A DNA stretch of 64,000 bases from Nitrosopumilus sp. GTDB taxonomy: Archaea > Thermoproteota > Nitrososphaeria > Nitrososphaerales > Nitrosopumilaceae. Positions 1 to 64,000 of the stretch are shown here, in pieces. The notes under the pieces were generated by a model, which ran no database searches, was not told the DNA's origin, and saw nothing but the letters and a program-made list of their open reading frames with translations. Position 1 is the stretch's first letter. Every line of letters begins with the position of its first letter. The position numbers and the translations under genes are program-made. The stretch lies in assembly GCA_965207075.1 (NCBI GenBank), contig CBDBLO010000002.1, forward strand, positions 192,001 to 256,000, read 5' to 3'.

Positions 1-293
1 ATGGTGTCCACCAGGGGCTCCCTAGTCTCGGCTGCGCCCTCTGCGCCGGGCAGGTGGGCGGGTCGGCGCCCCACGATCCCGGCGTTTCCGTACTCGCGTA
101 CGACGGGGCGGCCGTCCGGCCCCGTAGTCATTACAAGGCCATAGTACCGCACGTCTGGGCTCTGGAGCCGGCCGGCACCCTCTCCGTGGTCTGTGCGGCA
201 CGAGCCCCCCTCGCAGGAGCCTCCCCCCATCCCAAAGAATGGATCGGAGAAGAACCTCTTCAGGAGCCTGTCCGCCTCGTTCTCGAAGAACAT
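1..293 (-). CDS. hsp20: Archaeal small heat shock protein Hsp20 (N-terminal part; runs off the window)
   Basis: Not in ORF track. Manual translation from ATG at 293: MFFENEADRLLKRFF...VRYYGLVMTTGPDGRPVVREYGN...REPLVDT, matching the archaeal Hsp20 N-terminal motifs. GGTGA lies just upstream (301-305). Confidence 0.85.
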   Translation of the reverse strand, partial: MFFENEADRLLKRFFSDPFFGMGGGSCEGGSCRTDHGEGAGRLQSPDVRYYGLVMTTGPDGRPVVREYGNAGIVGRRPAHLPGAEGAAETREPLVDT

Positions 294-308
294 GTCATAT
301 TCACCTGT

Positions 309-396
309 TTATGTAATGTATATTACATAATATAAGTATTATTCCAACCAAGGTATAATATTACAAAAGACTATTATAGTTTACAGGCTGTAATAT
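309..396. promoter_or_regulatory. AT-rich divergent promoter with inverted repeats
   Basis: TTATGTAAT-N4-ATTACATAA at 309-330 and TTACAG-G-CTGTAA at 381-393, between hsp20 and the ACT-domain gene. Confidence 0.55.
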
Positions 397-399
397 GGC

Positions 400-1131
400 A
401 TGCGGACAGTCGGAGTCTCTGTTCCGGACGCCATAAGGGAGATCATAACAAGGAACCGCTCCGTATACGACTGCATGAGGATGGACCTGATCAACTATAC
501 GGCGCTGGCGGTGAGGATCCAGCCCGAGGTGGAGCGCATGCTCGGCGGCCCCGTCAACCTGAACACGATCGTGGTGGCCATCAAGAGGTACGCGGACCGG
601 CTCTCGGTCCGGGAGGACGCAGCCGGGGGGGAGGAGTCCATGCTGAAGAACGCAAGGGTGGTGCTGACTGACGGGATGATGGACATCAGGTTTTCAGCAG
701 AGGAGTTTGACAGGCTGGGCGGGGCGCCCGAGATGCTTGCAAAGTTTGCAAAGATGGGCGGCAACTACGAGTTTTTCAGGCTGTCGGACTCGTTTAGGTT
801 CCTTGCCGAGGACATGGAGGACGTAAGGGAGATGTTCAGGGGCATGCTCAGGAAGGAGTCAACGGCCGGGGGCCGGGGAGACTACGAGGAGGAAGAGAGG
901 ATGTTCAGCACGGGTTTGGCCAAGATCAGGATCGTGCCGCCCTCCGCCGCGCGGGCCGGAAGCGGCCCGTCTGACATTGTGTCCCATGTGGCCGAGATAC
1001 TGCATGCGGCGGGAATAGAGATTGTCAACGCGTATTTCGGCCAGGACGGCATCACGGTCGTACTGAGAGAGAAGGATGCAGCGCGCGCGTACGAGGTTCT
1101 GCGCGCCGGCGCGTCCCGGGCGAGAATATAG
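400..1131 (+). CDS. ACT domain-containing protein with N-terminal HTH-like region
   Basis: DLINYTALA...TIVVAIKRYAD N-terminus typical of this archaeal family; C-terminal ACT-like segment. Confidence 0.7.
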   Translation: MRTVGVSVPDAIREIITRNRSVYDCMRMDLINYTALAVRIQPEVERMLGGPVNLNTIVVAIKRYADRLSVREDAAGGEESMLKNARVVLTDGMMDIRFSAEEFDRLGGAPEMLAKFAKMGGNYEFFRLSDSFRFLAEDMEDVREMFRGMLRKESTAGGRGDYEEEERMFSTGLAKIRIVPPSAARAGSGPSDIVSHVAEILHAAGIEIVNAYFGQDGITVVLREKDAARAYEVLRAGASRARI

Positions 1132-1149
1132 ATTCACACAGCATATATT

Positions 1150-2616
1150 GTGACCGCGGACGCGGGGCGCTGCTTGGTGTCTGACAGCGGCGGCGGCATC
1201 GGAGACAGCGGACGCGGGGCCGCCAAACCCAGAAAAAGAATAGTGATTGCCGGCGGCGGCTTTGCCGGCGTCGCGTGCGCGCGCCAGCTAGAGTCCGAAC
1301 TCGGCGACGATCCCGACATCGATCTGGTCATGATAAACGAGGACAACTTTCTGCTCTTTACGCCCATGCTGCCCCAGGTCGTGTCGGGGATGATCGAGAC
1401 CAGACACATCGTTACGCCCATACGGACCATCTGCAAGAGGGCGCGCTTCTTTGAGGGCAGGGTAAGGGGCATCGACCCGTACGCGAAGACCATAACCGTG
1501 TGGGGAGGGGGTGATGCCGGGCGCCTGACCATGCATTACGACTTTGCGGTGGTGGCGCTCGGAAGCGAGGCCAACTTCTTTGGGATGCCCGACGTCGAGA
1601 GGAACGCCTTTACGATGAAGACGCTCAACGACGCGGCCGAGCTCAGAAACAGGGTGATTGACATGCTTGAGAGGGCCGAGAACGAGGCGGATCCCGCGCT
1701 GCGCAGGCGCCTGCTGAACTTCGTGGTGGTCGGGGCGGGCTTTGCAGGCATCGAGACCGCGGGGGAGCTTATGGACCTGCTTCACGACGCGCACAAGCAC
1801 TATCGCTCCGTAGGGAAGGACGACGTAAGGGTCGTGATACTAGAGGCGCTGCAGGAGATACTTCCCGGGTTCAACAAGGATCTGGCCGCATTTGCAAAGA
1901 GACGGATGGAGGAGAGGGGGATAGAGTTCAGGCTGCAGTCCGCCGTAAGGGCGTTTGACGGGGAGGAGATAACGGTGAAGAGGCTGGCGGGGGACGGAAA
2001 TGGGGGCAACGGCGGCGGAGGGCCTAGGGGGGAGGAGAACGGCAACGGCGGCGATGATGATGATGAGGTGATAATGTCAAAAACCCTGATCTGGACGGCT
2101 GGCGTCACGCCCGTCGACATGATCAAGAGGGCCATGCTAAAGACGGAGAGGGGAAAGGTCATAGTGGACGACTACCTGGAAGTGCCCGAGTTTCCGGGTG
2201 TCTTTGCAGTCGGGGACTGCGCGCTGTTCGTAGAACCGGACACGGGCAGGCCCGTCCCGCCCACCGCGCAGCTGGCAGAGGCCCAGGGCAAGACGGCCGC
2301 CAAGAACCTGGTTGCGTTGATAAGAAACCGCGAAAAGGAGAGATTTGAATTCAAGCCCAGAGGCCAGATGGCCGTCATAGGCAAGAGGTCCGCGATCGCG
2401 TCCGTGTTTGGCGTGAATATGTCCGGGTTCTGGGCCTGGCTCATATGGAGGGGCGTCTACCTCTCAAAGATCTCGTCGGGGGAGAAGAAGAGCAGGGTGC
2501 TACTTGACTGGGTGATCGACCTCTTCTTTAGCAGGGACATATCCAGGCTAAAGCTGGCAAGGCGTGGGGCCGAAAAGGATTACAGGGTGCTGGACGAGGT
2601 GGACGACATGTGGTAA
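1150..2616 (+). CDS. ndh: Type II NADH dehydrogenase / FAD-dependent oxidoreductase
   Basis: Two GxGxxG motifs (IAGGGFAG, VVGAGFAGIETAGEL), LIWTAGV, FAVGDCA, PPTAQLA. Confidence 0.88.
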   Translation: MTADAGRCLVSDSGGGIGDSGRGAAKPRKRIVIAGGGFAGVACARQLESELGDDPDIDLVMINEDNFLLFTPMLPQVVSGMIETRHIVTPIRTICKRARFFEGRVRGIDPYAKTITVWGGGDAGRLTMHYDFAVVALGSEANFFGMPDVERNAFTMKTLNDAAELRNRVIDMLERAENEADPALRRRLLNFVVVGAGFAGIETAGELMDLLHDAHKHYRSVGKDDVRVVILEALQEILPGFNKDLAAFAKRRMEERGIEFRLQSAVRAFDGEEITVKRLAGDGNGGNGGGGPRGEENGNGGDDDDEVIMSKTLIWTAGVTPVDMIKRAMLKTERGKVIVDDYLEVPEFPGVFAVGDCALFVEPDTGRPVPPTAQLAEAQGKTAAKNLVALIRNREKERFEFKPRGQMAVIGKRSAIASVFGVNMSGFWAWLIWRGVYLSKISSGEKKSRVLLDWVIDLFFSRDISRLKLARRGAEKDYRVLDEVDDMW

Positions 2617-2647
2617 CGGGCCGCGCGCGTTACAAGGGGCGGCCGCA

Positions 2648-4330
2648 CTACGGCGCCATGCGGCGTAGCCTCCTCACGGTTACAATGACCGCCGCGGAGG
2701 GCGCCGCGACGTACAGTCCGGCGTTGAGCAGGATGACAGCAGAGCCGTACGCGATTACGTCCAAGTCCGAGCCCGCCTCCGCCGCGCCCAGTATGGAGAG
2801 CGAGGATATCATGGGCGTGATGAACGCCCTTACCGCATCCCTGAACGCGGGATGTTCGCGCTCGAGGTCCGCCACGGCGGGCGAGAATGAATAGTATACG
2901 GCATTGAATCCCGACATGAACGCCGCACCGGAGCTGGTGGACATGACGGTGCCGTCCCTCAGTTCGCGCATGGACTGTATCTGGGGCTCAAGTTCGGAGC
3001 CAAACGCCGCAGTCGCGACAAGGCACCCCCCGCCCTCAGGGTCGGCCGGGGCGGCGTCAGACTGTTCCTGCGGCGGCGGTGATGGGTCGGCCGGGGTCGG
3101 GTCGGCCGGGGTCGGGTCGGCAGTCGGCGGCGCTTCCTCCTTTACCGCAAACGTCTCCAGCATCCTCTGATAATGCGGCATCATGTCATCAAACCTTTCG
3201 GGGATGTTGGCGTATGACAGGGTATAGTACTGCCCGTCCCCGTACACGATGGTCTCAATGAGCGAGACCTTGGCGGTCACGTTGTTCAGTGTTATGGTCT
3301 CGGTCACCCGCATGGCGTGGGCCGGCAGGCCCGCCACTACGGTCGGCTCCTGCTCAAACGTCGCAAAGTCCTCGGCGCTCAGCACCTCACGGATCTCCGC
3401 CGTTCGGTCACTGACTAGCTGCTCCAGCGTGGACTGGCCCGCGTCGTTCACAAACACGTAGATCTGTGGGGTTCCCCCGGCGGCCCGCGGCCCCACCGCA
3501 ACGACGTCGGGCACTTCGGGATCCGAACGCCCCGGTTCCTGCAAGAGCCAGCCGGCGGGAGCTACAAACGTGATGCCAAGGCGGGAGCTGTCATAGATCT
3601 GCTCGCCGGAGTCGGTGGGGGCAAGTGGGTCCTGCGCCGGCTGCTGCGGAACAGGCGGCGGAACCGGCTCGTCGGGCAGCGACGCAATGGTGGAGCGGTC
3701 CACCGTGCGTATGCTCTGGATTCTCACGGACTCGGGGTCGACGGGCCTGTCCTGGGCTCCCGTCTCCGTTGCCGCGATGGCGTCGAGTGTCTCGAAGCTC
3801 TGCTCCGTTACGATCCTCCCAAACACGGTGTACTGCCCGTCAAGAAAGTTAGAGTTCTGATGGACTATGAAGAACTGCGACCCGGCGCTGTTGGGATCCT
3901 GGCTCCTTGCCATCGAGACTATGCCGCGGTCGTGCGGTATGTTGTTGAACTCGGCGTCCACGGAGTGCGGGGGGCCTCCGATCCCCCACGTGCGGGGGTC
4001 GCCATCGACCGTGTTGGGATCCCCGCCCTGTATCATAAACCCGGGTATGATCCTGTGAAACAGCGTGCCGTCATAAAAGCCGGACTCTGCCAGGGTGACA
4101 AAGTTGGACACGTGGTTGGGGGCTGCTGCCGGAAAGAATTCAATTATGATCGTGCCCATCTGCGTCTCCAGTACCGCCACCCTGCCGTCGGCCTCCGCAA
4201 CCTGGGCGTAGGCCTCCGCAGTGGCCTCTGCAAAAGGCAGTGCCGACGGCGCATGCAGCAGCGCCAAGCAGCAGACGGCAGCCAAGGCGGCGCACGCGAC
4301 AGGCGCCCGTAAAATTCCAGTATTTTTCAT
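2648..4330 (-). CDS. Secreted cyclophilin-type peptidyl-prolyl isomerase with PsbP-like middle domain and CFI-box-CTERM C-terminus
   Basis: Signal peptide; FHRIIPGFMIQGGDP, SMARSQDPNSAGSQFFI, YTVFG; GGGCLVATAAFGSEL...NAVYYSFSP followed by a TM helix. Start approximate. Confidence 0.88.
   Translation of the reverse strand: MKNTGILRAPVACAALAAVCCLALLHAPSALPFAEATAEAYAQVAEADGRVAVLETQMGTIIIEFFPAAAPNHVSNFVTLAESGFYDGTLFHRIIPGFMIQGGDPNTVDGDPRTWGIGGPPHSVDAEFNNIPHDRGIVSMARSQDPNSAGSQFFIVHQNSNFLDGQYTVFGRIVTEQSFETLDAIAATETGAQDRPVDPESVRIQSIRTVDRSTIASLPDEPVPPPVPQQPAQDPLAPTDSGEQIYDSSRLGITFVAPAGWLLQEPGRSDPEVPDVVAVGPRAAGGTPQIYVFVNDAGQSTLEQLVSDRTAEIREVLSAEDFATFEQEPTVVAGLPAHAMRVTETITLNNVTAKVSLIETIVYGDGQYYTLSYANIPERFDDMMPHYQRMLETFAVKEEAPPTADPTPADPTPADPSPPPQEQSDAAPADPEGGGCLVATAAFGSELEPQIQSMRELRDGTVMSTSSGAAFMSGFNAVYYSFSPAVADLEREHPAFRDAVRAFITPMISSLSILGAAEAGSDLDVIAYGSAVILLNAGLYVAAPSAAVIVTVRRLRRMAP
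3083..3120. repeat. 15-bp tandem repeat encoding the ADPTP linker
   Basis: GGGTCGGCCGGGGTC about 2.5 copies. Confidence 0.8.
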
Positions 4331-4446
4331 GTACAACAACGGATCGACACCCGCCTCCATAAAAGCCGTTGTCTGGCGGCGGCTACGGCAAAAACCACGG
4401 CAGGCGCCGCACTCTATTTATAAAAAGCCAGAGTTCCTGCCAAAGC

Positions 4447-4941
4447 ATGGGTCCCGACGAGAAGATTCACGCGCACCTAGTCTCGATATGGAGGGAGTCA
4501 CAGGGGCTCTTCGCGCTGGGGGGCAAGGAGGGGATGCTCTTTCTTACCGACAGACACATTGCGTTTGTACACAAGACGGGGGCCAGCATGAACTGGTGGA
4601 AGGCGATAACGCAGAGGCAGGTTGTAAAGTTCATCAGGTCGAAAAACACCATGATCCGACACGACGGCTACGGCGAGGACGACCTGGCCGACGACCTGGC
4701 CGACGACAGGAACGTGGAGGTTCCGTACGAGGATGTCGTGGGGATCAGCAGCGGGGAGAAGGCGTGGGGCAGCGTCCTGCACCTAGAACACCGCGCCGGC
4801 GACAAAAGGGAGAAGCACCAGTACTCTGTCGCGCAGGACTGGGTCAAGTACCCCGCAAAGGAGCCCACCAAGTACATGAAGGTAGACTGGGAGCCGTTTG
4901 TGGAGTTTGTAAACAAGAGGCGGCGGCAGCTGACGACGTAG
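4447..4941 (+). CDS. Conserved hypothetical protein (PH/GRAM-like)
   Basis: GMLFLTDRHIAF strand pattern; TTTATAAA upstream supports ATG at 4447. Confidence 0.65.
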   Translation: MGPDEKIHAHLVSIWRESQGLFALGGKEGMLFLTDRHIAFVHKTGASMNWWKAITQRQVVKFIRSKNTMIRHDGYGEDDLADDLADDRNVEVPYEDVVGISSGEKAWGSVLHLEHRAGDKREKHQYSVAQDWVKYPAKEPTKYMKVDWEPFVEFVNKRRRQLTT

Positions 4942-4947
4942 GGGGGT

Positions 4948-5757
4948 GTGGTCGCCGTGGCAGAGGGACGCGTTTATGCGGTGGGCGTGGGGCCGGGATC
5001 GCCAAGGTATCTGACCGCCATAGCGGAGGAGATCATCAAGGGGTGCGACATCGTGGTGGGGTACGAATACACGCTCAGGACCATACGGCACCTTCTGGGG
5101 CCCGGCAAAACGGTCCACACGGTCACGATGTCAAGCCAAGAGGGGGTGCTGCAGTCAGTCGCCGCCGAACTCAGGGCGGGCGCGGAGGAAAAGACGGTGG
5201 TGGTCCCGTTTACCGGCGACGCAAGCTTTTCAGAATCGGAGGTGGTCGACAGGCTCGCCGAGATATTTGGCGGCGTGCAGATAATACCCGGAATCAGCTC
5301 GGTGCAGGTGGCGGCCGCCATGGCGGGGGTGCCGCTTGACAAGTCAAGGGTCATTACCATGCACGTGACGTCTCCCATAGAGGGCAAAAAGGAGGAGATG
5401 CGCCAGGCGCTGGCGTCGGGGCTGAGCGTGGTTCTCATCCCGCGGCCCTGGCCCAAGAGGCCGGACAAGCACTTCATGCCGTCGGAGGTGGCGGCGCACC
5501 TCAGAGAGCACGGCTTTGACACAGGCGCCATGCGTGTAAGCGTCTTTGAATCCCTTACCACCGAGCAGCAGACTAGGTTTGACGGAACCGTAAGTGAGCT
5601 TGAGGGCAAGGAGTTCTCCGACCTGTGCGTGGTGGTGTTCAACCAGTCAGAACCAGACTCTTACATGAACTACAGGTGGCAGTGGGACGACGGCTGCGGC
5701 GGGCATGGCAACGATGAGGGCGGGCGGGGCGTCCCCGGGGGACAGGGGGACGCGTGA
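4948..5757 (+). CDS. cbiE: Precorrin-6Y/cobalt-precorrin-7 C5-methyltransferase
   Basis: VGVGPGSPRYLT, TGDASFS, IIPGISSVQVAAA, FESLT motifs. Confidence 0.82.
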   Translation: MVAVAEGRVYAVGVGPGSPRYLTAIAEEIIKGCDIVVGYEYTLRTIRHLLGPGKTVHTVTMSSQEGVLQSVAAELRAGAEEKTVVVPFTGDASFSESEVVDRLAEIFGGVQIIPGISSVQVAAAMAGVPLDKSRVITMHVTSPIEGKKEEMRQALASGLSVVLIPRPWPKRPDKHFMPSEVAAHLREHGFDTGAMRVSVFESLTTEQQTRFDGTVSELEGKEFSDLCVVVFNQSEPDSYMNYRWQWDDGCGGHGNDEGGRGVPGGQGDA

Positions 5758-5796
5758 CGGAGCCTGCTGCAGTAGTGCGGCCGGCTACGGCGGCGG

Positions 5797-6327
5797 CTAG
5801 CGGAACCCCACATCCAGAGACTCCTCTATCATAAAGAACTCTACGTAGCCGCCTGCCAGCAGAAGCGCCACCACAATGCCCGCCTCCAAGAGCAGCGGGC
5901 GGAGGTGCCCCGACAGGGCAGCCCTCCTTACAATCGTAATCGTCATCAGTACGCTCCTCGACATTGCCAGCGAGTACGCGCAGATCTCCATCAGCCCGAA
6001 CGGGGTGAGGAACAGCACGGCCAGGGGCGACACCCCCTCAAGCTCCGGCATGCTGGTCTCCAAGGCCGCAAACACCAGCCCGGTGGACCAAGCGGACAGG
6101 AACCCCCACGCCAACCCGGCGCCCGGAACAAACATGAGCAGCGCGATCATGGTGTTGTGCAGAAATATCCCAAACGCGTCTATGTCCTCCACCAATGCCT
6201 CGAACTCGGACAGCAGCGCCTCGGCCTCGGCGTCGGAAACGTCAGACGTGGTACCCAGCACGAACACGGCGGTAAAGGCGGCAAGCAGGGCAAGGAACGC
6301 CGCAGTCCTGGCCGGGATCCTCTCCAT
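5797..6327 (-). CDS. SpoIIM-family membrane protein
   Basis: IFLHNT, PFGLMEI and AGYVE motifs within several TM helices. Confidence 0.75.
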   Translation of the reverse strand: MERIPARTAAFLALLAAFTAVFVLGTTSDVSDAEAEALLSEFEALVEDIDAFGIFLHNTMIALLMFVPGAGLAWGFLSAWSTGLVFAALETSMPELEGVSPLAVLFLTPFGLMEICAYSLAMSRSVLMTITIVRRAALSGHLRPLLLEAGIVVALLLAGGYVEFFMIEESLDVGFR

Positions 6328-6444
6328 GGTTCGGCCCGGAGAGCTTTCTATTTGTTGTTTGGCAAAACGGCCGGAGGCGACGGCACAACGGCACGCCGCT
6401 CCGGCGGGGACAGATTAATTATCGGCACCAGCAGTTATTCTGCA

Positions 6445-7872
6445 ATGGGGTGGGATCGCAAGGACGCGCTGGGGTATGCGCTGAGCAGGGGCGTCCAGGT
6501 AAGCCCCCGCGCCTTTGAGATCCTAAGGAGCGTCCCGTCGGACTCGCTTGAGGGTGTGGTCAAGGCAATGGTGCACGCGGCCAAAAGGGAGTCCCGGACC
6601 CAGATGACGGCAGACGATCTTGAGGAGCACTTGGGCCTCAGGGTGGACACCGAGGTGGACGCGGACCTCAGGGTGCTGTCGGATCCCACGGGGCACACCA
6701 CCACGGCCGAGGGGGTCGACGGGTACGGCGCCCTCTTCGCCAGCAGGTATGAAAAGTTAAAGTCCATAATCGCTGCCAGGCCCGAGTCCAAAAAGGTCAA
6801 GTCCGTGGAGTCCGTCAGGAGATCGGGCGGCGTAAAGGACGACGAGGATGCCTACGTGGCGGGACTAATCAACGATAGGGAGGTCAGGGACAGCAGGGCC
6901 GAGATCCTCTTGGAGGATCCCTCGGGAGTGCTGTCCATACCCGTGTACAACGAGGAGCTGCAGAAGGAGGCCGGCTCCCTGATGCGGGACCAGATGGCAA
7001 TGGTGAGGCTGGGAAGGGGCAAGAGGGGCGTCTTTGCCAAGGAGATCATCCTGCCCGACACCCCGGCCCACGTGCCCAACAGGTCGGAGACGGGCGCCTG
7101 GGCGGCCCTGATCTCCGACCTTCACGTCGGCTCGAAATACTTCATGGAGGAGGAGTTCAGGGGGTTTGTGGGCTGGCTCTCGGAGGCGGACGCGGTCGCA
7201 AGGAACGTGCGGTTCGTCCTGATATGCGGCGACGTGGTCGACGGGGTGGGGATCTACAAGGACCAGGACAAGGAGTTGGAGATGGACACTGTCGAGGAGC
7301 AGCTGGGGCGCCTCGAGGAGATGCTTGCCGAGATACCGGAGCGCGTCAAGATCATAATATCCCCCGGAAACCACGACCCCGGAAGAAGGGCCCTGCCCCA
7401 GCCGGCAATACCAGAAAAGTACTGCCCGGGGCTGTGGCGCCGCGAGAACATAACCATGGTCGGAAACCCCGCCGTGGTTTCGCTCAACGGCGTCAGGGTC
7501 CTGATGTTCCACGGGCAGTCGATCGACGACATAGTCAGGGTCACGCCGGGCCTCAGTTACGACGAGCCCATTGCGGTAATGGAGCTCCTGCTAAGGGCGC
7601 GGCACCTGAGCCCCATATACGGGGAGAGGACGCCCATTGCCCCCGAGCTTGAGGACTGGATGGTCATAGGGGACGACATCGACATATTCCACGCGGGGCA
7701 CGTGCACAGGTGGGCAGTCAGCAAGTACAGAGGCACCCTGCTCGTCAACTCGGGAGCCTGGCAGCGCCAGACGCCGTTCCAGGCCAGCGTCGGCATAGTA
7801 CCCAACCCGGGGATTGCCGCACTGGTCAACCTCAAAACGTACGAGCTCAAGAGCCAGAACTACAACGGATAG
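6445..7872 (+). CDS. polB: DNA polymerase D small subunit DP1 (proofreading exonuclease)
   Basis: SDLHVGS, GDVVDGVGIY, PGNHD, FHGQS, GHVH phosphoesterase motifs. True start probably ATG 6445, not 5905. Confidence 0.95.
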   Translation: MGWDRKDALGYALSRGVQVSPRAFEILRSVPSDSLEGVVKAMVHAAKRESRTQMTADDLEEHLGLRVDTEVDADLRVLSDPTGHTTTAEGVDGYGALFASRYEKLKSIIAARPESKKVKSVESVRRSGGVKDDEDAYVAGLINDREVRDSRAEILLEDPSGVLSIPVYNEELQKEAGSLMRDQMAMVRLGRGKRGVFAKEIILPDTPAHVPNRSETGAWAALISDLHVGSKYFMEEEFRGFVGWLSEADAVARNVRFVLICGDVVDGVGIYKDQDKELEMDTVEEQLGRLEEMLAEIPERVKIIISPGNHDPGRRALPQPAIPEKYCPGLWRRENITMVGNPAVVSLNGVRVLMFHGQSIDDIVRVTPGLSYDEPIAVMELLLRARHLSPIYGERTPIAPELEDWMVIGDDIDIFHAGHVHRWAVSKYRGTLLVNSGAWQRQTPFQASVGIVPNPGIAALVNLKTYELKSQNYNG

Positions 7873-7876
7873 CGGA

Positions 7877-9100
7877 TCAGAGCAGCCCCTGCAGGGCCAG
7901 ATCCTCGGCAAACGCCTTTTTCACCGTCTGGGGCGAGACCGTCAGCCTGTGCTTCTTGGTCCTGCCGTGCACGCCCCGGCTTGCCACCCTGCCGGATACG
8001 ATGCCCGACAGCTCTATCTCGCTCAGCATCTGCGTCACGCGGCGCTGCGTGAGCGGGCCTGCCGCCACGTCCCTGCACAGGGACTTGTAGTGCGAGTAGA
8101 CCTCGCCGGTGGAGCTGGCCTCGCTCCTCATTATCGCGAGTATCAGTAGTTTCTCGTGGAGTGGGTACGACTGCAGCACGGTCATCTCCTTGTCCTCCTC
8201 CATCTTCTTTGAGGCCTCCCTTACGTGCTCGACCGTTACGGTCTGGCTGTCGGTGCCGCTGCCGCCTGCCGCCCTCTCGGCAATCTCGCCTGCAATTCGC
8301 AGCAGGTCTATCGCCCGCCTTGCGTCGCCGTGCTCCGAGCCCGACAGGGCCGCGCACAGGTTCAGCGCCGGTTCCTCCACCGCGCCGGGGGCAAAGGCCG
8401 CCGCGACCCTCTCCTCCAGTATCTTCCTGATCTGCTCCGTGGTGTAGGTGGTAAAGACGGCCTCCTCGTCGGCCAGCCTGCTTATTACGCGCGGATCAAG
8501 GTTCTCCTTGAACGAGAGGTTGTTTGATATGCCCACTATGGTAAGGGTGCCACGGTCCAGCCTCATGTTGGCGCTGGTCAGCTGGTACAGGATGTCCTTG
8601 CCCGTCCTGCCCACAAGCTGCGCCAGGTGGTCGATCTCGTCTATCACGAACACGACGTTCAGCCCGCGCCCGTCGACCTCTTCAAGTATCCGCTTGAACA
8701 CCTCCCCTATGGCCAGTCCCGTAACGGGAAGCCTCTTCTGGTCCATCCCGAGCTGCTTGCCCAAGCTCACAAGCAGCCCGCCCAGCGTCGTCTCATCCTT
8801 TGCGTTGGTGTAGACGAGACGTATTGGGAACTTGGAGTCTGCCGCGCGTGCCTGGATTTGGGATATCACCTTGCGAACCACGAGCGTCTTGCCCGTCCCC
8901 GGCTTGCCGTACACAAGTAGGTTGGAGGGCCTCGAGCCCTTTAGTATCGGGATCAGCACCTGGGCCACGGCCTTCTGCTCCTCGTCCCTGTGCAGTACCA
9001 GATCCGGCATGTGCGCGGAATGTAGCACGGCCCTGTCCACGATTATGGACCTGCCGCCTGCAACTGCATCAAGGAGGCTGTCAACCGGATCACTTGCCAT
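7877..9100 (-). CDS. cdc6: Orc1/Cdc6 replication initiator
   Basis: Walker A GKPGTGKT, Walker B IDEID, GDARRAIDLLR, C-terminal winged helix. Start ATG 9100; the longer ORF extension runs through the origin. Confidence 0.95.
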   Translation of the reverse strand: MASDPVDSLLDAVAGGRSIIVDRAVLHSAHMPDLVLHRDEEQKAVAQVLIPILKGSRPSNLLVYGKPGTGKTLVVRKVISQIQARAADSKFPIRLVYTNAKDETTLGGLLVSLGKQLGMDQKRLPVTGLAIGEVFKRILEEVDGRGLNVVFVIDEIDHLAQLVGRTGKDILYQLTSANMRLDRGTLTIVGISNNLSFKENLDPRVISRLADEEAVFTTYTTEQIRKILEERVAAAFAPGAVEEPALNLCAALSGSEHGDARRAIDLLRIAGEIAERAAGGSGTDSQTVTVEHVREASKKMEEDKEMTVLQSYPLHEKLLILAIMRSEASSTGEVYSHYKSLCRDVAAGPLTQRRVTQMLSEIELSGIVSGRVASRGVHGRTKKHRLTVSPQTVKKAFAEDLALQGLL

Positions 9101-9570
9101 GTTGGTTCCACTCACACACCATGATTTCCACTCCAGCATATAACATACAGTATACGGCCCGGTGTGTAGTGTGTGGTGTAGTAGTGTAGTGTGATGTAGT
9201 ATGTAAGCTCCTTTTTGAAAAATTTTAGAAGGTGTGGAGTGGAAATGAAGGTGTGTGGGTCTGCCGGCTGGTAGTGGGACTGGTAGGGGAACAGCGGCGG
9301 TTCCTGCCTGCCCATTCACAACTGTTAGCGTGCTGTTAAGGTACTGCCAAAAGAGGTCGGAATCGACCCCTTCATTTCCACTCCAAGCGTCAAGATCCAC
9401 CTTAACACTGTCAACATACTGGAATCGACCCCTTCATTTCCACTCCAGTCATGGAATCGACCCACCCCGGACCACACCCCGGCTCCAGAGTGTTAGGATC
9501 CGCCCCTCTGGCTAGGCACGGGCTAGGCGTGCCAGCTTAACACACACGTTACTTAACACACACTGCATGC
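9101..9570. other. Chromosomal replication origin (oriC) with ORB elements
   Basis: ORB-like TGGAGTGGAAAT(GAAGGGG) copies at 9124-9136 (-), 9235-9255 (+), 9359-9385 (-) and 9421-9447 (-), directly upstream of cdc6. Confidence 0.9.
9359..9447 (-). repeat. Two identical 27-bp ORB repeats
   Basis: GGAATCGACCCCTTCATTTCCACTCCA at 9359-9385 and 9421-9447; a partial third copy GGAATCGACCC at 9453-9463. Confidence 0.92.
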
Positions 9571-9607
9571 GCATGCTAATATACTGATATTGTGAGCAAT
9601 GCTTTGC

Positions 9608-10009
9608 ATGGTCAAGAAACGCATCAGGATAGACGTTGAGGACGCCGACGGCGCCAAGTATGACATCAAGCTGGAGGGCAACATCACCCTTGAGAAGATC
9701 CGGATGGTCTTTGAGGCCATGAACATGGCGGACATAGAGGCAGGGAGCGGCAGCCAGAACCACCCAGAACCACCCAACATGGACTCTACCGGAGCCAAGA
9801 TCTGGCACGCCGTAGACAAGTACTTCTCACTGGGCAAGTTCACGTCGACTGACGTGCTTGAAAAGTACGAGGACGAGTTCAACGAGCCGATCAAACTGAG
9901 CGTGATATCGACGTACCTCTCAAGGTTCTCTGCAAGGGGCAGGCTTGACAGGGTCCGGACAGGCAGGGAATGGACCTATCAGACCAACAAGATCGCCCAG
10001 CAGCACTGA
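9608..10009 (+). CDS. Hypothetical protein with C-terminal winged-helix domain
   Basis: FTSTDVLEKY...LSVISTYLSRFSARGRLDRVRTGREWTY resembles a wHTH recognition helix plus wing. Confidence 0.75.
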   Translation: MVKKRIRIDVEDADGAKYDIKLEGNITLEKIRMVFEAMNMADIEAGSGSQNHPEPPNMDSTGAKIWHAVDKYFSLGKFTSTDVLEKYEDEFNEPIKLSVISTYLSRFSARGRLDRVRTGREWTYQTNKIAQQH

Positions 10010-10165
10010 CTACGATATGACTGCCTTACGTACAATCAACTCGTTGTTCTGATACGTTATCTTGACGTATTCCCCCTTTTGCATGTCCATGTATCTTCTA
10101 AACTGCCTTGGTATGGATATCGCCCCCGCCGAGGTGATCTTTACCAGCGCCTCGTTCTCCCGCAT
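10010..10165 (-). CDS. AbrB/MazE/SpoVT-family DNA-binding protein (51 aa)
   Basis: Not in ORF track. MRENEALVKITSAGAISIPRQFRRYMDMQKGEYVKITYQNNELIVRKAVIS fits the swapped-hairpin AbrB pattern. Confidence 0.88.
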   Translation of the reverse strand: MRENEALVKITSAGAISIPRQFRRYMDMQKGEYVKITYQNNELIVRKAVIS

Positions 10166-10412
10166 GGGTGTTTCACTGCATATTATAATATATAATTTTC
10201 TTAATTTACACTAAATATTCTATAATAGAAGAAATAATGAATTTCCATATTCATTGTAAATATAATATCTGAAGCAATCCTGCCGCGCAACCGGCTGCGC
10301 CCGGACAAGACGCGCCCAGCGGTTCCAGGACCCGATGCATCCAGCCCTCCCCACGGCAGTCCTTGGGGCTTGGTGCAGAACGGAGCCCCTTAGCGCAGGT
10401 GGCATGAAAAGA

Positions 10413-11078
10413 TCAGTCACCGGCCCCACCCTGTCGAAGTCTTTCCAGGCCCTTCTGGGTCACGCTGTAACTGTACGGCCTGGTGTCCTCGTCACGCTGG
10501 AGATATCCATCCTCATACATCTTTTTCAAGAGTCGTGATGTATGCTCCCTGCTCTTCCCCATCGTGACTTGTATATCACGTGATGTTATGATATCATTCG
10601 TGATTAAATGCAATACATAGTCAACGGGGTTGGGATAGGCACGGAACTCCGTCTTGGGCACGGTTTCTCCGTCGCCGCCCGCGAGATCCTCCCCCCGCCC
10701 TTCTGCATGCAGCTCTTCTGCCGCCACGCCCTCTTCCTCCGCCGCCACCGCGGCGGCGGCCGCCGGCTCCCTGGACACCAATTCGCTCAGGGCTGCCGCC
10801 AGCTTGGACACGGCCTCGTCCCCACTGCCGTCTCCCGCCCTGGCAGCCTCCCCACGTCCCATCTCCACCGCATCTAGGCGTATCTTTAGGTCTATGAGCT
10901 GCCTTTCATAGTATTCGAGGCGCTCCGAGCCGGTGATCTCGCCACTCTTGCTCCCGAGACCGGACTCTCTGGCCATGGTGCGCAGCCAAAAGTATGCAAA
11001 GAGGGCCAGCAGCCCCGCCAAAAATGCAACCGCAATGCTAATTGCCACCCACGGATCAAAAACCTCCTCCGCCATCAC
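10413..11078 (-). CDS. Membrane-anchored winged-helix DNA-binding protein
   Basis: N-terminal TM helix, coiled coil (YERQLIDLKIRLDAVE), acidic linker, C-terminal wHTH (TSRDIQVTMGKSREHTSRLLKKMYEDGYLQRD..RPYSYSVTQKG). Confidence 0.82.
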   Translation of the reverse strand: MMAEEVFDPWVAISIAVAFLAGLLALFAYFWLRTMARESGLGSKSGEITGSERLEYYERQLIDLKIRLDAVEMGRGEAARAGDGSGDEAVSKLAAALSELVSREPAAAAAVAAEEEGVAAEELHAEGRGEDLAGGDGETVPKTEFRAYPNPVDYVLHLITNDIITSRDIQVTMGKSREHTSRLLKKMYEDGYLQRDEDTRPYSYSVTQKGLERLRQGGAGD

Positions 11079-11199
11079 GGTATATCATATGTACTGTGAT
11101 ATATCATATTCGGTCAGTATTTTTTCACACCACATGTTAAAAAAATCACCCATCTGCAACAGCTTGGACTGCCAAGACCAGGCCATTCGTCACTGTACA

Positions 11200-11562
11200 T
11201 CACATACTGCATGCCTGCCGTATGTACTTTTCAATCACATCAATCATCTGTTCAGCACTTTCAGGCTGTATATCACCACTGTTTATCACGTCAACCCTCT
11301 CTGCAAGGTCCATCATCACGTCCACATCGTCAGGCAGGAGTATCCCCAACCCCCTTAGAACGACCACCGTATAGAAGAGAGCGACCAGCTTGTCCCTCGA
11401 TTGGCCTACCTGCCTGTAGTATGCCCCCCGGCTTATGGGAAACCTAGCCTCCAAGAGTTCCCGCTGGTTTAAAATAATTTCAATTTGTCTCTCTGTAAAC
11501 AGTGATTTTTCAATCATTTTCTGTATAACTTTGTTGAAAATCGGTCTTTTGGATTCACTCAT
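11200..11562 (-). CDS. Conserved hypothetical protein, HTH-like
   Basis: LFTERQIEII...ISRGAYYRQVGQSRDKL resembles a sigma-4/LuxR-like HTH. Start ATG 11562. Confidence 0.7.
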   Translation of the reverse strand: MSESKRPIFNKVIQKMIEKSLFTERQIEIILNQRELLEARFPISRGAYYRQVGQSRDKLVALFYTVVVLRGLGILLPDDVDVMMDLAERVDVINSGDIQPESAEQMIDVIEKYIRQACSM

Positions 11563-11625
11563 AGCTATACAAACTTGTATACGGCGTAAATTAAACTTTA
11601 AAGTAAAGGGGCTGCCACGCAATGC

Positions 11626-12447
11626 GTGGCCGCAGACACGGAAGAGAAGATAGGCAAGGGCCAGGTAGAGGGCTATCTGCAGTCGGAGCTGAGGAACAGG
11701 GGAACGCTGCTCTTTGTCTTGATAGACTCCGAGGTGTCGGACACCGACGAGTCGGCACGCCTGGTCCGTGCGGCCGAGTCGGCAGGCGCCTCTGCGATAC
11801 TGGTGGGCGGCTCCTCCGCGACGGATCAGATGGAGCTGTCCGTCGTGACCGGCGAGATTAAGAAGAGCACGCAGCGGATACCGGTCATCCTGTTTCCCGG
11901 AAACGTGACGGGAGTCGTGCCCAGCGCCGACGCCATACTGTTCAGCTCGCTCTTAAACTCGGAGAATCCGTACTTTGTGACGCAGGCCCAGGCACTGGGG
12001 GCCCCCTCGGTGGCAAAGTTCGGGCTCGAACCCCTGCCCACCGCATACCTGGTTATAGGGGAGGGAACCACGGCCTGGTTTGTTGGGGGCGCGCGGGGCA
12101 TACCACACGACAAGCCCAAGATAGCGGCGGCCTACTCGCTGGCCGCACAGTTTCTGGGCATGCGGTTTGTATACCTGGAGGCGGGCTCCGGCGCAAAGAC
12201 CAGCGTGTCGCCTGAGATGGTCAGGACGGTGCGCAAGGCCTTTGGCGGCTTTCTGATTGTCGGCGGCGGCATCAGGGATGCCGGAACGGCGGCCGCGCTG
12301 GCGGATGCGGGGGCAGACGCCCTCGTGGTGGGAACCCTGGTCGAGGGTGGCGACTCGGCGGAGGGCGAGCGGAGGCTTGGGGAGATTACCGGCGCGATTG
12401 GCGGCAGCCGCAGCGGCAGCCGCAGCGACGGAACGGGTGGCCCGTGA
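11626..12447 (+). CDS. Geranylgeranylglyceryl phosphate synthase
   Basis: LIDS, LVGGS, ILFPG, YLEAGSGA, VGGGIR motifs. Confidence 0.93.
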   Translation: MAADTEEKIGKGQVEGYLQSELRNRGTLLFVLIDSEVSDTDESARLVRAAESAGASAILVGGSSATDQMELSVVTGEIKKSTQRIPVILFPGNVTGVVPSADAILFSSLLNSENPYFVTQAQALGAPSVAKFGLEPLPTAYLVIGEGTTAWFVGGARGIPHDKPKIAAAYSLAAQFLGMRFVYLEAGSGAKTSVSPEMVRTVRKAFGGFLIVGGGIRDAGTAAALADAGADALVVGTLVEGGDSAEGERRLGEITGAIGGSRSGSRSDGTGGP

Positions 12448-15400
12448 TTGGCCGCAGATCCTCCTGAGACCCCCGCAATGATGACCCTGGACGACGTCGG
12501 CTACAGGCTGCAGGGCATAGAGATGCCAGAGGCATACCGGGACTACTATACGCGGCTCTCAAAGGAGACTGCGAGGGTCCTCGAGTGGGCCTCGGCCGCC
12601 AAGAAGGGCAGCAGGGCGGACTCCGACGACGTGATAGGGCCCAAGATCGCCTTTGATCTGGCGGATCGCGTCTCAAAGATGCACGAGATTGAGATCGCCG
12701 AGCCGCTGCGGGAGCTGCTTGCAGGCAACGGCAAGGAACTCTCCGCGCTCTTGCTCTCAAGGGATATAGCGCTGGGCAAGTATCACAGGGAGGGCGCCCC
12801 CCTCGAGGAGAGGATCGACCTGGCAGTCCGGGTGGGGCTTGCCGTGGTTACGGAGGGGGTCACCATGGCCCCGCTTGAGGGCATCAGCGCCGTATCCATA
12901 AAGAAGAACCGCGACGGCACGAGCTACCTCTCAGTCTCCATAGCGGGGCCCATGCGCGCAGCGGGCGGCACCGAGTCGGCCGTTACCATGCTTATCGCGG
13001 ACCACGTGCGCAAGGCAGTCGGGCTTGACAGGTACCAGGCCGAGTCGTACGACGACGAGCCGGGCAGGTTCGTAGAGGAGCTCAGGGTCTATGAGAGGGA
13101 CGGGCTGGGATTTCAGTACCACGTCCACGACGAGGACATAGAGCACACGATACGGAACCTGCCAGTCGAGCTGGACGGGGTGGACACGGACGATTTTGAG
13201 GTGGTAAACCACCGTAACATGACTAGGATCAAGACCGAGAAGGTCCGCGGAGGGGCCCTGCGCGTGCTCAACGACGGCCTGATCGGCAGGTCCAAGAAGC
13301 TTCTCAAACGCATAGAGCTCTACAAGCTTGACGGATGGGAATGGCTGGCCGAACTCAAGGGAGCCGTGCAGCCGGGGGACGGGAGCGCGGGCGGCAGCGA
13401 CAGCGACAACGCCTATGACGACAAGGAGGACGCCGGCGCAAAGAGGATGCGGGAGGTGCTCACCGGGCGCTCCGTGCTCTCCATGCCGGGCAGGCCCGGC
13501 GGATTCAGGCTGCGGTACGGGCGGGCGTGCAACACGGGCTTTGCGGCAGTCGGGTTTCACCCGGTGATTGCGGAGATTCTGGATCATACCATAGCAGTCG
13601 GCACCCAGGTCAAGACGGACATGCCGGGCAAGGGGGCGTCGGTCGCATTCGTAGACTCGATAGAGACGCCCACGGTCCGGCTCGCGGACGGCAGCGTGGT
13701 CAAGATTAGGGACACGGAGCACGGGATCATGGTAAAGGGGCAGATCGCCGAGATTCTGCACCTCGGCGACGTCTTGATCTCGTTTGGCGACTTTATAGAG
13801 AACAACGCCAAGCTGGAGCCGTCCGGCTACGTGGGGGAGATCTGGACCGAGGAGCTGAGGAGGCTGCTGCAGCGGGAGCAGGAACGGGGGCAGACGCCTG
13901 ACGGGCCCGTCTCCGGGAAGATACGACATCTTGAGGAGTTTCTGCTCAGGGACCCCACGGTTGACGAGGCCATCTCGCTGTCACTCGAGTTTGGGCTGGC
14001 CCTGCATCCCAGATACCTGCACTTCTGGGACGAGCTCCGGCCCGCGGAGCTCGGGGCGCTCTTGGAACCCGACGCGGCATCCGAGTCCGAGATTGCCTAC
14101 GGCAACGCCTACAGCGACGGTATTGTGAAGAAGGCGCTTGAAAAGGCGGGCGTGCCGCACGAGTTTGTTGCCGCCGACGGCGACGGACATGCCGGGCAAG
14201 GGGGCGGCGGCCCCGGTGCCGCCGCCGTTCGCCATGGAAAAGACGGCCCCGGCGACAACGGCAGCGACGCCTTGCCCGCAGCCAAAAACGGAGACTTTGA
14301 GTTCGTCCCGGCTCCAAGATCCCCGCCCGCACTCGGCACCGTACTGTTGAGGGGCGCCGAGGCCAAGATCCTCTACAACCTCCTGCTCAAGAGGCCGCCC
14401 CGGATTGATGCCCCCGGCGCCACCGTCCTTGACATACTCTCAGGTTCGGGCATTGCCGTCAGGAAAAAGTCGTCGGCGTGCATAGGCATACGTATAGGCA
14501 GGCCCGAAAAGGCCGCCGCCCGGGCGATGTCCCCCCCGACCCACCTGCTGTTCCCGGTGGGCGAGGGGGGCGGTTCCACCAGGGACGTCATAAAGGCGTC
14601 CAGGGCCTCCGACCGCTTCTACGCCGACCTGTGCAACAGGCGCTGCCCCGACTGCGGCGCCGTCACGCTGGGCTTGGCGTGCCCCGACTGCGGCACAAGG
14701 TCGGTGGAGACCAGGCGCTGCGCGCGATGCGGCGCGTCGACTGACCTGGAGGAGTGCGACCGGTGCGGGCGCAGGACCGTCCTGTATGCAAACCTGGAGT
14801 TTCCCCTGCGGGCCCAGCTGCTCAAGGCCCAGGAGCGCATGGAACTGCGGGCGCAGGAGCCGCTCAAGGGGGTCAAGGGGCTTGCAGGGACGGACAAGCT
14901 GGCCGAGCCCATCGAGAAGGGGCTGCTGCGCCAGGGGTTCGGGCTGACCGTCTTCAAGGACGGGACGGTGCGCTTTGACGCGACGAACTCCCCGCTTACC
15001 CACTTCAAGCCCTCCTGGATAGGCACCCCCGTCCAGAAGCTGCGCGAACTCGGCTACACGCGCGACATGGACGGCAGGCCGCTCACCGACCCGGACCAGC
15101 TGGTAGAGATGCGCATGCAGGACGTAATCATACCGTACGAGAGCGGCCGCTACCTCTTGGCCGCGGCCAAGTACGTCGACGCGCTGCTCTCAAAGTTTCA
15201 CGGCGCAGAGCCGTACTACAAAGCCAGGGCCGTGGAGGACATGGCGGGGCATCTGGTCATAGGGCTCGCGCCGCACACGTCAGTCGGCATAGTGGGCAGA
15301 ATCATCGGGTTTGCCGAGACGCACGTGTGCTTTGCAACCCCCAACTGGCACTCTGCCAAGCGGCGGGACGCCGACGGCGACGCGGACTCCATCATGCTGC

Positions 15401-16119
15401 TGATGGACTGCCTGCTGAACTTCTCAAAGGCGTTCCTGTCGGGGAGGATAGGCGGACTGATGGACGCGCCGCTCCTGGTCCAGCCCCTCGTACTGCCCCA
15501 CGAGTCGCAGCCGCAGGCGCACAACCTGGAGGTCGCACGGTCCTTCCCGCTCGAGTTCTTCGAGTCGGCCGCACGCAGGGAAAAGGCCGGCAGCGTCGAC
15601 TCCGTCGAGATCATAAAGTCGAGGCTGGACACGGAGAGGCAGTTTTACGACTATCTATTCACCCACGAGACGTCCACCCTGACCACGTCAAGGTCGCGCA
15701 GCGCGTACTCCGTGCTGGGCTCCATGCTCAACAAGCTTGACCTGCAGCTGAAGAACGCGGAGATGATCAGGGCAGTCAGCCCGGACGAGACTGCCCTGAA
15801 CGTCATAACGACCCACCTGCTGCCGGACATGGCCGGCAACCTGAGGGCGTACGCAAGGCAGGAGTTCCGCTGCACCGAATGCGGCACGCGGTTCAGGCGC
15901 ATCCCGCTGACGCGCAAGTGCGCCCAGTGCGGGGTAAGGCTGACGCCCAACATAACGAGGCCGGGCGTGGAAAAGTACCTGATGCTTGCAAAGAGCCTGG
16001 CCAAAAGGTACGACATCGGGAGCTACAACCGCGGAAGGATAGCCCTGCTTGCCGACGAGATCTCGATGGTCTTCGGCAAGAGCAAGGGGGATCAGCTCAT
16101 GCTCAGCGACTACATGTGA
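12448..16119 (+). CDS. polC: DNA polymerase D large subunit DP2
   Basis: TEGV, AGGTESA, GGFRLRYGR, GRPEKA, FKDGTVRFD, KRRDADGDAD catalytic motif, zinc fingers. Confidence 0.96.
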   Translation: MAADPPETPAMMTLDDVGYRLQGIEMPEAYRDYYTRLSKETARVLEWASAAKKGSRADSDDVIGPKIAFDLADRVSKMHEIEIAEPLRELLAGNGKELSALLLSRDIALGKYHREGAPLEERIDLAVRVGLAVVTEGVTMAPLEGISAVSIKKNRDGTSYLSVSIAGPMRAAGGTESAVTMLIADHVRKAVGLDRYQAESYDDEPGRFVEELRVYERDGLGFQYHVHDEDIEHTIRNLPVELDGVDTDDFEVVNHRNMTRIKTEKVRGGALRVLNDGLIGRSKKLLKRIELYKLDGWEWLAELKGAVQPGDGSAGGSDSDNAYDDKEDAGAKRMREVLTGRSVLSMPGRPGGFRLRYGRACNTGFAAVGFHPVIAEILDHTIAVGTQVKTDMPGKGASVAFVDSIETPTVRLADGSVVKIRDTEHGIMVKGQIAEILHLGDVLISFGDFIENNAKLEPSGYVGEIWTEELRRLLQREQERGQTPDGPVSGKIRHLEEFLLRDPTVDEAISLSLEFGLALHPRYLHFWDELRPAELGALLEPDAASESEIAYGNAYSDGIVKKALEKAGVPHEFVAADGDGHAGQGGGGPGAAAVRHGKDGPGDNGSDALPAAKNGDFEFVPAPRSPPALGTVLLRGAEAKILYNLLLKRPPRIDAPGATVLDILSGSGIAVRKKSSACIGIRIGRPEKAAARAMSPPTHLLFPVGEGGGSTRDVIKASRASDRFYADLCNRRCPDCGAVTLGLACPDCGTRSVETRRCARCGASTDLEECDRCGRRTVLYANLEFPLRAQLLKAQERMELRAQEPLKGVKGLAGTDKLAEPIEKGLLRQGFGLTVFKDGTVRFDATNSPLTHFKPSWIGTPVQKLRELGYTRDMDGRPLTDPDQLVEMRMQDVIIPYESGRYLLAAAKYVDALLSKFHGAEPYYKARAVEDMAGHLVIGLAPHTSVGIVGRIIGFAETHVCFATPNWHSAKRRDADGDADSIMLLMDCLLNFSKAFLSGRIGGLMDAPLLVQPLVLPHESQPQAHNLEVARSFPLEFFESAARREKAGSVDSVEIIKSRLDTERQFYDYLFTHETSTLTTSRSRSAYSVLGSMLNKLDLQLKNAEMIRAVSPDETALNVITTHLLPDMAGNLRAYARQEFRCTECGTRFRRIPLTRKCAQCGVRLTPNITRPGVEKYLMLAKSLAKRYDIGSYNRGRIALLADEISMVFGKSKGDQLMLSDYM

Positions 16120-16164
16120 GATGCAAACACGCGGCAGCCTGCAAGCTGCCCGTGCGGACGGCAG

Positions 16165-17508
16165 TCACCTGAGCCTGACGTACTCGTAGGCCCCGCGCCG
16201 CGCCCCGTCAGGAAAGCAGAACCTTACGGTCTGGTAGCCCTTTCTGAGCGCCCTTGCCTTTCTGAGTATGCTCTTGGGATCCTTCCCGTTGATTACCACC
16301 TGCCGTATCAGGGACGCGATCTCGGCCATCTCGGCCTCCTTCATGCCGAGCCTCGTCACCTCTGAGACGCCCAGCCTTATGCCCCCCGGACGGAAGTAGT
16401 TGCGCTTTGCCTTGATGTCTCCGGGTATGAGCTGCCTGTTCACTATGATGTTGGCCCTCTCCAGGTCGGCCTCGACCCGCCCGCCGTCCGAGTACTTTAG
16501 GACGTCGAGCGCGATCTGGTGCGACTTGGTAAAGCCCCTCGACTCGCCCAGCACCCTGAACCCCTCGGCGCTCAGGGCCTCTGCCAGGACCTTTGCGTTC
16601 CTTATCACCTGGGCGGCGTATTTTTTGCCGAACTCCAGGGCCTCGGCAAACGCCACGGCCTTGCCTGCCATGTTGTTGATGTGGTGGCTGCTTGTCAGGC
16701 CCGGGAACACCGCCTTTTTTATCGCCTCCTCGTGCTCCGCGGCGCCCAGCACGAGGCCGCCCTGGGGGCCGAACAGGGTCTTGTGCGTGCTCATCGTCAT
16801 GGTGTCCGCCCCCTCCCTGAGGGGGTCCTGGAACTTGGAGCCGGCGATGAGCCCGGCCACGTGGGCCGCGTCGTAGTTTATGTGCATGCCGTACCCCTTT
16901 AGAAAGTCCGCCAGCTCCTTTACGGGGTGTGGAAACAGAAAGAGCGAGCCGCCAAACATTGCTATCTTGGGCCTGCTGCCCTTCGCGGCCCTCTTTGAGG
17001 CGAGCTTCCTGACGCGCCTCTTGGTCTCGTCCACGTCTATCGTCATCTCCTGCGCGTCAAACGGGTAGAACTCTATCTCAAGCCCGTGCACCAGTCCCGC
17101 CGTGCCGGAGTGGTCCCTCTTGCCGTGCGAGATGTGTCCGCCGGCCGGTATCGAGGGCGCAAGCATGGTGTCCCCGGGATCCGAGAATGCAGAGTACACG
17201 GCCAGGTTCGCGACCACGCCCGATATGGGGCGCACGTCTGCAAACTTGGCCCTGAACAGCCTCTTTGCAAGGCCCATGCACTGCACCTCGACCTCGTCTA
17301 TCTTGGTGCATCCGGCATAGACCCGCTCGCCGGGCCAGCCCTCCGCATAGCGGTTTCCAAAGTCGGTTGCGATCGCCTCCCGGACAGCCGGACTCGGGAT
17401 GTTCTCGCTTGCTATGAGTGGAATCGACTCGGCAAACCACTTGTGGTGCTCCTTCAGCCTTGCAAATATCATGTTGTATGAGTCCCGGTTTCTGGACTTG
17501 CCCGCCAT
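16165..17508 (-). CDS. glyA: Serine hydroxymethyltransferase
   Basis: LIASEN, RYAEGWPGERVYAGC, STHKTLFGPQGG. Confidence 0.96.
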   Translation of the reverse strand: MAGKSRNRDSYNMIFARLKEHHKWFAESIPLIASENIPSPAVREAIATDFGNRYAEGWPGERVYAGCTKIDEVEVQCMGLAKRLFRAKFADVRPISGVVANLAVYSAFSDPGDTMLAPSIPAGGHISHGKRDHSGTAGLVHGLEIEFYPFDAQEMTIDVDETKRRVRKLASKRAAKGSRPKIAMFGGSLFLFPHPVKELADFLKGYGMHINYDAAHVAGLIAGSKFQDPLREGADTMTMSTHKTLFGPQGGLVLGAAEHEEAIKKAVFPGLTSSHHINNMAGKAVAFAEALEFGKKYAAQVIRNAKVLAEALSAEGFRVLGESRGFTKSHQIALDVLKYSDGGRVEADLERANIIVNRQLIPGDIKAKRNYFRPGGIRLGVSEVTRLGMKEAEMAEIASLIRQVVINGKDPKSILRKARALRKGYQTVRFCFPDGARRGAYEYVRLR

Positions 17509-17620
17509 GCGGCAACGCGCACGCGTCCCAATTTAAAAACAGCGCTGGCCGTATTTGGGGGGGGGGAGGGGAACCGGGGCGCCGTGACGCCGCCCCTTCG
17601 GTACGGCACGAACGGCGCCA

Positions 17621-19006
17621 CTAGTTTACAGTCACCATAATCTGGGACGGCGGCGACAGCGCGCTGGGTCTTACAAGTGACTCCCACACGAACGCCGTGA
17701 CGTCGTACAGGCCTGCCGCCTCCGGCATCCATGATGTGGAGACGCTCAGTGACTGCCCGGCATCCATGTGCCCCGTCACCCATGACAGGGAGGAGACCGC
17801 GCCGCTCTCGGCGTCCTTGACCACTATGATGTACACGAACTGCTGCTTTCTCTCCTGCTGGTTTGTCAGCTTTGTCGATACCTGCACCTGCTGGCCCTCC
17901 GATATGGAGCTGCCCATGTCGGCGTTGAACCCGTCCGTAATCCTCAGCTCGGACGTCCTTACCCTGTCTAGCGGCGCCACCAGGGCCCCTATCTGCGACG
18001 CGGCCGTGACCGACTGCTCGTCTGCCTCACTGTACGGGTCAGGCAGCGTGTTGTCCTTGTAGCTTGCAGTTACAATGTCGCCCTCTGCCACCTTCAGCCG
18101 GTGCCCGGAGGACCGGTCGTCGGTGGTAAACGTTACGGCGCCCTCAAAGATCCCGGACGACTCGGACTTTTCGGTTACGACAAGCGAGATGCCCCCCGCA
18201 TCGGAGTCCGACCACACGTCGACCTCAAAGCTGTTGATTGCATTCGGATTCAGGTTCATGTCGGGATCAATCACCCTGACAGTCCCGGTTCCGGACGCCG
18301 GGTATGACCGCTCGGACCACTCTATCTGCCCTATGTTCCACCTTATCGGGGCGGTGTCCACTATGGTGTGGCCGTCGGTATACTCGAAGGAGACCGTGAT
18401 TGCGTCGTCGCTTCCGGCCTTGATGTGGCCGCTGGTTGGCCCGTTGCCGCCGGTCTCCCGCTGCGGGTTGTCAAACCCGCGCCCGCCCGCGCCCGTCCGC
18501 GAGTCGCCGTCCGCGTCGTGGTCAAAGCCGATCAGCGTGACCTCTCCGGTGAATATGCCAGTGTTCGGACCCGTCTCGACCAGCTTGTACCTTTCAAGCG
18601 TGCCCTCCCTGGTGGAGATCTTTATCGGGTCGTGCTCGGTATCGCCTATGGTGTCCACTGCCCTCGAGTCAAAGTTGTGGTCGGGCGCCACTATGGTTAT
18701 GTGGACCGTGTCGGTCCAGCTGAACACCTTTTTTCCAAACGAGACAAAGCCGCCATACTCGCCGTCGTGGGTGGCCGCAGAGGCGGACTGCACGTAGGCA
18801 TCATCATGGCCGTGCCCGGCCGGGGCCTGCAGGTACTGCCCCGCGTTCCGGTCCGCGCCGGGCGGTTCGAAGGGCAGGGACGGCGCCAGCAAAAGAAGCA
18901 GGGCCGCCGCGGCGAGGAACGGGGCCGCCGTCTTGGGCCGGACGCCGCGGCGCTCTTGCCGCCACCGCCCTAGTCCTGTGCAGCCGTGCAAGAGCCTCTC
19001 TGGCAT
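17621..19006 (-). CDS. Secreted surface/S-layer-like protein
   Basis: Hydrophobic leader, repeated ETGPNTGIFTG/EKSESSGIFEG beta domains, C-terminal AFVWESLVRPSALSP domain seen in thaumarchaeal surface proteins. Start uncertain. Confidence 0.7.
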   Translation of the reverse strand: MPERLLHGCTGLGRWRQERRGVRPKTAAPFLAAAALLLLLAPSLPFEPPGADRNAGQYLQAPAGHGHDDAYVQSASAATHDGEYGGFVSFGKKVFSWTDTVHITIVAPDHNFDSRAVDTIGDTEHDPIKISTREGTLERYKLVETGPNTGIFTGEVTLIGFDHDADGDSRTGAGGRGFDNPQRETGGNGPTSGHIKAGSDDAITVSFEYTDGHTIVDTAPIRWNIGQIEWSERSYPASGTGTVRVIDPDMNLNPNAINSFEVDVWSDSDAGGISLVVTEKSESSGIFEGAVTFTTDDRSSGHRLKVAEGDIVTASYKDNTLPDPYSEADEQSVTAASQIGALVAPLDRVRTSELRITDGFNADMGSSISEGQQVQVSTKLTNQQERKQQFVYIIVVKDAESGAVSSLSWVTGHMDAGQSLSVSTSWMPEAAGLYDVTAFVWESLVRPSALSPPSQIMVTVN

Positions 19007-19191
19007 GACATACCACTGATTACTAATCAAATAACCCTTTCATTGCGCGCAGTCTTTTGCCGTGCCGCATCTGCCGCACGGCAACGCTCCGTACCGCGTG
19101 ATGCTTGGGGGAAAAGGGAGGACACCTCTTGTACGGGACGCCCGCGTTCCGGGCAAGAAAGTTCATATACAATCCGAGGCTAGCGCGGGAC

Positions 19192-19389
19192 ATGGCATCA
19201 AGGGAGATTACGGTGGGCGTGGGCATCCCCATGATTGTGGTGGGCGCGCTCATGGCCTTTCTGTGGGCGCCGTTCGAGACGGACAGCTACCAGCCGCAGA
19301 TCGAGCTGGTGGGCAGCACCATAGGAATACTCGGAATCGCCTTTTTCATCGCGGGACTCTTCTACACAAAGGAGCCCGTCATGCACTGA
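19192..19389 (+). CDS. Small two-TM membrane protein
   Basis: Two hydrophobic helices; TATA-like element upstream. Confidence 0.65.
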   Translation: MASREITVGVGIPMIVVGALMAFLWAPFETDSYQPQIELVGSTIGILGIAFFIAGLFYTKEPVMH

Positions 19390-19424
19390 CTGAAATAAAT
19401 AATCACCAGTGCTAACACCGTTGC

Positions 19425-20183
19425 TTGAAGGTCAGACTATCTGAGGTATTTACGTCAGTCGAGGGCGAGGGCATCCTGTACGGCACCAAGACCCTCTTCG
19501 TGCGGCTGGCCGGATGCCCGTTTACGTGCTTTTACTGCGACACGCCCGAGTCCCTCCCGCTTGACTCTGGAACCGAGTATTCCATTGAGGAGGCCGCCGG
19601 GCTGATCGACGACTCGCTGCAGGATCACACGTACAAGGTCAACTTTACCGGGGGAGACCCGCTCATGCAGCACGAGGCCGTCGCGCTGCTTGCAGGACAC
19701 GTGCATGCTCACGCGCGCGGGGTGCTGACGTATCTGGAGTCGTCGTGCTTTGATGCGGAACGCTTTGCGCACGTGCTGCCGCACATCGACGTTGCAAAGG
19801 TCGAGTTCAAGACGACCGACTCTGAGTTTGTCGACGCCGGACACCATGACAGGATGACGGGGCAGGCCCTCCTGTGCCTTGAGCGTGCAGTCTCCGCCCG
19901 CAAGACCACGTACGTCAAGATCGTGGTCAGTTCAAGGACCGCCGTGCAGGAGATACTAGGTTTGGCGTCTGCCATACGTGACGTCCTGCAGAGGGGCCGG
20001 GAGTCGTCGGGGCGGCAGGAGGACGGCCGTGACGGCGCCATGTCGGGGTTCGTAATACAGCCCGCATACGGCCGTGACGAGCCGCCGCTTGGCCTCCTGC
20101 TGTCAATGTATGACGCGGTGCGCCCCATCCACCCCGATGTCCGCGTGGTTCCACAGCTTCACAAGCTGATCGGGGCCCCCTGA
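19425..20183 (+). CDS. queE: 7-carboxy-7-deazaguanine synthase (radical SAM)
   Basis: EVFTSVEGEG, FVRLAGCPFTCFYCDT, TGGDPL, PQLHKLIG. Confidence 0.92.
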   Translation: MKVRLSEVFTSVEGEGILYGTKTLFVRLAGCPFTCFYCDTPESLPLDSGTEYSIEEAAGLIDDSLQDHTYKVNFTGGDPLMQHEAVALLAGHVHAHARGVLTYLESSCFDAERFAHVLPHIDVAKVEFKTTDSEFVDAGHHDRMTGQALLCLERAVSARKTTYVKIVVSSRTAVQEILGLASAIRDVLQRGRESSGRQEDGRDGAMSGFVIQPAYGRDEPPLGLLLSMYDAVRPIHPDVRVVPQLHKLIGAP

Positions 20184-20248
20184 GGCGGCGGCAGGCCGCA
20201 AACTAAGTACATATACACCCGCATCCGTTCCAGATCAGGCTGCAGGGA

Positions 20249-20809
20249 ATGGACGAGGAACGCGTAAGAAAGCTGATCAGGGAGATCATCATAGAACTCG
20301 GCGAGGATCCCACGCGGGAGGGCCTGCGCGAGACGCCGACAAGAATAGCCAGCATGTACAGGGAGATATTCGGCGGGTACGAGTCGGACTCGGAGCTCTC
20401 CGTGCAGTTCTCAGAGGACTCCGACACGGTGGTGGCCTGCGACATACAGTTCTATTCCATGTGCGAGCACCACATGCTTCCGTTCTACGGCAAGATACAC
20501 ATAGCCTACTCCCCAAACGGCAGGGTCTTTGGCATATCAAAACTCGTCAGGCTCGTCGAGAAATACTCCAAGAGGCTCCAGATACAGGAGCGCCTGACCA
20601 AGGACATCGCCGATGAGCTGTACTCCCAAGGCGTCCGCGGCGTCGCCGTCGTGGCCGACGCGGAGCACCTGTGCATGAAGATGCGCGGCGTCCGGAACGA
20701 CGCGCTGCTGACGTCGTCCGCGTTCCGCGGCATATACGCGGCAAAGGGCGAGAGGGAGGGGGTAATAACCCTCATACGCAGAAAGGCGCCAGAGCGGCAC
20801 CAGTTCTGA
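20249..20809 (+). CDS. folE: GTP cyclohydrolase I
   Basis: SMCEHHMLPF, GISKLVR, RLQIQERLT, HLCMKMRG. Confidence 0.95.
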   Translation: MDEERVRKLIREIIIELGEDPTREGLRETPTRIASMYREIFGGYESDSELSVQFSEDSDTVVACDIQFYSMCEHHMLPFYGKIHIAYSPNGRVFGISKLVRLVEKYSKRLQIQERLTKDIADELYSQGVRGVAVVADAEHLCMKMRGVRNDALLTSSAFRGIYAAKGEREGVITLIRRKAPERHQF

Positions 20810-20913
20810 GCGCGCCGCGGCTACGGCGCCCTGATGGCGGGGGCAGACAACTGATATCGCCTTGCAAGACCTACACGTGCGGCTTGTACCACAAGGCCGC
20901 CGGGCCGAAGAAG

Positions 20914-21879
20914 CTAGGCCGGTTCGGCCCGCGCGAGCTCGGACTCTACCCTCTTTTCGGCCGCCGCCGCGTACTCACTGTTGATGTCAACTGATACAAA
21001 GTGCCTGTTTGTCCGTATGGCGGCCACTGCCGCCGTCCCGGATCCGCCGAACGGGTCTAGCACGACGTCCCCCTCGAAGGTGTAGAGCTGTATGCACCGG
21101 CGCGGCAGCTCCACCGGGAACGGCGCCGGGTGGTTCACCTTTTTTGCCCTCTCGGGGCCAAAGCTCCACACGCTCTTCGTATATTCCAGAAACTCGTCCC
21201 TCGTTATCGTGCTTTTTCTCTTGCCGTCCCCGCGCCTGTCAAACCTTCCCTTGGAGAATATCAGTATGTACTCGTGCGTGTCACGCAGGGTCGGATTGCT
21301 TGCCGACATCCAGCTGCCCCACGCGGTGGACGTCCCGGCCCCCCTGCCCTTGTCCCAGATGACCTCGCCGCGCATGAGAAACTGGTTTTTTAGCATCAGC
21401 GTTATGATGTGCGAGTGGAGCGGGACGTACGGCCTGCGCCCCACGTTTGCAATGTTGACGCACGCCCTTCCGCCCAGCACCAGCACCCTGTACGTCTCGG
21501 CAAACACGCGGTCAAGCATCCCGAGGTACTGGTCCATGTCCATGTCGGCGTCATAGTCCTTGCCCACGTTGTAGGGCGGGGACGTCACCATGAGGTGCAC
21601 GCTTGAGTCCGGAATTTTTGTTAGGCTGGTGCTGTCGCCGCACATGACCGTGTCCCTGCACGCGCCGATGTCGTTCTCACGCGCCGCCTGGGCGCCGCCG
21701 TTGCCGCCATCGCCAGCACTGCCGCCCCCGCCTGAGAACATCCTCCTTGCGTAAAACCCCCCAGAGTCGTGGTTTACCCTCTCCGTTCCGCCAAAGCCCC
21801 TCATCGCGGTCTTTCTTGGCGGGCGCCCCTTGCCCTTCCTCCCCGCTGCTGCTGTCGTCCGCTGTCTGTCACCTGGCAT
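20914..21879 (-). CDS. Orphan site-specific DNA methyltransferase (beta class, N4-C/N6-A)
   Basis: TSPPY precedes VLDPFGGSGT; HPAPFPVELP. Confidence 0.92.
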   Translation of the reverse strand: MPGDRQRTTAAAGRKGKGRPPRKTAMRGFGGTERVNHDSGGFYARRMFSGGGGSAGDGGNGGAQAARENDIGACRDTVMCGDSTSLTKIPDSSVHLMVTSPPYNVGKDYDADMDMDQYLGMLDRVFAETYRVLVLGGRACVNIANVGRRPYVPLHSHIITLMLKNQFLMRGEVIWDKGRGAGTSTAWGSWMSASNPTLRDTHEYILIFSKGRFDRRGDGKRKSTITRDEFLEYTKSVWSFGPERAKKVNHPAPFPVELPRRCIQLYTFEGDVVLDPFGGSGTAAVAAIRTNRHFVSVDINSEYAAAAEKRVESELARAEPA

Positions 21880-22005
21880 GTCAACTGTCTCCGGCCATCA
21901 TCTTGTCGCCCCGGGCCTTAATGTACTCTCTTCGCCGCCGCCTGCCAGGGCACGTCCCCCCGTCTGAAACTTAATCATTAAATAATCAGGCCAGGGAGCA
22001 CCCCC

Positions 22006-22257
22006 ATGACCCTGCCTCCAAGTGCGCACGTACCCCGCGAGTCGTGGCCGAACTGGATATGGTACTCGATTGAGTTTGGCATAGTGCTGGCGGCCTCCAT
22101 GCTGGTGTCCCGCGAGATCACCGACTCCGTCGAGGAGCTGGCGCCCGACGTACAGAACTACCTCTTCATGGGGATAGTGGGCCTGATATTCCTGGCCTGG
22201 TATATCGGGATAAGGGGGCTCGTGCTCAAAAAGAAGATCCTGCGGAACACCTACTAG
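22006..22257 (+). CDS. Small two-TM membrane protein
   Basis: Two hydrophobic helices and a basic tail. Confidence 0.7.
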   Translation: MTLPPSAHVPRESWPNWIWYSIEFGIVLAASMLVSREITDSVEELAPDVQNYLFMGIVGLIFLAWYIGIRGLVLKKKILRNTY

Positions 22258-22294
22258 GGATACGCCCCTCCCGTCGTCCCTTCCGCCATGTGAG

Positions 22295-23047
22295 TTAGCT
22301 GCCTTGGTACGCCGTCTTGTCCGCGATGCCGGCGTCCGCAAAGGCGCGCCTGCGGTTCATGCAGGACTCGCACCTGCCGCACTGCCGCCTTCTGCCCGCG
22401 TAGCAGCTCCACGTCTCGTATATGCGGTCCCCGAGCGCGTCGGCCCCCAGCCTTACCAGTTCCCTCTTCCCAATCCCCGCCGAATACGGGGACCATATCT
22501 CTATCTCGCGCCGCACGCCCAGCCTTATCCCGTCCGACTCGCCGGCGTTGAACGCGGCCTGGAGCCTTCGGGCAAACGGGGGCCTGCAGTCCGGATAGTG
22601 CGCGTCGCCGGTATGGGCTCCGTACGCGACGCGCGTAGCCCCGACCGAGAACGCCCACGCGGACGCGATCGAGAGAAAGACCGCGTTTCTGATCGGCACC
22701 ACGATAGAGTACTCGAAGGAGCCCGGCAGCTTGCTCTTTGAGCTCGTCAGGACGTTCGAGTCGCCGTACAGCCCCCTCATAAAGCCGATGTCGACTATCC
22801 TGTGCCGCTTGAGCCGCAGCCTCCTTGCCAGCCTCCTGGCCGCGTCCAGCTCGGGGCCCGCCCTCTGGCCGTACGAGAACGTTATGCCGTACACCTCGTC
22901 GTACTCGGCCGCCTGCATCGAGGCCACACACGTCGAGTCGATCCCGCCGCTGAACACCACGACAGCCCTTCTTGGCGGGTGGCCCTTGGTACCGCCACTC
23001 CCCTTCTGGGCGCCCGCGCCCCTCTTTTTCGCCTTCACGCGCACCAC
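22295..23047 (-). CDS. queC: 7-cyano-7-deazaguanine synthase
   Basis: FSGGIDS, YGQR, VPIRN, YPDCR, TWSCY...CGRCESC. Start approximate. Confidence 0.93.
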   Translation of the reverse strand: MVRVKAKKRGAGAQKGSGGTKGHPPRRAVVVFSGGIDSTCVASMQAAEYDEVYGITFSYGQRAGPELDAARRLARRLRLKRHRIVDIGFMRGLYGDSNVLTSSKSKLPGSFEYSIVVPIRNAVFLSIASAWAFSVGATRVAYGAHTGDAHYPDCRPPFARRLQAAFNAGESDGIRLGVRREIEIWSPYSAGIGKRELVRLGADALGDRIYETWSCYAGRRRQCGRCESCMNRRRAFADAGIADKTAYQGS

Positions 23048-23055
23048 GCCGCCAC

Positions 23056-24075
23056 CTAGGACACTATCCTCGCCCTTCCTGCGGGCCTGCAGACAACGGT
23101 CCTGCACGGGACGCCCGCGGACCTGAACCCGGCCGACATCGCGGCCGTTATCTTCTGCTGCGTCCTGGGCGCGCCGGTCGTTATCGATATGACGGAGGGG
23201 CCCGCCCCGCTTATCATCACCTCCTTTGCGCCCGCCCCGAGCGCGGCCTCCCTGACGCGGTCAAAGCCCGGTATCATGTGCTTTCTTGCGGGCTCCGCTA
23301 TCGCGTCCGCCGTGATCCCGGAGCCGAGCATGCTGTTGTCCCCCGTCGCCAGGGACGCCGCAAGCAGCGCCGCGTTTGCCGTGTTGATTGCGCTGTCCCC
23401 GAGCGGCACCTTCCTGGGGAGCACTCCCCTTGAGACGGCCGTCTTTTTGTCCGGGACCCTTATTGTGGGGATTGCCACACAAAACCGCAGCCTCGGGGAC
23501 GGCCTGAATCCGGCCAGCGCCATGGGACTGCCGGGCCTGACCACCACGAACCCGCCCATGACCGAGGCCGCCACGTTGTCGTAGTGTACGGTGCCCGCGC
23601 TCGCCCTCTCGCCCTCGCCGGCCGCGGCCACGAGCTCGGCAGGGGACAAACCCAGGCCGAACAGGCTGTCGCACGCGACCGCGGCGGCCGCGGCCGACGT
23701 CGCGCTGCTTCCAAGCCCCAGCCCCGTGGGGACGCCCTTCCTGATTGCTATCTTGATGTCGTCGGTTATGCCGCGCCCCCTGAGCATGTGCCTTGCCACC
23801 AGCCCCGCCGTGTTCGAGTCGGGGTCCGCAGGCGGCAGGACCGCGCCCCTGCCTTGGCCCCCCCTCCTGGAGCCCGTGCTTGTAATGGATATCCTGCCTG
23901 CCCCCGAGTTCCGCCCCGCTATGGATACTGAGACCTCGTCGTAAAACGCGTCGAGCGCAAGCCCGAACGCGTCAAAGCCGGGGCCCAGGTTTGCCGAGCT
24001 GCAGTACGCCCTCGCCTTCTTCCGCGTCCCCTTCGCGGCGCGCGGGGCCCTTGTGGTGGCGCCCAAGCCGTTCAC
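23056..24075 (-). CDS. thrB: Homoserine kinase
   Basis: SSANLGPGFD, GLGLGSSA, HYDNVAA, ISGAGPS. Confidence 0.93.
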   Translation of the reverse strand: MNGLGATTRAPRAAKGTRKKARAYCSSANLGPGFDAFGLALDAFYDEVSVSIAGRNSGAGRISITSTGSRRGGQGRGAVLPPADPDSNTAGLVARHMLRGRGITDDIKIAIRKGVPTGLGLGSSATSAAAAAVACDSLFGLGLSPAELVAAAGEGERASAGTVHYDNVAASVMGGFVVVRPGSPMALAGFRPSPRLRFCVAIPTIRVPDKKTAVSRGVLPRKVPLGDSAINTANAALLAASLATGDNSMLGSGITADAIAEPARKHMIPGFDRVREAALGAGAKEVMISGAGPSVISITTGAPRTQQKITAAMSAGFRSAGVPCRTVVCRPAGRARIVS

Positions 24076-24141
24076 CTCTCCGCCGCCGCCGCCGCCGCCC
24101 CGCCGCGTGCCGGAGGCCGTGACCTTGCTGCCGCTATCATG

Positions 24142-24900
24142 TCAGTCCTCCACCTCCTCTCCTCTGTTAAGTATTCTGCTGAGCGCCCCCTCCAGGGTTA
24201 CCAGCCCGTCGCCGGTCACGTTAGACACCGGGACAAGCCCCTGCGCAAACCCGCCTATGTTGAGCCCGCGCAGTATGCTGCTGGTAAGCGTGTACGTCTC
24301 GCCGTCGGACTCGGCCGCGACCGCGTCCTCAAGAGAGCTGAGGCTGGAGGACCACCTGAGTATCTCCCTGATCTTTGGGCCTATCAGGTCCGTCTTGGTG
24401 ACCGCGTTTATGGCGGGCAGCCCGAGCCGCAGCCTTATGGAGGTGGAGAGCAGGGCTATTGACACAAAGTTGACCGGCGTGGTGATCAGGGCGCCGTCAA
24501 ACAAAAAGATGCTAGTCTTCTCCCCCGCCGATATGTTGTCGACCACGTACCCCCCGCTTGAGCGGTACGCGAACAGCTCGACTTGGCCCGGCGTGTCCAC
24601 TATGAGATAGTCCGGGTTCACGTCGTCGACCTGCGCCCGTATGTCGTCCACCTTGGAGGCTATCAGGTCGCTTGCCATTATCAGCGAGCCGTTGGGCCCC
24701 AGGTCGTACTGCCGCATTATGGACACCAGGTCGACGTGGTCCCTGACGTCTATGTCGCACGCGTAGGGCAGGCTCTCGACGCCCGCGTCCAGGTTCAGGA
24801 TGGCCGCAAACGCGCCGTTTCTCGTATAGTATTCGTGCAGCTTCGAGGTGAGGAGGGACTTGCCGCTTCCGGCGGTCCCGGATATAAAGACGGACTTCAA
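24142..24900 (-). CDS. GPN-loop GTPase
   Basis: GTAGSGKS, LGPNG, DTPGQVE, TKTD. Confidence 0.92.
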   Translation of the reverse strand: MKSVFISGTAGSGKSLLTSKLHEYYTRNGAFAAILNLDAGVESLPYACDIDVRDHVDLVSIMRQYDLGPNGSLIMASDLIASKVDDIRAQVDDVNPDYLIVDTPGQVELFAYRSSGGYVVDNISAGEKTSIFLFDGALITTPVNFVSIALLSTSIRLRLGLPAINAVTKTDLIGPKIREILRWSSSLSSLEDAVAAESDGETYTLTSSILRGLNIGGFAQGLVPVSNVTGDGLVTLEGALSRILNRGEEVED

Positions 24901-25003
24901 CTGGACGGCCGTGCCTGCCGCCCTTTATTCAAAGCTTGCAGGGCCGCCGCCCGTGCCTGCGTAATAATTTAGTTCATATTTTCCATTTCTGGGGTTTTTT
25001 GCA

Positions 25004-26050
25004 ATGAACTGGAGGCTGGCAGTGGTGCCCGTTACGCTCATACCCATAGTCATCATCGCCGTCCAGTTCGACATAGAGCTGGACGACGTCCTCGCGATAG
25101 GGATAGTGCCGTTTGTGGGGGCGGTGGCGGCCATGATGGCAAAGCTCGGGCTGCAGGGGATAAAATTCGCGTACATCACGCGCAGGTACCTTGCAGGGTT
25201 TGACTCCGTGCTGAGGCTGACCGGCGTCAGGGTCGGCTCCGAGTTCATAAAGTTCACCACCCCGATGTTCGTGGGCGCCGAGTTCATCGTGATATACTAC
25301 CTGCACAAGAAGGGCGTAAAGCCCTCAAAGTCGACCTGGATTGCCATCATGGACATAGTAACGGAGGTGCTGGCGGGGGGGCTGCTCTCCATCGCGGCCG
25401 GCATCATAGCGCTCGCAAGCGGGGCGTACCTAGTGGCGGCCGTCGTGCTTGGCACCAGCATATTCGTGACCACGCTGTGGATGGTGCTGTTCCTGCTCTC
25501 ATCCAAGCGCACGTTCCAGGTGCCGCGCGTCCTGGCGTCGCTCTCGGTCAGACTCGGCAAGGAGAAGGCGGCCAAGTACGTCAAGGAGACCAACACCTGG
25601 ATGGAGGAGATCTGCAGTATGAGCAGGCAGCACCTCAGGACGCCGAAGGCAAAGAAGGTGTTTGTCGTGTCGTTTCTGATCTCGCTTGCGTCGTGGTCGT
25701 TTTACGGCATATCCTTCATGATAATAGCGCTGGGGCCGGGCTATGTAATCGGGGCGTTTGAGTCGATAATGGCCGTGATGGCGGCAAACGCGATAGGAAA
25801 CCTGCCGATTACGGTGGGCGGCTCCGGCCTGGCAGAGTTTGGGATAGTGGCGTACCTGTACAACCTGGACCCGTTCAACCTGCAGGCGGGCGCCGGGACG
25901 GACACCCTGGCGTGGGACGCCGTCATCGGGTGGCGCATCGCCACGTATTACGTGCCGATTGTGATCACCTGGCTGCTGCTAGTCAAGCTGGCGCTCAGCC
26001 GCGTGCCCCGCAACCAGCAGGCGGCCGCAGGCGGCCCCGGCGGAGACTAG
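25004..26050 (+). CDS. Flippase-like membrane protein (lysylphosphatidylglycerol synthase TM/UPF0104 family)
   Basis: Multi-TM; PITVGGSGLAE and WRIATYY motifs. Confidence 0.8.
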   Translation: MNWRLAVVPVTLIPIVIIAVQFDIELDDVLAIGIVPFVGAVAAMMAKLGLQGIKFAYITRRYLAGFDSVLRLTGVRVGSEFIKFTTPMFVGAEFIVIYYLHKKGVKPSKSTWIAIMDIVTEVLAGGLLSIAAGIIALASGAYLVAAVVLGTSIFVTTLWMVLFLLSSKRTFQVPRVLASLSVRLGKEKAAKYVKETNTWMEEICSMSRQHLRTPKAKKVFVVSFLISLASWSFYGISFMIIALGPGYVIGAFESIMAVMAANAIGNLPITVGGSGLAEFGIVAYLYNLDPFNLQAGAGTDTLAWDAVIGWRIATYYVPIVITWLLLVKLALSRVPRNQQAAAGGPGGD

Positions 26051-26138
26051 GGCCCTGTGCCCCTCTGCCTGCCGCGTGGCGGGCCTGCGGCGCCGCCGCC
26101 GGAGAATACTTTAATTGAAAATGACGCGCCGTTACGCG

Positions 26139-26744
26139 ATGTCCGACGCGCCAGCAAGCGATCCCGGCGGCGGGAGGGACGAGCTCGTCGCGATGCTGCA
26201 AAGGACGGGGGCCCTGAGGCTCTCTGACAGGAGGGAGTTCAGGCTGGCATCGGGCGAGATGTCGGACCACTATTTTGATCTCAGGCTGCTGTGCGGCGAT
26301 CCGGACGGCATAGGCGCCGTGTCCGCGGCCCTGTATGACATGATGGTGCGGACGGGCGCGCCGCGGTCGGTGGGCGGCATAGAGTCCGGCTCCATCTCGA
26401 TTGCCGCGGCCATATCGCACCTGAGCGGGCAGCTCCACAGGCGGGATCCGTCGTCGCCGTCGCTGCCGTCCTTTTTCGTAAGGAAGGGCCGCAAGGGGCA
26501 CGGGACGCAGAAGATGATAGAGGGCGTGATAGAGTCGCCTGCAGTCGTGGTGGAGGACGTGGTTACAAGCGGCGGCTCGGCACTCAGGGCGGTAGACATA
26601 ATCCGCGACGCGGGGTACGAGTGCGACCATCTGATGTGCGTGGTGTTCCGGGGATCCGACGCGCAGCAAAAAGAGATAGAAAAGTCCGTGAAGATTCGGT
26701 ACCTGCTCAGATCCGACTACATACTAGGGCGCCTCCGTGCATGA
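26139..26744 (+). CDS. pyrE: Orotate phosphoribosyltransferase
   Basis: FRLASG..SDHYFD, RKGRKGHG, VVEDVVTSGGS. Confidence 0.88.
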   Translation: MSDAPASDPGGGRDELVAMLQRTGALRLSDRREFRLASGEMSDHYFDLRLLCGDPDGIGAVSAALYDMMVRTGAPRSVGGIESGSISIAAAISHLSGQLHRRDPSSPSLPSFFVRKGRKGHGTQKMIEGVIESPAVVVEDVVTSGGSALRAVDIIRDAGYECDHLMCVVFRGSDAQQKEIEKSVKIRYLLRSDYILGRLRA

Positions 26745-26842
26745 ACCGCCGTTCCCCTGCGGCGCGGCGTCACGTGCAAGGAGGCGCCGCAAGGGCCGCC
26801 GCGTGAGAGACGCACCGCCGGCAAAACCACTTTATCCCCGCC

Positions 26843-27646
26843 ATGTATTACGACATTGTGGATTTCACCGGCAAGACGGTCCTTGTCACTGGCGCCTCAT
26901 CCGGGATAGGCAGGGAGTCCGCGATACAGTTTGCGCGCGGGGGCGCCGACCTGGCCCTGGTGGCAAGGAGAAAGGACATGCTCGATGCCTCCGCGTCCTC
27001 GCTCGAATCCAGATACGGCGTCCGCGCCAAGGCATACCAGTGCGACGTGTCGCAAAGGGAACAGGTCTCGCGCATGACCCGCCTGGCTCTCGACGAGTTC
27101 GCTGATATCGACGTTCTGGTGAACAACGCGGGCTTTGCGATCAGCGGGGCCGTGTCCGCGCTGTCAGTCGAGGACATCGAGTCGCAGATGCAGACCAACT
27201 ACCTTGGGATGGTATACTGCACGAAGGGGCTGCTGCCCCGCATGCTCGAGAGGGGCTCTGGACACATCGTCAACGTGGCATCGGTTGCCGCGAGCTTTGG
27301 GCTGCCCGGCATCGCGCCGTACTGCGCCTCCAAGTCTGCGATGCTGGGGTTCTCCGAGGGGCTGAAGCACGAGCTGCGGGGGACCGGCGTGGGCGTAACG
27401 GTGGTCAGCCCCATAATGGTCAGGACCGAGTTCTTTGATCATCCGTGCTTTGAGAACGTGCCGCGCAGCCCGGCCGCCTCACTGGGCCCCGGCACCGTCG
27501 CCAAGGCCGTGCTGCAGGCCGCAGGCTCGCCAAGGCTCGAGATCATAGTGCCGCCGCCCGTCCGCGCCGCGGTGTGGCTCAAGCACACGTTTCCGTTCGT
27601 GATAAACCCCATACTTGGAAGGGCGTTCAAAAAATACATGCGCTAG
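26843..27646 (+). CDS. Short-chain dehydrogenase/reductase
   Basis: TGASSGIG, NNAG, YCASK. Confidence 0.92.
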   Translation: MYYDIVDFTGKTVLVTGASSGIGRESAIQFARGGADLALVARRKDMLDASASSLESRYGVRAKAYQCDVSQREQVSRMTRLALDEFADIDVLVNNAGFAISGAVSALSVEDIESQMQTNYLGMVYCTKGLLPRMLERGSGHIVNVASVAASFGLPGIAPYCASKSAMLGFSEGLKHELRGTGVGVTVVSPIMVRTEFFDHPCFENVPRSPAASLGPGTVAKAVLQAAGSPRLEIIVPPPVRAAVWLKHTFPFVINPILGRAFKKYMR

Positions 27647-27694
27647 CAGCGCGCCGCCTGTCCGTCGTGTCTCCCCCCTGTCCGTCGCCGCCGC

Positions 27695-28066
27695 CTAGTC
27701 GCCGGCCGCCCCGCCCGCGTCGACTGCCTCCAGCGACTGCAGCCCGAACCTGTAGATTGCGTCCATCTCTATGCCCTTTTCATTCAGCAGGTACTCGACT
27801 GTCTTTTTGCCAAGCGGAGCCTTGTGCTGCTCAAATACAAAGCAGTACACCGTGCCCTTCTCCAGGGTCTTCGTATCGGTGCCAGCAGGCACGTCCATCG
27901 TAATGATGTGCCTTCCGTCCTCCACCGGCTCGTACAGCTGCACGTCGGCCTTGTTGTCCTTGTCATACAGCTCCAGTATGACCCCCGTCCCATCCATCCT
28001 TCTGGCGTCCGTAAACTCGGCATTCTCGATGTCGCTGACCACCCAGTCAGGAAGCTCGTCTGGCAT
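27695..28066 (-). CDS. Hypothetical protein
   Basis: ATG overlaps the upstream stop (TAATG); composition is protein-like. Confidence 0.7.
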   Translation of the reverse strand: MPDELPDWVVSDIENAEFTDARRMDGTGVILELYDKDNKADVQLYEPVEDGRHIITMDVPAGTDTKTLEKGTVYCFVFEQHKAPLGKKTVEYLLNEKGIEMDAIYRFGLQSLEAVDAGGAAGD

Positions 28067-28374
28067 TACTCTTCCTGCTTTTCCTTTTTGCTCTTCTGCC
28101 ACCAGTTCAGGTAGTCGTCCTGCCTGTCCTCGCGCGTCTTCTCACGCTGGTTCAGCTTGTACCTGATGTCCGACACCTGCTCCCTCGTGGCGTACAGCCC
28201 GCACCGCTTGCATATGAAGTGCTTTGTGGCCGTGTCGAGCTTCATGGGAATCTCGATCTGGTCGAACAGCTTGTACAGGTCGTCCCTGCCCCTGTCCTCC
28301 TCGGGCGTCTCCTCCTCGTACTGCTCCTGTATCTTCCTCTTCTCCTTTGCCGCGCATTCCGGACAGTTGGGCAT
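28066..28374 (-). CDS. Small zinc-ribbon protein
   Basis: CPEC...CKRC; start ATG 28374. Confidence 0.75.
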   Translation of the reverse strand: MPNCPECAAKEKRKIQEQYEEETPEEDRGRDDLYKLFDQIEIPMKLDTATKHFICKRCGLYATREQVSDIRYKLNQREKTREDRQDDYLNWWQKSKKEKQEE

Positions 28375-28822
28375 GTATCTTGACGCCAAATTTTTTCCTT
28401 AAAAAGCCTTACCGATAGCGGTTCGGGCGCGGATACCGTTTCGCGGCTTGTCAGATCGGACGCGCCCGAAGGGCCGCATCAAAATTTGGCGCGGCCCGTC
28501 AGTATTGGCCGTACCCTAATTTTATGCCCACATACTTTTTGAACGGTCTGGGATCTGCCCGGCGCCCCCTAAGGACTGCAACCGGCGCATGCCCGTTGCC
28601 CCTTTCTTACATCTTTCAAAAACGGCGCAGCCCATCTAATGATGCGGGACACGTGGATTCGTGCGCAAACTAGGCATTTGTGGCCATCTCCAATAATAAT
28701 AATAATAATGATAATAGACAGTCCAACGCGCGGCTCATCTCGTCATCCCTTTCGGTCCGTTCGCCCATCGAACATTGCCGCGCGCCGGACCTACGTCGGC
28801 CATGCGCCGCGTCTTATTATCC

Positions 28823-30112
28823 CTATTCCCCGAGGATGTCAGACGCGATTTTGGCCGCGTTCTGGGCCCCGCTCCCGTCAAAGTTCCTGGAGAACTCTGA
28901 CAGTCTGTCTGCGTACTCGGATCTGTTGCGCCTTATGTCGCGTATGGCCTCGATGATCTGTCCCGTGTTGTTTGCCAGGGCCCCGAGTCCGCGCTCGTGG
29001 GCCCATCTTATGTTGTTCGTGTGCTCGTCGTATATGGGGACCCCTATGATGGGCTTTGCCTTGCCCCCCATTATCTCGCCCATTACCGTGTGCGAGCCGT
29101 TGATCACGGCATAGTCGCACGCGTCAAGCACCGCGTCCTTGTCGTTCTCGGCCAGGAAGCCCACGTCGATCTGGATCCAGTCCACTCCCCTGTCGGCGGC
29201 CTCTGCGATGGTGTACCTCCTGCCGTCCGTACCGGTCACCGAGTCGATGCTGCCGTCGTTTCTTGCATGCGAGATTATCCTGCGCTCTGCCCTCATCTCG
29301 TCCCTTGCAAAGGCCTCCTCGTACCTCCTACCGGTCCCGTCGTTGGTGGACCTGTTGCCCGTGCGCATCCAGTACCCAAAGCCTCCCGTGCCGTTCTGCC
29401 CAAGCAGTCTGGCCAGGTTCGTGCCGGACCGCTTCTCTGCTGTAGTCGGTCCTCCGCCGCCTCCGCCGCCGCGATCCTCTGTAAAGTGGCCCACGTACAC
29501 GACCTTTTCCCTCTTGACCTCGTCTGGAAAGTTGAGGTTGTGCTCGCATATGGTGTGCGGCGGCGGCGAGTCGGCCACTAGGATCTTGGTGGCCTTTGCT
29601 ATCTGCCTTGCTATGAATGCGACTGCGGGGTACAGGTATGCCCGCGTTCTGTACAGTCTGGGCCTGAACTGGTTTGTGACGAACAGGCACGGTATGTCCC
29701 TGTTGCGTGCAAGTATGTTTGAGCCCACGTCGCCGTCGTTTACCACCAGGTCAAACTTCTGCGCGTCGTACAGCCTGCGCTCCTGGCGCAGGTAGTTGGC
29801 AATCTGGGATACGAGGGCCGGGTTTCCCTCCACTGGGAGCAGCAGATTTGCAAGCGACCTTGAGAGGCTGGGGCCCATGTCGCCGTCTATCGGGGTCGGC
29901 ATCAGAATTTCGTGTATCCTGTCGGTTTGGCCCCCATCCGCCCCAAAGCGCTCAAGAAGCCTCTGGTATATACGGCCCTTGCTTGAGTAATGAACCTCCG
30001 CCGCCGCCGCGCCGCCGCCGCCCATCCGCGCCGCCAGCGCCCTGTCAAACCTCATCATTCTAGAGTAGTGGCCGCCCCCCCACGGGTAGATGAACTGTCC
30101 TATCTTGCGCAT
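28823..30112 (-). CDS. Glycosyltransferase (GT28/MurG-like)
   Basis: WGGGHYSR, DLVVND, INGSHTVMGE, PIYDEH. Start ATG 30112. Confidence 0.78.
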   Translation of the reverse strand: MRKIGQFIYPWGGGHYSRMMRFDRALAARMGGGGAAAAEVHYSSKGRIYQRLLERFGADGGQTDRIHEILMPTPIDGDMGPSLSRSLANLLLPVEGNPALVSQIANYLRQERRLYDAQKFDLVVNDGDVGSNILARNRDIPCLFVTNQFRPRLYRTRAYLYPAVAFIARQIAKATKILVADSPPPHTICEHNLNFPDEVKREKVVYVGHFTEDRGGGGGGGPTTAEKRSGTNLARLLGQNGTGGFGYWMRTGNRSTNDGTGRRYEEAFARDEMRAERRIISHARNDGSIDSVTGTDGRRYTIAEAADRGVDWIQIDVGFLAENDKDAVLDACDYAVINGSHTVMGEIMGGKAKPIIGVPIYDEHTNNIRWAHERGLGALANNTGQIIEAIRDIRRNRSEYADRLSEFSRNFDGSGAQNAAKIASDILGE

Positions 30113-30159
30113 GAGGCGCCAAGACCACTGCCCGTTTAAATTGTGATCTGCCTGGTGCC

Positions 30160-31332
30160 CTAGGACGACCCGGATGATTCCGGATACAGCGAGTCGAGAA
30201 TGTCGTGCGTGTTGTTTGCGCCCACCCGGACGGTGACCTTCTGGACCGGTTCTGCCTTGGCCGCGCCGTCCTGCCATCCTGTGTCGGCCGTCCCTCCGGC
30301 CGTGGCCGCCATTGCAATCTCCTTCTCCAGCCTCTTGACGCCGGCGTCCCCCAGCACCAGTTCGCGCGCGATCCCGTAGATGCCGTCCTCGCCCGTTCCT
30401 GCAAGGGGCACGAGCGGCGTCATGCCGTGCTCAGTTACGTACAGCACGTGGGCGTCCACGACGTCGGCCGGAAACGCGGCGGGGGGTGTGGCAAGCGCTA
30501 TTCTGGAGCCCGGTCCCTGCATGGCCTGCATGGCCCCGGTGACGGCCCCGACAAAAGCCCGGTATCTTCCACCGGCGCTGCGGCCTCCGCGGTCCCGGCT
30601 GCCGCCGCTCCCCATCCTTACAAACTCCAGCTCGACCTCCTGCCTCAGCATCCTTGGAATCAGCCGGTTCAGCAGCCTTGCCAGGTTCAGCAGCCCCGAC
30701 CTGTTCTTGTAAAAGACGGTTATCGAGACGTCGTATCCCTGGCGCATGCACTCAAGGCACGACGCGGCGGACAGCTCGTCATATACGGCGCACGCCGCGT
30801 CCCTCCGGCCGTCACGCTGGGTCGGCACGCCCCCCGCGCCCCCGTCCGAAAATATGCAGACGTACGCGTTCCTTGGCGTCACGTACGCGTAGATCTCCCT
30901 GTCAAACCTGCTCTCGGTCCCGGGAACCGCCCCCAGCTCCTCCTTTCTCTCTATGATTCTTGACGTGGCGGCCACCTCTGCGTCCTTTGCGATGAACCCC
31001 TTCGTGGTGCCCTCCACCGTAACCAGGAACCGTTCCCCTCTCAGCAGGAGGTTGCCGCCCACCGACACAATCTTGGAGACCAGCTCGTCGAGGCCGTTGC
31101 CGGCCCTTCTTGCTATGGCCACCTTCCTGACCCCGAACAGCAGCCCTATGGCAGACGACGCAAAGACCGGGTCGTTTGCGTGCACCAGTATGATGTCGCC
31201 GTCGCGGCCAACCGACCTGAACTCCTGTCCGCGTATCCTCAGGATTGTCTTGATGTTTGCAGTCAGCTGCGGGATTCTCTTCCGTGCAAACACGGTTGGA
31301 AAGACCAGCACGTACGAGGGGGCCTCTTCCAT
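30160..31332 (-). CDS. THUMP-domain ThiI-like protein
   Basis: ThiI-like N-terminal and THUMP architecture ending GAGGVP; the PP-loop is degenerate. Confidence 0.65.
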   Translation of the reverse strand: MEEAPSYVLVFPTVFARKRIPQLTANIKTILRIRGQEFRSVGRDGDIILVHANDPVFASSAIGLLFGVRKVAIARRAGNGLDELVSKIVSVGGNLLLRGERFLVTVEGTTKGFIAKDAEVAATSRIIERKEELGAVPGTESRFDREIYAYVTPRNAYVCIFSDGGAGGVPTQRDGRRDAACAVYDELSAASCLECMRQGYDVSITVFYKNRSGLLNLARLLNRLIPRMLRQEVELEFVRMGSGGSRDRGGRSAGGRYRAFVGAVTGAMQAMQGPGSRIALATPPAAFPADVVDAHVLYVTEHGMTPLVPLAGTGEDGIYGIARELVLGDAGVKRLEKEIAMAATAGGTADTGWQDGAAKAEPVQKVTVRVGANNTHDILDSLYPESSGSS

Positions 31333-31363
31333 CGCCGTGTTGAGGCCGGTGTGCGTTTTTAAC

Positions 31364-32062
31364 CTAGCGTTGCCTTGTGCTGGCGCCCCCGCCCCCGCCA
31401 GTCACTTGCGCCCGCCCCCTTGCAATGCGCCCCGCGACCAGCATTACGGCGTGGGGATACGCCACGTGCTCCTTTTCGAGTATCCTCCCTGAGAGGGATT
31501 CCTCGGTATCGTCGGGCCTTACCGGCACCGCATACTGCACTATGATCGGGCCCGTGTCGACCCCCTCGTCTGCATAGTGGACGGTGCATCCGGACCACTT
31601 TGCATCGTCCTCCAGCGCCTGCCTCTGCGCGTGCAGCCCCGGATACATCGGCAGCAGGGACGGGTGTATGTTCAGGACGGTGTGCTCTCTGACAATCTCG
31701 GGGGGCACTATCCGCATAAAGCCGGCCATGCAGACTATGTCGGGTTTTAGCTGCCGCAGCCTGGTGGCCAGTTCGCCCATGTCAGATGTGGTGCTGCATT
31801 CTATCCCGTGCCGCCGGGCCGTCTCCATGCCGGGAGCATCGGCCACGTTTGATATGACGTGTCTTACGCTGACGTTGGGTATGCGGCCCGCCTGCACGGC
31901 CCGTATTATCGCCTCCATGTTGCTTCCCCTGCCGGATATGAGGATCACCACGCTCAGCGTGGTGCGCGTCGTAGATGATGATGATGCCGGTGATGATGAT
32001 GACGATAATGATGCCGAGACCTTTTCTGCCTGCCGCCTGGCCACAAGACGGGGCCGGTGCAT
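31364..32062 (-). CDS. purN: Phosphoribosylglycinamide formyltransferase
   Basis: LISGRGSNM, AGFMRI, NIHPSLLP, GCTVH..EGVDTGPII. Start uncertain. Confidence 0.93.
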   Translation of the reverse strand: MHRPRLVARRQAEKVSASLSSSSSPASSSSTTRTTLSVVILISGRGSNMEAIIRAVQAGRIPNVSVRHVISNVADAPGMETARRHGIECSTTSDMGELATRLRQLKPDIVCMAGFMRIVPPEIVREHTVLNIHPSLLPMYPGLHAQRQALEDDAKWSGCTVHYADEGVDTGPIIVQYAVPVRPDDTEESLSGRILEKEHVAYPHAVMLVAGRIARGRAQVTGGGGGASTRQR

Positions 32063-32316
32063 TATGTTATATGCGTTAAGGACGCGCCCACCTCTCACGG
32101 GCCCGTATTCATTGGCAGTCGCGTCTGAACGGCAGGCTTGTTCATGCTCTCCGTGGCCAAGTGATGTTGGGGGGGGGGTCATGTACCTGGGGCCGGCGCC
32201 GGTAGATCGTTTGCAGCAGTGGCCCCGTGATGCCGTTTGGTACGGTCGTGGACCGGATCCTCGGGCTTCCCACGGATTGATGTAATCAATATATAACAAA
32301 CGCGCGGTCTTGGCGC

Positions 32317-33033
32317 ATGCCAAGATTCACCCAGAAGGACATGGACGAGCTGAACTCGTCTATTACCACCGCCGAGGACGCACTCAGATGGGCCTCTGAG
32401 AACCTGCACCCGAGGGTGGCAAAGGCCTCCAGCTTTGGCGCCGAGGACGCCGTCCTGATCGACATCATGCTGAAGATAAACCCGGAGTTCCGGTTCTTCA
32501 CCCTGGACACGGGGAGGCTTCCAAGGGAGACCTACGACACCATCGACAGGATCCGCAAAAAGTACGGCGTGGCGGTGGAGGTGGTGTTTCCCGACGCGGC
32601 CGAGGTCGAGGAGATGGTCAACGCAAAGGGGGTCAACCTGTTTTATGAGAGCGTGGAGAACCGCAAGCTCTGCTGCAAGGTGCGCAAGGTGCACCCCATA
32701 AACCGCATGCTTGCCACGCTTGACGGCTGGATCACGGGCCTGCGCCACGAACAGACGAAGCTGCGCCACGCCGCCAATATGTTCCAGCTCGACGCGGCGC
32801 ACGGCGGCATCGTCAAGATAAACCCCATCATAAACTGGACGTGGGAGGACGTCCAGAACTACATCAAGTCCCACGACGTCGTATACAACGAGCTGCTTGA
32901 CCGGGGCTACCTGAGCATAGGATGCGAGCCGTGCACGCGTCCCGTAAAGCCCGGCCAGTCGCTGCGCGACGGCAGGTGGTGGTGGGAGTCAGGCAGCGAC
33001 TTGGAGTGCGGGATACACGTGGATCCCGTCTGA
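32317..33033 (+). CDS. cysH: APS/PAPS reductase (Fe-S type)
   Basis: SSFGAED, LDTG, CC...[16 protein letters not shown]. Confidence 0.93.
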
Positions 33034-33079
33034 TGTAGGTAGGGCGTGGTTTCATATAGAACCCCAAGGGAGCATGTGC

Positions 33080-34249
33080 ATGTCCAAGAACGGCGGGACG
33101 ATCGGGGCGCACGGCGGCAGGCTTGTAAACCGCATGATCGCCCGTGACGACGGCAGCGACGGCTCCGCGTACGGCGACATGTTCTCGCTTCAGATATCGG
33201 CCGATCTGGCAAACGACGTTGAGAACATCGCGGACGGGATCTTCAGCCCCCTTGAGGGGTTTCTGGGACAGGAGGACGTCGAGAGCGTCGCCAAGAGGGG
33301 CAGGCTCGCGGACGACACGGCCTGGACCATACCCATCGTACTTGACGTGACGGAGGAGACCGCGTCTGCAGTGAAAGACGCAGGCGACGTCATGCTAAGG
33401 GATCCGCAGGGCACGGGTATCGCTATACTGCATGCAGAGGAGGTGTACAGGCCCGCAAAGGAGGCGCTGGCCCAAGGCGTCTACGGGACGACTGACAGGT
33501 CGCACCCGGGCGTGGCCCACACGATGTCGCTGCACGACAACTTTGTCTCCGGCGTGATAGACTACGTGCAGAGGCCCGCGGACACGCCGTTGCGCTCGGA
33601 CCGGATGACGCCGGTACAGACGCGCAAGGCCTTTGAGGAGGCGGGGTGGAAGACCATATGCGCGTTTCAGACGAGAAACCCGCCGCACGTCGCCCACGAG
33701 ATGCTGCAGAAGACATCGATTACGACCCGCGACGGCGTCTTTGTCAACCCGCTGGTCGGCCGCAAGAAGAAGGGGGACTTTGTGGACGACGTGATAATAA
33801 AATGCTACAAGGAGATGATACGGCTGTACTATCCGGAGAACAGGTGCCACTTTGCCACGCTCCACACCGAGATGAGGTATGCGGGCCCGCGGGAGGCCAT
33901 ACACCACGCCATAATGCGGCAGAACTACGGCTGCACGCACATCATCATAGGGAGGGATCACGCCGGCGTCAGCTCCTTTTACCATCCGTTTGCGGCCCAG
34001 GAGATATTCTCAGAGTATCCCGAGCTGGAGATACAGCCCGTGTTTTTTCCGGCGTTCTTTTACTGCGGTGAGTGCATCACGTATACCAACGGAAAGTGCT
34101 GCCCGCACGGCGAGGGCTCTAGGGAGCAGATAAGCGGCACCCAGCTTAGGCAGATGATACAGGAGCACAGGCCGCCCTCAAAGTTCGTTCTGAGGCCGGA
34201 GGTATCCAATATAATACTGAACCACCCCAACCCGTTTGTAGAGGAATGA
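33080..34249 (+). CDS. sat: Sulfate adenylyltransferase
   Basis: [34 protein letters not shown]. Confidence 0.95.
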
Positions 34250-34342
34250 CTTTTGCGCGTACGTTGCAGGCTTACGCGGCAACAACTGCGGCAACCATGA
34301 CAGACTCGGTTCATTTATTCGGGATGGAGGCCGGCACGTGAC

Positions 34343-35062
34343 ATGCGGGTGGCAGGCGTTGCATCGTCGGTGCTTTTGGCCGTTGTGGCGGCCGCGATGG
34401 TACTGTATGGCGCGGACGTGTGGGCCCAGGACCAGGATGCGCAGCAGCAACAACAACACGACACGAAGAACCCGTCACTGGTAATCGAGGCCGTTACGGT
34501 CGACTCGCCAGAGTTCAACCGCGTGCTGCGGGACGCGCCGATCGTAATGCTGGAGCAGCCCCACATCGTAAGCTGGCAGGCCACGATAGACAACGATCTG
34601 GTGTACGCGCACCCCGGGGGCAGCGCCGTGCTCAGGCTGTACGATCAGGAGTCGAGGGACGAGTTTGTAGAGGTCGGGATGGGGGCGAACCCGGACAACA
34701 GGTTCTGGGTGGCAGTCCAGACCCCCAAGGAGGGCTACGTGGTGGTGCACAGGGACGGCGAGCGGGGATGGTACCCGCAGGCAAAGGTCATAGTATCATA
34801 TACCGAAAGGGCGGGAATGACCGTCAACAACGGCGCCCGGATCGTAGTCTCCAACCTCGACATTGGGCTGTTCGCGCCGGATTCGTACTCCGTGCACGGC
34901 ATGGAGGGATCGACTGACCCGCCTGCCACCGTCTCCGGCGACCTGTTCGTGGAGTTCCTGTCAGGCGACCCGTCGCAGAACGCCTTTGCGCTCTTTCCGT
35001 TCTACGTGGCGGCCGGTATAGGCATTATTGTGGGCGCGCTGTACCTGACAAAGAAGCGGTGA
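34343..35062 (+). CDS. Hypothetical exported protein with C-terminal membrane anchor
   Basis: Signal peptide, C-terminal TM helix and KKR tail. Confidence 0.72.
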   Translation: MRVAGVASSVLLAVVAAAMVLYGADVWAQDQDAQQQQQHDTKNPSLVIEAVTVDSPEFNRVLRDAPIVMLEQPHIVSWQATIDNDLVYAHPGGSAVLRLYDQESRDEFVEVGMGANPDNRFWVAVQTPKEGYVVVHRDGERGWYPQAKVIVSYTERAGMTVNNGARIVVSNLDIGLFAPDSYSVHGMEGSTDPPATVSGDLFVEFLSGDPSQNAFALFPFYVAAGIGIIVGALYLTKKR

Positions 35063-35261
35063 CGCGCTCAGTAATGAGGATGAATTCGTCTTCTCGTACT
35101 GCTTTATGTATCAGGGATTCGACCAAGTCAAGATCACGCACGAGGGGCACGTCGTCTACTCTCCGTCAAGGCAGCCAAGTATCGACATGTGGAACACCAA
35201 CGGTGAAGGCTGGTACTCGGCAACGGCCAAAGTATATTACAACTAGACGGACCACGACACC

Positions 35262-35570
35262 ATGACCAAACTCCCCCGCCTTTTTTGGATGATACCGAGC
35301 GTCTGCGCAATGTGCATCAGCGGATTTATCGCCGCGCAGAACCTGACGGCGCAGGTGGATGGTATGATGGGAGGGTGGACCTTGTCCTTTTGGGACAGGG
35401 TGTGGACGGACTGGGGCATCCACCTTAGCTTCACGTTCGTGGCCGTCTTTGGCGTGATATTTGGCGCGATATCCTATGCGGCTGTGCGATACGGCATACT
35501 GACTAGGAACCACGTCATCATAATTCTGATTGGCATCGTGGCGTACACAATCAGCTTGGAATTTGCCTAG
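35262..35570 (+). CDS. Hypothetical three-TM membrane protein
   Basis: Three hydrophobic segments. Confidence 0.6.
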   Translation: MTKLPRLFWMIPSVCAMCISGFIAAQNLTAQVDGMMGGWTLSFWDRVWTDWGIHLSFTFVAVFGVIFGAISYAAVRYGILTRNHVIIILIGIVAYTISLEFA

Positions 35571-35701
35571 ACCGGTTCCACACACCATCCTGCCGAACTC
35601 ACGCAGTTCCCGCCAGGTCAAGCACCTCTCATAGGTTGGACGGGGAGGCGAATATGTAAGCAGGCCGTCACACATCACGCATCTCACGATCCGCGACGGC
35701 C

Positions 35702-36064
35702 TCAGTCTGCGCCAAGCAGGAGTTGCTGGCCTGTCCTGATGGACGCAAACTTGTCCGGATCCAGGATGTGGAGCGGGATGCCTGCGACGGCGCACCCGGT
35801 GGCGACCGTCAGGTCGGCCTCCCTGCATATCATGCCCGCCGGCGCGGCCCCACCCGACTTTAGCGCGTATATCGTATATGCCCCGACGCTGCTTCCCGCC
35901 CCGGACGGAAAGACCAGTATCGCGCCCTTGACGCTCTTCCCGTACAGATCGTGGTTGCGGTCGGTTATCACGCCACTCTTTTTGTCCACCGCCCCGAGAA
36001 AGTTGATCGGCATCTCCGACTTTAGCACCGTGCCTTGGGCCCTGCCCTCCACCAGCACCTTCAT
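35702..36064 (-). CDS. Aconitase X swivel subunit (putative phosphomevalonate dehydratase small subunit)
   Basis: INFLGAVD..G, LVFPSGAGSSVG. Confidence 0.87.
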   Translation of the reverse strand: MKVLVEGRAQGTVLKSEMPINFLGAVDKKSGVITDRNHDLYGKSVKGAILVFPSGAGSSVGAYTIYALKSGGAAPAGMICREADLTVATGCAVAGIPLHILDPDKFASIRTGQQLLLGAD

Positions 36065-37266
36065 TCCGTCTCGTCCTCCAGTATCTTGGCGAGCGGTTTC
36101 AGGTCCACGCCGACGCCGCTTGCGTTGTTCATGTAAAACGCGCCCTTTATGCTGTTGGTGGTTACGGCGTCAACCTTGTCCGAACCGAGCAGCGGCGAGA
36201 GGCACGTGCAGCAGTCGGCCAGGACCTCGCATCCGGCGCGCTCAAGGCCCCGCACGTAGTCCAGCTTCCGGGCCTGCTCCTTTACCGCTCTGGGGCAGAA
36301 CACCATGCACCTTTTCTTGAACGAGCGGCCCCGCAGCCGCTCCAGCAGGTCGGACATCTCCCACAGGCCCAGCTGGGGGCTGCCGAGCGCTATGACGTCC
36401 CCGTTCTCGGCCGTGTCAAGCTCGTCGCGGACCTTCCGCGCCGCATCATCATCAAACTCTACGGTTTCCGGCCTGCCGCCGCTGCCGCCACCGCGGGCAT
36501 CCCCGTCATCCTCCTCTACGAACCGGAACTTGGCGCAGGTGCCCGACGTTCCCATCCCGCCGCACATAGCCTTGCACTGCCTCCTGTCCATTGCGGACGC
36601 GGACACGCCGGATATGTCGACTGAGGACGCGCCGCCCGCCTCCTTCCCCGCAAAGTAGCCCAGCATTCCGTACGTGAGCTCGTCAGGCTCCTTGGCGCTC
36701 ATCCGGACGGTCACGTTGGCTGTTGCCCCCTCCCCCTCCCTGCGCAGGTCCGAGTAGGGGCTCTTTCCCGTAATGGCGCTCGCAAGCGCGCTAAAGGCGC
36801 TCTCCTTGTTCGTCCTTGCTCCCGCAAACGAGTTTGCGTATATCGCCGCGTTGCTCTCCGCGAACGCGATCTGTTCGCCCCGGGGCATCTCGAATATCTC
36901 GTACGGTATGCATGAGAACGACTGCGTCACCCCCATCGCCTCGTACGAGTCAGCTATGGAGGCCTGCCCCGAGACGAACTCGTCGCCGAGGCCGTACTTC
37001 TCCACACTGTCCGCGTCAAATCCCATGGGGTTCAGCGTGGTCTTTACCCTTACCTTGGCGCCCCGCGAGCTTATGCTCCTGAGGAACTCCTCGCCGGCGC
37101 CCCCTATCGTGTTGTAGTTCACGCCTGACAGGTGCGCCCACCTTATCGGTATGAGGCGCTCGGCGTCAGAGGCCTCCCCGGTTGCGACCAGTATGCGGTA
37201 GGCCATCTGCATGATCTCGCCGTGCTCCCCCGCAAGCGCGGCCTCCTCGGACTCTTCAAGGTGCAT
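36061..37266 (-). CDS. Aconitase X catalytic subunit (putative phosphomevalonate dehydratase large subunit)
   Basis: AHLSGVNY, SCIPY, AESNA..YANS, DCCTCLSP, TNSIKG. Start ATG 37266. Confidence 0.88.
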   Translation of the reverse strand: MHLEESEEAALAGEHGEIMQMAYRILVATGEASDAERLIPIRWAHLSGVNYNTIGGAGEEFLRSISSRGAKVRVKTTLNPMGFDADSVEKYGLGDEFVSGQASIADSYEAMGVTQSFSCIPYEIFEMPRGEQIAFAESNAAIYANSFAGARTNKESAFSALASAITGKSPYSDLRREGEGATANVTVRMSAKEPDELTYGMLGYFAGKEAGGASSVDISGVSASAMDRRQCKAMCGGMGTSGTCAKFRFVEEDDGDARGGGSGGRPETVEFDDDAARKVRDELDTAENGDVIALGSPQLGLWEMSDLLERLRGRSFKKRCMVFCPRAVKEQARKLDYVRGLERAGCEVLADCCTCLSPLLGSDKVDAVTTNSIKGAFYMNNASGVGVDLKPLAKILEDETE

Positions 37267-37311
37267 TGCCGTATGTGCCGCTGACAGGTATAATAATACT
37301 ATAAGCGCACC

Positions 37312-38043
37312 GTGCGCGTGAAGAAGATTCTTGACGGGATGATGAGCACGATGAACGCGGTCAAGCCTCCCCGTATGACCGCGCTCAGGGAGCTGCACGA
37401 GGCCGAGACGGGTGGGCCGTTTAGCATACTGATCGGCACTATACTGTCTGCAAGGACCAAGGACGAGAACACCGCAAAGGTGGTCAGGGCCCTCTTTGCC
37501 AGATACCGCGACGCCCGGGAGCTTGCCGGCGCCAAGATCAGGGATGTCGAGCGCATAATCAGGCCCATCGGCTTTTACCGCGTCAAGGCCAGGAGGATAA
37601 TAGAGGTCGCAAAGATAGTGGACTCCGAGTACGGCGGCGTCGTGCCGGAGGACATCGACAAGCTGGTCGGGATGCCCGGCGTGGGGCGCAAGACTGCCAA
37701 CTGCGTGCTCGTGTACGCGTTTGAAAAGCCCGCAATACCGGTCGACATACACGTGCACCGCATATCAAACCGGCTGGGGCTCGTGGAGACGAAGACCCCG
37801 GAGGAGACGGAGCAGGCCCTGATGAAGCTGGTTCCGAGGAGGCACTGGCTGCGCATAAACGACACGTTCGTGATGTACGGGCAGAACATCTGCAAGCCGG
37901 TCTCGCCCATGTGCGGGGTGTGCAGGATACGATCAGACTGCAGGTTTTACCAGACGGGCATGGCCGCGTCAGGGAGCCGCAGCAGGCCCGCCTCCCGGTC
38001 GCGCGCGGGCGCCACATCCGCCGCAAAGGTCAAATTTTCATGA
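37312..38043 (+). CDS. nth: Endonuclease III
   Basis: HhH motif PGVGRKTAN, VDIHVHR, C-x6-C-x2-C-x5-C. Confidence 0.94.
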   Translation: MRVKKILDGMMSTMNAVKPPRMTALRELHEAETGGPFSILIGTILSARTKDENTAKVVRALFARYRDARELAGAKIRDVERIIRPIGFYRVKARRIIEVAKIVDSEYGGVVPEDIDKLVGMPGVGRKTANCVLVYAFEKPAIPVDIHVHRISNRLGLVETKTPEETEQALMKLVPRRHWLRINDTFVMYGQNICKPVSPMCGVCRIRSDCRFYQTGMAASGSRSRPASRSRAGATSAAKVKFS

Positions 38044-38102
38044 GCGATAGGATTAACATGTCCACCTTCATACTTAATATTCGTTCATTTTGCTGAGTGT
38101 GT

Positions 38103-39275
38103 ATGGTGCCACGGCAGAACCCGCAGGTATCGATCATCGTGCCCACCTACAACGAGTCGCAAAACATCATATCCATGCTCAAATCCATACGCGAGAACAT
38201 CCCCAAGGGCATGCTGGCCGAGACGATCGTGGTCGACGACAACTCCCCCGACGGCACGGGACGCCTCGTGGAGGACTATGTGGAGGGCCTCAGGCGGCTT
38301 GCGGAGGATACCGTAAACGTGGTACACCGCAAGGTAAGGAAGGGACTTGCGTCTGCCATACTCAACGGCATACAGTCGGCCAAGGCCGACACCATCATAG
38401 TGATGGATTCGGACTTTTCGCACCCGCCTCAGGTCATACCGCGACTGCTTGAGACGCTCAGGCAGTACCAGTGCGATCTGGTGGTGGCGTCCCGGTACGT
38501 GAGAGGCGGGGGAACTAGGGGGTGGCCCTTCAAGCGCAGGATGATAAGCAAGGGTGCGGCCTTGATTGCAAAGCTGGGATTGCGCGTCAAGACAAAGGAT
38601 CCGATGTCAGGATTCTTTGCGTTCCGGAGGAACATAATAAACGGCCTTACGTTTGACGCATTGGGCTACAAGTTCTTGCTTGAGGTGCTGGTAAAGGCCA
38701 ACGAGAACATTACAATACGCGAGGTGCCGTATACGTTTGAGAATCGCAGGTTGGGAAAGAGCAAGCTCGACGCCTCCCTGTACAAGACCGTAACAGAGTA
38801 CCTGCGCGCCGTATGGAAGCTGTACAAAAGCAAGAGGATTCAGGAGGCCGCTGCAAGGGAGCGCAAGTCCGTAAGGTTCGTCTCAAAGGCGGCCCGGTTC
38901 TTTACGGTCGGCGCGTCCGGGTTCGGGGTCAACTATCTGGTGTCCATGCTCTTTGCATCCGGGCTGTCCGAGTTCTGGTACGTGCACGCCAACGCGCTAG
39001 GCATTGCGGCGTCCCTCTCGACCAACTTTATACTGAACAAGGTGTGGACGTTTGAGGACCGCGACTTTGGGTTGAAGCGGACGCTGTCGCAGTACGGAAG
39101 GTTTGCCGCGTTCAGCTCGGTTGGCGCAGCGGTCCAGCTCGGCGCCGTATACTGGATGGTGGACACGCACGGGGTCTCGTACCCGTTGGCGCTCTTTGCA
39201 GCCATTGCGGCCGCCGCGTTCGGCAACTTCATACTGAACAAAAAGCTGACGTTCAGAGAGGGCATCTGGGACTGA
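38103..39275 (+). CDS. Dolichol-phosphate mannosyltransferase-like GT2 fused to a GtrA-like domain
   Basis: IVPTYNE, DDNSPDGT, MDSDFSH, DPMSGF; C-terminal GtrA motif NFILNKVWTF. Confidence 0.88.
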   Translation: MVPRQNPQVSIIVPTYNESQNIISMLKSIRENIPKGMLAETIVVDDNSPDGTGRLVEDYVEGLRRLAEDTVNVVHRKVRKGLASAILNGIQSAKADTIIVMDSDFSHPPQVIPRLLETLRQYQCDLVVASRYVRGGGTRGWPFKRRMISKGAALIAKLGLRVKTKDPMSGFFAFRRNIINGLTFDALGYKFLLEVLVKANENITIREVPYTFENRRLGKSKLDASLYKTVTEYLRAVWKLYKSKRIQEAAARERKSVRFVSKAARFFTVGASGFGVNYLVSMLFASGLSEFWYVHANALGIAASLSTNFILNKVWTFEDRDFGLKRTLSQYGRFAAFSSVGAAVQLGAVYWMVDTHGVSYPLALFAAIAAAAFGNFILNKKLTFREGIWD

Positions 39276-39487
39276 CCGCCGTACGTGGCGCCATGCCGCC
39301 GTTGGCGGCGCCTGTGACAGGCATGAGGGCAGCCGCTAGCGTATCTGCCGCGTGCTGTCCTCATGATGTGCGGCGCCTGCCGTCACACCACGCATGCCGG
39401 CGCTCCCTGGCCGTATACGCGGCACCAGAACGGTGGCCTGCGGGGCGCCTCCCCGCCCCCATGAGCACCCCGCCCGGAGTCGGATAA

Positions 39488-40981
39488 TTGGGCCGCACGC
39501 CGTCAAGGCGCAGGCGCGTCTCGCTTGTGCTTCTCATGGCGCCCTTGGTGCTCTCCGCATACACCCACCTGTGGAATCCCGTAGGGTTCCCGGACGTATT
39601 CTTTGATGAGGGCGTATACATGCGGCGCGCCGTGCACGTTCTGGATACGGGCAACCCGCAGGAGGCCTATTTTTACGACCACCCGTTCTTCGGGCAGCTC
39701 GTATTGTCGGGCGCGCTGTGGATTACGGGCTACCCGGCCTCGCTGGACGCCTCCACCGACCCGGCCTCGCTTGAGTCGCTCTACATGGTTCCAAGGGTGT
39801 TCATGGGTCTGCTTGCCGTACTGGATACGTTTCTGATCTACAGGATATCCGAGAAAAGGTTCGGTCAGAGGACGGCCTTCCTTGCGGCTCTGCTCTTTGC
39901 CGTGATGCCCATGTCGTGGCTGTTCAGGAGGATCCTGCTCGACTCGATATTCCTGCCGTTTGCACTGTCCTCGATCCTGCTCGCGCTCTATGCGCAGGAT
40001 TCGGACAGAAGGGGAGCGCTGCTGGTCTCGTCGGGAGCCTGCCTGGGGCTGGCGATATTCACAAAGGTTCCGGCGTTTACGCTCATTCCGCTCGTCCTGT
40101 TTGTGGTCTATTCCTCGGGCAGGCGCGCCAGGGACGCGGTGCTGTGGGTCGCGCCCGTGTTACTGATCCCGCTGGCTTGGCCCGCATATGCCGCGTGGGC
40201 CGGGCAGTTTGATCTGTGGGCCGGAGACGTCCTGTGGCAGGTGGCGGGCCGGGAGAGCGTGGGACTCGTGGGACTTGCGGCCTACCTGTTTGAGATCGAT
40301 CCCATCCTGCTGTTGCTTGGCGCAGGGGGGTTCGTATTTGCCGCGGTGCGTAGAAACACATTCGTGCTGCTGTGGTTTGCCCCGATGCTCCTGTTCTTTG
40401 CGATGGTCGGATACGTCCAGTACTTCCACTGGATACCGCTCATTCCGGTCATCTGCATCGCCGCCGCGCTTGCAATCGACAGGTGCGCGGATCGTATAGC
40501 CAGGGCCACGGTGCGGAACTATGCAGTAGCCGGAGCGGCCTGCGCGATAGCCGCATTCGGCATGGTTGTAACCGGAACGCTCATCGCGTCAGATGTGTCA
40601 TCGCCCCAGTTCGAGTCGCTCTCCTTCGTGTTGGAGAACTTCTCTGACAGCGGCGCCACAGTCCTTGCAAGCCCCGTGTATTCTTGGGTTCTGTACTATG
40701 TTTATGATGTGGAGAACGTTCTGCCCGACTATTCACTGATCCTGTTTGAGCCAGTCAAAACGGAGGACATACTGCTCGTGGCCGATCAGCACTTCAAGCT
40801 GGACATGCCAAGAGGCCAGGAGCTGAGTGACGCGTACGACGACACGGTCACGATAAGGGAGTTTGGCCATGCGGAGGGCGAGTACACATCCGCCCATCCG
40901 TATGCCAGCTACAAGTTCACCGAGGAGGGAAAGCTGATACAGGTAAGGGCCAGCTGGGCCCAGCCGGGCGGGACTCCTTAG
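39488..40981 (+). CDS. GT-C glycosyltransferase (ArnT/PMT, GT39-like)
   Basis: FFDEGVY, DHPFFG, multi-TM, GLAIFTK. Confidence 0.82.
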   Translation: MGRTPSRRRRVSLVLLMAPLVLSAYTHLWNPVGFPDVFFDEGVYMRRAVHVLDTGNPQEAYFYDHPFFGQLVLSGALWITGYPASLDASTDPASLESLYMVPRVFMGLLAVLDTFLIYRISEKRFGQRTAFLAALLFAVMPMSWLFRRILLDSIFLPFALSSILLALYAQDSDRRGALLVSSGACLGLAIFTKVPAFTLIPLVLFVVYSSGRRARDAVLWVAPVLLIPLAWPAYAAWAGQFDLWAGDVLWQVAGRESVGLVGLAAYLFEIDPILLLLGAGGFVFAAVRRNTFVLLWFAPMLLFFAMVGYVQYFHWIPLIPVICIAAALAIDRCADRIARATVRNYAVAGAACAIAAFGMVVTGTLIASDVSSPQFESLSFVLENFSDSGATVLASPVYSWVLYYVYDVENVLPDYSLILFEPVKTEDILLVADQHFKLDMPRGQELSDAYDDTVTIREFGHAEGEYTSAHPYASYKFTEEGKLIQVRASWAQPGGTP

Positions 40982-41297
40982 GCAGACTGGACAGTATAGC
41001 CCGTGCATAGCACGTACCCGTCAGATCCATGCCCAGCAGGAGGAGGGCGGCCGCGCTGTGCGATCTGGAGTACAGACCACACAGAATGCGGTCGGTGACG
41101 ACCTGCGGCCGCACGATGGCCGATGATCTGGAAGCTTTGACCTTGTACTCAACCTAGCCAATAGTCATCAGAATCATACAATTCGTGGTTCGTATTTTCC
41201 ACCTCACGCGTCATGTTCAATCCGTCGGTATGAGTGGCCTCCTTTTGGAACCGGCCGCGGACTAAGGGCCTCAGGAACATGAGTGGGTAAACGGGTA

Positions 41298-41334
41298 GAT
41301 GAAGTAAGAAGAGAATAAAGAAAAAGGAAAGGGG
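41298..41334 (-). terminator. Pyrimidine/T-rich terminator-like tract after cdvB
   Basis: Minus strand reads CCCCTTTCCTTTTTCTTTATTCTCTTCTTAC just after the stop codon. Confidence 0.5.
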
Positions 41335-41346
41335 TTGGTCCCGTTC

Positions 41347-42015
41347 CTACGGGGTATAGTTTGTGGTGCTGGTCGCAGCCGCCGTCTGGGACGAGAGTCC
41401 CGTCGAGGACGGTACGGACGGGAACTGCTGTCCGATCTGCTGCTCTGCAACCGCCGAGGCCTCCTGCAGGATTCTCTCCGTCTCCTCGCTGGACACGTCG
41501 GATTCCATGCCAAAGGAGTCGCCGGCAAGCGAGTCCATCATGAGCCCATTGAGGGTCTGCGTCATGGCGTTCAGCTCGGAGTCTGCCTCCGGCATGAACT
41601 TCCCAAGCGACGACTTTAGTCCCTTCATGGTGTTCATGGCAGGCTGGAGCGCAATCATTGCGTCACCGAGGTCGTGGACGGTAGTCAGCCTGAGCTGGCT
41701 CTGCTCGAGCGCCATCCTCATGTTGCTTAGCATCTTTGTAACCTTGCGTATCTCGGCCAGTTCGCTGCCGAGTACCTTGCTGGTGTTGATGTCGTGCTGC
41801 TGCATGGCCGCCACCACGCGCTGAAAGAGCCTCTGGTCCCTCTCGCGCAGCTTGCCCAGCATGCCATCCATCTTTGAGATCTGGACCTGCAGTCCGTTGA
41901 CTGCGGCCTGGATCCGGGGCTTGAGGGCCCCCTGAGGCTTTGCAGCGTCACGAATCTTCTCGGTTACACTTCGCGTCTCTGGTCTAGACCAGTTGTTCTC
42001 GAAGTTGTTTGCCAT
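41347..42015 (-). CDS. cdvB: ESCRT-III/Snf7-family cell division protein
   Basis: LKPRI, ELAEIRKV, LEQ..LRLTT.HDLGD, ILQEASAVAE...FP. Which paralog is unresolved. Confidence 0.88.
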   Translation of the reverse strand: MANNFENNWSRPETRSVTEKIRDAAKPQGALKPRIQAAVNGLQVQISKMDGMLGKLRERDQRLFQRVVAAMQQHDINTSKVLGSELAEIRKVTKMLSNMRMALEQSQLRLTTVHDLGDAMIALQPAMNTMKGLKSSLGKFMPEADSELNAMTQTLNGLMMDSLAGDSFGMESDVSSEETERILQEASAVAEQQIGQQFPSVPSSTGLSSQTAAATSTTNYTP

Positions 42016-42119
42016 GCCGTCCCATGCTGCGTTTCCCACTTAATGGACGGTGTATATTTTTGTCAACCAAAGTGCCAAATTTTACTAACAAACTTAGGTA
42101 GCGCCGCCCCCGCCTGTTC

Positions 42120-42923
42120 GTGCCTAGGATAGCGGTGTTCGACTCGGGGCTGGGCTCGCTGTCTATAGTCAGGGAGCTACGCAGGGTCGCCAGAAGCGGG
42201 GGCGGGACGGCCGAGATCATATACTATGCGGACACGGCCAGCTTTCCGTACGGTTCAAAGCCGAGGGCGGAGCTGGGGCGCATAGTAAGCAGGACGATAT
42301 CGGGCCTGCGCGGCCGGTTTGCGCCCGACGCCGTCGTGATTGCCTCAAACACGCCCTGCCTGGCGCTGGACATACGGGACGGACGCGATAACGGCATGCT
42401 GGTGGCCGGGGTGAGGCCGCCGCTTGCCGAGGCCGCCCGGCTGTCCGGCACGGGAAGGATAGGGATACTCGGGACGGCGTCCGGAATACGCGGGGCGGGG
42501 CTGTCGCGGATGATACGGGAATACAGGGCGGCCGCGCGCAGGGCCCCCCGGTTCTTCCGGATCGACGGCTCGGAGCTTGTCCGCATGGTGGAGACCGGCC
42601 TGTTCCTGAGGGACGCCGCGGCGTGCAGGGCGGCCGCGCGCCGAATACTGGATCCCGTGATATCAGGATATGGCATCGACGTAGTCACGCTCTCAAGCAC
42701 GCACCTGCCGTTTCTGGCCGGCATTCTGGGGTCGGAGTATCCCGGCGTGCAGTTTGTAAACCCCGCGCACAATGTGGCAAAGGCGGTGCTTGGCGCGTGT
42801 CCGGACGGGACGCGCGGCAAGAACTCCCTGAGGATATACGCGTCAGGCGATTACGCCGCGTTGCAGGACAACCTACAGAGGCTGCGCGTGCGCAGGAAGG
42901 TCAGGCCGCTCCTGCTGCAGTAA
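42120..42923 (+). CDS. Glutamate/aspartate racemase-family protein (Ser/Ser variant)
   Basis: FDSGLG, FPYGSK, ASNT, SSTH. Confidence 0.85.
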   Translation: MPRIAVFDSGLGSLSIVRELRRVARSGGGTAEIIYYADTASFPYGSKPRAELGRIVSRTISGLRGRFAPDAVVIASNTPCLALDIRDGRDNGMLVAGVRPPLAEAARLSGTGRIGILGTASGIRGAGLSRMIREYRAAARRAPRFFRIDGSELVRMVETGLFLRDAAACRAAARRILDPVISGYGIDVVTLSSTHLPFLAGILGSEYPGVQFVNPAHNVAKAVLGACPDGTRGKNSLRIYASGDYAALQDNLQRLRVRRKVRPLLLQ

Positions 42924-43003
42924 CCGGATGGGGCTGCGCGTGCGCGTGGCGGCAAGATGCGCTGGCGCCGTCCCCGACCTAGCGCCGACGCCACACCCTA
43001 GAG

Positions 43004-43798
43004 CTAGTCGTCCCCCTTGTCTGGAACGCTTGCCTTCCTGTACCCGTGGCTGAACTCTTTGTCGTACAGCCTCGAGTATTCGTACGACTCCGGGTTCAGC
43101 ACGCCCCCTATCATTATGATTGCCGTCTTTGTTATGCGCGCGTCCCTGACCTTCTGCTCGATGTCCTCCAGGGTTCCCTTGATCACCTTCTCGTCGTCCC
43201 AGCTGGCCCTGTATATGACGGCCGCCGGCGTGGTGTCCCCGTACCCGCCCTTCTTGGCCTCTGAGACGATCTCCCTTATGAGGTGCACGCTCAGGTAGAA
43301 TATCATGGTGGCCCCGTGCCTTGCCAGCCCCGCTATGCTCTCTGCCTCCGGCACCTTTGTGCGGGACTCTGCCCTCGTGATTATGATGGTCTGCGTGACT
43401 CCGGGCAGCGTGAGCTGCGTGCCCAGGGCGGCCGACGACGCCAGGAACGACGTTACGCCGGGCACCACCACCGACCTTATGCCCCTCTTTGCAAGCTCGT
43501 CGATCTGCTCCCTGATGGCGCCGTATATGGCCGGGTCGCCGTCGTGCAGGCGCAGCACTGTCTTTTTCCCGTCTTCTGAGGCGCCCCTGTACAGGATCTC
43601 GGATATCTCCTCCCTGACCAGCCCCGACGCGTCGTGCAGCTCCGCGTTCTTGCCCGCCATTGCAATTATGGGCTCCGGGATGAGCGATCCCGAGTACACG
43701 ATGACGTCCGCGTCTTGTATGAGCCTCTTGGCCTTTAGGGTGACGAGCTCCGGGTCGCCGGGGCCGCATCCTACAAAGTATACAGTGTTTTCAGGCAC
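43004..43798 (-). CDS. cbiF: Precorrin-4 C11-methyltransferase
   Basis: GCGPGDPEL, RLHDGDPAIYGAIREQ, PGVTQTIIITR, YSRLYD. Confidence 0.93.
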   Translation of the reverse strand: MPENTVYFVGCGPGDPELVTLKAKRLIQDADVIVYSGSLIPEPIIAMAGKNAELHDASGLVREEISEILYRGASEDGKKTVLRLHDGDPAIYGAIREQIDELAKRGIRSVVVPGVTSFLASSAALGTQLTLPGVTQTIIITRAESRTKVPEAESIAGLARHGATMIFYLSVHLIREIVSEAKKGGYGDTTPAAVIYRASWDDEKVIKGTLEDIEQKVRDARITKTAIIMIGGVLNPESYEYSRLYDKEFSHGYRKASVPDKGDD

Positions 43799-44531
43799 GC
43801 TTTACCACCAGAATTGAAAAGTATTTTGAGCCCAGGCTCTCCTCGCTGACCTCGCCGAGCGTCATCTTCTGTATCACCTCCTGGTCGGTGCCCAGGGACT
43901 GGCCTATCGCGAAGAGCGAGTCGTCGCCGAACCCCGACTCGCGCAGCACGTCTATGACCTGGTCAAAGTACCTGCCGTCCTTGAGGAATATCATCGACTC
44001 CGCGTACCTGGCGATCTCTCTGACGCCGGCCAGGTCGTAGCACGAGGGTATTATGGCGACCTTTTCTGCGCCCTCCGCTATGCTGACGCCCACCTTTGAG
44101 GCAAACGTGAACATGGACACTATCCCCGGTATGACGGATATCTCCATATCGGGGTGCTCTGAGCTGAGGTGCCTGTGCATGTAGATCCACGTGCTGTAAA
44201 GGTACGGGTCGCCCACCGTCAGGTATACTATGTTTCTGCCCGTGGCGACCTTTTGGGCCATGATGTCGGCGTTGCGCCTCCAAGTCTCCTCCAGCACGTC
44301 GCGGTCCTTTGTCATGGGAAAGATCAGCTTTGTTATCTCCTGCCTTGACTCGTCCACGAGGTGGGACACCACCGACAGCGCTATGCTGGGCCTGTCCTCT
44401 GCAGACGCGGGGCACATTATGGCGTCCGCTCCCTCTATGGCCTTCACGGCCTTCACGGTCAGCAGGTCCGCGTCGCCGGGGCCGACGCCTATCCCAGTCA
44501 GGCTTCCCTTCATGGTTGGACTATCCGGCAT
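43791..44531 (-). CDS. cbiL: Precorrin-2 C20-methyltransferase
   Basis: GVGPGDADLLTVKA, FPMTKD, GDPYLYST, YFS. Confidence 0.92.
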   Translation of the reverse strand: MPDSPTMKGSLTGIGVGPGDADLLTVKAVKAIEGADAIMCPASAEDRPSIALSVVSHLVDESRQEITKLIFPMTKDRDVLEETWRRNADIMAQKVATGRNIVYLTVGDPYLYSTWIYMHRHLSSEHPDMEISVIPGIVSMFTFASKVGVSIAEGAEKVAIIPSCYDLAGVREIARYAESMIFLKDGRYFDQVIDVLRESGFGDDSLFAIGQSLGTDQEVIQKMTLGEVSEESLGSKYFSILVVKRA

Positions 44532-44863
44532 GATCCTATAAGTCTAGGCCGCCGCCCTACGTTGTCCGGTACCAGCATCCAGTAGAACACGGCAGACGCA
44601 AGCCCGCACGTGTCCAGAACCGCCACGTTGCGCGACGACATGAAGAAGCCGGACGGTGCGGCTTCATGTGATGTGGGGCATTATGAAAAACGACACCAGA
44701 TCCGAGAGATACGTCAACTATAACAAACACTATTACAGGTTTTGGAGCTTGTCTTACATTAGCGCGTTGATTGATCGCGTTGTCAAGGATCAAAGCATGG
44801 AATAAATCAGGGACGGTGTTGTCTCAATCGCAGTGATCGTGCTGCCGAACAAGGTTTTTTCTC

Positions 44864-45247
44864 ATGAATAAAATAACTTTGTTAGGGATGAGTGCTGTTG
44901 TCGTAGTACTCGCCTCATGGTATGTTTACCTGAATCTTGCGCCATCGGACGAAGAAGTCCGGATGGCCATGATTGACGAGTTCCGGGAACACGAAATCTA
45001 CAAGAAATTCAAGTCAATGTATCCTAATTCCACCGAATCCTATGCCTTGTATGAAAGCCCGGCCCTTGAAGTAAAACAATCAGACAACCATAACAATACG
45101 TTGAGTTTGATGATCCTCAAGGGTGATGACATACATCCATATTATTATTCGGTGATTTGTAGTACTGACAGGTGGCTAAAACCGCAGGGAGTTCCGTTTG
45201 AAGCGGCATTTGATTTCTTGGATGATAACGACTGCTTGCAGGATTGA
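44864..45247 (+). CDS. Hypothetical membrane-anchored protein (low GC)
   Basis: N-terminal TM helix; shares motifs with 47083-47577. Confidence 0.7.
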   Translation: MNKITLLGMSAVVVVLASWYVYLNLAPSDEEVRMAMIDEFREHEIYKKFKSMYPNSTESYALYESPALEVKQSDNHNNTLSLMILKGDDIHPYYYSVICSTDRWLKPQGVPFEAAFDFLDDNDCLQD

Positions 45248-45255
45248 TAGTTATT

Positions 45256-46931
45256 AGACAATATGCGTAATTAAAGAAAAAATTCACACAGGCATGCATA
45301 ATGACCACATGCCGGGGCAATTTGCGAAGTTTTTTGGAATTAATTACATGTGTGTGAGTGCAACGTGGGCCGCGAATTAATCATGGCGCCAAAAATGCCG
45401 GAAAAATACGTGACATGCAATTAATTACGGCAACTGCGGCCGCGGAAAAAACCCGGGCAAGAGCCGGCCTTTTCCGCGATGTGTTCTGGGTGGCTGCCGC
45501 CGGCGGCAGGCTGCCGCCGGCCCCGCGTTAGCGGCCCTTCCCGCCGCCGCCTAGGACGGACTGCCAGTGGCCGTAGGTGCCGTTTCGGAGCATGAGCCTC
45601 GCGTTGGCAAGCCCGCATGCGACGTTGAACTCGGTGTTGAAGTCCTCGAGGGTCCCCTCGTATACGGAGGATACGCGCCGGTAGTGCTTGACGGACGCGA
45701 TGGCGTTCTCCACTACGACCCTCTCCTTGGACAGCCTTTTGTTGTGCGCCTTCTGCTTCTTGGTGAGCTGCCCGCCCCTCGGCTTTCTTATCGGGGTCAC
45801 CACCTCGGCGCCCGGCAGGTCCTTGTCCAGCCCCTGGAACCCGGAGTCCCCGAGCACGCGGAGCGCCATCCTGCCCGCCCCCTTGGGCAGGTCCGCCCCG
45901 AGCACGTCCTCCGCGAACGACCCCAGGTCGCCGAGGAACTCCCGGGTTATCGTAATGTCGTGCACGCTGCCCTGGAGCGTGCGGCTGATCGCGATCACCA
46001 TGCCGTCTGGCATGGTCATGACCACGGTGTTGCCGGTGTACGCCTTCTTCTTGCCCGAGTACATGGCGTCGCGCACCTCCTTGTCCCCCGCCCTGACGAA
46101 CCGGACGTGGGTGCCGTCAAGCAGTATGGTGTCGGCCCCGGCGCCCCCGGGGAACAGTGCGGCGAACTCCCTTGGCGAGTGGACGTGCCGCAGGATGTCC
46201 ATGAACCTGTGCGGGGCGGGCAGCATGGTGGCAAGTATGCGGTCCGCGACCCTGACGTACCTGCACACGGCGGCCTGGTCGATGCCGAAGATGACGCCCA
46301 ACTGGTCCTGGCAGTTGTTGCGGTATTTGCGTGTCAGGTCTAGCAGCAGCACGTACGCGGGATGGAGCGCGCACCGGTTGCCCGGCTCCGACGCCCTGAC
46401 CGGGTCGTCGCGTACGAGCGGAACGTTCCTGATATAGTCCTCGTACGCGTCCGCGGCCGGGCGCGGGCCCCTCTTCCCTGCGCGCGCCTTTTCGTACTGG
46501 CGCCGCCTCTCGATCTCCTCGGCCTCCATGGCCTCCCACCCCGCCGCAAAGGCGCGGTACAGCATCCCGAACTCTTTACTGCTGTACCCGGTCATCGCGT
46601 GCAGCTTTGCATCGGACGCCAGCACTCTTCTCATATTCGCAAGACACAGTTCCGTGTCTCCGGCGCTTTCCAGCAGGGTTGAATCATCAACGACGGGCAC
46701 GTCAGACAGCCAGTCCTTTTCTTCCTTGTCGTCGCTGACGCAGAAATATTGATCATCATTTTTCCCCTTGGCCTTCCCCGCGGCCTTTAACATCCGCATT
46801 CCCATGCCGCATTATCGCGGGAGTTTGTTTATAGATCTTTTGATTGAGATCACTTAACCCGTTTTCCGGGCAGATCCTAGGCACGAAAATGTTTATGTTC
46901 ATTAAAAATATGCCGATTACGCATATTGTCT
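45256..46931. mobile_element. IS5-family-like insertion sequence
   Basis: Perfect TIRs AGACAATATGCGTAAT (45256-45271) and ATTACGCATATTGTCT (46916-46931), flanked by ATT on both sides (or TA if the ends lie 1 bp further in). Confidence 0.9.
45528..46805 (-). CDS. DDE transposase (IS5/ISL2, Harbinger-like)
   Basis: HTH (QDQLGVIFGIDQAAVCR), LDGT, YSGKKK, GSVHD, GDSGFQG, RVVVENA. Confidence 0.92.
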   Translation of the reverse strand: MGMRMLKAAGKAKGKNDDQYFCVSDDKEEKDWLSDVPVVDDSTLLESAGDTELCLANMRRVLASDAKLHAMTGYSSKEFGMLYRAFAAGWEAMEAEEIERRRQYEKARAGKRGPRPAADAYEDYIRNVPLVRDDPVRASEPGNRCALHPAYVLLLDLTRKYRNNCQDQLGVIFGIDQAAVCRYVRVADRILATMLPAPHRFMDILRHVHSPREFAALFPGGAGADTILLDGTHVRFVRAGDKEVRDAMYSGKKKAYTGNTVVMTMPDGMVIAISRTLQGSVHDITITREFLGDLGSFAEDVLGADLPKGAGRMALRVLGDSGFQGLDKDLPGAEVVTPIRKPRGGQLTKKQKAHNKRLSKERVVVENAIASVKHYRRVSSVYEGTLEDFNTEFNVACGLANARLMLRNGTYGHWQSVLGGGGKGR

Positions 46932-47082
46932 ATTTTGTAACCTGACGTCCCTGTGGGTCGGGGAGGACGCATGTGGAAGCGGCATCTCCATAATGTCACT
47001 TTTGTCACGATCCGCAAGCGGAGGGTTATGCGAGAGCAGTTTTGGAACAGACGTTATATACTCACGGAAGACCATTCGTGCC

Positions 47083-47577
47083 ATGGAACGCCTGCCAAGG
47101 TTTGCGCTGTATCTGGCCATAGGCGTAGGCATAACTATCTTCGCCTTGTTCTTGGTTTCGGTACTGCCATTCATAATTGAAGACTCTTGGGACAGGTGGA
47201 AGAGGCTGGATAGAATGGATATGTCGCCAGACGAGATATACTCTAAGATGAGCGCGCACCCGGCATACTTGGCAATGTACGAGGTGTATCCGGACGCAAA
47301 AGAAGAGTTTGTGTATCGCGACAGGGGGGACGCAAATCTTCAGGTAGGCGTAATGAGCTTTGATACACAAAACCAGTTGATGCTAGACTTGGACTACTCC
47401 CCATACCAAGACAGGATAAGAGCGTACGTTTACTGCAATGTGGGCGAGTATCATCGCGAAATGGACGCGGACGGACTCTTTGCCGAGGACTTTATCCGGA
47501 ACACTGACTGCCTGGGGGCTGCCGGCACCGGAGACGGCAGCAAGCAAGCAACGGTCGAACTCAGGGCGGCAGAATGA
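47083..47577 (+). CDS. Hypothetical membrane-anchored protein
   Basis: N-terminal TM helix; apparent paralog of 44864-45247. Confidence 0.72.
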   Translation: MERLPRFALYLAIGVGITIFALFLVSVLPFIIEDSWDRWKRLDRMDMSPDEIYSKMSAHPAYLAMYEVYPDAKEEFVYRDRGDANLQVGVMSFDTQNQLMLDLDYSPYQDRIRAYVYCNVGEYHREMDADGLFAEDFIRNTDCLGAAGTGDGSKQATVELRAAE

Positions 47578-47737
47578 AGGCAAGTTACAAGATCGCAGTT
47601 TCGGCTACGGTATCTGCTGTCTTCTCGTTATACCTGTTCATGGTGGCAAACTGGTACTCCCCGTGCATGAGGGCATTCCCTGCCAGTGCCCCGAGATCAT
47701 CAAGCACAGTTTTGGGCACGACTTTGGAGTATAGGAA

Positions 47738-48019
47738 ATGATAAACAGGCTTTTGATAGCTGGGATCGGACTGCTTGCGTTTGGACTCGCGAACTTTTTC
47801 AGATACCTGCCAATTACATACAGTCCCTCGTTCTGGAACAAACCATTTCCGTTTGAGCGTCTCTACAACGTAGTGGCCACTGAGGGCAGGGGCATTAGAT
47901 ATCAAATTGGGTATATGCCATTGGATGAGGCTGCAATTGACCCTTACTGGCTGTTTTGGTCGATGGCGCTTTATGCAGGAATCGTGATAACCGGTTTTGC
48001 GGTTTGGAGCAGAAGATGA
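47738..48019 (+). CDS. Hypothetical two-TM protein
   Basis: Hydrophobic termini; ATGA overlap with the next gene. Confidence 0.6.
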   Translation: MINRLLIAGIGLLAFGLANFFRYLPITYSPSFWNKPFPFERLYNVVATEGRGIRYQIGYMPLDEAAIDPYWLFWSMALYAGIVITGFAVWSRR

Positions 48020-48516
48020 ACATTCCGAACCTCAAAAAAAGAATCGTGATTCTGGTAATCGCGGCTGTGTCCTATATCGTGCCAGTCTGGATTCCGCTTG
48101 TCTCAATATTCCTCCCTCTTGATTTTTTCCACTTTCCATACATGTTTTCTCTGATGCGAATCTCGGTTCTTTTGATTCTGGTTTACGGGGCCTTTGCATG
48201 GGTCAGGCCCTCCCTTGTTCCCCCCTACCTTGCAAAAAAGATCATAGTTGCAATGATGTGCGGGATTGTAATAGCGGCGATGTTACCGTATGGCGCGCTT
48301 ATGTTAGAACCGGTTGGGGCTTGCACCGTTATCCGATATGTCGTCGATGAGGTAGTCACTATGACCGACGGGCAGTCAACGGAGCGTGCCTGCATCGATA
48401 ATTGTCTTGGGGCAGGGTCGGCGCGTTACAATGATGTCTCCTGTGAGTTTGAAGGAGCTGACAGGTCATGGTCAGAGACCCCCCAGTCCCTCCTTGGACT
48501 CACGCCTGCTGAATAA
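48016..48516 (+). CDS. Hypothetical three-TM protein with Cys-rich C-terminus
   Basis: ATG 48016 overlaps the upstream TGA. Confidence 0.62.
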   Translation: MNIPNLKKRIVILVIAAVSYIVPVWIPLVSIFLPLDFFHFPYMFSLMRISVLLILVYGAFAWVRPSLVPPYLAKKIIVAMMCGIVIAAMLPYGALMLEPVGACTVIRYVVDEVVTMTDGQSTERACIDNCLGAGSARYNDVSCEFEGADRSWSETPQSLLGLTPAE

Positions 48517-48688
48517 AGTAGTCCACATCGTGCCGGCGCTCTGTTCTTTGGGTGCGCTTGGGTATCGCAGTACTCACAGCACGAACTCGCCGGTGGCTAC
48601 CGTGGCTGTGCCTTGAGCCATACCGGCCGCATATCCGCAGTACGAACAGCGCCCTGCCGCCCCCGTCGGCTGCCGCTACCCGGCGCCG

Positions 48689-49381
48689 TCACCCCCCGCG
48701 CGTCGCCGATATTACGGTCACGGGGTTCCTTGCAAGCATCATGGTGCCCGTGGAGGTCTTCCGGCTCTTTGATATGGTCACCTGGGTTATGTCGACGTCC
48801 TCAAATGGCATCCCGCCTATGATCCCCAGGACCGCGTGCAGGGTCTCGATCAGTATGGTGCTGATCACGATGCGTCCCCCGGGCGCCAGCATGCGCGAGC
48901 ACCTCTCCACGATCTCCGCGGTGTCGCCGCCGGTTCCGCCGATTATAATGGCGTCGTACGGTGACGTGTGAGGCGGCGAACCGTCCGCCCCGCCACCGGT
49001 TCCGCCAAGCACGTCCAGGGCGTCCCCGTGTACCACGTCGGCGTACCCCCGCACGCCGAACCGTTCTAGGTTCCTCTCGGTCAGCGCGACGGCCTCCCCG
49101 TCGCGGTCTATTGCAGTTACGAGGCCGCTTCCGGCTGCACGGATCGCGGCCTCCACCGTTATGGAGCCGGAGCCGCATCCGACGTCCAGTATGTGATCCC
49201 CGCCTTTGAGCCTGGCCTTGCTGATTATGATTGCGCGCACCTCCTCCTTTGTGATCGGCACGGAGTCCGACCTCTCAAAGTATTCGTCCGGAATCCCGGG
49301 CACGTCGGAGCGCCATTTCGAGGGGTTGAGTGGTTTTTTCGTAGCGCCGCCGCCGCCCTTCCCACTAGAGGTTGATCCCAC
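48689..49381 (-). CDS. cbiT: Precorrin-6B C15-methyltransferase (decarboxylating)
   Basis: GIPDEYF, ITKEEVRA, DVGCGSGS, ARNPV. Confidence 0.93.
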   Translation of the reverse strand: MGSTSSGKGGGGATKKPLNPSKWRSDVPGIPDEYFERSDSVPITKEEVRAIIISKARLKGGDHILDVGCGSGSITVEAAIRAAGSGLVTAIDRDGEAVALTERNLERFGVRGYADVVHGDALDVLGGTGGGADGSPPHTSPYDAIIIGGTGGDTAEIVERCSRMLAPGGRIVISTILIETLHAVLGIIGGMPFEDVDITQVTISKSRKTSTGTMMLARNPVTVISATRGG

Positions 49382-49898
49382 TCTGAACCCTCTCCAGGTT
49401 GACCAGCGTGTAGGACACTATCCATACGAACAGGTACAGGAACACGTAGCTTCCCAGCCCCTGCGTCACTATCTTCTTCCTGTCCGAGGAGGGCAGCTGC
49501 ATCTTCATGCCCTTTGCGACGAATACAGTCCCGATGAACAGTATTATCATGAACGCGATGGACGCCCACCTTCTGTCCTCGCCCTCTATGTCGGCAAAGA
49601 CGAACGTCGCGGCCGTACCCGCCGCTACCGCGAGCGTCACGCGCATCCAGAACAGCAGGTTGAGCTTGCGCTCCTTTTCGCTCCTCTGGAGCTCCGACTC
49701 GGGGGGTGGTTCCGGCGCCTTTGCATCCTCGCCGCCGTCGGTGGGCGCCGACGATGCGGGCTTTGCGGCCGCGGGGGGTGGCTCCGACTCTGCGCCGTCT
49801 ACCACGTCGTCCTTTGCAGGCGGTTCCGCCTGCCTGTCACTCCGGCCGCCCCCAGAACCCGAAGTCGGCTTTGACTTTCTCTTCTTGAACCTGGCCAA
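49365..49898 (-). CDS. Hypothetical three-TM membrane protein (possibly archaeal EMC6-like)
   Basis: TTG start inferred; disordered N-terminus, three TM helices ending YLFVWIVSYT. Confidence 0.6.
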   Translation of the reverse strand: MARFKKRKSKPTSGSGGGRSDRQAEPPAKDDVVDGAESEPPPAAAKPASSAPTDGGEDAKAPEPPPESELQRSEKERKLNLLFWMRVTLAVAAGTAATFVFADIEGEDRRWASIAFMIILFIGTVFVAKGMKMQLPSSDRKKIVTQGLGSYVFLYLFVWIVSYTLVNLERVQSGINL

Positions 49899-50155
49899 GG
49901 AATTTCTAGCCTGCTTTGGGGCCGCCTCGTTTAATACCTTTGGTAGACGATTCCGGCAGTCGTTTAGCCCTCGTGCACCGTTCTCCCCCCTCCCCCCCCC
50001 TCTGTGATGGCCGTATGCGTGGACGGTGGCCGGTCTGGTAGCCGGCGTGTCGGGATATCTGTGGATTGGGAGGAGACGCACCCGCATATCGGTGCAGTCG
50101 GCAGTACCAAGAAGCGCAAAGGAGTTTAATCCTAGGGTGGGGAGGCCACACCATT

Positions 50156-52156
50156 ATGGCACTTGCCGGAATCGAGCTGCGCTTTATAGTCGACCACATA
50201 TCGGGCATCATAGACGGGTACTACGTCAACAACATCTACGGGGTCACGAGGGACAGCCTGCTGTTCAAGCTGCGCCACACCTCAAAGGACGACCTGTTCC
50301 TGATGGTCTCGACCTTTGGCATATGGCTGACGTCCACCAAGCTGGGCCAGATAGAGGAGAACCGCATGCAGAGGCGCCTGCGCAGCACACTTCTGCGCAT
50401 GAGGTTCCGGCAGATAAGGCAGATCGGCGCCGAGCGCATCGCGTATCTGGAGTTCGAGGGTTTTGGCAGCGAGTTTGTCCTGGTCGTGGAGCTCTTCGGG
50501 GACGGCAACGTCATACTGTGCGATGCGGACATGAAGATACTGGCCCTGATGCACTCGGTGGACGTGAGGCACCGGACGCTCAAGGTCGGGGCCAAGTACG
50601 CCCCGCCGCCCGCGCCGTCAGACAACGCGGTGGACGTGCTGAACATGGACAGGCAGGACTTTGCCTCCCTGCCCGGGGCCGATATGGCCGCGGCCAGGTG
50701 GCTTGGGCGCACGCTGGGACTGCCAAGAAAGTACGCCGAGGGGATAATTCGGATGGCCGGCGTGCCGTCCGGCACCGCGGGCACGCAGCTGGACCAGGGG
50801 CAGGCAGACGCGATATGTGACGCGGCCGTGCGCCTAGTGTCCGACGTAACGTCGGGAAACCACACCCCTGTCATAATAACGCCCGAGGGCAAGAGCCCGG
50901 AGGTGATGCCCGTCGACGTGGCAGGCGGTATGGACGACAACAGCGACGGCGACGCGGCCGGCACCACTACCAAAAGGTCCAGGGCCTCCAGCTTTATGGC
51001 CGGCCTTGACAAGGTCTTTACCGAGTCGTTTCTTGCCAGGGCGCGCGACGCGGGGGCCTCCGGCACGGCCACGCGAATCAGAGACTTAGAGACCCAGATT
51101 GCAGAGCAGCAAAAGGCGGTAGATACCGTGATGCGCCGCTCCGAGTCAGTCGGCGCTCTTGCAAGGTCACTGCTGGGGCTTGCGGGGGAGGGCGCGCTGT
51201 CCATGTCCGACGGGCGCGCCCTGCCCGTACTCGAGGGGTGCGGGGCGCAGCTGCTGCAGGAGAAGGGCGTGCACCTCGTGAGGATATCTGACAAAAAGAT
51301 ACAGGTCAGCATGCAGGCCCCGCTGCAGTCAGTCGCGTCCGTGCTGTTTGACGAGGCAAAGCGGCAGGCAAGGGCGGCCCCGGCCATTGAAAAGTCGATG
51401 GCAGGCGCGCGCAGCAGGCTTGAGAAGCTGTACGACGAGGCACAGTCGGACAGGGCCAGGGCCGGCAGCGGCATCGCCTCTGAGATACGCAAGAAGAGCT
51501 GGTTTGAGCGGTACAGGTGGTTCTACACGTCCGACGGCTCGCTCGCGGTGGGGGGAAGGGACGCCGCGTCCAACTCCGCGGTCATACGCAAGCAGATGGC
51601 CCCGGGCGACCGCGTGTTCCACGCCGAGGTGCACGGCTCGCCGTTCTTCATACTAAAGGGGGCCGACCCGTCCGCGGCGCCCTCCGATGTCAGCATGAAC
51701 GAGGTGGCCCACGCGACGGTCTGCTTTAGCAGGGCCTGGCGCGAGGGGATGCACGGGATGAGCGCGTTCTGGGTCGGCCCCGATCAGGTCCGCAAGTCGG
51801 CGCCCACGGGGCAGTTCCTGCCAAAGGGATCCTTTACCATATCGGGGCAGCGCAACTTCATCCGGCCCCAGTCCCTGAGGCTGGCAGTCGGCATGGTGAT
51901 CCACAACGGCAGCCCCGTGCTGGTGTGCGGGCCGCCGGAGCCCGTCGTGTCGCGCTCCGTTCTGTACGCGATAATAGAGCCGCACGGCCCCGACCTGTCG
52001 GAGGCCGCCAAGCGCGTGAGGACCGAGTTCCTGAAGCTGGACGAGGACGCGGCCAAGAGGATACCGCTTGACGACTTTGTCAGGGTTCTGCCGTCAGGCA
52101 AGAGCCAGGTAAAGGAGGTGGGACGGCAGCAGCAGCAGCCGCCGCCGCAGGACTAG
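50156..52156 (+). CDS. rqcH: Ribosome quality-control protein RqcH/Rqc2 (NFACT family)
   Basis: ERI..EF, ELFGDGNVIL, WFERYRWF, GGRDA..N, FHAEVHGSP, SAPTGQFLPKGSF. Confidence 0.9.
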   Translation: MALAGIELRFIVDHISGIIDGYYVNNIYGVTRDSLLFKLRHTSKDDLFLMVSTFGIWLTSTKLGQIEENRMQRRLRSTLLRMRFRQIRQIGAERIAYLEFEGFGSEFVLVVELFGDGNVILCDADMKILALMHSVDVRHRTLKVGAKYAPPPAPSDNAVDVLNMDRQDFASLPGADMAAARWLGRTLGLPRKYAEGIIRMAGVPSGTAGTQLDQGQADAICDAAVRLVSDVTSGNHTPVIITPEGKSPEVMPVDVAGGMDDNSDGDAAGTTTKRSRASSFMAGLDKVFTESFLARARDAGASGTATRIRDLETQIAEQQKAVDTVMRRSESVGALARSLLGLAGEGALSMSDGRALPVLEGCGAQLLQEKGVHLVRISDKKIQVSMQAPLQSVASVLFDEAKRQARAAPAIEKSMAGARSRLEKLYDEAQSDRARAGSGIASEIRKKSWFERYRWFYTSDGSLAVGGRDAASNSAVIRKQMAPGDRVFHAEVHGSPFFILKGADPSAAPSDVSMNEVAHATVCFSRAWREGMHGMSAFWVGPDQVRKSAPTGQFLPKGSFTISGQRNFIRPQSLRLAVGMVIHNGSPVLVCGPPEPVVSRSVLYAIIEPHGPDLSEAAKRVRTEFLKLDEDAAKRIPLDDFVRVLPSGKSQVKEVGRQQQQPPPQD

Positions 52157-52227
52157 TAAGAAAGGACGCGGCCCGTCCAGCCGCCGACCCTCTGGAGGTT
52201 TGGACTGATATCCAGCTGTACGGCAAG

Positions 52228-53607
52228 TCATGAGCTGCCGTTCCTGCTGCTGCTGTTGTTGCCGCCACTATCGTCGTCGTAGTTGTCCGTGATGCGCACA
52301 AACCCGCCCTCGCGCGGCTCGGGAGGGGGGATCTTCTTTGCGCCGCCAAGGCCTATGGTCGTTATGATGACGGACGTGAGTATTATGAAAAAGACGATCT
52401 GCGGGTAGGCCTCCGCGTTCGGAAGCCCCATGGTGAGCGGCAGCGTCGCCAGGACGGCCGCGGCAAGCCCCCTTGGCATCATCACCTGGGTCACCTTCTT
52501 ATCCAGCCTTGAGAACCTCTTGGTCAGGACCGCCCTTACCATTCCGACGCGCGCCACGTAGATCAGGACCGTCGAGACCACGCCCAGCAGTATATACTCG
52601 ACCTGCCCAAAGCTGGCCAGCAGCCCCACGAACACGAAGAAGAAGGAGCGCACGAGAAACGTCAGCTGGTTGTGGGTCGGGTCGCTTGCCTCGATCCTCC
52701 TCATCTTGAACCTGAAGACCTTTGAGAGGCGGTCCTTGTTTCCCAGCATCAGCCCGAAGACCAGGGCCGTCAGCGCCCCCGACTCGCCGAACATGTTCGC
52801 CATGAAGAACAGCACGAAGAGTATCCCGAGCGTCAGCATGTAGCCGTGCTGCGCGTTTGCAAACTTTGTAGTGACATACATCCACGGGATCCCCACCCCC
52901 AGCCCCAGCACGAGCCCGACCATCATCGCGGTCCCGATGGTCTCGCTGAGCACGGCGAGGCTGAACTCGCCCGTCAGTATGGCCTCGAACATTATGAACG
53001 CGATTATGGTGGCCAGTATGTCGGTAATCGCCGACTCGAAGCTCATCATGGACCTCGCCCCCTCCGAGACGCGCACGTTTCGGACCAGCCCGAACACGAT
53101 GACGGAGCTGCTCCCCCCCACTATCGTGCCGAGCAGTATGCTGTCCATCAGCCACCATCCGGCCCAATAGTACGCGAGCGCCGCCACTATGGCCACCGAC
53201 ACCACGAACCCCAGCACCGCGAGGAATATGGAAAAGTGCGCCGTCCTCGCTATGCTCTTCAGGTCCAGGTTCAGGCCGCCGTCGAACATGATTATGATCA
53301 GCGCGACGGCCGCAAAGTACGGGACGATCTGCGCGACGGCCTCAGGCTGCACTATCCCCAGGACGGGGCCCAGCACGACCCCGAGGATCATCAAAAACGC
53401 GACGTCCGGGATTCCCGTCCTCTTGAAGAACGCCTCGCCCGTCACGCCTAGAAATATGACCACGCCTGCCGCGAGCAGGAGGACGGGCGCCGACGCGATC
53501 GCCCCGTCAGACGTCGTAATCTCCGAGAGCATGTCGATGACCTCCGATATGGAGGCGGGCCACGATGCCCCCTGCAGGAGGCCGTCCCACCGGAACCCGT
53601 CGAGCAT
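52228..53607 (-). CDS. Cation:proton antiporter
   Basis: About 12 TM helices, FDGG, FESAITD, PRGLAAAVLA. Start approximate. Confidence 0.9.
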   Translation of the reverse strand: MLDGFRWDGLLQGASWPASISEVIDMLSEITTSDGAIASAPVLLLAAGVVIFLGVTGEAFFKRTGIPDVAFLMILGVVLGPVLGIVQPEAVAQIVPYFAAVALIIIMFDGGLNLDLKSIARTAHFSIFLAVLGFVVSVAIVAALAYYWAGWWLMDSILLGTIVGGSSSVIVFGLVRNVRVSEGARSMMSFESAITDILATIIAFIMFEAILTGEFSLAVLSETIGTAMMVGLVLGLGVGIPWMYVTTKFANAQHGYMLTLGILFVLFFMANMFGESGALTALVFGLMLGNKDRLSKVFRFKMRRIEASDPTHNQLTFLVRSFFFVFVGLLASFGQVEYILLGVVSTVLIYVARVGMVRAVLTKRFSRLDKKVTQVMMPRGLAAAVLATLPLTMGLPNAEAYPQIVFFIILTSVIITTIGLGGAKKIPPPEPREGGFVRITDNYDDDSGGNNSSSRNGSS

Positions 53608-53738
53608 GTCAAGCACGGCCAGCGCTACGGGGAACAACAACCCCTGCTTACCACGTTGTCTTAAAACCGATTTGCCCCCTGCTGTTGTACGGATCGGCAC
53701 TTCCTGCTCAGCAGGCCTCGTGCACGATACAGGGCCTG

Positions 53739-55211
53739 CTAAGGATACGCAATGTGCTCCGCTATCACGCCGTCGATCTCAGATACGGGGATGCGGGACT
53801 GCTCCATGCTGTCCCGCCGCCTTATCGTGACGGTCTGGTCCTGCAGGGTCTGGTGGTCCACCGTTATGGCAAACGGGGCGCCCACCTCGTCAAGACGCCT
53901 GTACCTACGGCCGATGGCGCCCGAGTGGTCCAGGAACGCGTCGCACTTGCGCCTTATCATGCGGTATATCTCGTCGGTCTTTTCGCGCAGCCCGTCCTTC
54001 TTTACCAGGGAGAGCACGCCCACATGGACCGGCGCCAGGTACGGCCTGAGCGACAGCACGGTTCTGTCGTCGTGCTCCGCGTCGCGCGTGAGGGAGTGCT
54101 CCAGTATGGTGTACAGGCTGCGGTCGATGCCCATGGAGATCTCAAAGACGTGCGGCAGCACCTTCTGCTCCCCGTCCATGACCTCGAACTTTTCGCCGCT
54201 CTGCTTGGCGTGCCCTGACAGGTCGTGCCCGGATCTGTAGTTGCACGCGACCAGCTCCAGCCACCCCGTCGATACCTCCACCTCAAAGTCAAAGGCAACC
54301 TCCGCATAGAACGCCTTCTCCTTCTGGCCCAGCTTCCGGAACCTGCTCTTTGACATGTCGATGCCGGTCTTTTCATAGAACTCGGCCAGCAGCCCCAGAT
54401 AGTACGCCACCAGCCTGCTTGGCAGCAGCCCTGCTTGTACCGCGTCGGAGCACGATACGGTCTGGATCGGCGCGTCACCTCCGTCTGCAACCTGCAGGTT
54501 GAGCATGGTGTTCTCAACCTCCGCAAAGTTCGGCGCATCGTCCAGCTTGTCGGGGTTGCAGAACACCTCTATCTCCGCCTGGTAGAACTCCCTCAGGCGC
54601 AGGAGCCCCTGCCTTGGCGCGATCTCGTTCCTGAAGCTCTTGCCTATCTGCCCCACGCCGACCGGCAGCCTCCCCCTCATGGACTTGAACAGCCTTGGAA
54701 AGTCCACGAATATCGACTGGCAGGTCTCGGGGCGCAGGTACGCCGCCTTCTGCTCGGGCCCTATGCCCACCCTGAACATCATGTTGAACCGCTCCGTGGC
54801 GGAGAACTGCCCGCCGCACTTGGGGCACCTTATGCCGTTCTCCGCGATTGCGGCGTCAAACTCGGCCGGCTCTGCGGACTCTGGTATGGTCACGTTTGAT
54901 ATCTCCTCTATGGCCTTGTCCGCCCTGACCGTGAGGCCGCACTTTTCGCACCTCGTTATGGGATCCGCAAAGCTTGCCAGGTGGCCCGACGCCTCGAACA
55001 CCGATCCGGACATTATCTGCGAGCCGTCGATCTCCATCATGGCGTCCCGCCTGATCAGCTCGCGCCGCCACAGCTCGACGAACTTGTTCTTCAGGGAGAC
55101 GCCTGACGGCCCGTACTCCCAGAACCCGGCCTGCGCGTCGCCGTACACCTCGCAGCTTGGAAAGTAAAAGCCACGCTCCAGTGCAAGCTTTACGACCTCG
55201 TCATAGTTCAT
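53739..55211 (-). CDS. glyS: Glycine--tRNA ligase
   Basis: YLRPETCQ, GKSFRNEIAPRQGLLRLREF, IGRRYRRLDEVG. Confidence 0.96.
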   Translation of the reverse strand: MNYDEVVKLALERGFYFPSCEVYGDAQAGFWEYGPSGVSLKNKFVELWRRELIRRDAMMEIDGSQIMSGSVFEASGHLASFADPITRCEKCGLTVRADKAIEEISNVTIPESAEPAEFDAAIAENGIRCPKCGGQFSATERFNMMFRVGIGPEQKAAYLRPETCQSIFVDFPRLFKSMRGRLPVGVGQIGKSFRNEIAPRQGLLRLREFYQAEIEVFCNPDKLDDAPNFAEVENTMLNLQVADGGDAPIQTVSCSDAVQAGLLPSRLVAYYLGLLAEFYEKTGIDMSKSRFRKLGQKEKAFYAEVAFDFEVEVSTGWLELVACNYRSGHDLSGHAKQSGEKFEVMDGEQKVLPHVFEISMGIDRSLYTILEHSLTRDAEHDDRTVLSLRPYLAPVHVGVLSLVKKDGLREKTDEIYRMIRRKCDAFLDHSGAIGRRYRRLDEVGAPFAITVDHQTLQDQTVTIRRRDSMEQSRIPVSEIDGVIAEHIAYP

Positions 55212-55249
55212 CGCATCTCACCCGCGTTGTAGCCGTCCTGATATAACCA

Positions 55250-56128
55250 TCACGCCCGGGCCTTGCCGGCGCCTCCTGCCGCAAGAAGCTCCCTGGTCTT
55301 GGCAATGTTTCCCACGTCGTCCCTCTTCTCGTCGATCGGGGTCTCCAAGATGAGCGGTATGCCGTTCTTGTCGGCGGTCCTTGCCGCAGCCGCCATTCCC
55401 TCCTCGCCTATCTCGCCGAGTCCTATGTGGTAGTGCCTATCGCGCCTTGATCCCAGCTCGCCCTTTGCGTCGTTGAGGTGAATTATCTTGAGCCTGTCCA
55501 TTCCCACGCGCTCCTCGAACAGGCCGAACGTCTCTTTTACGCTCTTTTTGGTCCGCAAGTCGTACCCAGCCGCGAACGCATGGCACGTGTCAAGGCAGAC
55601 CCCAAACCTTCCGGCGGGCCTGCACCTGCCCAGTATGTCGCCAAGCTGCCCCAGGTCGGAGCCTACCGAGTTCTTCTGGCCCGCCGTGTTCTCCAGTAGT
55701 ATCATCACGTCGTTGTCCGTTGCCTTGGCCGCCCCGTTGAGCCCCCTGACCAGCCTGTCCATGCCGGCCTCCTCGCCTGAGCCCAGATGGCTGCCGAGGT
55801 GCGTCACTACATACGGGATGCCGAGCAGCCCGCACCGGCGCACCTCGTCTGTGAGCGTGGCAGTCGACTTTGCAAAGCCCGCGTCGTCCGGAGATGCCAG
55901 GTTGGGTAGGTACGGCATGTGGGCGCAGATCGCGTCCCCGTCGATCCCGCTCTCCTCAAGCTTGGTCCGGAATGCGGCGGTCACCTGTCCGTCAAGCTCC
56001 TTTGCGTGCCACCCCCGGGGGTTGCGCGTGAACATCTGGAACGCGGTGCAGCCGCGTTGCACGGCGTTGTCGACTGCCATGTCGATGGAGCCCGATATGG
56101 ACACGTGGCACCCGATTCTTGCCGTCAT
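55250..56128 (-). CDS. nfo: Endonuclease IV
   Basis: GCHVS, HMPYLPNL, LENTAG, CLDTCHAFAAG, HLND, DRH, LETP. Confidence 0.95.
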   Translation of the reverse strand: MTARIGCHVSISGSIDMAVDNAVQRGCTAFQMFTRNPRGWHAKELDGQVTAAFRTKLEESGIDGDAICAHMPYLPNLASPDDAGFAKSTATLTDEVRRCGLLGIPYVVTHLGSHLGSGEEAGMDRLVRGLNGAAKATDNDVMILLENTAGQKNSVGSDLGQLGDILGRCRPAGRFGVCLDTCHAFAAGYDLRTKKSVKETFGLFEERVGMDRLKIIHLNDAKGELGSRRDRHYHIGLGEIGEEGMAAAARTADKNGIPLILETPIDEKRDDVGNIAKTRELLAAGGAGKARA

Positions 56129-56278
56129 TACACGCGGCGGTCGTGCGCGTGATAATTTAAACCCGCATGGAAAGGGGGCTGTCAAGTTGGTGTGTGGTTA
56201 TGAATACATCGTCACGCACCAACCTGACAGCCCCCTTGACACATAATGCTTTTTAATGCGGCCGGAGCACATGGAGGC

Positions 56279-56410
56279 ATGTCAGAGACCCGCAGGCTCG
56301 ACGACCTTGATGACGAGGAGATAAAAGCCGTAGAAGAATTTTACAAGGATAGAAAAGACCTGAAAACATTCAAGACTGCCGATGAGCTCATCAGGTGGCT
56401 AAATGAGTGA
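56279..56410 (+). CDS. Putative antitoxin (43 aa)
   Basis: Not in ORF track. MSETRRLDDLDDEEIKAVEEFYKDRKDLKTFKTADELIRWLNE is acidic and overlaps the toxin start. Confidence 0.72.
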   Translation: MSETRRLDDLDDEEIKAVEEFYKDRKDLKTFKTADELIRWLNE

Positions 56411-56684
56411 TTGGCGGCATGTGTGGACGTTTGAGATCAAACCCCCGTTTAAAAAACAGTACAGAGGACTTGATGCAATAACGCGCAAAAAAGTAGACGA
56501 TGCAATGCGTGATCTGCAGGGATCAGAAAATCCGGCACTGCTTGGCAGATACAAACAAGGCATGCGCATCTTTTCGTATGATGTGGGTAGAAAATACAGG
56601 ATAATTTACAACGTAAACTGGGACAGCAACGCGATAGAATTGCTTCGTGTATGCGATCACAAATCAGTATATCGCAGAGACTGA
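56403..56684 (+). CDS. RelE/ParE-superfamily toxin
   Basis: FKKQYRGLD...YRIIY...LLRVCDHKSVY; basic 93 aa. Confidence 0.82.
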   Translation: MSDWRHVWTFEIKPPFKKQYRGLDAITRKKVDDAMRDLQGSENPALLGRYKQGMRIFSYDVGRKYRIIYNVNWDSNAIELLRVCDHKSVYRRD

Positions 56685-56956
56685 CGCCCGTCTCCTTTCT
56701 AGGTAATACCGCCTTCGACGGATCCGTATTCTGTCGTAAAGATGGGGCAACCCGTACAAACAATTCCATCACCTGTAGGCACGTCGGCTTCTTTGCCGTT
56801 ATTTCTGTCAGTACGAACGCTTCGAACTGCCCTTGGCAACGTTTCCATCCCTGTTCAAAAATAATCTCCCTGTTTCCGCCTTCATCGATGTATGATGATA
56901 GGCCACCTTGCGCCATGCAAGTTTAAGTAAGCGGCGCCTATCCTGTTGTCGGTGTT

Positions 56957-57805
56957 ATGGCAACAGCGTCCCAGCCCGTCCGGCAGTACGAGGTGCGAAA
57001 CGGCCGCAACCGGTGCCACCTGATCCCCTACATAGGAAACAAGTCCGGCTTCTCGGACATATTCGACGAGCTGGTGCCCGACGATGCCGGCAGCGGGAAG
57101 ATTGTGGACGTCTTTGGCGGGTCCGGGGCGTTTGCCATATACTGCTGCTTTAGGTTCGGCTCGGATCGCGTGGTTTACAACGACAACAACCCCGTCCTGA
57201 CCAACTTTGTGACCCTTGTCCGCGATGACGTGGCAGGTTTGATCGAGGAGTACGAAGGGCACAGGAGCATGTCGTCTCCCGACTACTTCCTGAAGGTGCG
57301 TACAGAGTCCCTGACAGACGGCCTGAGAGGTGCCGGGAGGTTCCTGTACCTTGCAAAGAACGCATTTAGCGGCAAGATTCGCTTCAACAAGAAGAACAAG
57401 TTCAACGCCCCGATGAGGAAGAGTGCGAGGTGCCCCTCGCTCTCAGAGGAGCGCCTGCGAACCATCAGCGACGCGGTGAGAGGGATGGCCATAACCAACA
57501 AGAATTTTGAAGAGTTCCAGGACGTCAAACGCGCATTTCTCTACCTTGATCCCCCGTACATGAACAACACAAACGCTCACTACAACGGGGTGCCCGCAAC
57601 AGATAGCTTTGCGCGGTTCGTACGCGCGGCCACGTTGCACAACCGCGTCATGATATCCGAGCAGAACGAGCCGGACGCGATAGGGATCCCCGAGTCCTAC
57701 AGGATCTACCGCATAGCGCTGCGCCGATCCCTGCAGTATGTGACGCAAAGGGGCAGCGCGGAGATAATAGCGGTAAACTACGACCCGCGCGAGTGTACGA
57801 AATAA
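56957..57805 (+). CDS. Dam-family DNA adenine methyltransferase (alpha class)
   Basis: YIGNKS, DVFGGSG, YND.N, F.GK.RFN...FN.P, YLDPPY. Confidence 0.92.
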   Translation: MATASQPVRQYEVRNGRNRCHLIPYIGNKSGFSDIFDELVPDDAGSGKIVDVFGGSGAFAIYCCFRFGSDRVVYNDNNPVLTNFVTLVRDDVAGLIEEYEGHRSMSSPDYFLKVRTESLTDGLRGAGRFLYLAKNAFSGKIRFNKKNKFNAPMRKSARCPSLSEERLRTISDAVRGMAITNKNFEEFQDVKRAFLYLDPPYMNNTNAHYNGVPATDSFARFVRAATLHNRVMISEQNEPDAIGIPESYRIYRIALRRSLQYVTQRGSAEIIAVNYDPRECTK

Positions 57806-58036
57806 TGCAGCTTTTACTTCAAGGCCCGGGACCGGGCAAGCCCATGCAGAGAAAGACGCCGGCTGGAATATTCTGCGCCGGCGCCCCGTCCAGTTCCCGC
57901 CAAAGGATCCGCCCGGGATGTTCTGTTGCATGTCACTTAGGCCCGTCATCGCGACTGGCAGTCATTCCGCCGCTGGCCTTGACGGCTGGCCTGCAGCGTC
58001 CTTGTTCTTTTTATGTATCTGCATGCAAGCCATGCC

Positions 58037-59119
58037 ATGCTTGTGCTGGGCAAGGATGAAAAGGCAAAGTATCCCTTTCTGGCCGACGCCGGAAGGCACC
58101 TACAGGAGTACGGATTTGAGCTCCCGCAGTTCGGCACCGATCCCGCCCTCAAGGCCGTCGTGGACAAGGCGCACGAGCGGGTGATGGCGGCTACCGCCGG
58201 CTCCGTGTACAGGTCCGGGCTGGCCGACGGCAGGGCGGTGCAAGACCGCATGCTGGACGTGGAGATACTCTCGTTTCTGATTGCCATTGTACTGATAAAG
58301 CTGGCCAATCGCCACACGCTCGTAAGGCGCTTTGCGCTAAGCGAGGCCCGCAGGGCGGAGTCGTACCTGGCCGGGGACCTGTCGGACCGCCGCGACCGCT
58401 CAAGGGCCGACATGGCGCGGCGCATACTGCACGACCTGTTCGGGCTCGAGGTAGGAGCGAGCGACTACCGGTACCTGATACCCGTGCCGGACTATCTCAA
58501 GCACTCCTCCGTATTCCACGAGCGCGAGTGGAAGCTGGTAAACAGGCAGGTCGAAGACGGCCACGTGATACTAAAGCCAGACAAGACGGTCAGGCTGATC
58601 CGGCACGCGCTGACCACGTACATCTCAGACAAGATCAGGGCCTCGCCGGTTCCGGACATGATACCCGGCCTCGAGGGGATGGTCGCCGAGCTGGCCGCCG
58701 TGGCCGACAAGCTCACGCCCGCATACGAGAGCACAGGCGAGAACCCGCCCTGCATAAAGCACGCCATCAACGTGCTCAAAAGCGGCGAGAACCTTCCCCA
58801 CTCGGGCCGGTTCATGCTGGCCACGTTCCTCCTCGCGAGGGGGCGCCCCGTCGAGGAGATCGCGCCCCTCTTCAAGAACGCGCCCGACTACAGCGAGCGG
58901 GTAACGATGTACCAGCTGAACCACCTGTCCGGCAGGACGGGAGGCGTGAAATACAACTGTCCCTCGTGCGACAAGCTGCGCACCCAGAACCTGTGCTTTG
59001 CCGTGCCGGAATGCGACGGAATCATAACGCCGCTGCAGTTCGGGCGGCGGAGAAAGGCGGTTCAGCATGAGCAGCAGCCGCCTTCCGACACGGAACCTAC
59101 GGAGGGAGAGCCGGCATGA
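58037..59119 (+). CDS. priL: DNA primase large subunit
   Basis: KYPFL, PPCIK, NLPHSGRF, APDY, CPSC...LC...C. Start approximate. Confidence 0.92.
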   Translation: MLVLGKDEKAKYPFLADAGRHLQEYGFELPQFGTDPALKAVVDKAHERVMAATAGSVYRSGLADGRAVQDRMLDVEILSFLIAIVLIKLANRHTLVRRFALSEARRAESYLAGDLSDRRDRSRADMARRILHDLFGLEVGASDYRYLIPVPDYLKHSSVFHEREWKLVNRQVEDGHVILKPDKTVRLIRHALTTYISDKIRASPVPDMIPGLEGMVAELAAVADKLTPAYESTGENPPCIKHAINVLKSGENLPHSGRFMLATFLLARGRPVEEIAPLFKNAPDYSERVTMYQLNHLSGRTGGVKYNCPSCDKLRTQNLCFAVPECDGIITPLQFGRRRKAVQHEQQPPSDTEPTEGEPA

Positions 59120-60390
59120 ACGAGCGCGACATACAGTTTCTAGAGTCCGCGTTCAAGAAGTATTACTATGACCATATATCTGAGATCCCCGTGCCCGACG
59201 ACATCCTGCACCGCGAGTTCGGGTACCAGAAGCTGGGGGTGGGGGGCATGACGCGACACATCCAGGTGAAGGACGCGGGGCAGATGCGCGTCATGTTCAT
59301 GAAGACCGTACCGTCAGACGCGTACTGCTCCAACTCGTACTATTCGTTTCCAAACCTGGACATGAGGGAGAAGGACTGGCGGGGGGCCGACCTCGTGTTC
59401 GACATTGACGCAAAGGACCTGGATCTGCCCTGCCGCAGGGACCACGTGCTTGCGGTATGCGAGACGTGCGGCCGATCCTGGATGGAGCAGGAAAGAGAAG
59501 AGGAAGAGAAAGGAAAGCAGGGAAAGGAAGGAGAAAGGGGAGCAGGTGAGGAAAGAGCAGTAGGCCCCGGGCGCGAGTGCGGCTCGTGCGGCCAGGCCGG
59601 CCGCGTGAGGCCCAAGTCGCTGCCGTGCAAAAAGTGCATGGCAGCGTCAAAAAAGCAGGTGGCCCTGCTGAACCGCATACTGCGCGACGAGCTCGGGGTG
59701 GGGCCGGATCACATCTCCACGTACTTTTCTGGAAACGAGGGGTTCCACGTGCACGTGTCGGATTCCAGGTTCAGGGGACTTGACGCGAGGGCGCGCGCCG
59801 ACCTTGCGGGCTACGTGATGCTGAGCGGGCTGATACCGGAGGCGCTTGGAATGCACAAGACCTCCGGGCTTGACAGGGACGAGCTGCCCGACCTGGGCCA
59901 GAAGGGGTGGCGCGGCAGGTTTGCAAAGGCCGCGTTTGGTTCAAAGGCCAAGCGGGCTGAGACTATCTCGGAGATGTCCAAGACCTCGTCCGGGGCCGCG
60001 TACGCCAGATTCGAGGGGATAATCAGGGAGGTGTCAGGCGACGTCGGCGCCAGGATAGACGCGCAGGTTACCGGCGACATACACCGCATATTCCGCATGC
60101 CGCACACGATAAACAGCAAGAGCGGGATGCTGAAGACGGCGTGCACCGGAGACGCGGACTCGTTTGACCCGTACGTGGACGCGGTGGTTCTAGACGAGGA
60201 CGAGACCGTATCAGTCGAGTGCGACTGTCCCGTCAGGTTCGGCCTCGGGAGCAAAAGGTTCGGGCCCTACAAGACGGGCGAGAGCGCGGAGCTGCCCGTG
60301 TACGCGGCCGCATATGCGATATGCAAGGGGTTCGGACGGCTGGCGGCCGACGCCGGCACCACCGACACCGCCGCCGCGAATGCGGACTGA
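59116..60390 (+). CDS. priS: DNA primase small subunit
   Basis: REFG, DLVFDID, FSGNEGFHVH, IDAQVTGDIHRIFRMP.T.N.KSG. Confidence 0.94.
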   Translation: MNERDIQFLESAFKKYYYDHISEIPVPDDILHREFGYQKLGVGGMTRHIQVKDAGQMRVMFMKTVPSDAYCSNSYYSFPNLDMREKDWRGADLVFDIDAKDLDLPCRRDHVLAVCETCGRSWMEQEREEEEKGKQGKEGERGAGEERAVGPGRECGSCGQAGRVRPKSLPCKKCMAASKKQVALLNRILRDELGVGPDHISTYFSGNEGFHVHVSDSRFRGLDARARADLAGYVMLSGLIPEALGMHKTSGLDRDELPDLGQKGWRGRFAKAAFGSKAKRAETISEMSKTSSGAAYARFEGIIREVSGDVGARIDAQVTGDIHRIFRMPHTINSKSGMLKTACTGDADSFDPYVDAVVLDEDETVSVECDCPVRFGLGSKRFGPYKTGESAELPVYAAAYAICKGFGRLAADAGTTDTAAANAD

Positions 60391-60546
60391 CGCGGCGGCC
60401 GCGGATTCTGAATATTGCCACACCAACGACCCCGCAGCCGCGGCGCACACACGCCGTACCCGAATCATTGCCGGTATAGCCGCCCGATCTATATAGTCGG
60501 CCCCCCGACAACACATTAATTTAACAAGCCATGAGCAAGTTCGGTT

Positions 60547-63483
60547 TTGTATAGCGCCACAACTGACAAGCAGGCACCTCCTCCTGACACGGGCAAGTAC
60601 ATGAAGCTCATCATAGTGGCGGCCGTGGCCGTGGCCACCATGCTCGTGGTCGGAAACCAGGGCGTAATTCTGTACATGAACTTTTCAGAATTCGGCGACC
60701 AGTTTACAAAGCCGCTGTACTATACGCTCGCATCCTCCATCATCCTCTCCGCCATAGCGCTGGTGCGCGTGAACATGGCGGCGCGCTCATCCATCTTCTG
60801 GTATGCGATCAAGACCGCAATCGCGTTCGTCGCCAGGGGCCCCAGGGCCCCCGGCACGGGCGCCACCGGAGGCACGGGCGCCACCGGAGGCGGGGGCCCC
60901 GGAATAAGCCCGTCCCAGATATCCGAGACCCTGCAGAGCTACTCGGAGTACAGGCTCGGGCCAGCATCCTTCGTGGTCTGGCAGATAACAAAGGTGCTGC
61001 TGTTTGGCGCCTTCTTTGCCAACATAATGTTCGGGTTTGCCGCAGTCGCGTTCCTGGTCGACGGCGACATGCTCGGGGTGGAGAACCTGCCCACGCTGTT
61101 CTCGCTGCCCTTCGTCACACCGCCGGAGGACGCGGCGTACGCGGCCGAGACCGTGGTCCCGATGATACCTGCTCTGGTGGTGCTGATACCACCGATACTG
61201 GCCGCCATCGGGCTGCGGCTCATGCTGTACGTGGGACTGCACCGCATCATACACGTCATCACGTCGTTCGTGCAGGACACCGACGGGGGCAAGCCCAGAT
61301 ATCTCAACTACGTCTCCACCATAGAGGGGCTGGTGGGCATAGCCGTGCTGTGGGCAGGCTTCAACATGTTCTTTACAAACGAGATAGACTACAACACCAG
61401 ATACGAGATAGGCGGCGTCCTGATAATCGGACTGGCGCTCATAGCGTTCTCCGCCGTCGACCGCATACGGGCCCGCGTCCTGACCCACATGTTCAAGCGG
61501 GACGTCTACGTCAGGTTCCTCACGATCCTCGCCATATCCATAGCCGTCTTTGCCTTTGTCGCGGTGAACGACACGATAGCCGACGCCCGCAAGATAGAGT
61601 ACCTGGGGCCCTACACGGCGCAGCAGATAGGCGTGAACCGCTACCTGGGGCAGCTTGACCAGATCACCGAGAACACGCACGACGTGAAGCTCAACCCGGT
61701 CTCGCCCAACGACATAAACAACTACGCGGTGGACAACGCCGACGTGCTCGACGTCATACGCGTCTGGGACTGGGAGGCCGCGTTTGCAAAGCTAAAGCCG
61801 GAGATCGGGCTGATCCCGTACGTGGACTTTGAGGACAACGACATACTGAGGTTCAACAACACGCTGTACTGGACCGCGTCGATGAAGCCCATCCTGCCCT
61901 CGTCGGTGTCCGCGGAGAACCAGTGGTACAACCAGCATCTGGTATACACGCACGTGCCGGACGCCTTCCTGACGCTCGAGGCCACGGACGGCCAGATAGT
62001 GGACAGCGACCAATTCTTCCAGCAGCGCGAGATATACTACGGGGAGGGCGGCCTCTTCGAGCTCACGTGGTCCGGCTACTCTAACTCGAGGGGCACGAGC
62101 AGCGACGAGCTCGGCAACGTACAGTACGCCGGGGTGGGCGGCCTGGACGTGGGGCCCCCGCTCAGCTGGATATTCGAGCCCAACTTTTTGCTGCAGTTTC
62201 CGGCCGAGTCGGTGCACGTGATGAGGTACAAGGACGTCAACGACCGCATGGAGATACTCTACCCGTACTTCCTGTACGACCTGTTCGGCAAGGAGCTCGA
62301 CTCTCTGCCCGTGACGGACGGCGAGAACTCGTACTGGCTGGTGCCGCTCATCATAGGATTCGAGACGGAGAACGTGCCTTGGTCCATAAGCAACCCGTAC
62401 CTGAGGCTGGTCGGGTACGCGCTCATAGACTCGTACGACGGGGACATACAGCTGCTAAAGACCGGGGATGACTTCTTCTCGGAGATGTTCGCCGCGCAGT
62501 ACGCGGACCAGTTCAGCCCCATGCCGCCGTGGCTCGAGGAGCAGATCAGGTATCCCGTCGAGCTGTTCAACTGGAAGACTGAGATGTACAACATATACCA
62601 CGTAACCGACGTCGACACGTTCATCCAGGCAAACGAGTTTTACGAGATTCCACGCGGGCTTGACACGTACTACGTGGAGGCAAAGCCGCCGGGCTTCAAC
62701 CAGACCGAGTTCCTGGGGCTGCTGTCGCTTGAGCTGAGAGGCTCGCAGGGCAGGAACCTGGCGGGGTACATCGTAGTAGAGAACGACCTGTCGAACCTGG
62801 GGCAGATCCAGTTCTACGAGGTGCCGCTCAACTCCACGACAAAGCTGATAGGGCCCACGGCAGTCAGGGAGGCGCTCGACCGCGACCCCGAGTTTGCGCA
62901 GCTCAAGACACTGCTGAGAAACCCGCGGATCGGCGACAACATTCTGTACCGCGTGGGCGAGCACGACGTCTACTTCATCCCGGTGTATACGGCGGGAGCG
63001 GGCGGCGTGGTGGCGCAGCTCGGCACCATCGCGGCAGTCGGCGCCGCGTTCAACGGCGAGTATTTCGTGGGGCTGGGCGACACGCAGGAGGATGCCTTCA
63101 AGGCGTACCTGAGCAAGGTGTCCGGCGTGGCCCCCACCGATATAGAGGTCGGCGACGGGTTCGTGGAGCTGGACCGCGACGAGCGCGCCGATATAGTGCG
63201 GCAGGTCTTCGTAGACAGCGAGCTGAGTGTCGACGAGCCGACCAGGCTGTCGGTGCCGCTGTCGTTCAACGAGGGCGAGCTGTTCTTCTACTCGGACAGG
63301 GACCGCGAGGAGACGGAGGAGGCGCTGCTGCAGTTCATAGACGACTTCGTGGTGCCCAGGACCGACCGCGTCCTGATCTGGGAGGAGGAGACAGACGAGG
63401 GCGTCATGATAAACATCGGCACCATCGTGATCAAGGACAACGTGCCGGAGCTGCACTACGTGTCGGTAGGGGTCGGCATCTAG
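60547..63483 (+). CDS. UPF0182-family membrane protein
   Basis: N-terminal TM bundle, IRVWD, HLVYTH, IYYGE, ALIDSYDG, IRYP. Confidence 0.88.
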   Translation: MYSATTDKQAPPPDTGKYMKLIIVAAVAVATMLVVGNQGVILYMNFSEFGDQFTKPLYYTLASSIILSAIALVRVNMAARSSIFWYAIKTAIAFVARGPRAPGTGATGGTGATGGGGPGISPSQISETLQSYSEYRLGPASFVVWQITKVLLFGAFFANIMFGFAAVAFLVDGDMLGVENLPTLFSLPFVTPPEDAAYAAETVVPMIPALVVLIPPILAAIGLRLMLYVGLHRIIHVITSFVQDTDGGKPRYLNYVSTIEGLVGIAVLWAGFNMFFTNEIDYNTRYEIGGVLIIGLALIAFSAVDRIRARVLTHMFKRDVYVRFLTILAISIAVFAFVAVNDTIADARKIEYLGPYTAQQIGVNRYLGQLDQITENTHDVKLNPVSPNDINNYAVDNADVLDVIRVWDWEAAFAKLKPEIGLIPYVDFEDNDILRFNNTLYWTASMKPILPSSVSAENQWYNQHLVYTHVPDAFLTLEATDGQIVDSDQFFQQREIYYGEGGLFELTWSGYSNSRGTSSDELGNVQYAGVGGLDVGPPLSWIFEPNFLLQFPAESVHVMRYKDVNDRMEILYPYFLYDLFGKELDSLPVTDGENSYWLVPLIIGFETENVPWSISNPYLRLVGYALIDSYDGDIQLLKTGDDFFSEMFAAQYADQFSPMPPWLEEQIRYPVELFNWKTEMYNIYHVTDVDTFIQANEFYEIPRGLDTYYVEAKPPGFNQTEFLGLLSLELRGSQGRNLAGYIVVENDLSNLGQIQFYEVPLNSTTKLIGPTAVREALDRDPEFAQLKTLLRNPRIGDNILYRVGEHDVYFIPVYTAGAGGVVAQLGTIAAVGAAFNGEYFVGLGDTQEDAFKAYLSKVSGVAPTDIEVGDGFVELDRDERADIVRQVFVDSELSVDEPTRLSVPLSFNEGELFFYSDRDREETEEALLQFIDDFVVPRTDRVLIWEEETDEGVMINIGTIVIKDNVPELHYVSVGVGI
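60853..60888 (+). repeat. 18-bp exact tandem duplication
   Basis: GGCACGGGCGCCACCGGA x2 (GTGATG x2). Confidence 0.85.
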
Positions 63484-63504
63484 TTGCCCGCGCCAGGCGC
63501 GACG

Positions 63505-64000
63505 ATGCTGGTGGTGGACAACGGCTCGTCGTATACGGACGACTTGGCGGCGGTGCTTGAAAAGTTCGACTGCACGTACAGGAGGGTGATCCCCTCCGAG
63601 ATATCGGCCGAGGAGCTGCCCACGTACGGCGGGTTCATACTGTCGGGCCGGAAGCGCAACGACCGGCTGGTAAACGAGGTGAACTCCAGGGTCGTCAGGC
63701 ACGCGGTATCGTCGGGCGCAAAGCTGCTGGGCATATGCTACGGCGCCGAGATCATGGCGCTGTGCATGGGGGGGACGATACGCCGCTCCGAGGTGCCGCA
63801 GAGAAACATGCGCTGCGCCGTCGTGGTGTCAAAGCCGACACCGATCACCCCGGACGCGGGCGCCAGTATCGACGTCTTTGAGAGCCACGCGTACGAGATA
63901 TCCAGGCTGCCTCCGGCGTTCGAGTCGGTGGGCGGCTCTCCCGACTGCAGGCACGAGATAATCAGGTACAAGGGCAGGGACGTCTACGGGACGCAGTTCC
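63505..64000 (+). CDS. Class I glutamine amidotransferase (partial; runs off the window)
   Basis: Not in ORF track. MLVVDNGS...ILSG...LLGICYGAEIMA...ESH...YGTQF. Confidence 0.85.
   Translation, partial: MLVVDNGSSYTDDLAAVLEKFDCTYRRVIPSEISAEELPTYGGFILSGRKRNDRLVNEVNSRVVRHAVSSGAKLLGICYGAEIMALCMGGTIRRSEVPQRNMRCAVVVSKPTPITPDAGASIDVFESHAYEISRLPPAFESVGGSPDCRHEIIRYKGRDVYGTQF

Follow-up and report, generated by a model that had tools for sequence, protein, structure and literature searches.

The question raised by this locus is what a group of small genes, placed between the replication origin of a Nitrosopumilus genome and its genes for GGGPS and PolD DP2, is doing there. In particular, we ask whether one of them, encoding a protein with a predicted membrane anchor and a DNA-binding domain, could hold the origin region at the membrane. 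Ammonia-oxidising archaea rank with Earth's most abundant microbes. For chromosome segregation, the part considered here of a review that recently covered the cell cycle of archaea names only SegAB, and nothing for ammonia-oxidising archaea (PMC7617429). The window analysed is a stretch of 64,000 nucleotides, and the features of the locus within it are collected in Table 1.

Gene order and conservation

Between Cdc6/oriC on one side and GGGPS-DP2 on the other lie four small single-copy genes, called A, B, C and D here, in the order and with the domain types given in the original prediction, which had described all four as looking like DNA-binding proteins. The starts of A (9608) and D (11562), the two ends that it had given for the module, are backed by relatives, and the start of Cdc6 was set by aligning relatives. 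This Cdc6 gene is the sole full-length copy in the genome. Contigs of RNA libraries from two studies span A, C and D, covering 9606/9642-9968 in A. We found no published description of the module.

The expectation that the genes would be conserved beside Cdc6/oriC was confirmed by synteny. Cdc6, C and GGGPS occur together in 20/20 genomes of the order, with A present in 19/20 and D in 18/20. At the loci of Nitrosopumilaceae the corresponding counts are 70/70 for Cdc6, 70/70 for A, 75/75 for D and 75/75 for GGGPS. Of 20 distant families, 11 have Cdc6 at most 4 kb from C, 13 have A directly next to C, and 12 have D at most 1 kb away; the Cdc6-A-C-D linkage holds over many families, while other neighbours get shuffled. 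In some lineages (L048, L053 and L064), D-C with its array of sites, or C alone, is found away from Cdc6, and the link with the origin is thus frequent, not obligatory.

Gene B is an AbrB/SpoVT-type gene that scores above the cut-offs of both families (PF04014, 31 bits against 24.7, 2.4e-7; TIGR01439, 33.6 against 28.3, 2.3e-8). It is present in 69/70 Nitrosopumilaceae loci and in 9/11 genomes of the genus, and in 0/9 other families, which makes it a late, family-level insertion between A and C. No toxin gene was found beside it among the open reading frames of the locus. The predicted four-gene module is accordingly reduced to three genes: beside the origin, A, C and D are a conserved single-copy set of predicted DNA-binding proteins, shared by ammonia-oxidising archaea with related lineages of their phylum. 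That the module has no ParA-type ATPase, as also claimed, agrees with Pfam scans of the 13 proteins of 2648-17508, which gave no ParA, CbiA or AAA_31-type ATPase and in which Cdc6 is the sole P-loop protein. Nor did A, B, C or D match the ParB family at E up to 0.1 in Pfam and NCBIfam.

Table 1. Features of the locus, with positions in the window
Feature	Position	Strand	Evidence or remark
DP1	6448-7872	+	PF04042
Cdc6/Orc1 initiator gene	7877-~9100	-	Pfam Cdc6_lid 8.8e-22, Cdc6_C 1.3e-21, AAA domains
oriC core	9110-9447		four ORB-like elements around AT-richer stretch
ORB-like elements	9116-9136, 9235-9254 (inverted), 9359-9385, 9421-9447		repeat families D1, D2, I1-I3
GTGTA-like tandem repeats	9161-9205		within AT-richer stretch of oriC core
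TT[AC]ACA repeats	9315-9558		TTCACA 9315, TGTTAA 9334, CTTAACAC 9401, 9536, 9552
Gene A, 133 aa	9608-10009	+	AlphaFold model, Foldseek
Gene B, 51 aa, AbrB/SpoVT-type	10010-10165	-	PF04014, TIGR01439
Gene C, 221 aa (220 if ATG at 11075)	10413-11078	-	hydropathy, charges, HTH_27
GTGAT/ATCAC array, 13 copies	10535-11319		10535, 10575, 10580, 10600, 10933, 11074, 11096, 11145, 11199, 11234, 11272, 11285, 11315
D-C spacer, promoter of C	11079-11199	-	TATA-like box and probable operator just upstream of C start codon
Gene D, 120 aa, all-helical	11200-11562	-	AlphaFold pLDDT 81.2, pTM 0.70; upstream of C, same strand
Palindrome TATACA-N4-TGTATA	11566-11581		directly 5' of D ATG; unique in genome
Symmetrical TATA-like CTTTAAAG	11598-11605		beside D palindrome; common to divergent GGGPS gene
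GGGPS (PcrB family)	11626-12447	+	PcrB 1.5e-50; divergent from D
DP2	12448-16119	+	gene order

The three conserved proteins

Gene A, found in 198/301 genomes of the phylum, is transcribed away from oriC, converging on C. The AlphaFold model of its product (pLDDT 73.6 overall) starts with a beta-beta-alpha unit of low confidence, which a linker joins to a C-terminal wHTH at residues 61-126 (pLDDT ~90). The top Foldseek matches of A are ArsR/BlaI/Fur-type repressors (E 4e-3), and its recognition helix has the invariant residues L97/S101/T102/Y103/L104/R106.

For C, the predicted make-up of TM, coiled coil, linker and wHTH is borne out by hydropathy and by a match to HTH_27 (PF13463, 23.7 bits against a cut-off of 22.2, 5.7e-5, residues 155-210). 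An acidic N-terminus is followed by a putative TM helix (~10-32), a coiled coil of three heptads (~52-72), an Ala/Glu/Gly-rich linker (76-148) and a MarR-like wHTH (155-210); scores for the MarR_2 and MarR models are below their cut-offs. PF13463 is found in precomputed annotation on most C homologues among the matches listed, and in the sources C is named 'winged helix DNA-binding protein' or 'MarR family'. The TM assignment was made from hydropathy and charge alone: residues 10-32 are the single hydrophobic stretch (Kyte-Doolittle 2.47), the N-terminus before it has a charge of -3, and Arg33 and Arg37 come after it. Hydrophobic N-termini are present in 16/16 aligned orthologues, the predicted anchor being kept across the order. 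No sensor domain is seen in C, in which ~9 residues precede the TM and only the short coiled coil and the low-complexity linker lie between the TM and the wHTH. The canonical MarR dimer is formed by N- and C-terminal helices on either side of the wHTH; since only ~10 residues remain after the wing in C, dimerisation is tentatively assigned to the coiled coil. In the recognition helix, R177, E178, H179, R182 and K185 are invariant over 16 orthologues, and this near-invariance fits a conserved target. A profile of C against a ParB chain gave E 0.13, over 42 HTH residues.

C is a single-copy gene, present in 38/41 relatives and in 168/301 genomes of the phylum. Among 20 distant homologues, a TM helix is predicted in 12, the calls being less certain in L048, L050, L058 and L063, where they need a GTG or TTG start upstream of the first ATG. 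Ten of these 12 adjoin Cdc6, compared to one of the eight that have no TM (Fisher p 0.0045, uncorrected for phylogeny). The eight keep the coiled coil and the wHTH, which indicates that the C family can work without the anchor.

The third protein, D, had been called HTH-like. Its model has five helices: those at 11-19, 24-33 and 45-71 make up an HTH-like unit at the N-terminus, and residues 77-117 form a helical hairpin at the C-terminus. Residues 19-77 weakly resemble the LuxR-type domain of EsrB (VIA Z 5.8, 59 aligned), and the archaeal transcription factor 8hno gave VIA Z 5.2 with 28% identity, both values being in the range of common helical arrangements. An atlas lead pointed to Sigma70_r4 at 0.83, and Foldseek against the PDB gave nothing at E below 1. 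No Pfam or NCBIfam family matches D, or any of 13/13 orthologues. D has 2344 homologues; among the matches listed (120), the named ones are all 'hypothetical' and none carries a Pfam domain. Residues G46, R50 and Q54 are invariant, and in L048 and L053 the D and C genes form an operon, either overlapping or directly adjoining.

Repeats at the origin and over C and D

The GC content of the oriC core is 0.52, against ~0.62 in its flanks, and four of the five copies of TTTCCACTCCA in the 2.23-Mb genome sit in ORB-like elements. Alternating with the ORBs, and extending up to the promoter of A, are the TT[AC]ACA repeats; three of the 13 genomic copies of CTTAACAC are located here within 160 nt. In the 300 nt upstream of A, TTAACA has a density of 4.3 per 100 nt against 0.14 overall (12 genomes of the genus), and upstream of A in eight other families TT[AC]ACA reaches ~2 per 100 nt against 0.16. 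We consider these repeats to be candidate sites for A or for another accessory origin factor.

A different motif, GTGAT/ATCAC, forms an array over both C and D: in C it spans the wHTH codons and the gene start, in D the 3' half, and it takes in the spacer between them, with an outlier copy at 11502. The site matrix gives the extended half-site T-GTGAT-[AT]-T, and relatives carry palindromes of the kind TGTGATAT(AT)CACA. In 10166-11625 there are 14 copies, compared to a shuffle mean of 2.9, and 0/1000 dinucleotide shuffles reach 14. The region 10933-11315 is the densest 400-nt GTGAT cluster of the genome; in this high-GC genome it tops the runner-up modestly (9 copies against 7).

In relatives the array is found at the same place. 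All 70/70 Nitrosopumilaceae loci have 7-15 copies within 400 nt of the C start (flanks 0.64), and the density around this start is 2.4-3.6 per 100 nt against ~0.2 in 12 genomes of the genus and 3.1 against ~0.25 in nine other families. Other families of the order have it too, as do some distant lineages: among 20 of the latter, enrichment is clear in ~6 for ATCAC and in ~4 more for TCACA, and is not seen in e.g. L053, L055, L057, L061 and L063. Matches to a triple GTGAT fall at the locus in 8/15 and 7/11 cases in two complete genomes of the genus; in two complete genomes from other families, G033 has 0 matches and G038 has 0/10 at the locus.

Several counts show that the sites are kept as DNA. 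In low-GC genomes, Val-Ile/Met is encoded as GTG-AT in 62/74 cases in C and D, compared to 66/308 in neighbouring genes, and this choice of codons indicates selection on the DNA itself. In five high-GC genomes, 67/70 motif columns are identical, against 957/1190 other columns. In other families, sites are present also within the C linker, which is unconserved. Over 21 genomes, 64 half-sites were counted in the 120 nt preceding the start of C, with 7.0 expected, and sites are found in the spacer in 20/21.

We have also considered that the array might only reflect the protein sequence, the codon usage and the lower GC, with no function of the DNA. Its coding sites in the window do sit on recurring peptides, namely TSR (twice), IT and DV[IM] (three times), and the stretch is AT-richer than its surroundings. 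However, the shuffles, the spacer counts and the codon test largely refute this explanation, and the sites in the unconserved linker speak against it as well; we give it almost no credence.

The array follows C, and not A or Cdc6. It is enriched at C at loci lacking A or Cdc6 in the vicinity (L045, 11 against 0.5; L048, 9 against 1.4; L064, 9 against 1.8), and it is absent from 6/6 loci that have A without C, one of them being Cdc6-A. The motif array over C and D that had been proposed as origin-proximal repeats is real, conserved and selected, but it lies outside oriC, at 1.1-2.2 kb from the ORB cluster.

Candidate operators are present at both promoters. The D-C spacer has TATATCATAT twice (11081-11090 and 11100-11109, repeat D16) and TGATATATCA at 11097-11106, the latter occurring once in 2.23 Mb; TATATCA is seen three times, against 0.07 in shuffles. 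As this exact palindrome of the C promoter is unique in the genome, the locus should be the main target. The palindrome in front of D is a probable operator over the D transcription start. It is kept as GCTATACA-N4/5-TGTATAGC before the D ATG in genomes of the genus and in the other families L032, L033, L037 and L038.

Function and relation to known systems

The explanation that we prefer, and which we put forward tentatively, is that A, C and D act beside the origin and that C loads on the GTGAT array and tethers origin-flanking DNA to the membrane. C would be a bitopic membrane protein with few acidic residues outside the cell and one TM helix, followed inside the cell by a short coiled coil for dimerisation, ~70 residues of flexible linker and a cytoplasmic MarR-like wHTH. 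Selection on the DNA maintains the GTGAT half-sites even within codons; dimers of C would load on the array, and the loaded C would shut the C promoter and the read-through from D. Because C would be fixed in the membrane, array-bound C is proposed to pin a stretch of origin-flanking chromosome there, and the outcome would be a centromere-like tether without an ATPase of its own. A would probably bind the TT[AC]ACA repeats that lie between the ORBs and the promoter of A, and D probably the palindrome over its own transcription start. We infer in this way the pairing of proteins and sites, the insertion of C in the membrane, the tethering, and a role in segregation or the cell cycle.

A bolder proposal, which we regard as unlikely, is that ammonia-oxidising archaea and their relatives segregate or position their single chromosome with no ParA-type motor. 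Here C, as a TM wHTH protein on the centromere-like array in its own gene beside oriC, would attach every newly made origin to the membrane, envelope growth or the Cdv division site would separate the copies, and A and D would couple this to origin firing. If true, the classic membrane-attachment (replicon) model would be realised here directly at the molecular level.

Tethering has to be weighed against more conventional roles. The locus could be an ordinary cluster of autoregulated transcription factors, with C membrane-tethered and the closeness to oriC reflecting inherited gene order, which we take seriously while finding it doubtful. The activity of C would then be set by proteolytic release or by TM sensing of the lipid state, and it would control D, its own gene and perhaps also GGGPS, the divergent lipid gene, with the many GTGAT sites giving tight cooperative self-repression. 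Each protein does have a conserved candidate operator of its own (TT[AC]ACA for A, GTGAT palindromes for C, TATACA-N4-TGTATA for D), with the exact sites found at this locus only, as expected. GGGPS is an invariant neighbour (20/20 and 75/75), D-C with the array is found also away from Cdc6, TM-less forms of C exist, and membrane-bound archaeal transcription factors are known, e.g. ArnR of Sulfolobus. However, 7-15 sites over ~800 nt, many of them coding and kept at the codon level, are far above the usual needs of an operator, and C has no sensing domain outside the cell. The GTGAT array stops short of the D/GGGPS promoter, which bears a different palindrome, the linkage of Cdc6 with A, C and D lasts across many families while others shuffle, and the TM helix of C goes with Cdc6 adjacency. 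Another proposal is that D binds the array, in place of C or jointly with it; C would then have another target or be a mere membrane partner. Half of the array lies within the D gene, no conserved unit is more compact than D-C (L048 and L053 have it as an operon), and the HTH residues G46, R50 and Q54 are conserved, but in L064 the array is enriched at C (9 against 1.8) with no D within 10 kb, and D has its separate conserved palindrome; we judge this to be improbable.

Control of replication initiation would assign A the role of an accessory oriC factor on TT[AC]ACA, while C, D and the array would act on the origin or on Cdc6, by regulation or sequestration, to set the firing time or block re-initiation; the chromosomes would not be moved. 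The TT[AC]ACA repeats lie in between the ORBs, with ~30-fold enrichment in the genus and ~12-fold in other families, and in L149, where C was not found, A still adjoins Cdc6. Sulfolobus offers a precedent for A and its repeats in UBP, a small accessory protein that origin function requires and that binds ucm, a non-ORB element between the ORBs of oriC1, although UBP is a beta-rich saddle with hundreds of sites and is encoded off the origin, whereas A is a wHTH encoded beside it (PMC12141716). We found no relation between A and UBP. Haloarchaea have oapABC, a highly conserved three-gene cluster of unknown function, across the main origin from the Orc/Cdc6 gene and divergent from it; the likeness established to the present module is one of position, the phylum being different and the part of the paper considered here mentioning no array or anchor (PMC7002104). 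Against control of initiation, two families have four loci at which A is solitary and Cdc6 is absent from the nearest 10 kb, and the GTGAT array is 1-2 kb off the ORBs and follows C rather than Cdc6. We consider this role quite unlikely.

Returning to the tether, it can be compared with several known systems. RacA, with its ram sites, is held via DivIVA, and Noc, with its NBS sites, via an amphipathic helix, and both bring repeated sites of the origin region to the membrane. C would be like them a DNA binder with repeated short sites near the origin that is held at the membrane. It would, however, be anchored directly by a TM, its wHTH is MarR-like and not MerR-type or ParB-type, and its sites are packed into a single array on the C gene itself, while theirs are dozens over hundreds of kb. 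Pfam and NCBIfam searches up to E 0.1 gave no homology of the module proteins to RacA or Noc.

Centromeres that double as operators are known from ParR/parC, from ParB/parS, with a parS site inside spo0J, and from SegB of Sulfolobus, whose sites are upstream of segAB. The module shares with them an array at or inside the gene of the binder near the origin, which in those systems serves self-regulation and DNA positioning. As in partition systems, a conserved array of sites is located near an origin and at an operon, and we infer that a protein of the module binds it. Unlike ParR/parC, ParB/parS and SegAB, the module has no ParA, SegA or ParM-type motor gene, and the anchor would replace the motor partner; no sequence relation was found. 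ArnR of Sulfolobus and the bacterial ToxR and CadC have an HTH tethered by TM helices and bind their target promoters at the membrane. C similarly joins, as judged by hydropathy, a DNA-binding domain to a TM helix. Those proteins have sensor domains, placed at the membrane or beyond it, and an N-terminal DNA-binding domain, whereas C has a predicted ~9 outside residues and the reverse topology, and a single array at its own locus in place of target promoters elsewhere.

The locus thus provides a testable candidate, with three uncharacterised proteins, named sites and a predicted anchor at no more than 2.5 kb from a mapped type of origin. The array and its binder could serve as plasmid-maintenance parts in organisms without genetic tools. 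If C is merely an autoregulated membrane-bound factor, the deep Cdc6-A-C-D-GGGPS link would still point to an unknown coupling between replication and the membrane. Should C, on the other hand, prove to tether the array, archaea would have their first membrane tether of an origin region, and a motor-free variant of the centromere. With its gene flanking the origin and covered by the array, and with its predicted membrane anchor, C could be a way of pinning the origin region to the membrane.

Gene order and its conservation around the origin

The order of genes in the original prediction, DP1-Cdc6-oriC-A-B-C-D-GGGPS-DP2, is borne out by the present analysis, with Pfam support for Cdc6, DP1 and GGGPS. 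Here, A denotes the wHTH gene, B the AbrB gene, C the gene for a TM/coiled-coil/linker/wHTH protein and D an all-helical HTH-like gene. The source genome has a size of 2.23 Mb and roughly 60% GC, and among named genomes, Nitrosopumilaceae MAGs come nearest to it; in the most similar of the best 80 loci listed, the C protein is 94% identical.

Features of the origin neighbourhood, with positions in the window
Feature	Position	Strand	Content or match
DP1	6448-7872	+	PF04042
Cdc6	7877-~9100	-	Cdc6_lid + Cdc6_C
Origin	intergenic, Cdc6 to A		four ORB-like elements
A	9608-10009	+	
B	10010-10165	-	
C	10413-11078	-	
D	11200-11562	-	
GGGPS	11626-12447	+	PcrB 1.5e-50
DP2	12448-16119	+	

The origin is assigned here because the ORB-like elements adjoin cdc6 and because a review (PMC4010727) credits N. 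maritimus with one mapped origin, in a passage that leaves the position unstated. The GC skew of the 2.19-Mb contig is of no help, with neither a minimum nor a maximum at the locus that could be used. The sequence TTTCCACTCCA has five copies in the genome, four of which are found in the ORB-like elements of this origin. Imperfect GTGTA / GTAGT tandem repeats at 9161-9205, between ORBs 1 and 2, adjoin a T/A-rich run at 9215-9232, and together they may constitute the unwinding region.

We have examined 20-kb stretches around the C homologue in 20 genomes of the order, 11 from the same genus and nine from other families. Cdc6, C and GGGPS occur together in all 20. A turned up in 19 genomes and D in 18, the missing cases being judged by tblastn only, while B is present in nine of the 11 genus genomes and absent from all nine of the other families. 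In four complete genomes the cluster straddles the opening point of the circular record. Among the 80 named Nitrosopumilaceae loci, which are the best 80 listed and are counted only where the relevant side has room, D and GGGPS are found in 75/75, A and Cdc6 in 70/70, and B in 69/70. Across the phylum, C is present in 168 and A in 198 of 301 genomes, with wide but incomplete overlap, some families having only A and others only C. In 20 distant families, C has A directly adjoining in 13, D within 1 kb in 12 and Cdc6 within 4 kb in 11. Other arrangements are a bare D-C operon in two distant lineages, A alone with no Cdc6 within 10 kb at four loci, and A adjoining Cdc6-DP1 in one lineage without a detected C. 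Taken together, these surveys of order, family, phylum and distant lineages indicate, on gene content, that A, C and D are the core and B is a late insertion. The four-gene module originally proposed is thus reduced to three, and its position beside the origin holds in the genomes of the order examined but in only about half of the distant families.

Some features of the flanking genes can also be mentioned. A gene at 2648-4360, whose position is kept in genus genomes, encodes a 570-aa protein that starts with a signal-like segment and has a hydrophobic C-terminus, between which lie a cyclophilin domain (PF00160, 1e-47) and a Pro/Thr/Ala-rich linker. The 190-aa protein encoded at 4369-4941 has a weak GRAM/PH-like match (E 0.027), and its gene, which adjoins a tetrapyrrole-methylase gene in the 11 same-genus genomes, went undetected in the order's other families. 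Residues about 575-630 of DP2 (14130-14330) form a Gly/Ala/Pro-rich insert that is absent from relatives, the tblastn matches of which split there; it looks like a low-complexity insertion and not an intein.

The encoded proteins

That all four genes look DNA-binding was found to hold for A, B and C, and at most weakly for D. The predicted structure of A (133 aa) has a C-terminal wHTH with pLDDT about 90 over residues 61-126, for which the top Foldseek matches are ArsR/BlaI/Fur-type repressors (E 4e-3), and an N-terminal beta-beta-alpha unit of low model confidence; the recognition helix is invariant across 14 orthologues. B (51 aa) scores over the Pfam and NCBIfam cut-offs as an AbrB/SpoVT domain. 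The model of D (120 aa) is entirely helical (pLDDT 81), and its residues 19-77 show a weak likeness to LuxR-type HTH domains (VIA Z 5.8). D belongs to no Pfam or NCBIfam family, 13 of its orthologues gave chance-level matches alone in Pfam, and Foldseek against the PDB gave nothing with an E of 0.001 or less (top match 1.6); its named homologues, among those listed, are all 'hypothetical'. Each of the four genes is single-copy. For A, C and D, profile searches against PDB sequences gave nothing under E 0.049 and NCBIfam nothing over its cut-offs. The ESM Atlas returned 'hypothetical protein' clusters alone.

C (221 aa) has one hydrophobic helix, at residues 10-32 (Kyte-Doolittle 2.47), followed by three coiled-coil heptads, an Ala/Glu/Gly-rich linker of about 70 residues and a wHTH that matches HTH_27 barely over the cut-off; public names for it are 'winged helix DNA-binding protein' or 'MarR family'. 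The N-terminal charge of -3, together with Arg33 and Arg37 after the helix, argues by hydropathy and the positive-inside rule that the N-terminus is outside and the C-terminus inside, and against the segment being a cleaved signal peptide. Residues R177, E178, H179, R182 and K185 are invariant across 16 orthologues. Among 20 distant homologues of C, 12 carry the N-terminal hydrophobic helix, although in four of these it requires a GTG or TTG start 5' of the first ATG, and the other eight consist of coiled coil and wHTH alone. Ten of the 12 with the helix lie by Cdc6, compared to one of the eight without it (Fisher p 0.0045, which ignores shared ancestry).

The GTGAT/ATCAC array and other DNA elements

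The motif array originally reported over C and D is real. The stretch 10166-11625 contains 14 GTGAT/ATCAC sites compared to 2.9 in dinucleotide shuffles, and 14 was reached in 0 of 1000; the word was chosen after sight of the sequence, and it ranked second of 461 pentamers against the window background. With nine copies, 10933-11315 is the densest 400-nt cluster of the genome, by a modest margin over the runner-up with seven. The relatives provide stronger evidence than the window itself. All 70 Nitrosopumilaceae loci have 7-15 sites per 400 nt (median 11), compared to 0.64 in the flanks, and the 120 nt upstream of C contain 64 sites in 21 genomes where 7.0 are expected, with at least one site in 20 of the 21. 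Aligned on the C start, the density in 12 genus genomes is 2.4-3.6 per 100 nt at -500 to +300 (baseline about 0.2), and in nine genomes of other families it peaks at 3.1 directly upstream of C (baseline about 0.25).

The extended half-site is T-GTGAT-[AT]-T, and TGTGATAT(AT)CACA-type palindromes are found in the C promoter of several families; the corresponding palindrome in the window, TGATATATCA, is unique in the genome. The exact 12-mer GTGATATATCAC has no copy in this genome, and GTGATATCAC has two, neither at the locus. Two complete genus genomes have 15 and 11 triple-GTGAT matches, of which 8 and 7, respectively, are at the locus; the share is 3 of 14 in one other family, and in two other families, represented by the complete genomes G033 (no match genome-wide) and G038 (0 of 10), the locus has none. 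Five high-GC genomes, whose C proteins share 84-94% overall identity, do not differ by a single nucleotide in a stretch of about 75 nt at 10470-10545 (minus-strand codons, wHTH start of C), which contains four GTGAT/ATCAC copies, the palindrome ATCACGTGAT among them.

Since the coding-sequence sites in the window coincide with the recurring peptides TSR, IT and DV[IM], codon choice was tested. In low-GC genus genomes, GTG-AT encodes 62 of the 74 Val-Ile/Met pairs in C and D, compared to 66 of 308 in neighbouring genes (odds ratio 19; the p-value overstates because the genomes are related). In other families, array sites lie inside the unconserved linker of C. Among five high-GC genomes, 67 of 70 motif columns are identical, compared to 957 of 1190 others. 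These results show that the array is selected as DNA and is very unlikely to be a mere shadow of the protein sequence.

In distant lineages that lack A or Cdc6 nearby, ATCAC ranks first or close to first in pentamer enrichment at the C start (11 vs 0.5 in L045, 9 vs 1.4 in L048 and 9 vs 1.8 in L064). It is also enriched there in L050, L054 and L060, as is TCACA in four more lineages; other distant lineages, such as L053, L055, L057, L061 and L063, show no enrichment at this position. Loci having A without C lack a cluster in 6/6 cases, one being a Cdc6-A locus. On this comparison, the array follows C, and mostly D too, and not A or the initiator. C, with its near-invariant recognition helix, is therefore the best candidate for the array binder, D being a second possibility. 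The predicted complex of C (residues 45-221) with D scored 0.00 in both runs, which has no bearing either way on binding.

Two further elements are found at the locus. TT[AC]ACA / CTTAACAC repeats at 9315-9558 are interleaved with the ORBs and reach the promoter of A, with densities of 4.3 per 100 nt vs 0.14 in the genus and about 2 vs 0.16 in other families, the form being GTTAACA in the former and GTTCACA in the latter; they may be an accessory origin element. Directly 5' of the D ATG is TATACA-N4-TGTATA (TATACAAACTTGTATA), genome-unique and kept in several families. The divergent D-GGGPS spacer (11563-11625) is only about 63 nt and has one symmetrical TATA-like CTTTAAAG at 11598-11605, placed to serve both genes, with the palindrome downstream of it. 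With these repeats, the GTGAT palindromes and TATACA-N4-TGTATA, respectively, A, C and D thus each have a candidate operator of their own.

Parts of Cdc6, A, C, D and GGGPS are represented among contigs from sponge metatranscriptomes (two libraries, two studies, 95-99% alike); this is no proof of transcription as DNA carry-over is possible. None of the contigs covers oriC (9005-9600) or B, and these gaps carry no inference. One contig starts at 9606, two bases 5' of the A ATG; this is compatible with a leaderless A mRNA, but the evidence is weak, a contig end being no reliable guide to the end of a transcript.

Possible roles of C and its sites

The reading that fits these facts best, which we put forward tentatively, is that C is membrane-anchored and targets its own locus, so that origin-flanking DNA is held at the membrane. 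Dimers of C would sit on the array that covers the C gene, and the anchored protein would thereby hold this DNA; the reason for involving the origin is that, in most of the lineages retaining the TM helix, oriC is 1-2 kb from the array. Counting against this reading are lineages whose array is away from Cdc6 and C homologues that lack the helix.

The main rival, which we consider only slightly less likely, is an ordinary autoregulator cluster in which membrane tethering sets the activity of C, an activity that might be related to the neighbouring lipid gene. For a simple operator, however, the sites are too many, widely spread and inside codons, and C is without an outside sensor domain. Another option considered was that the module acts in the control of replication initiation, and this appears improbable. 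Both could be partly true alongside the tethering of origin-flanking DNA by C.

The bacterial systems RacA, Noc, ParB and ParR come closest in mechanism, as do ArnR and ToxR, which are membrane-bound factors. No sequence relation of A-D to known analogues was found in Pfam, NCBIfam or profiles against PDB sequences. The haloarchaeal oapABC cluster (PMC7002104) is alike by position alone, and the likeness to Sulfolobus UBP and ucm (PMC12141716) lies in the idea of an accessory origin element. No description of the module or array was found in the full-text literature covered, which excludes subscription-only papers; the motif string retrieved unrelated primers only, and the passages covered of an ESCRT survey (PMC11188069) do not mention such a protein.

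In five distant lineages (L046, L047, L056, L061 and L062), C is TM-less, with a long N-terminal coiled coil and a wHTH, and lies beside A and away from Cdc6. This soluble branch of C could act as a natural control.
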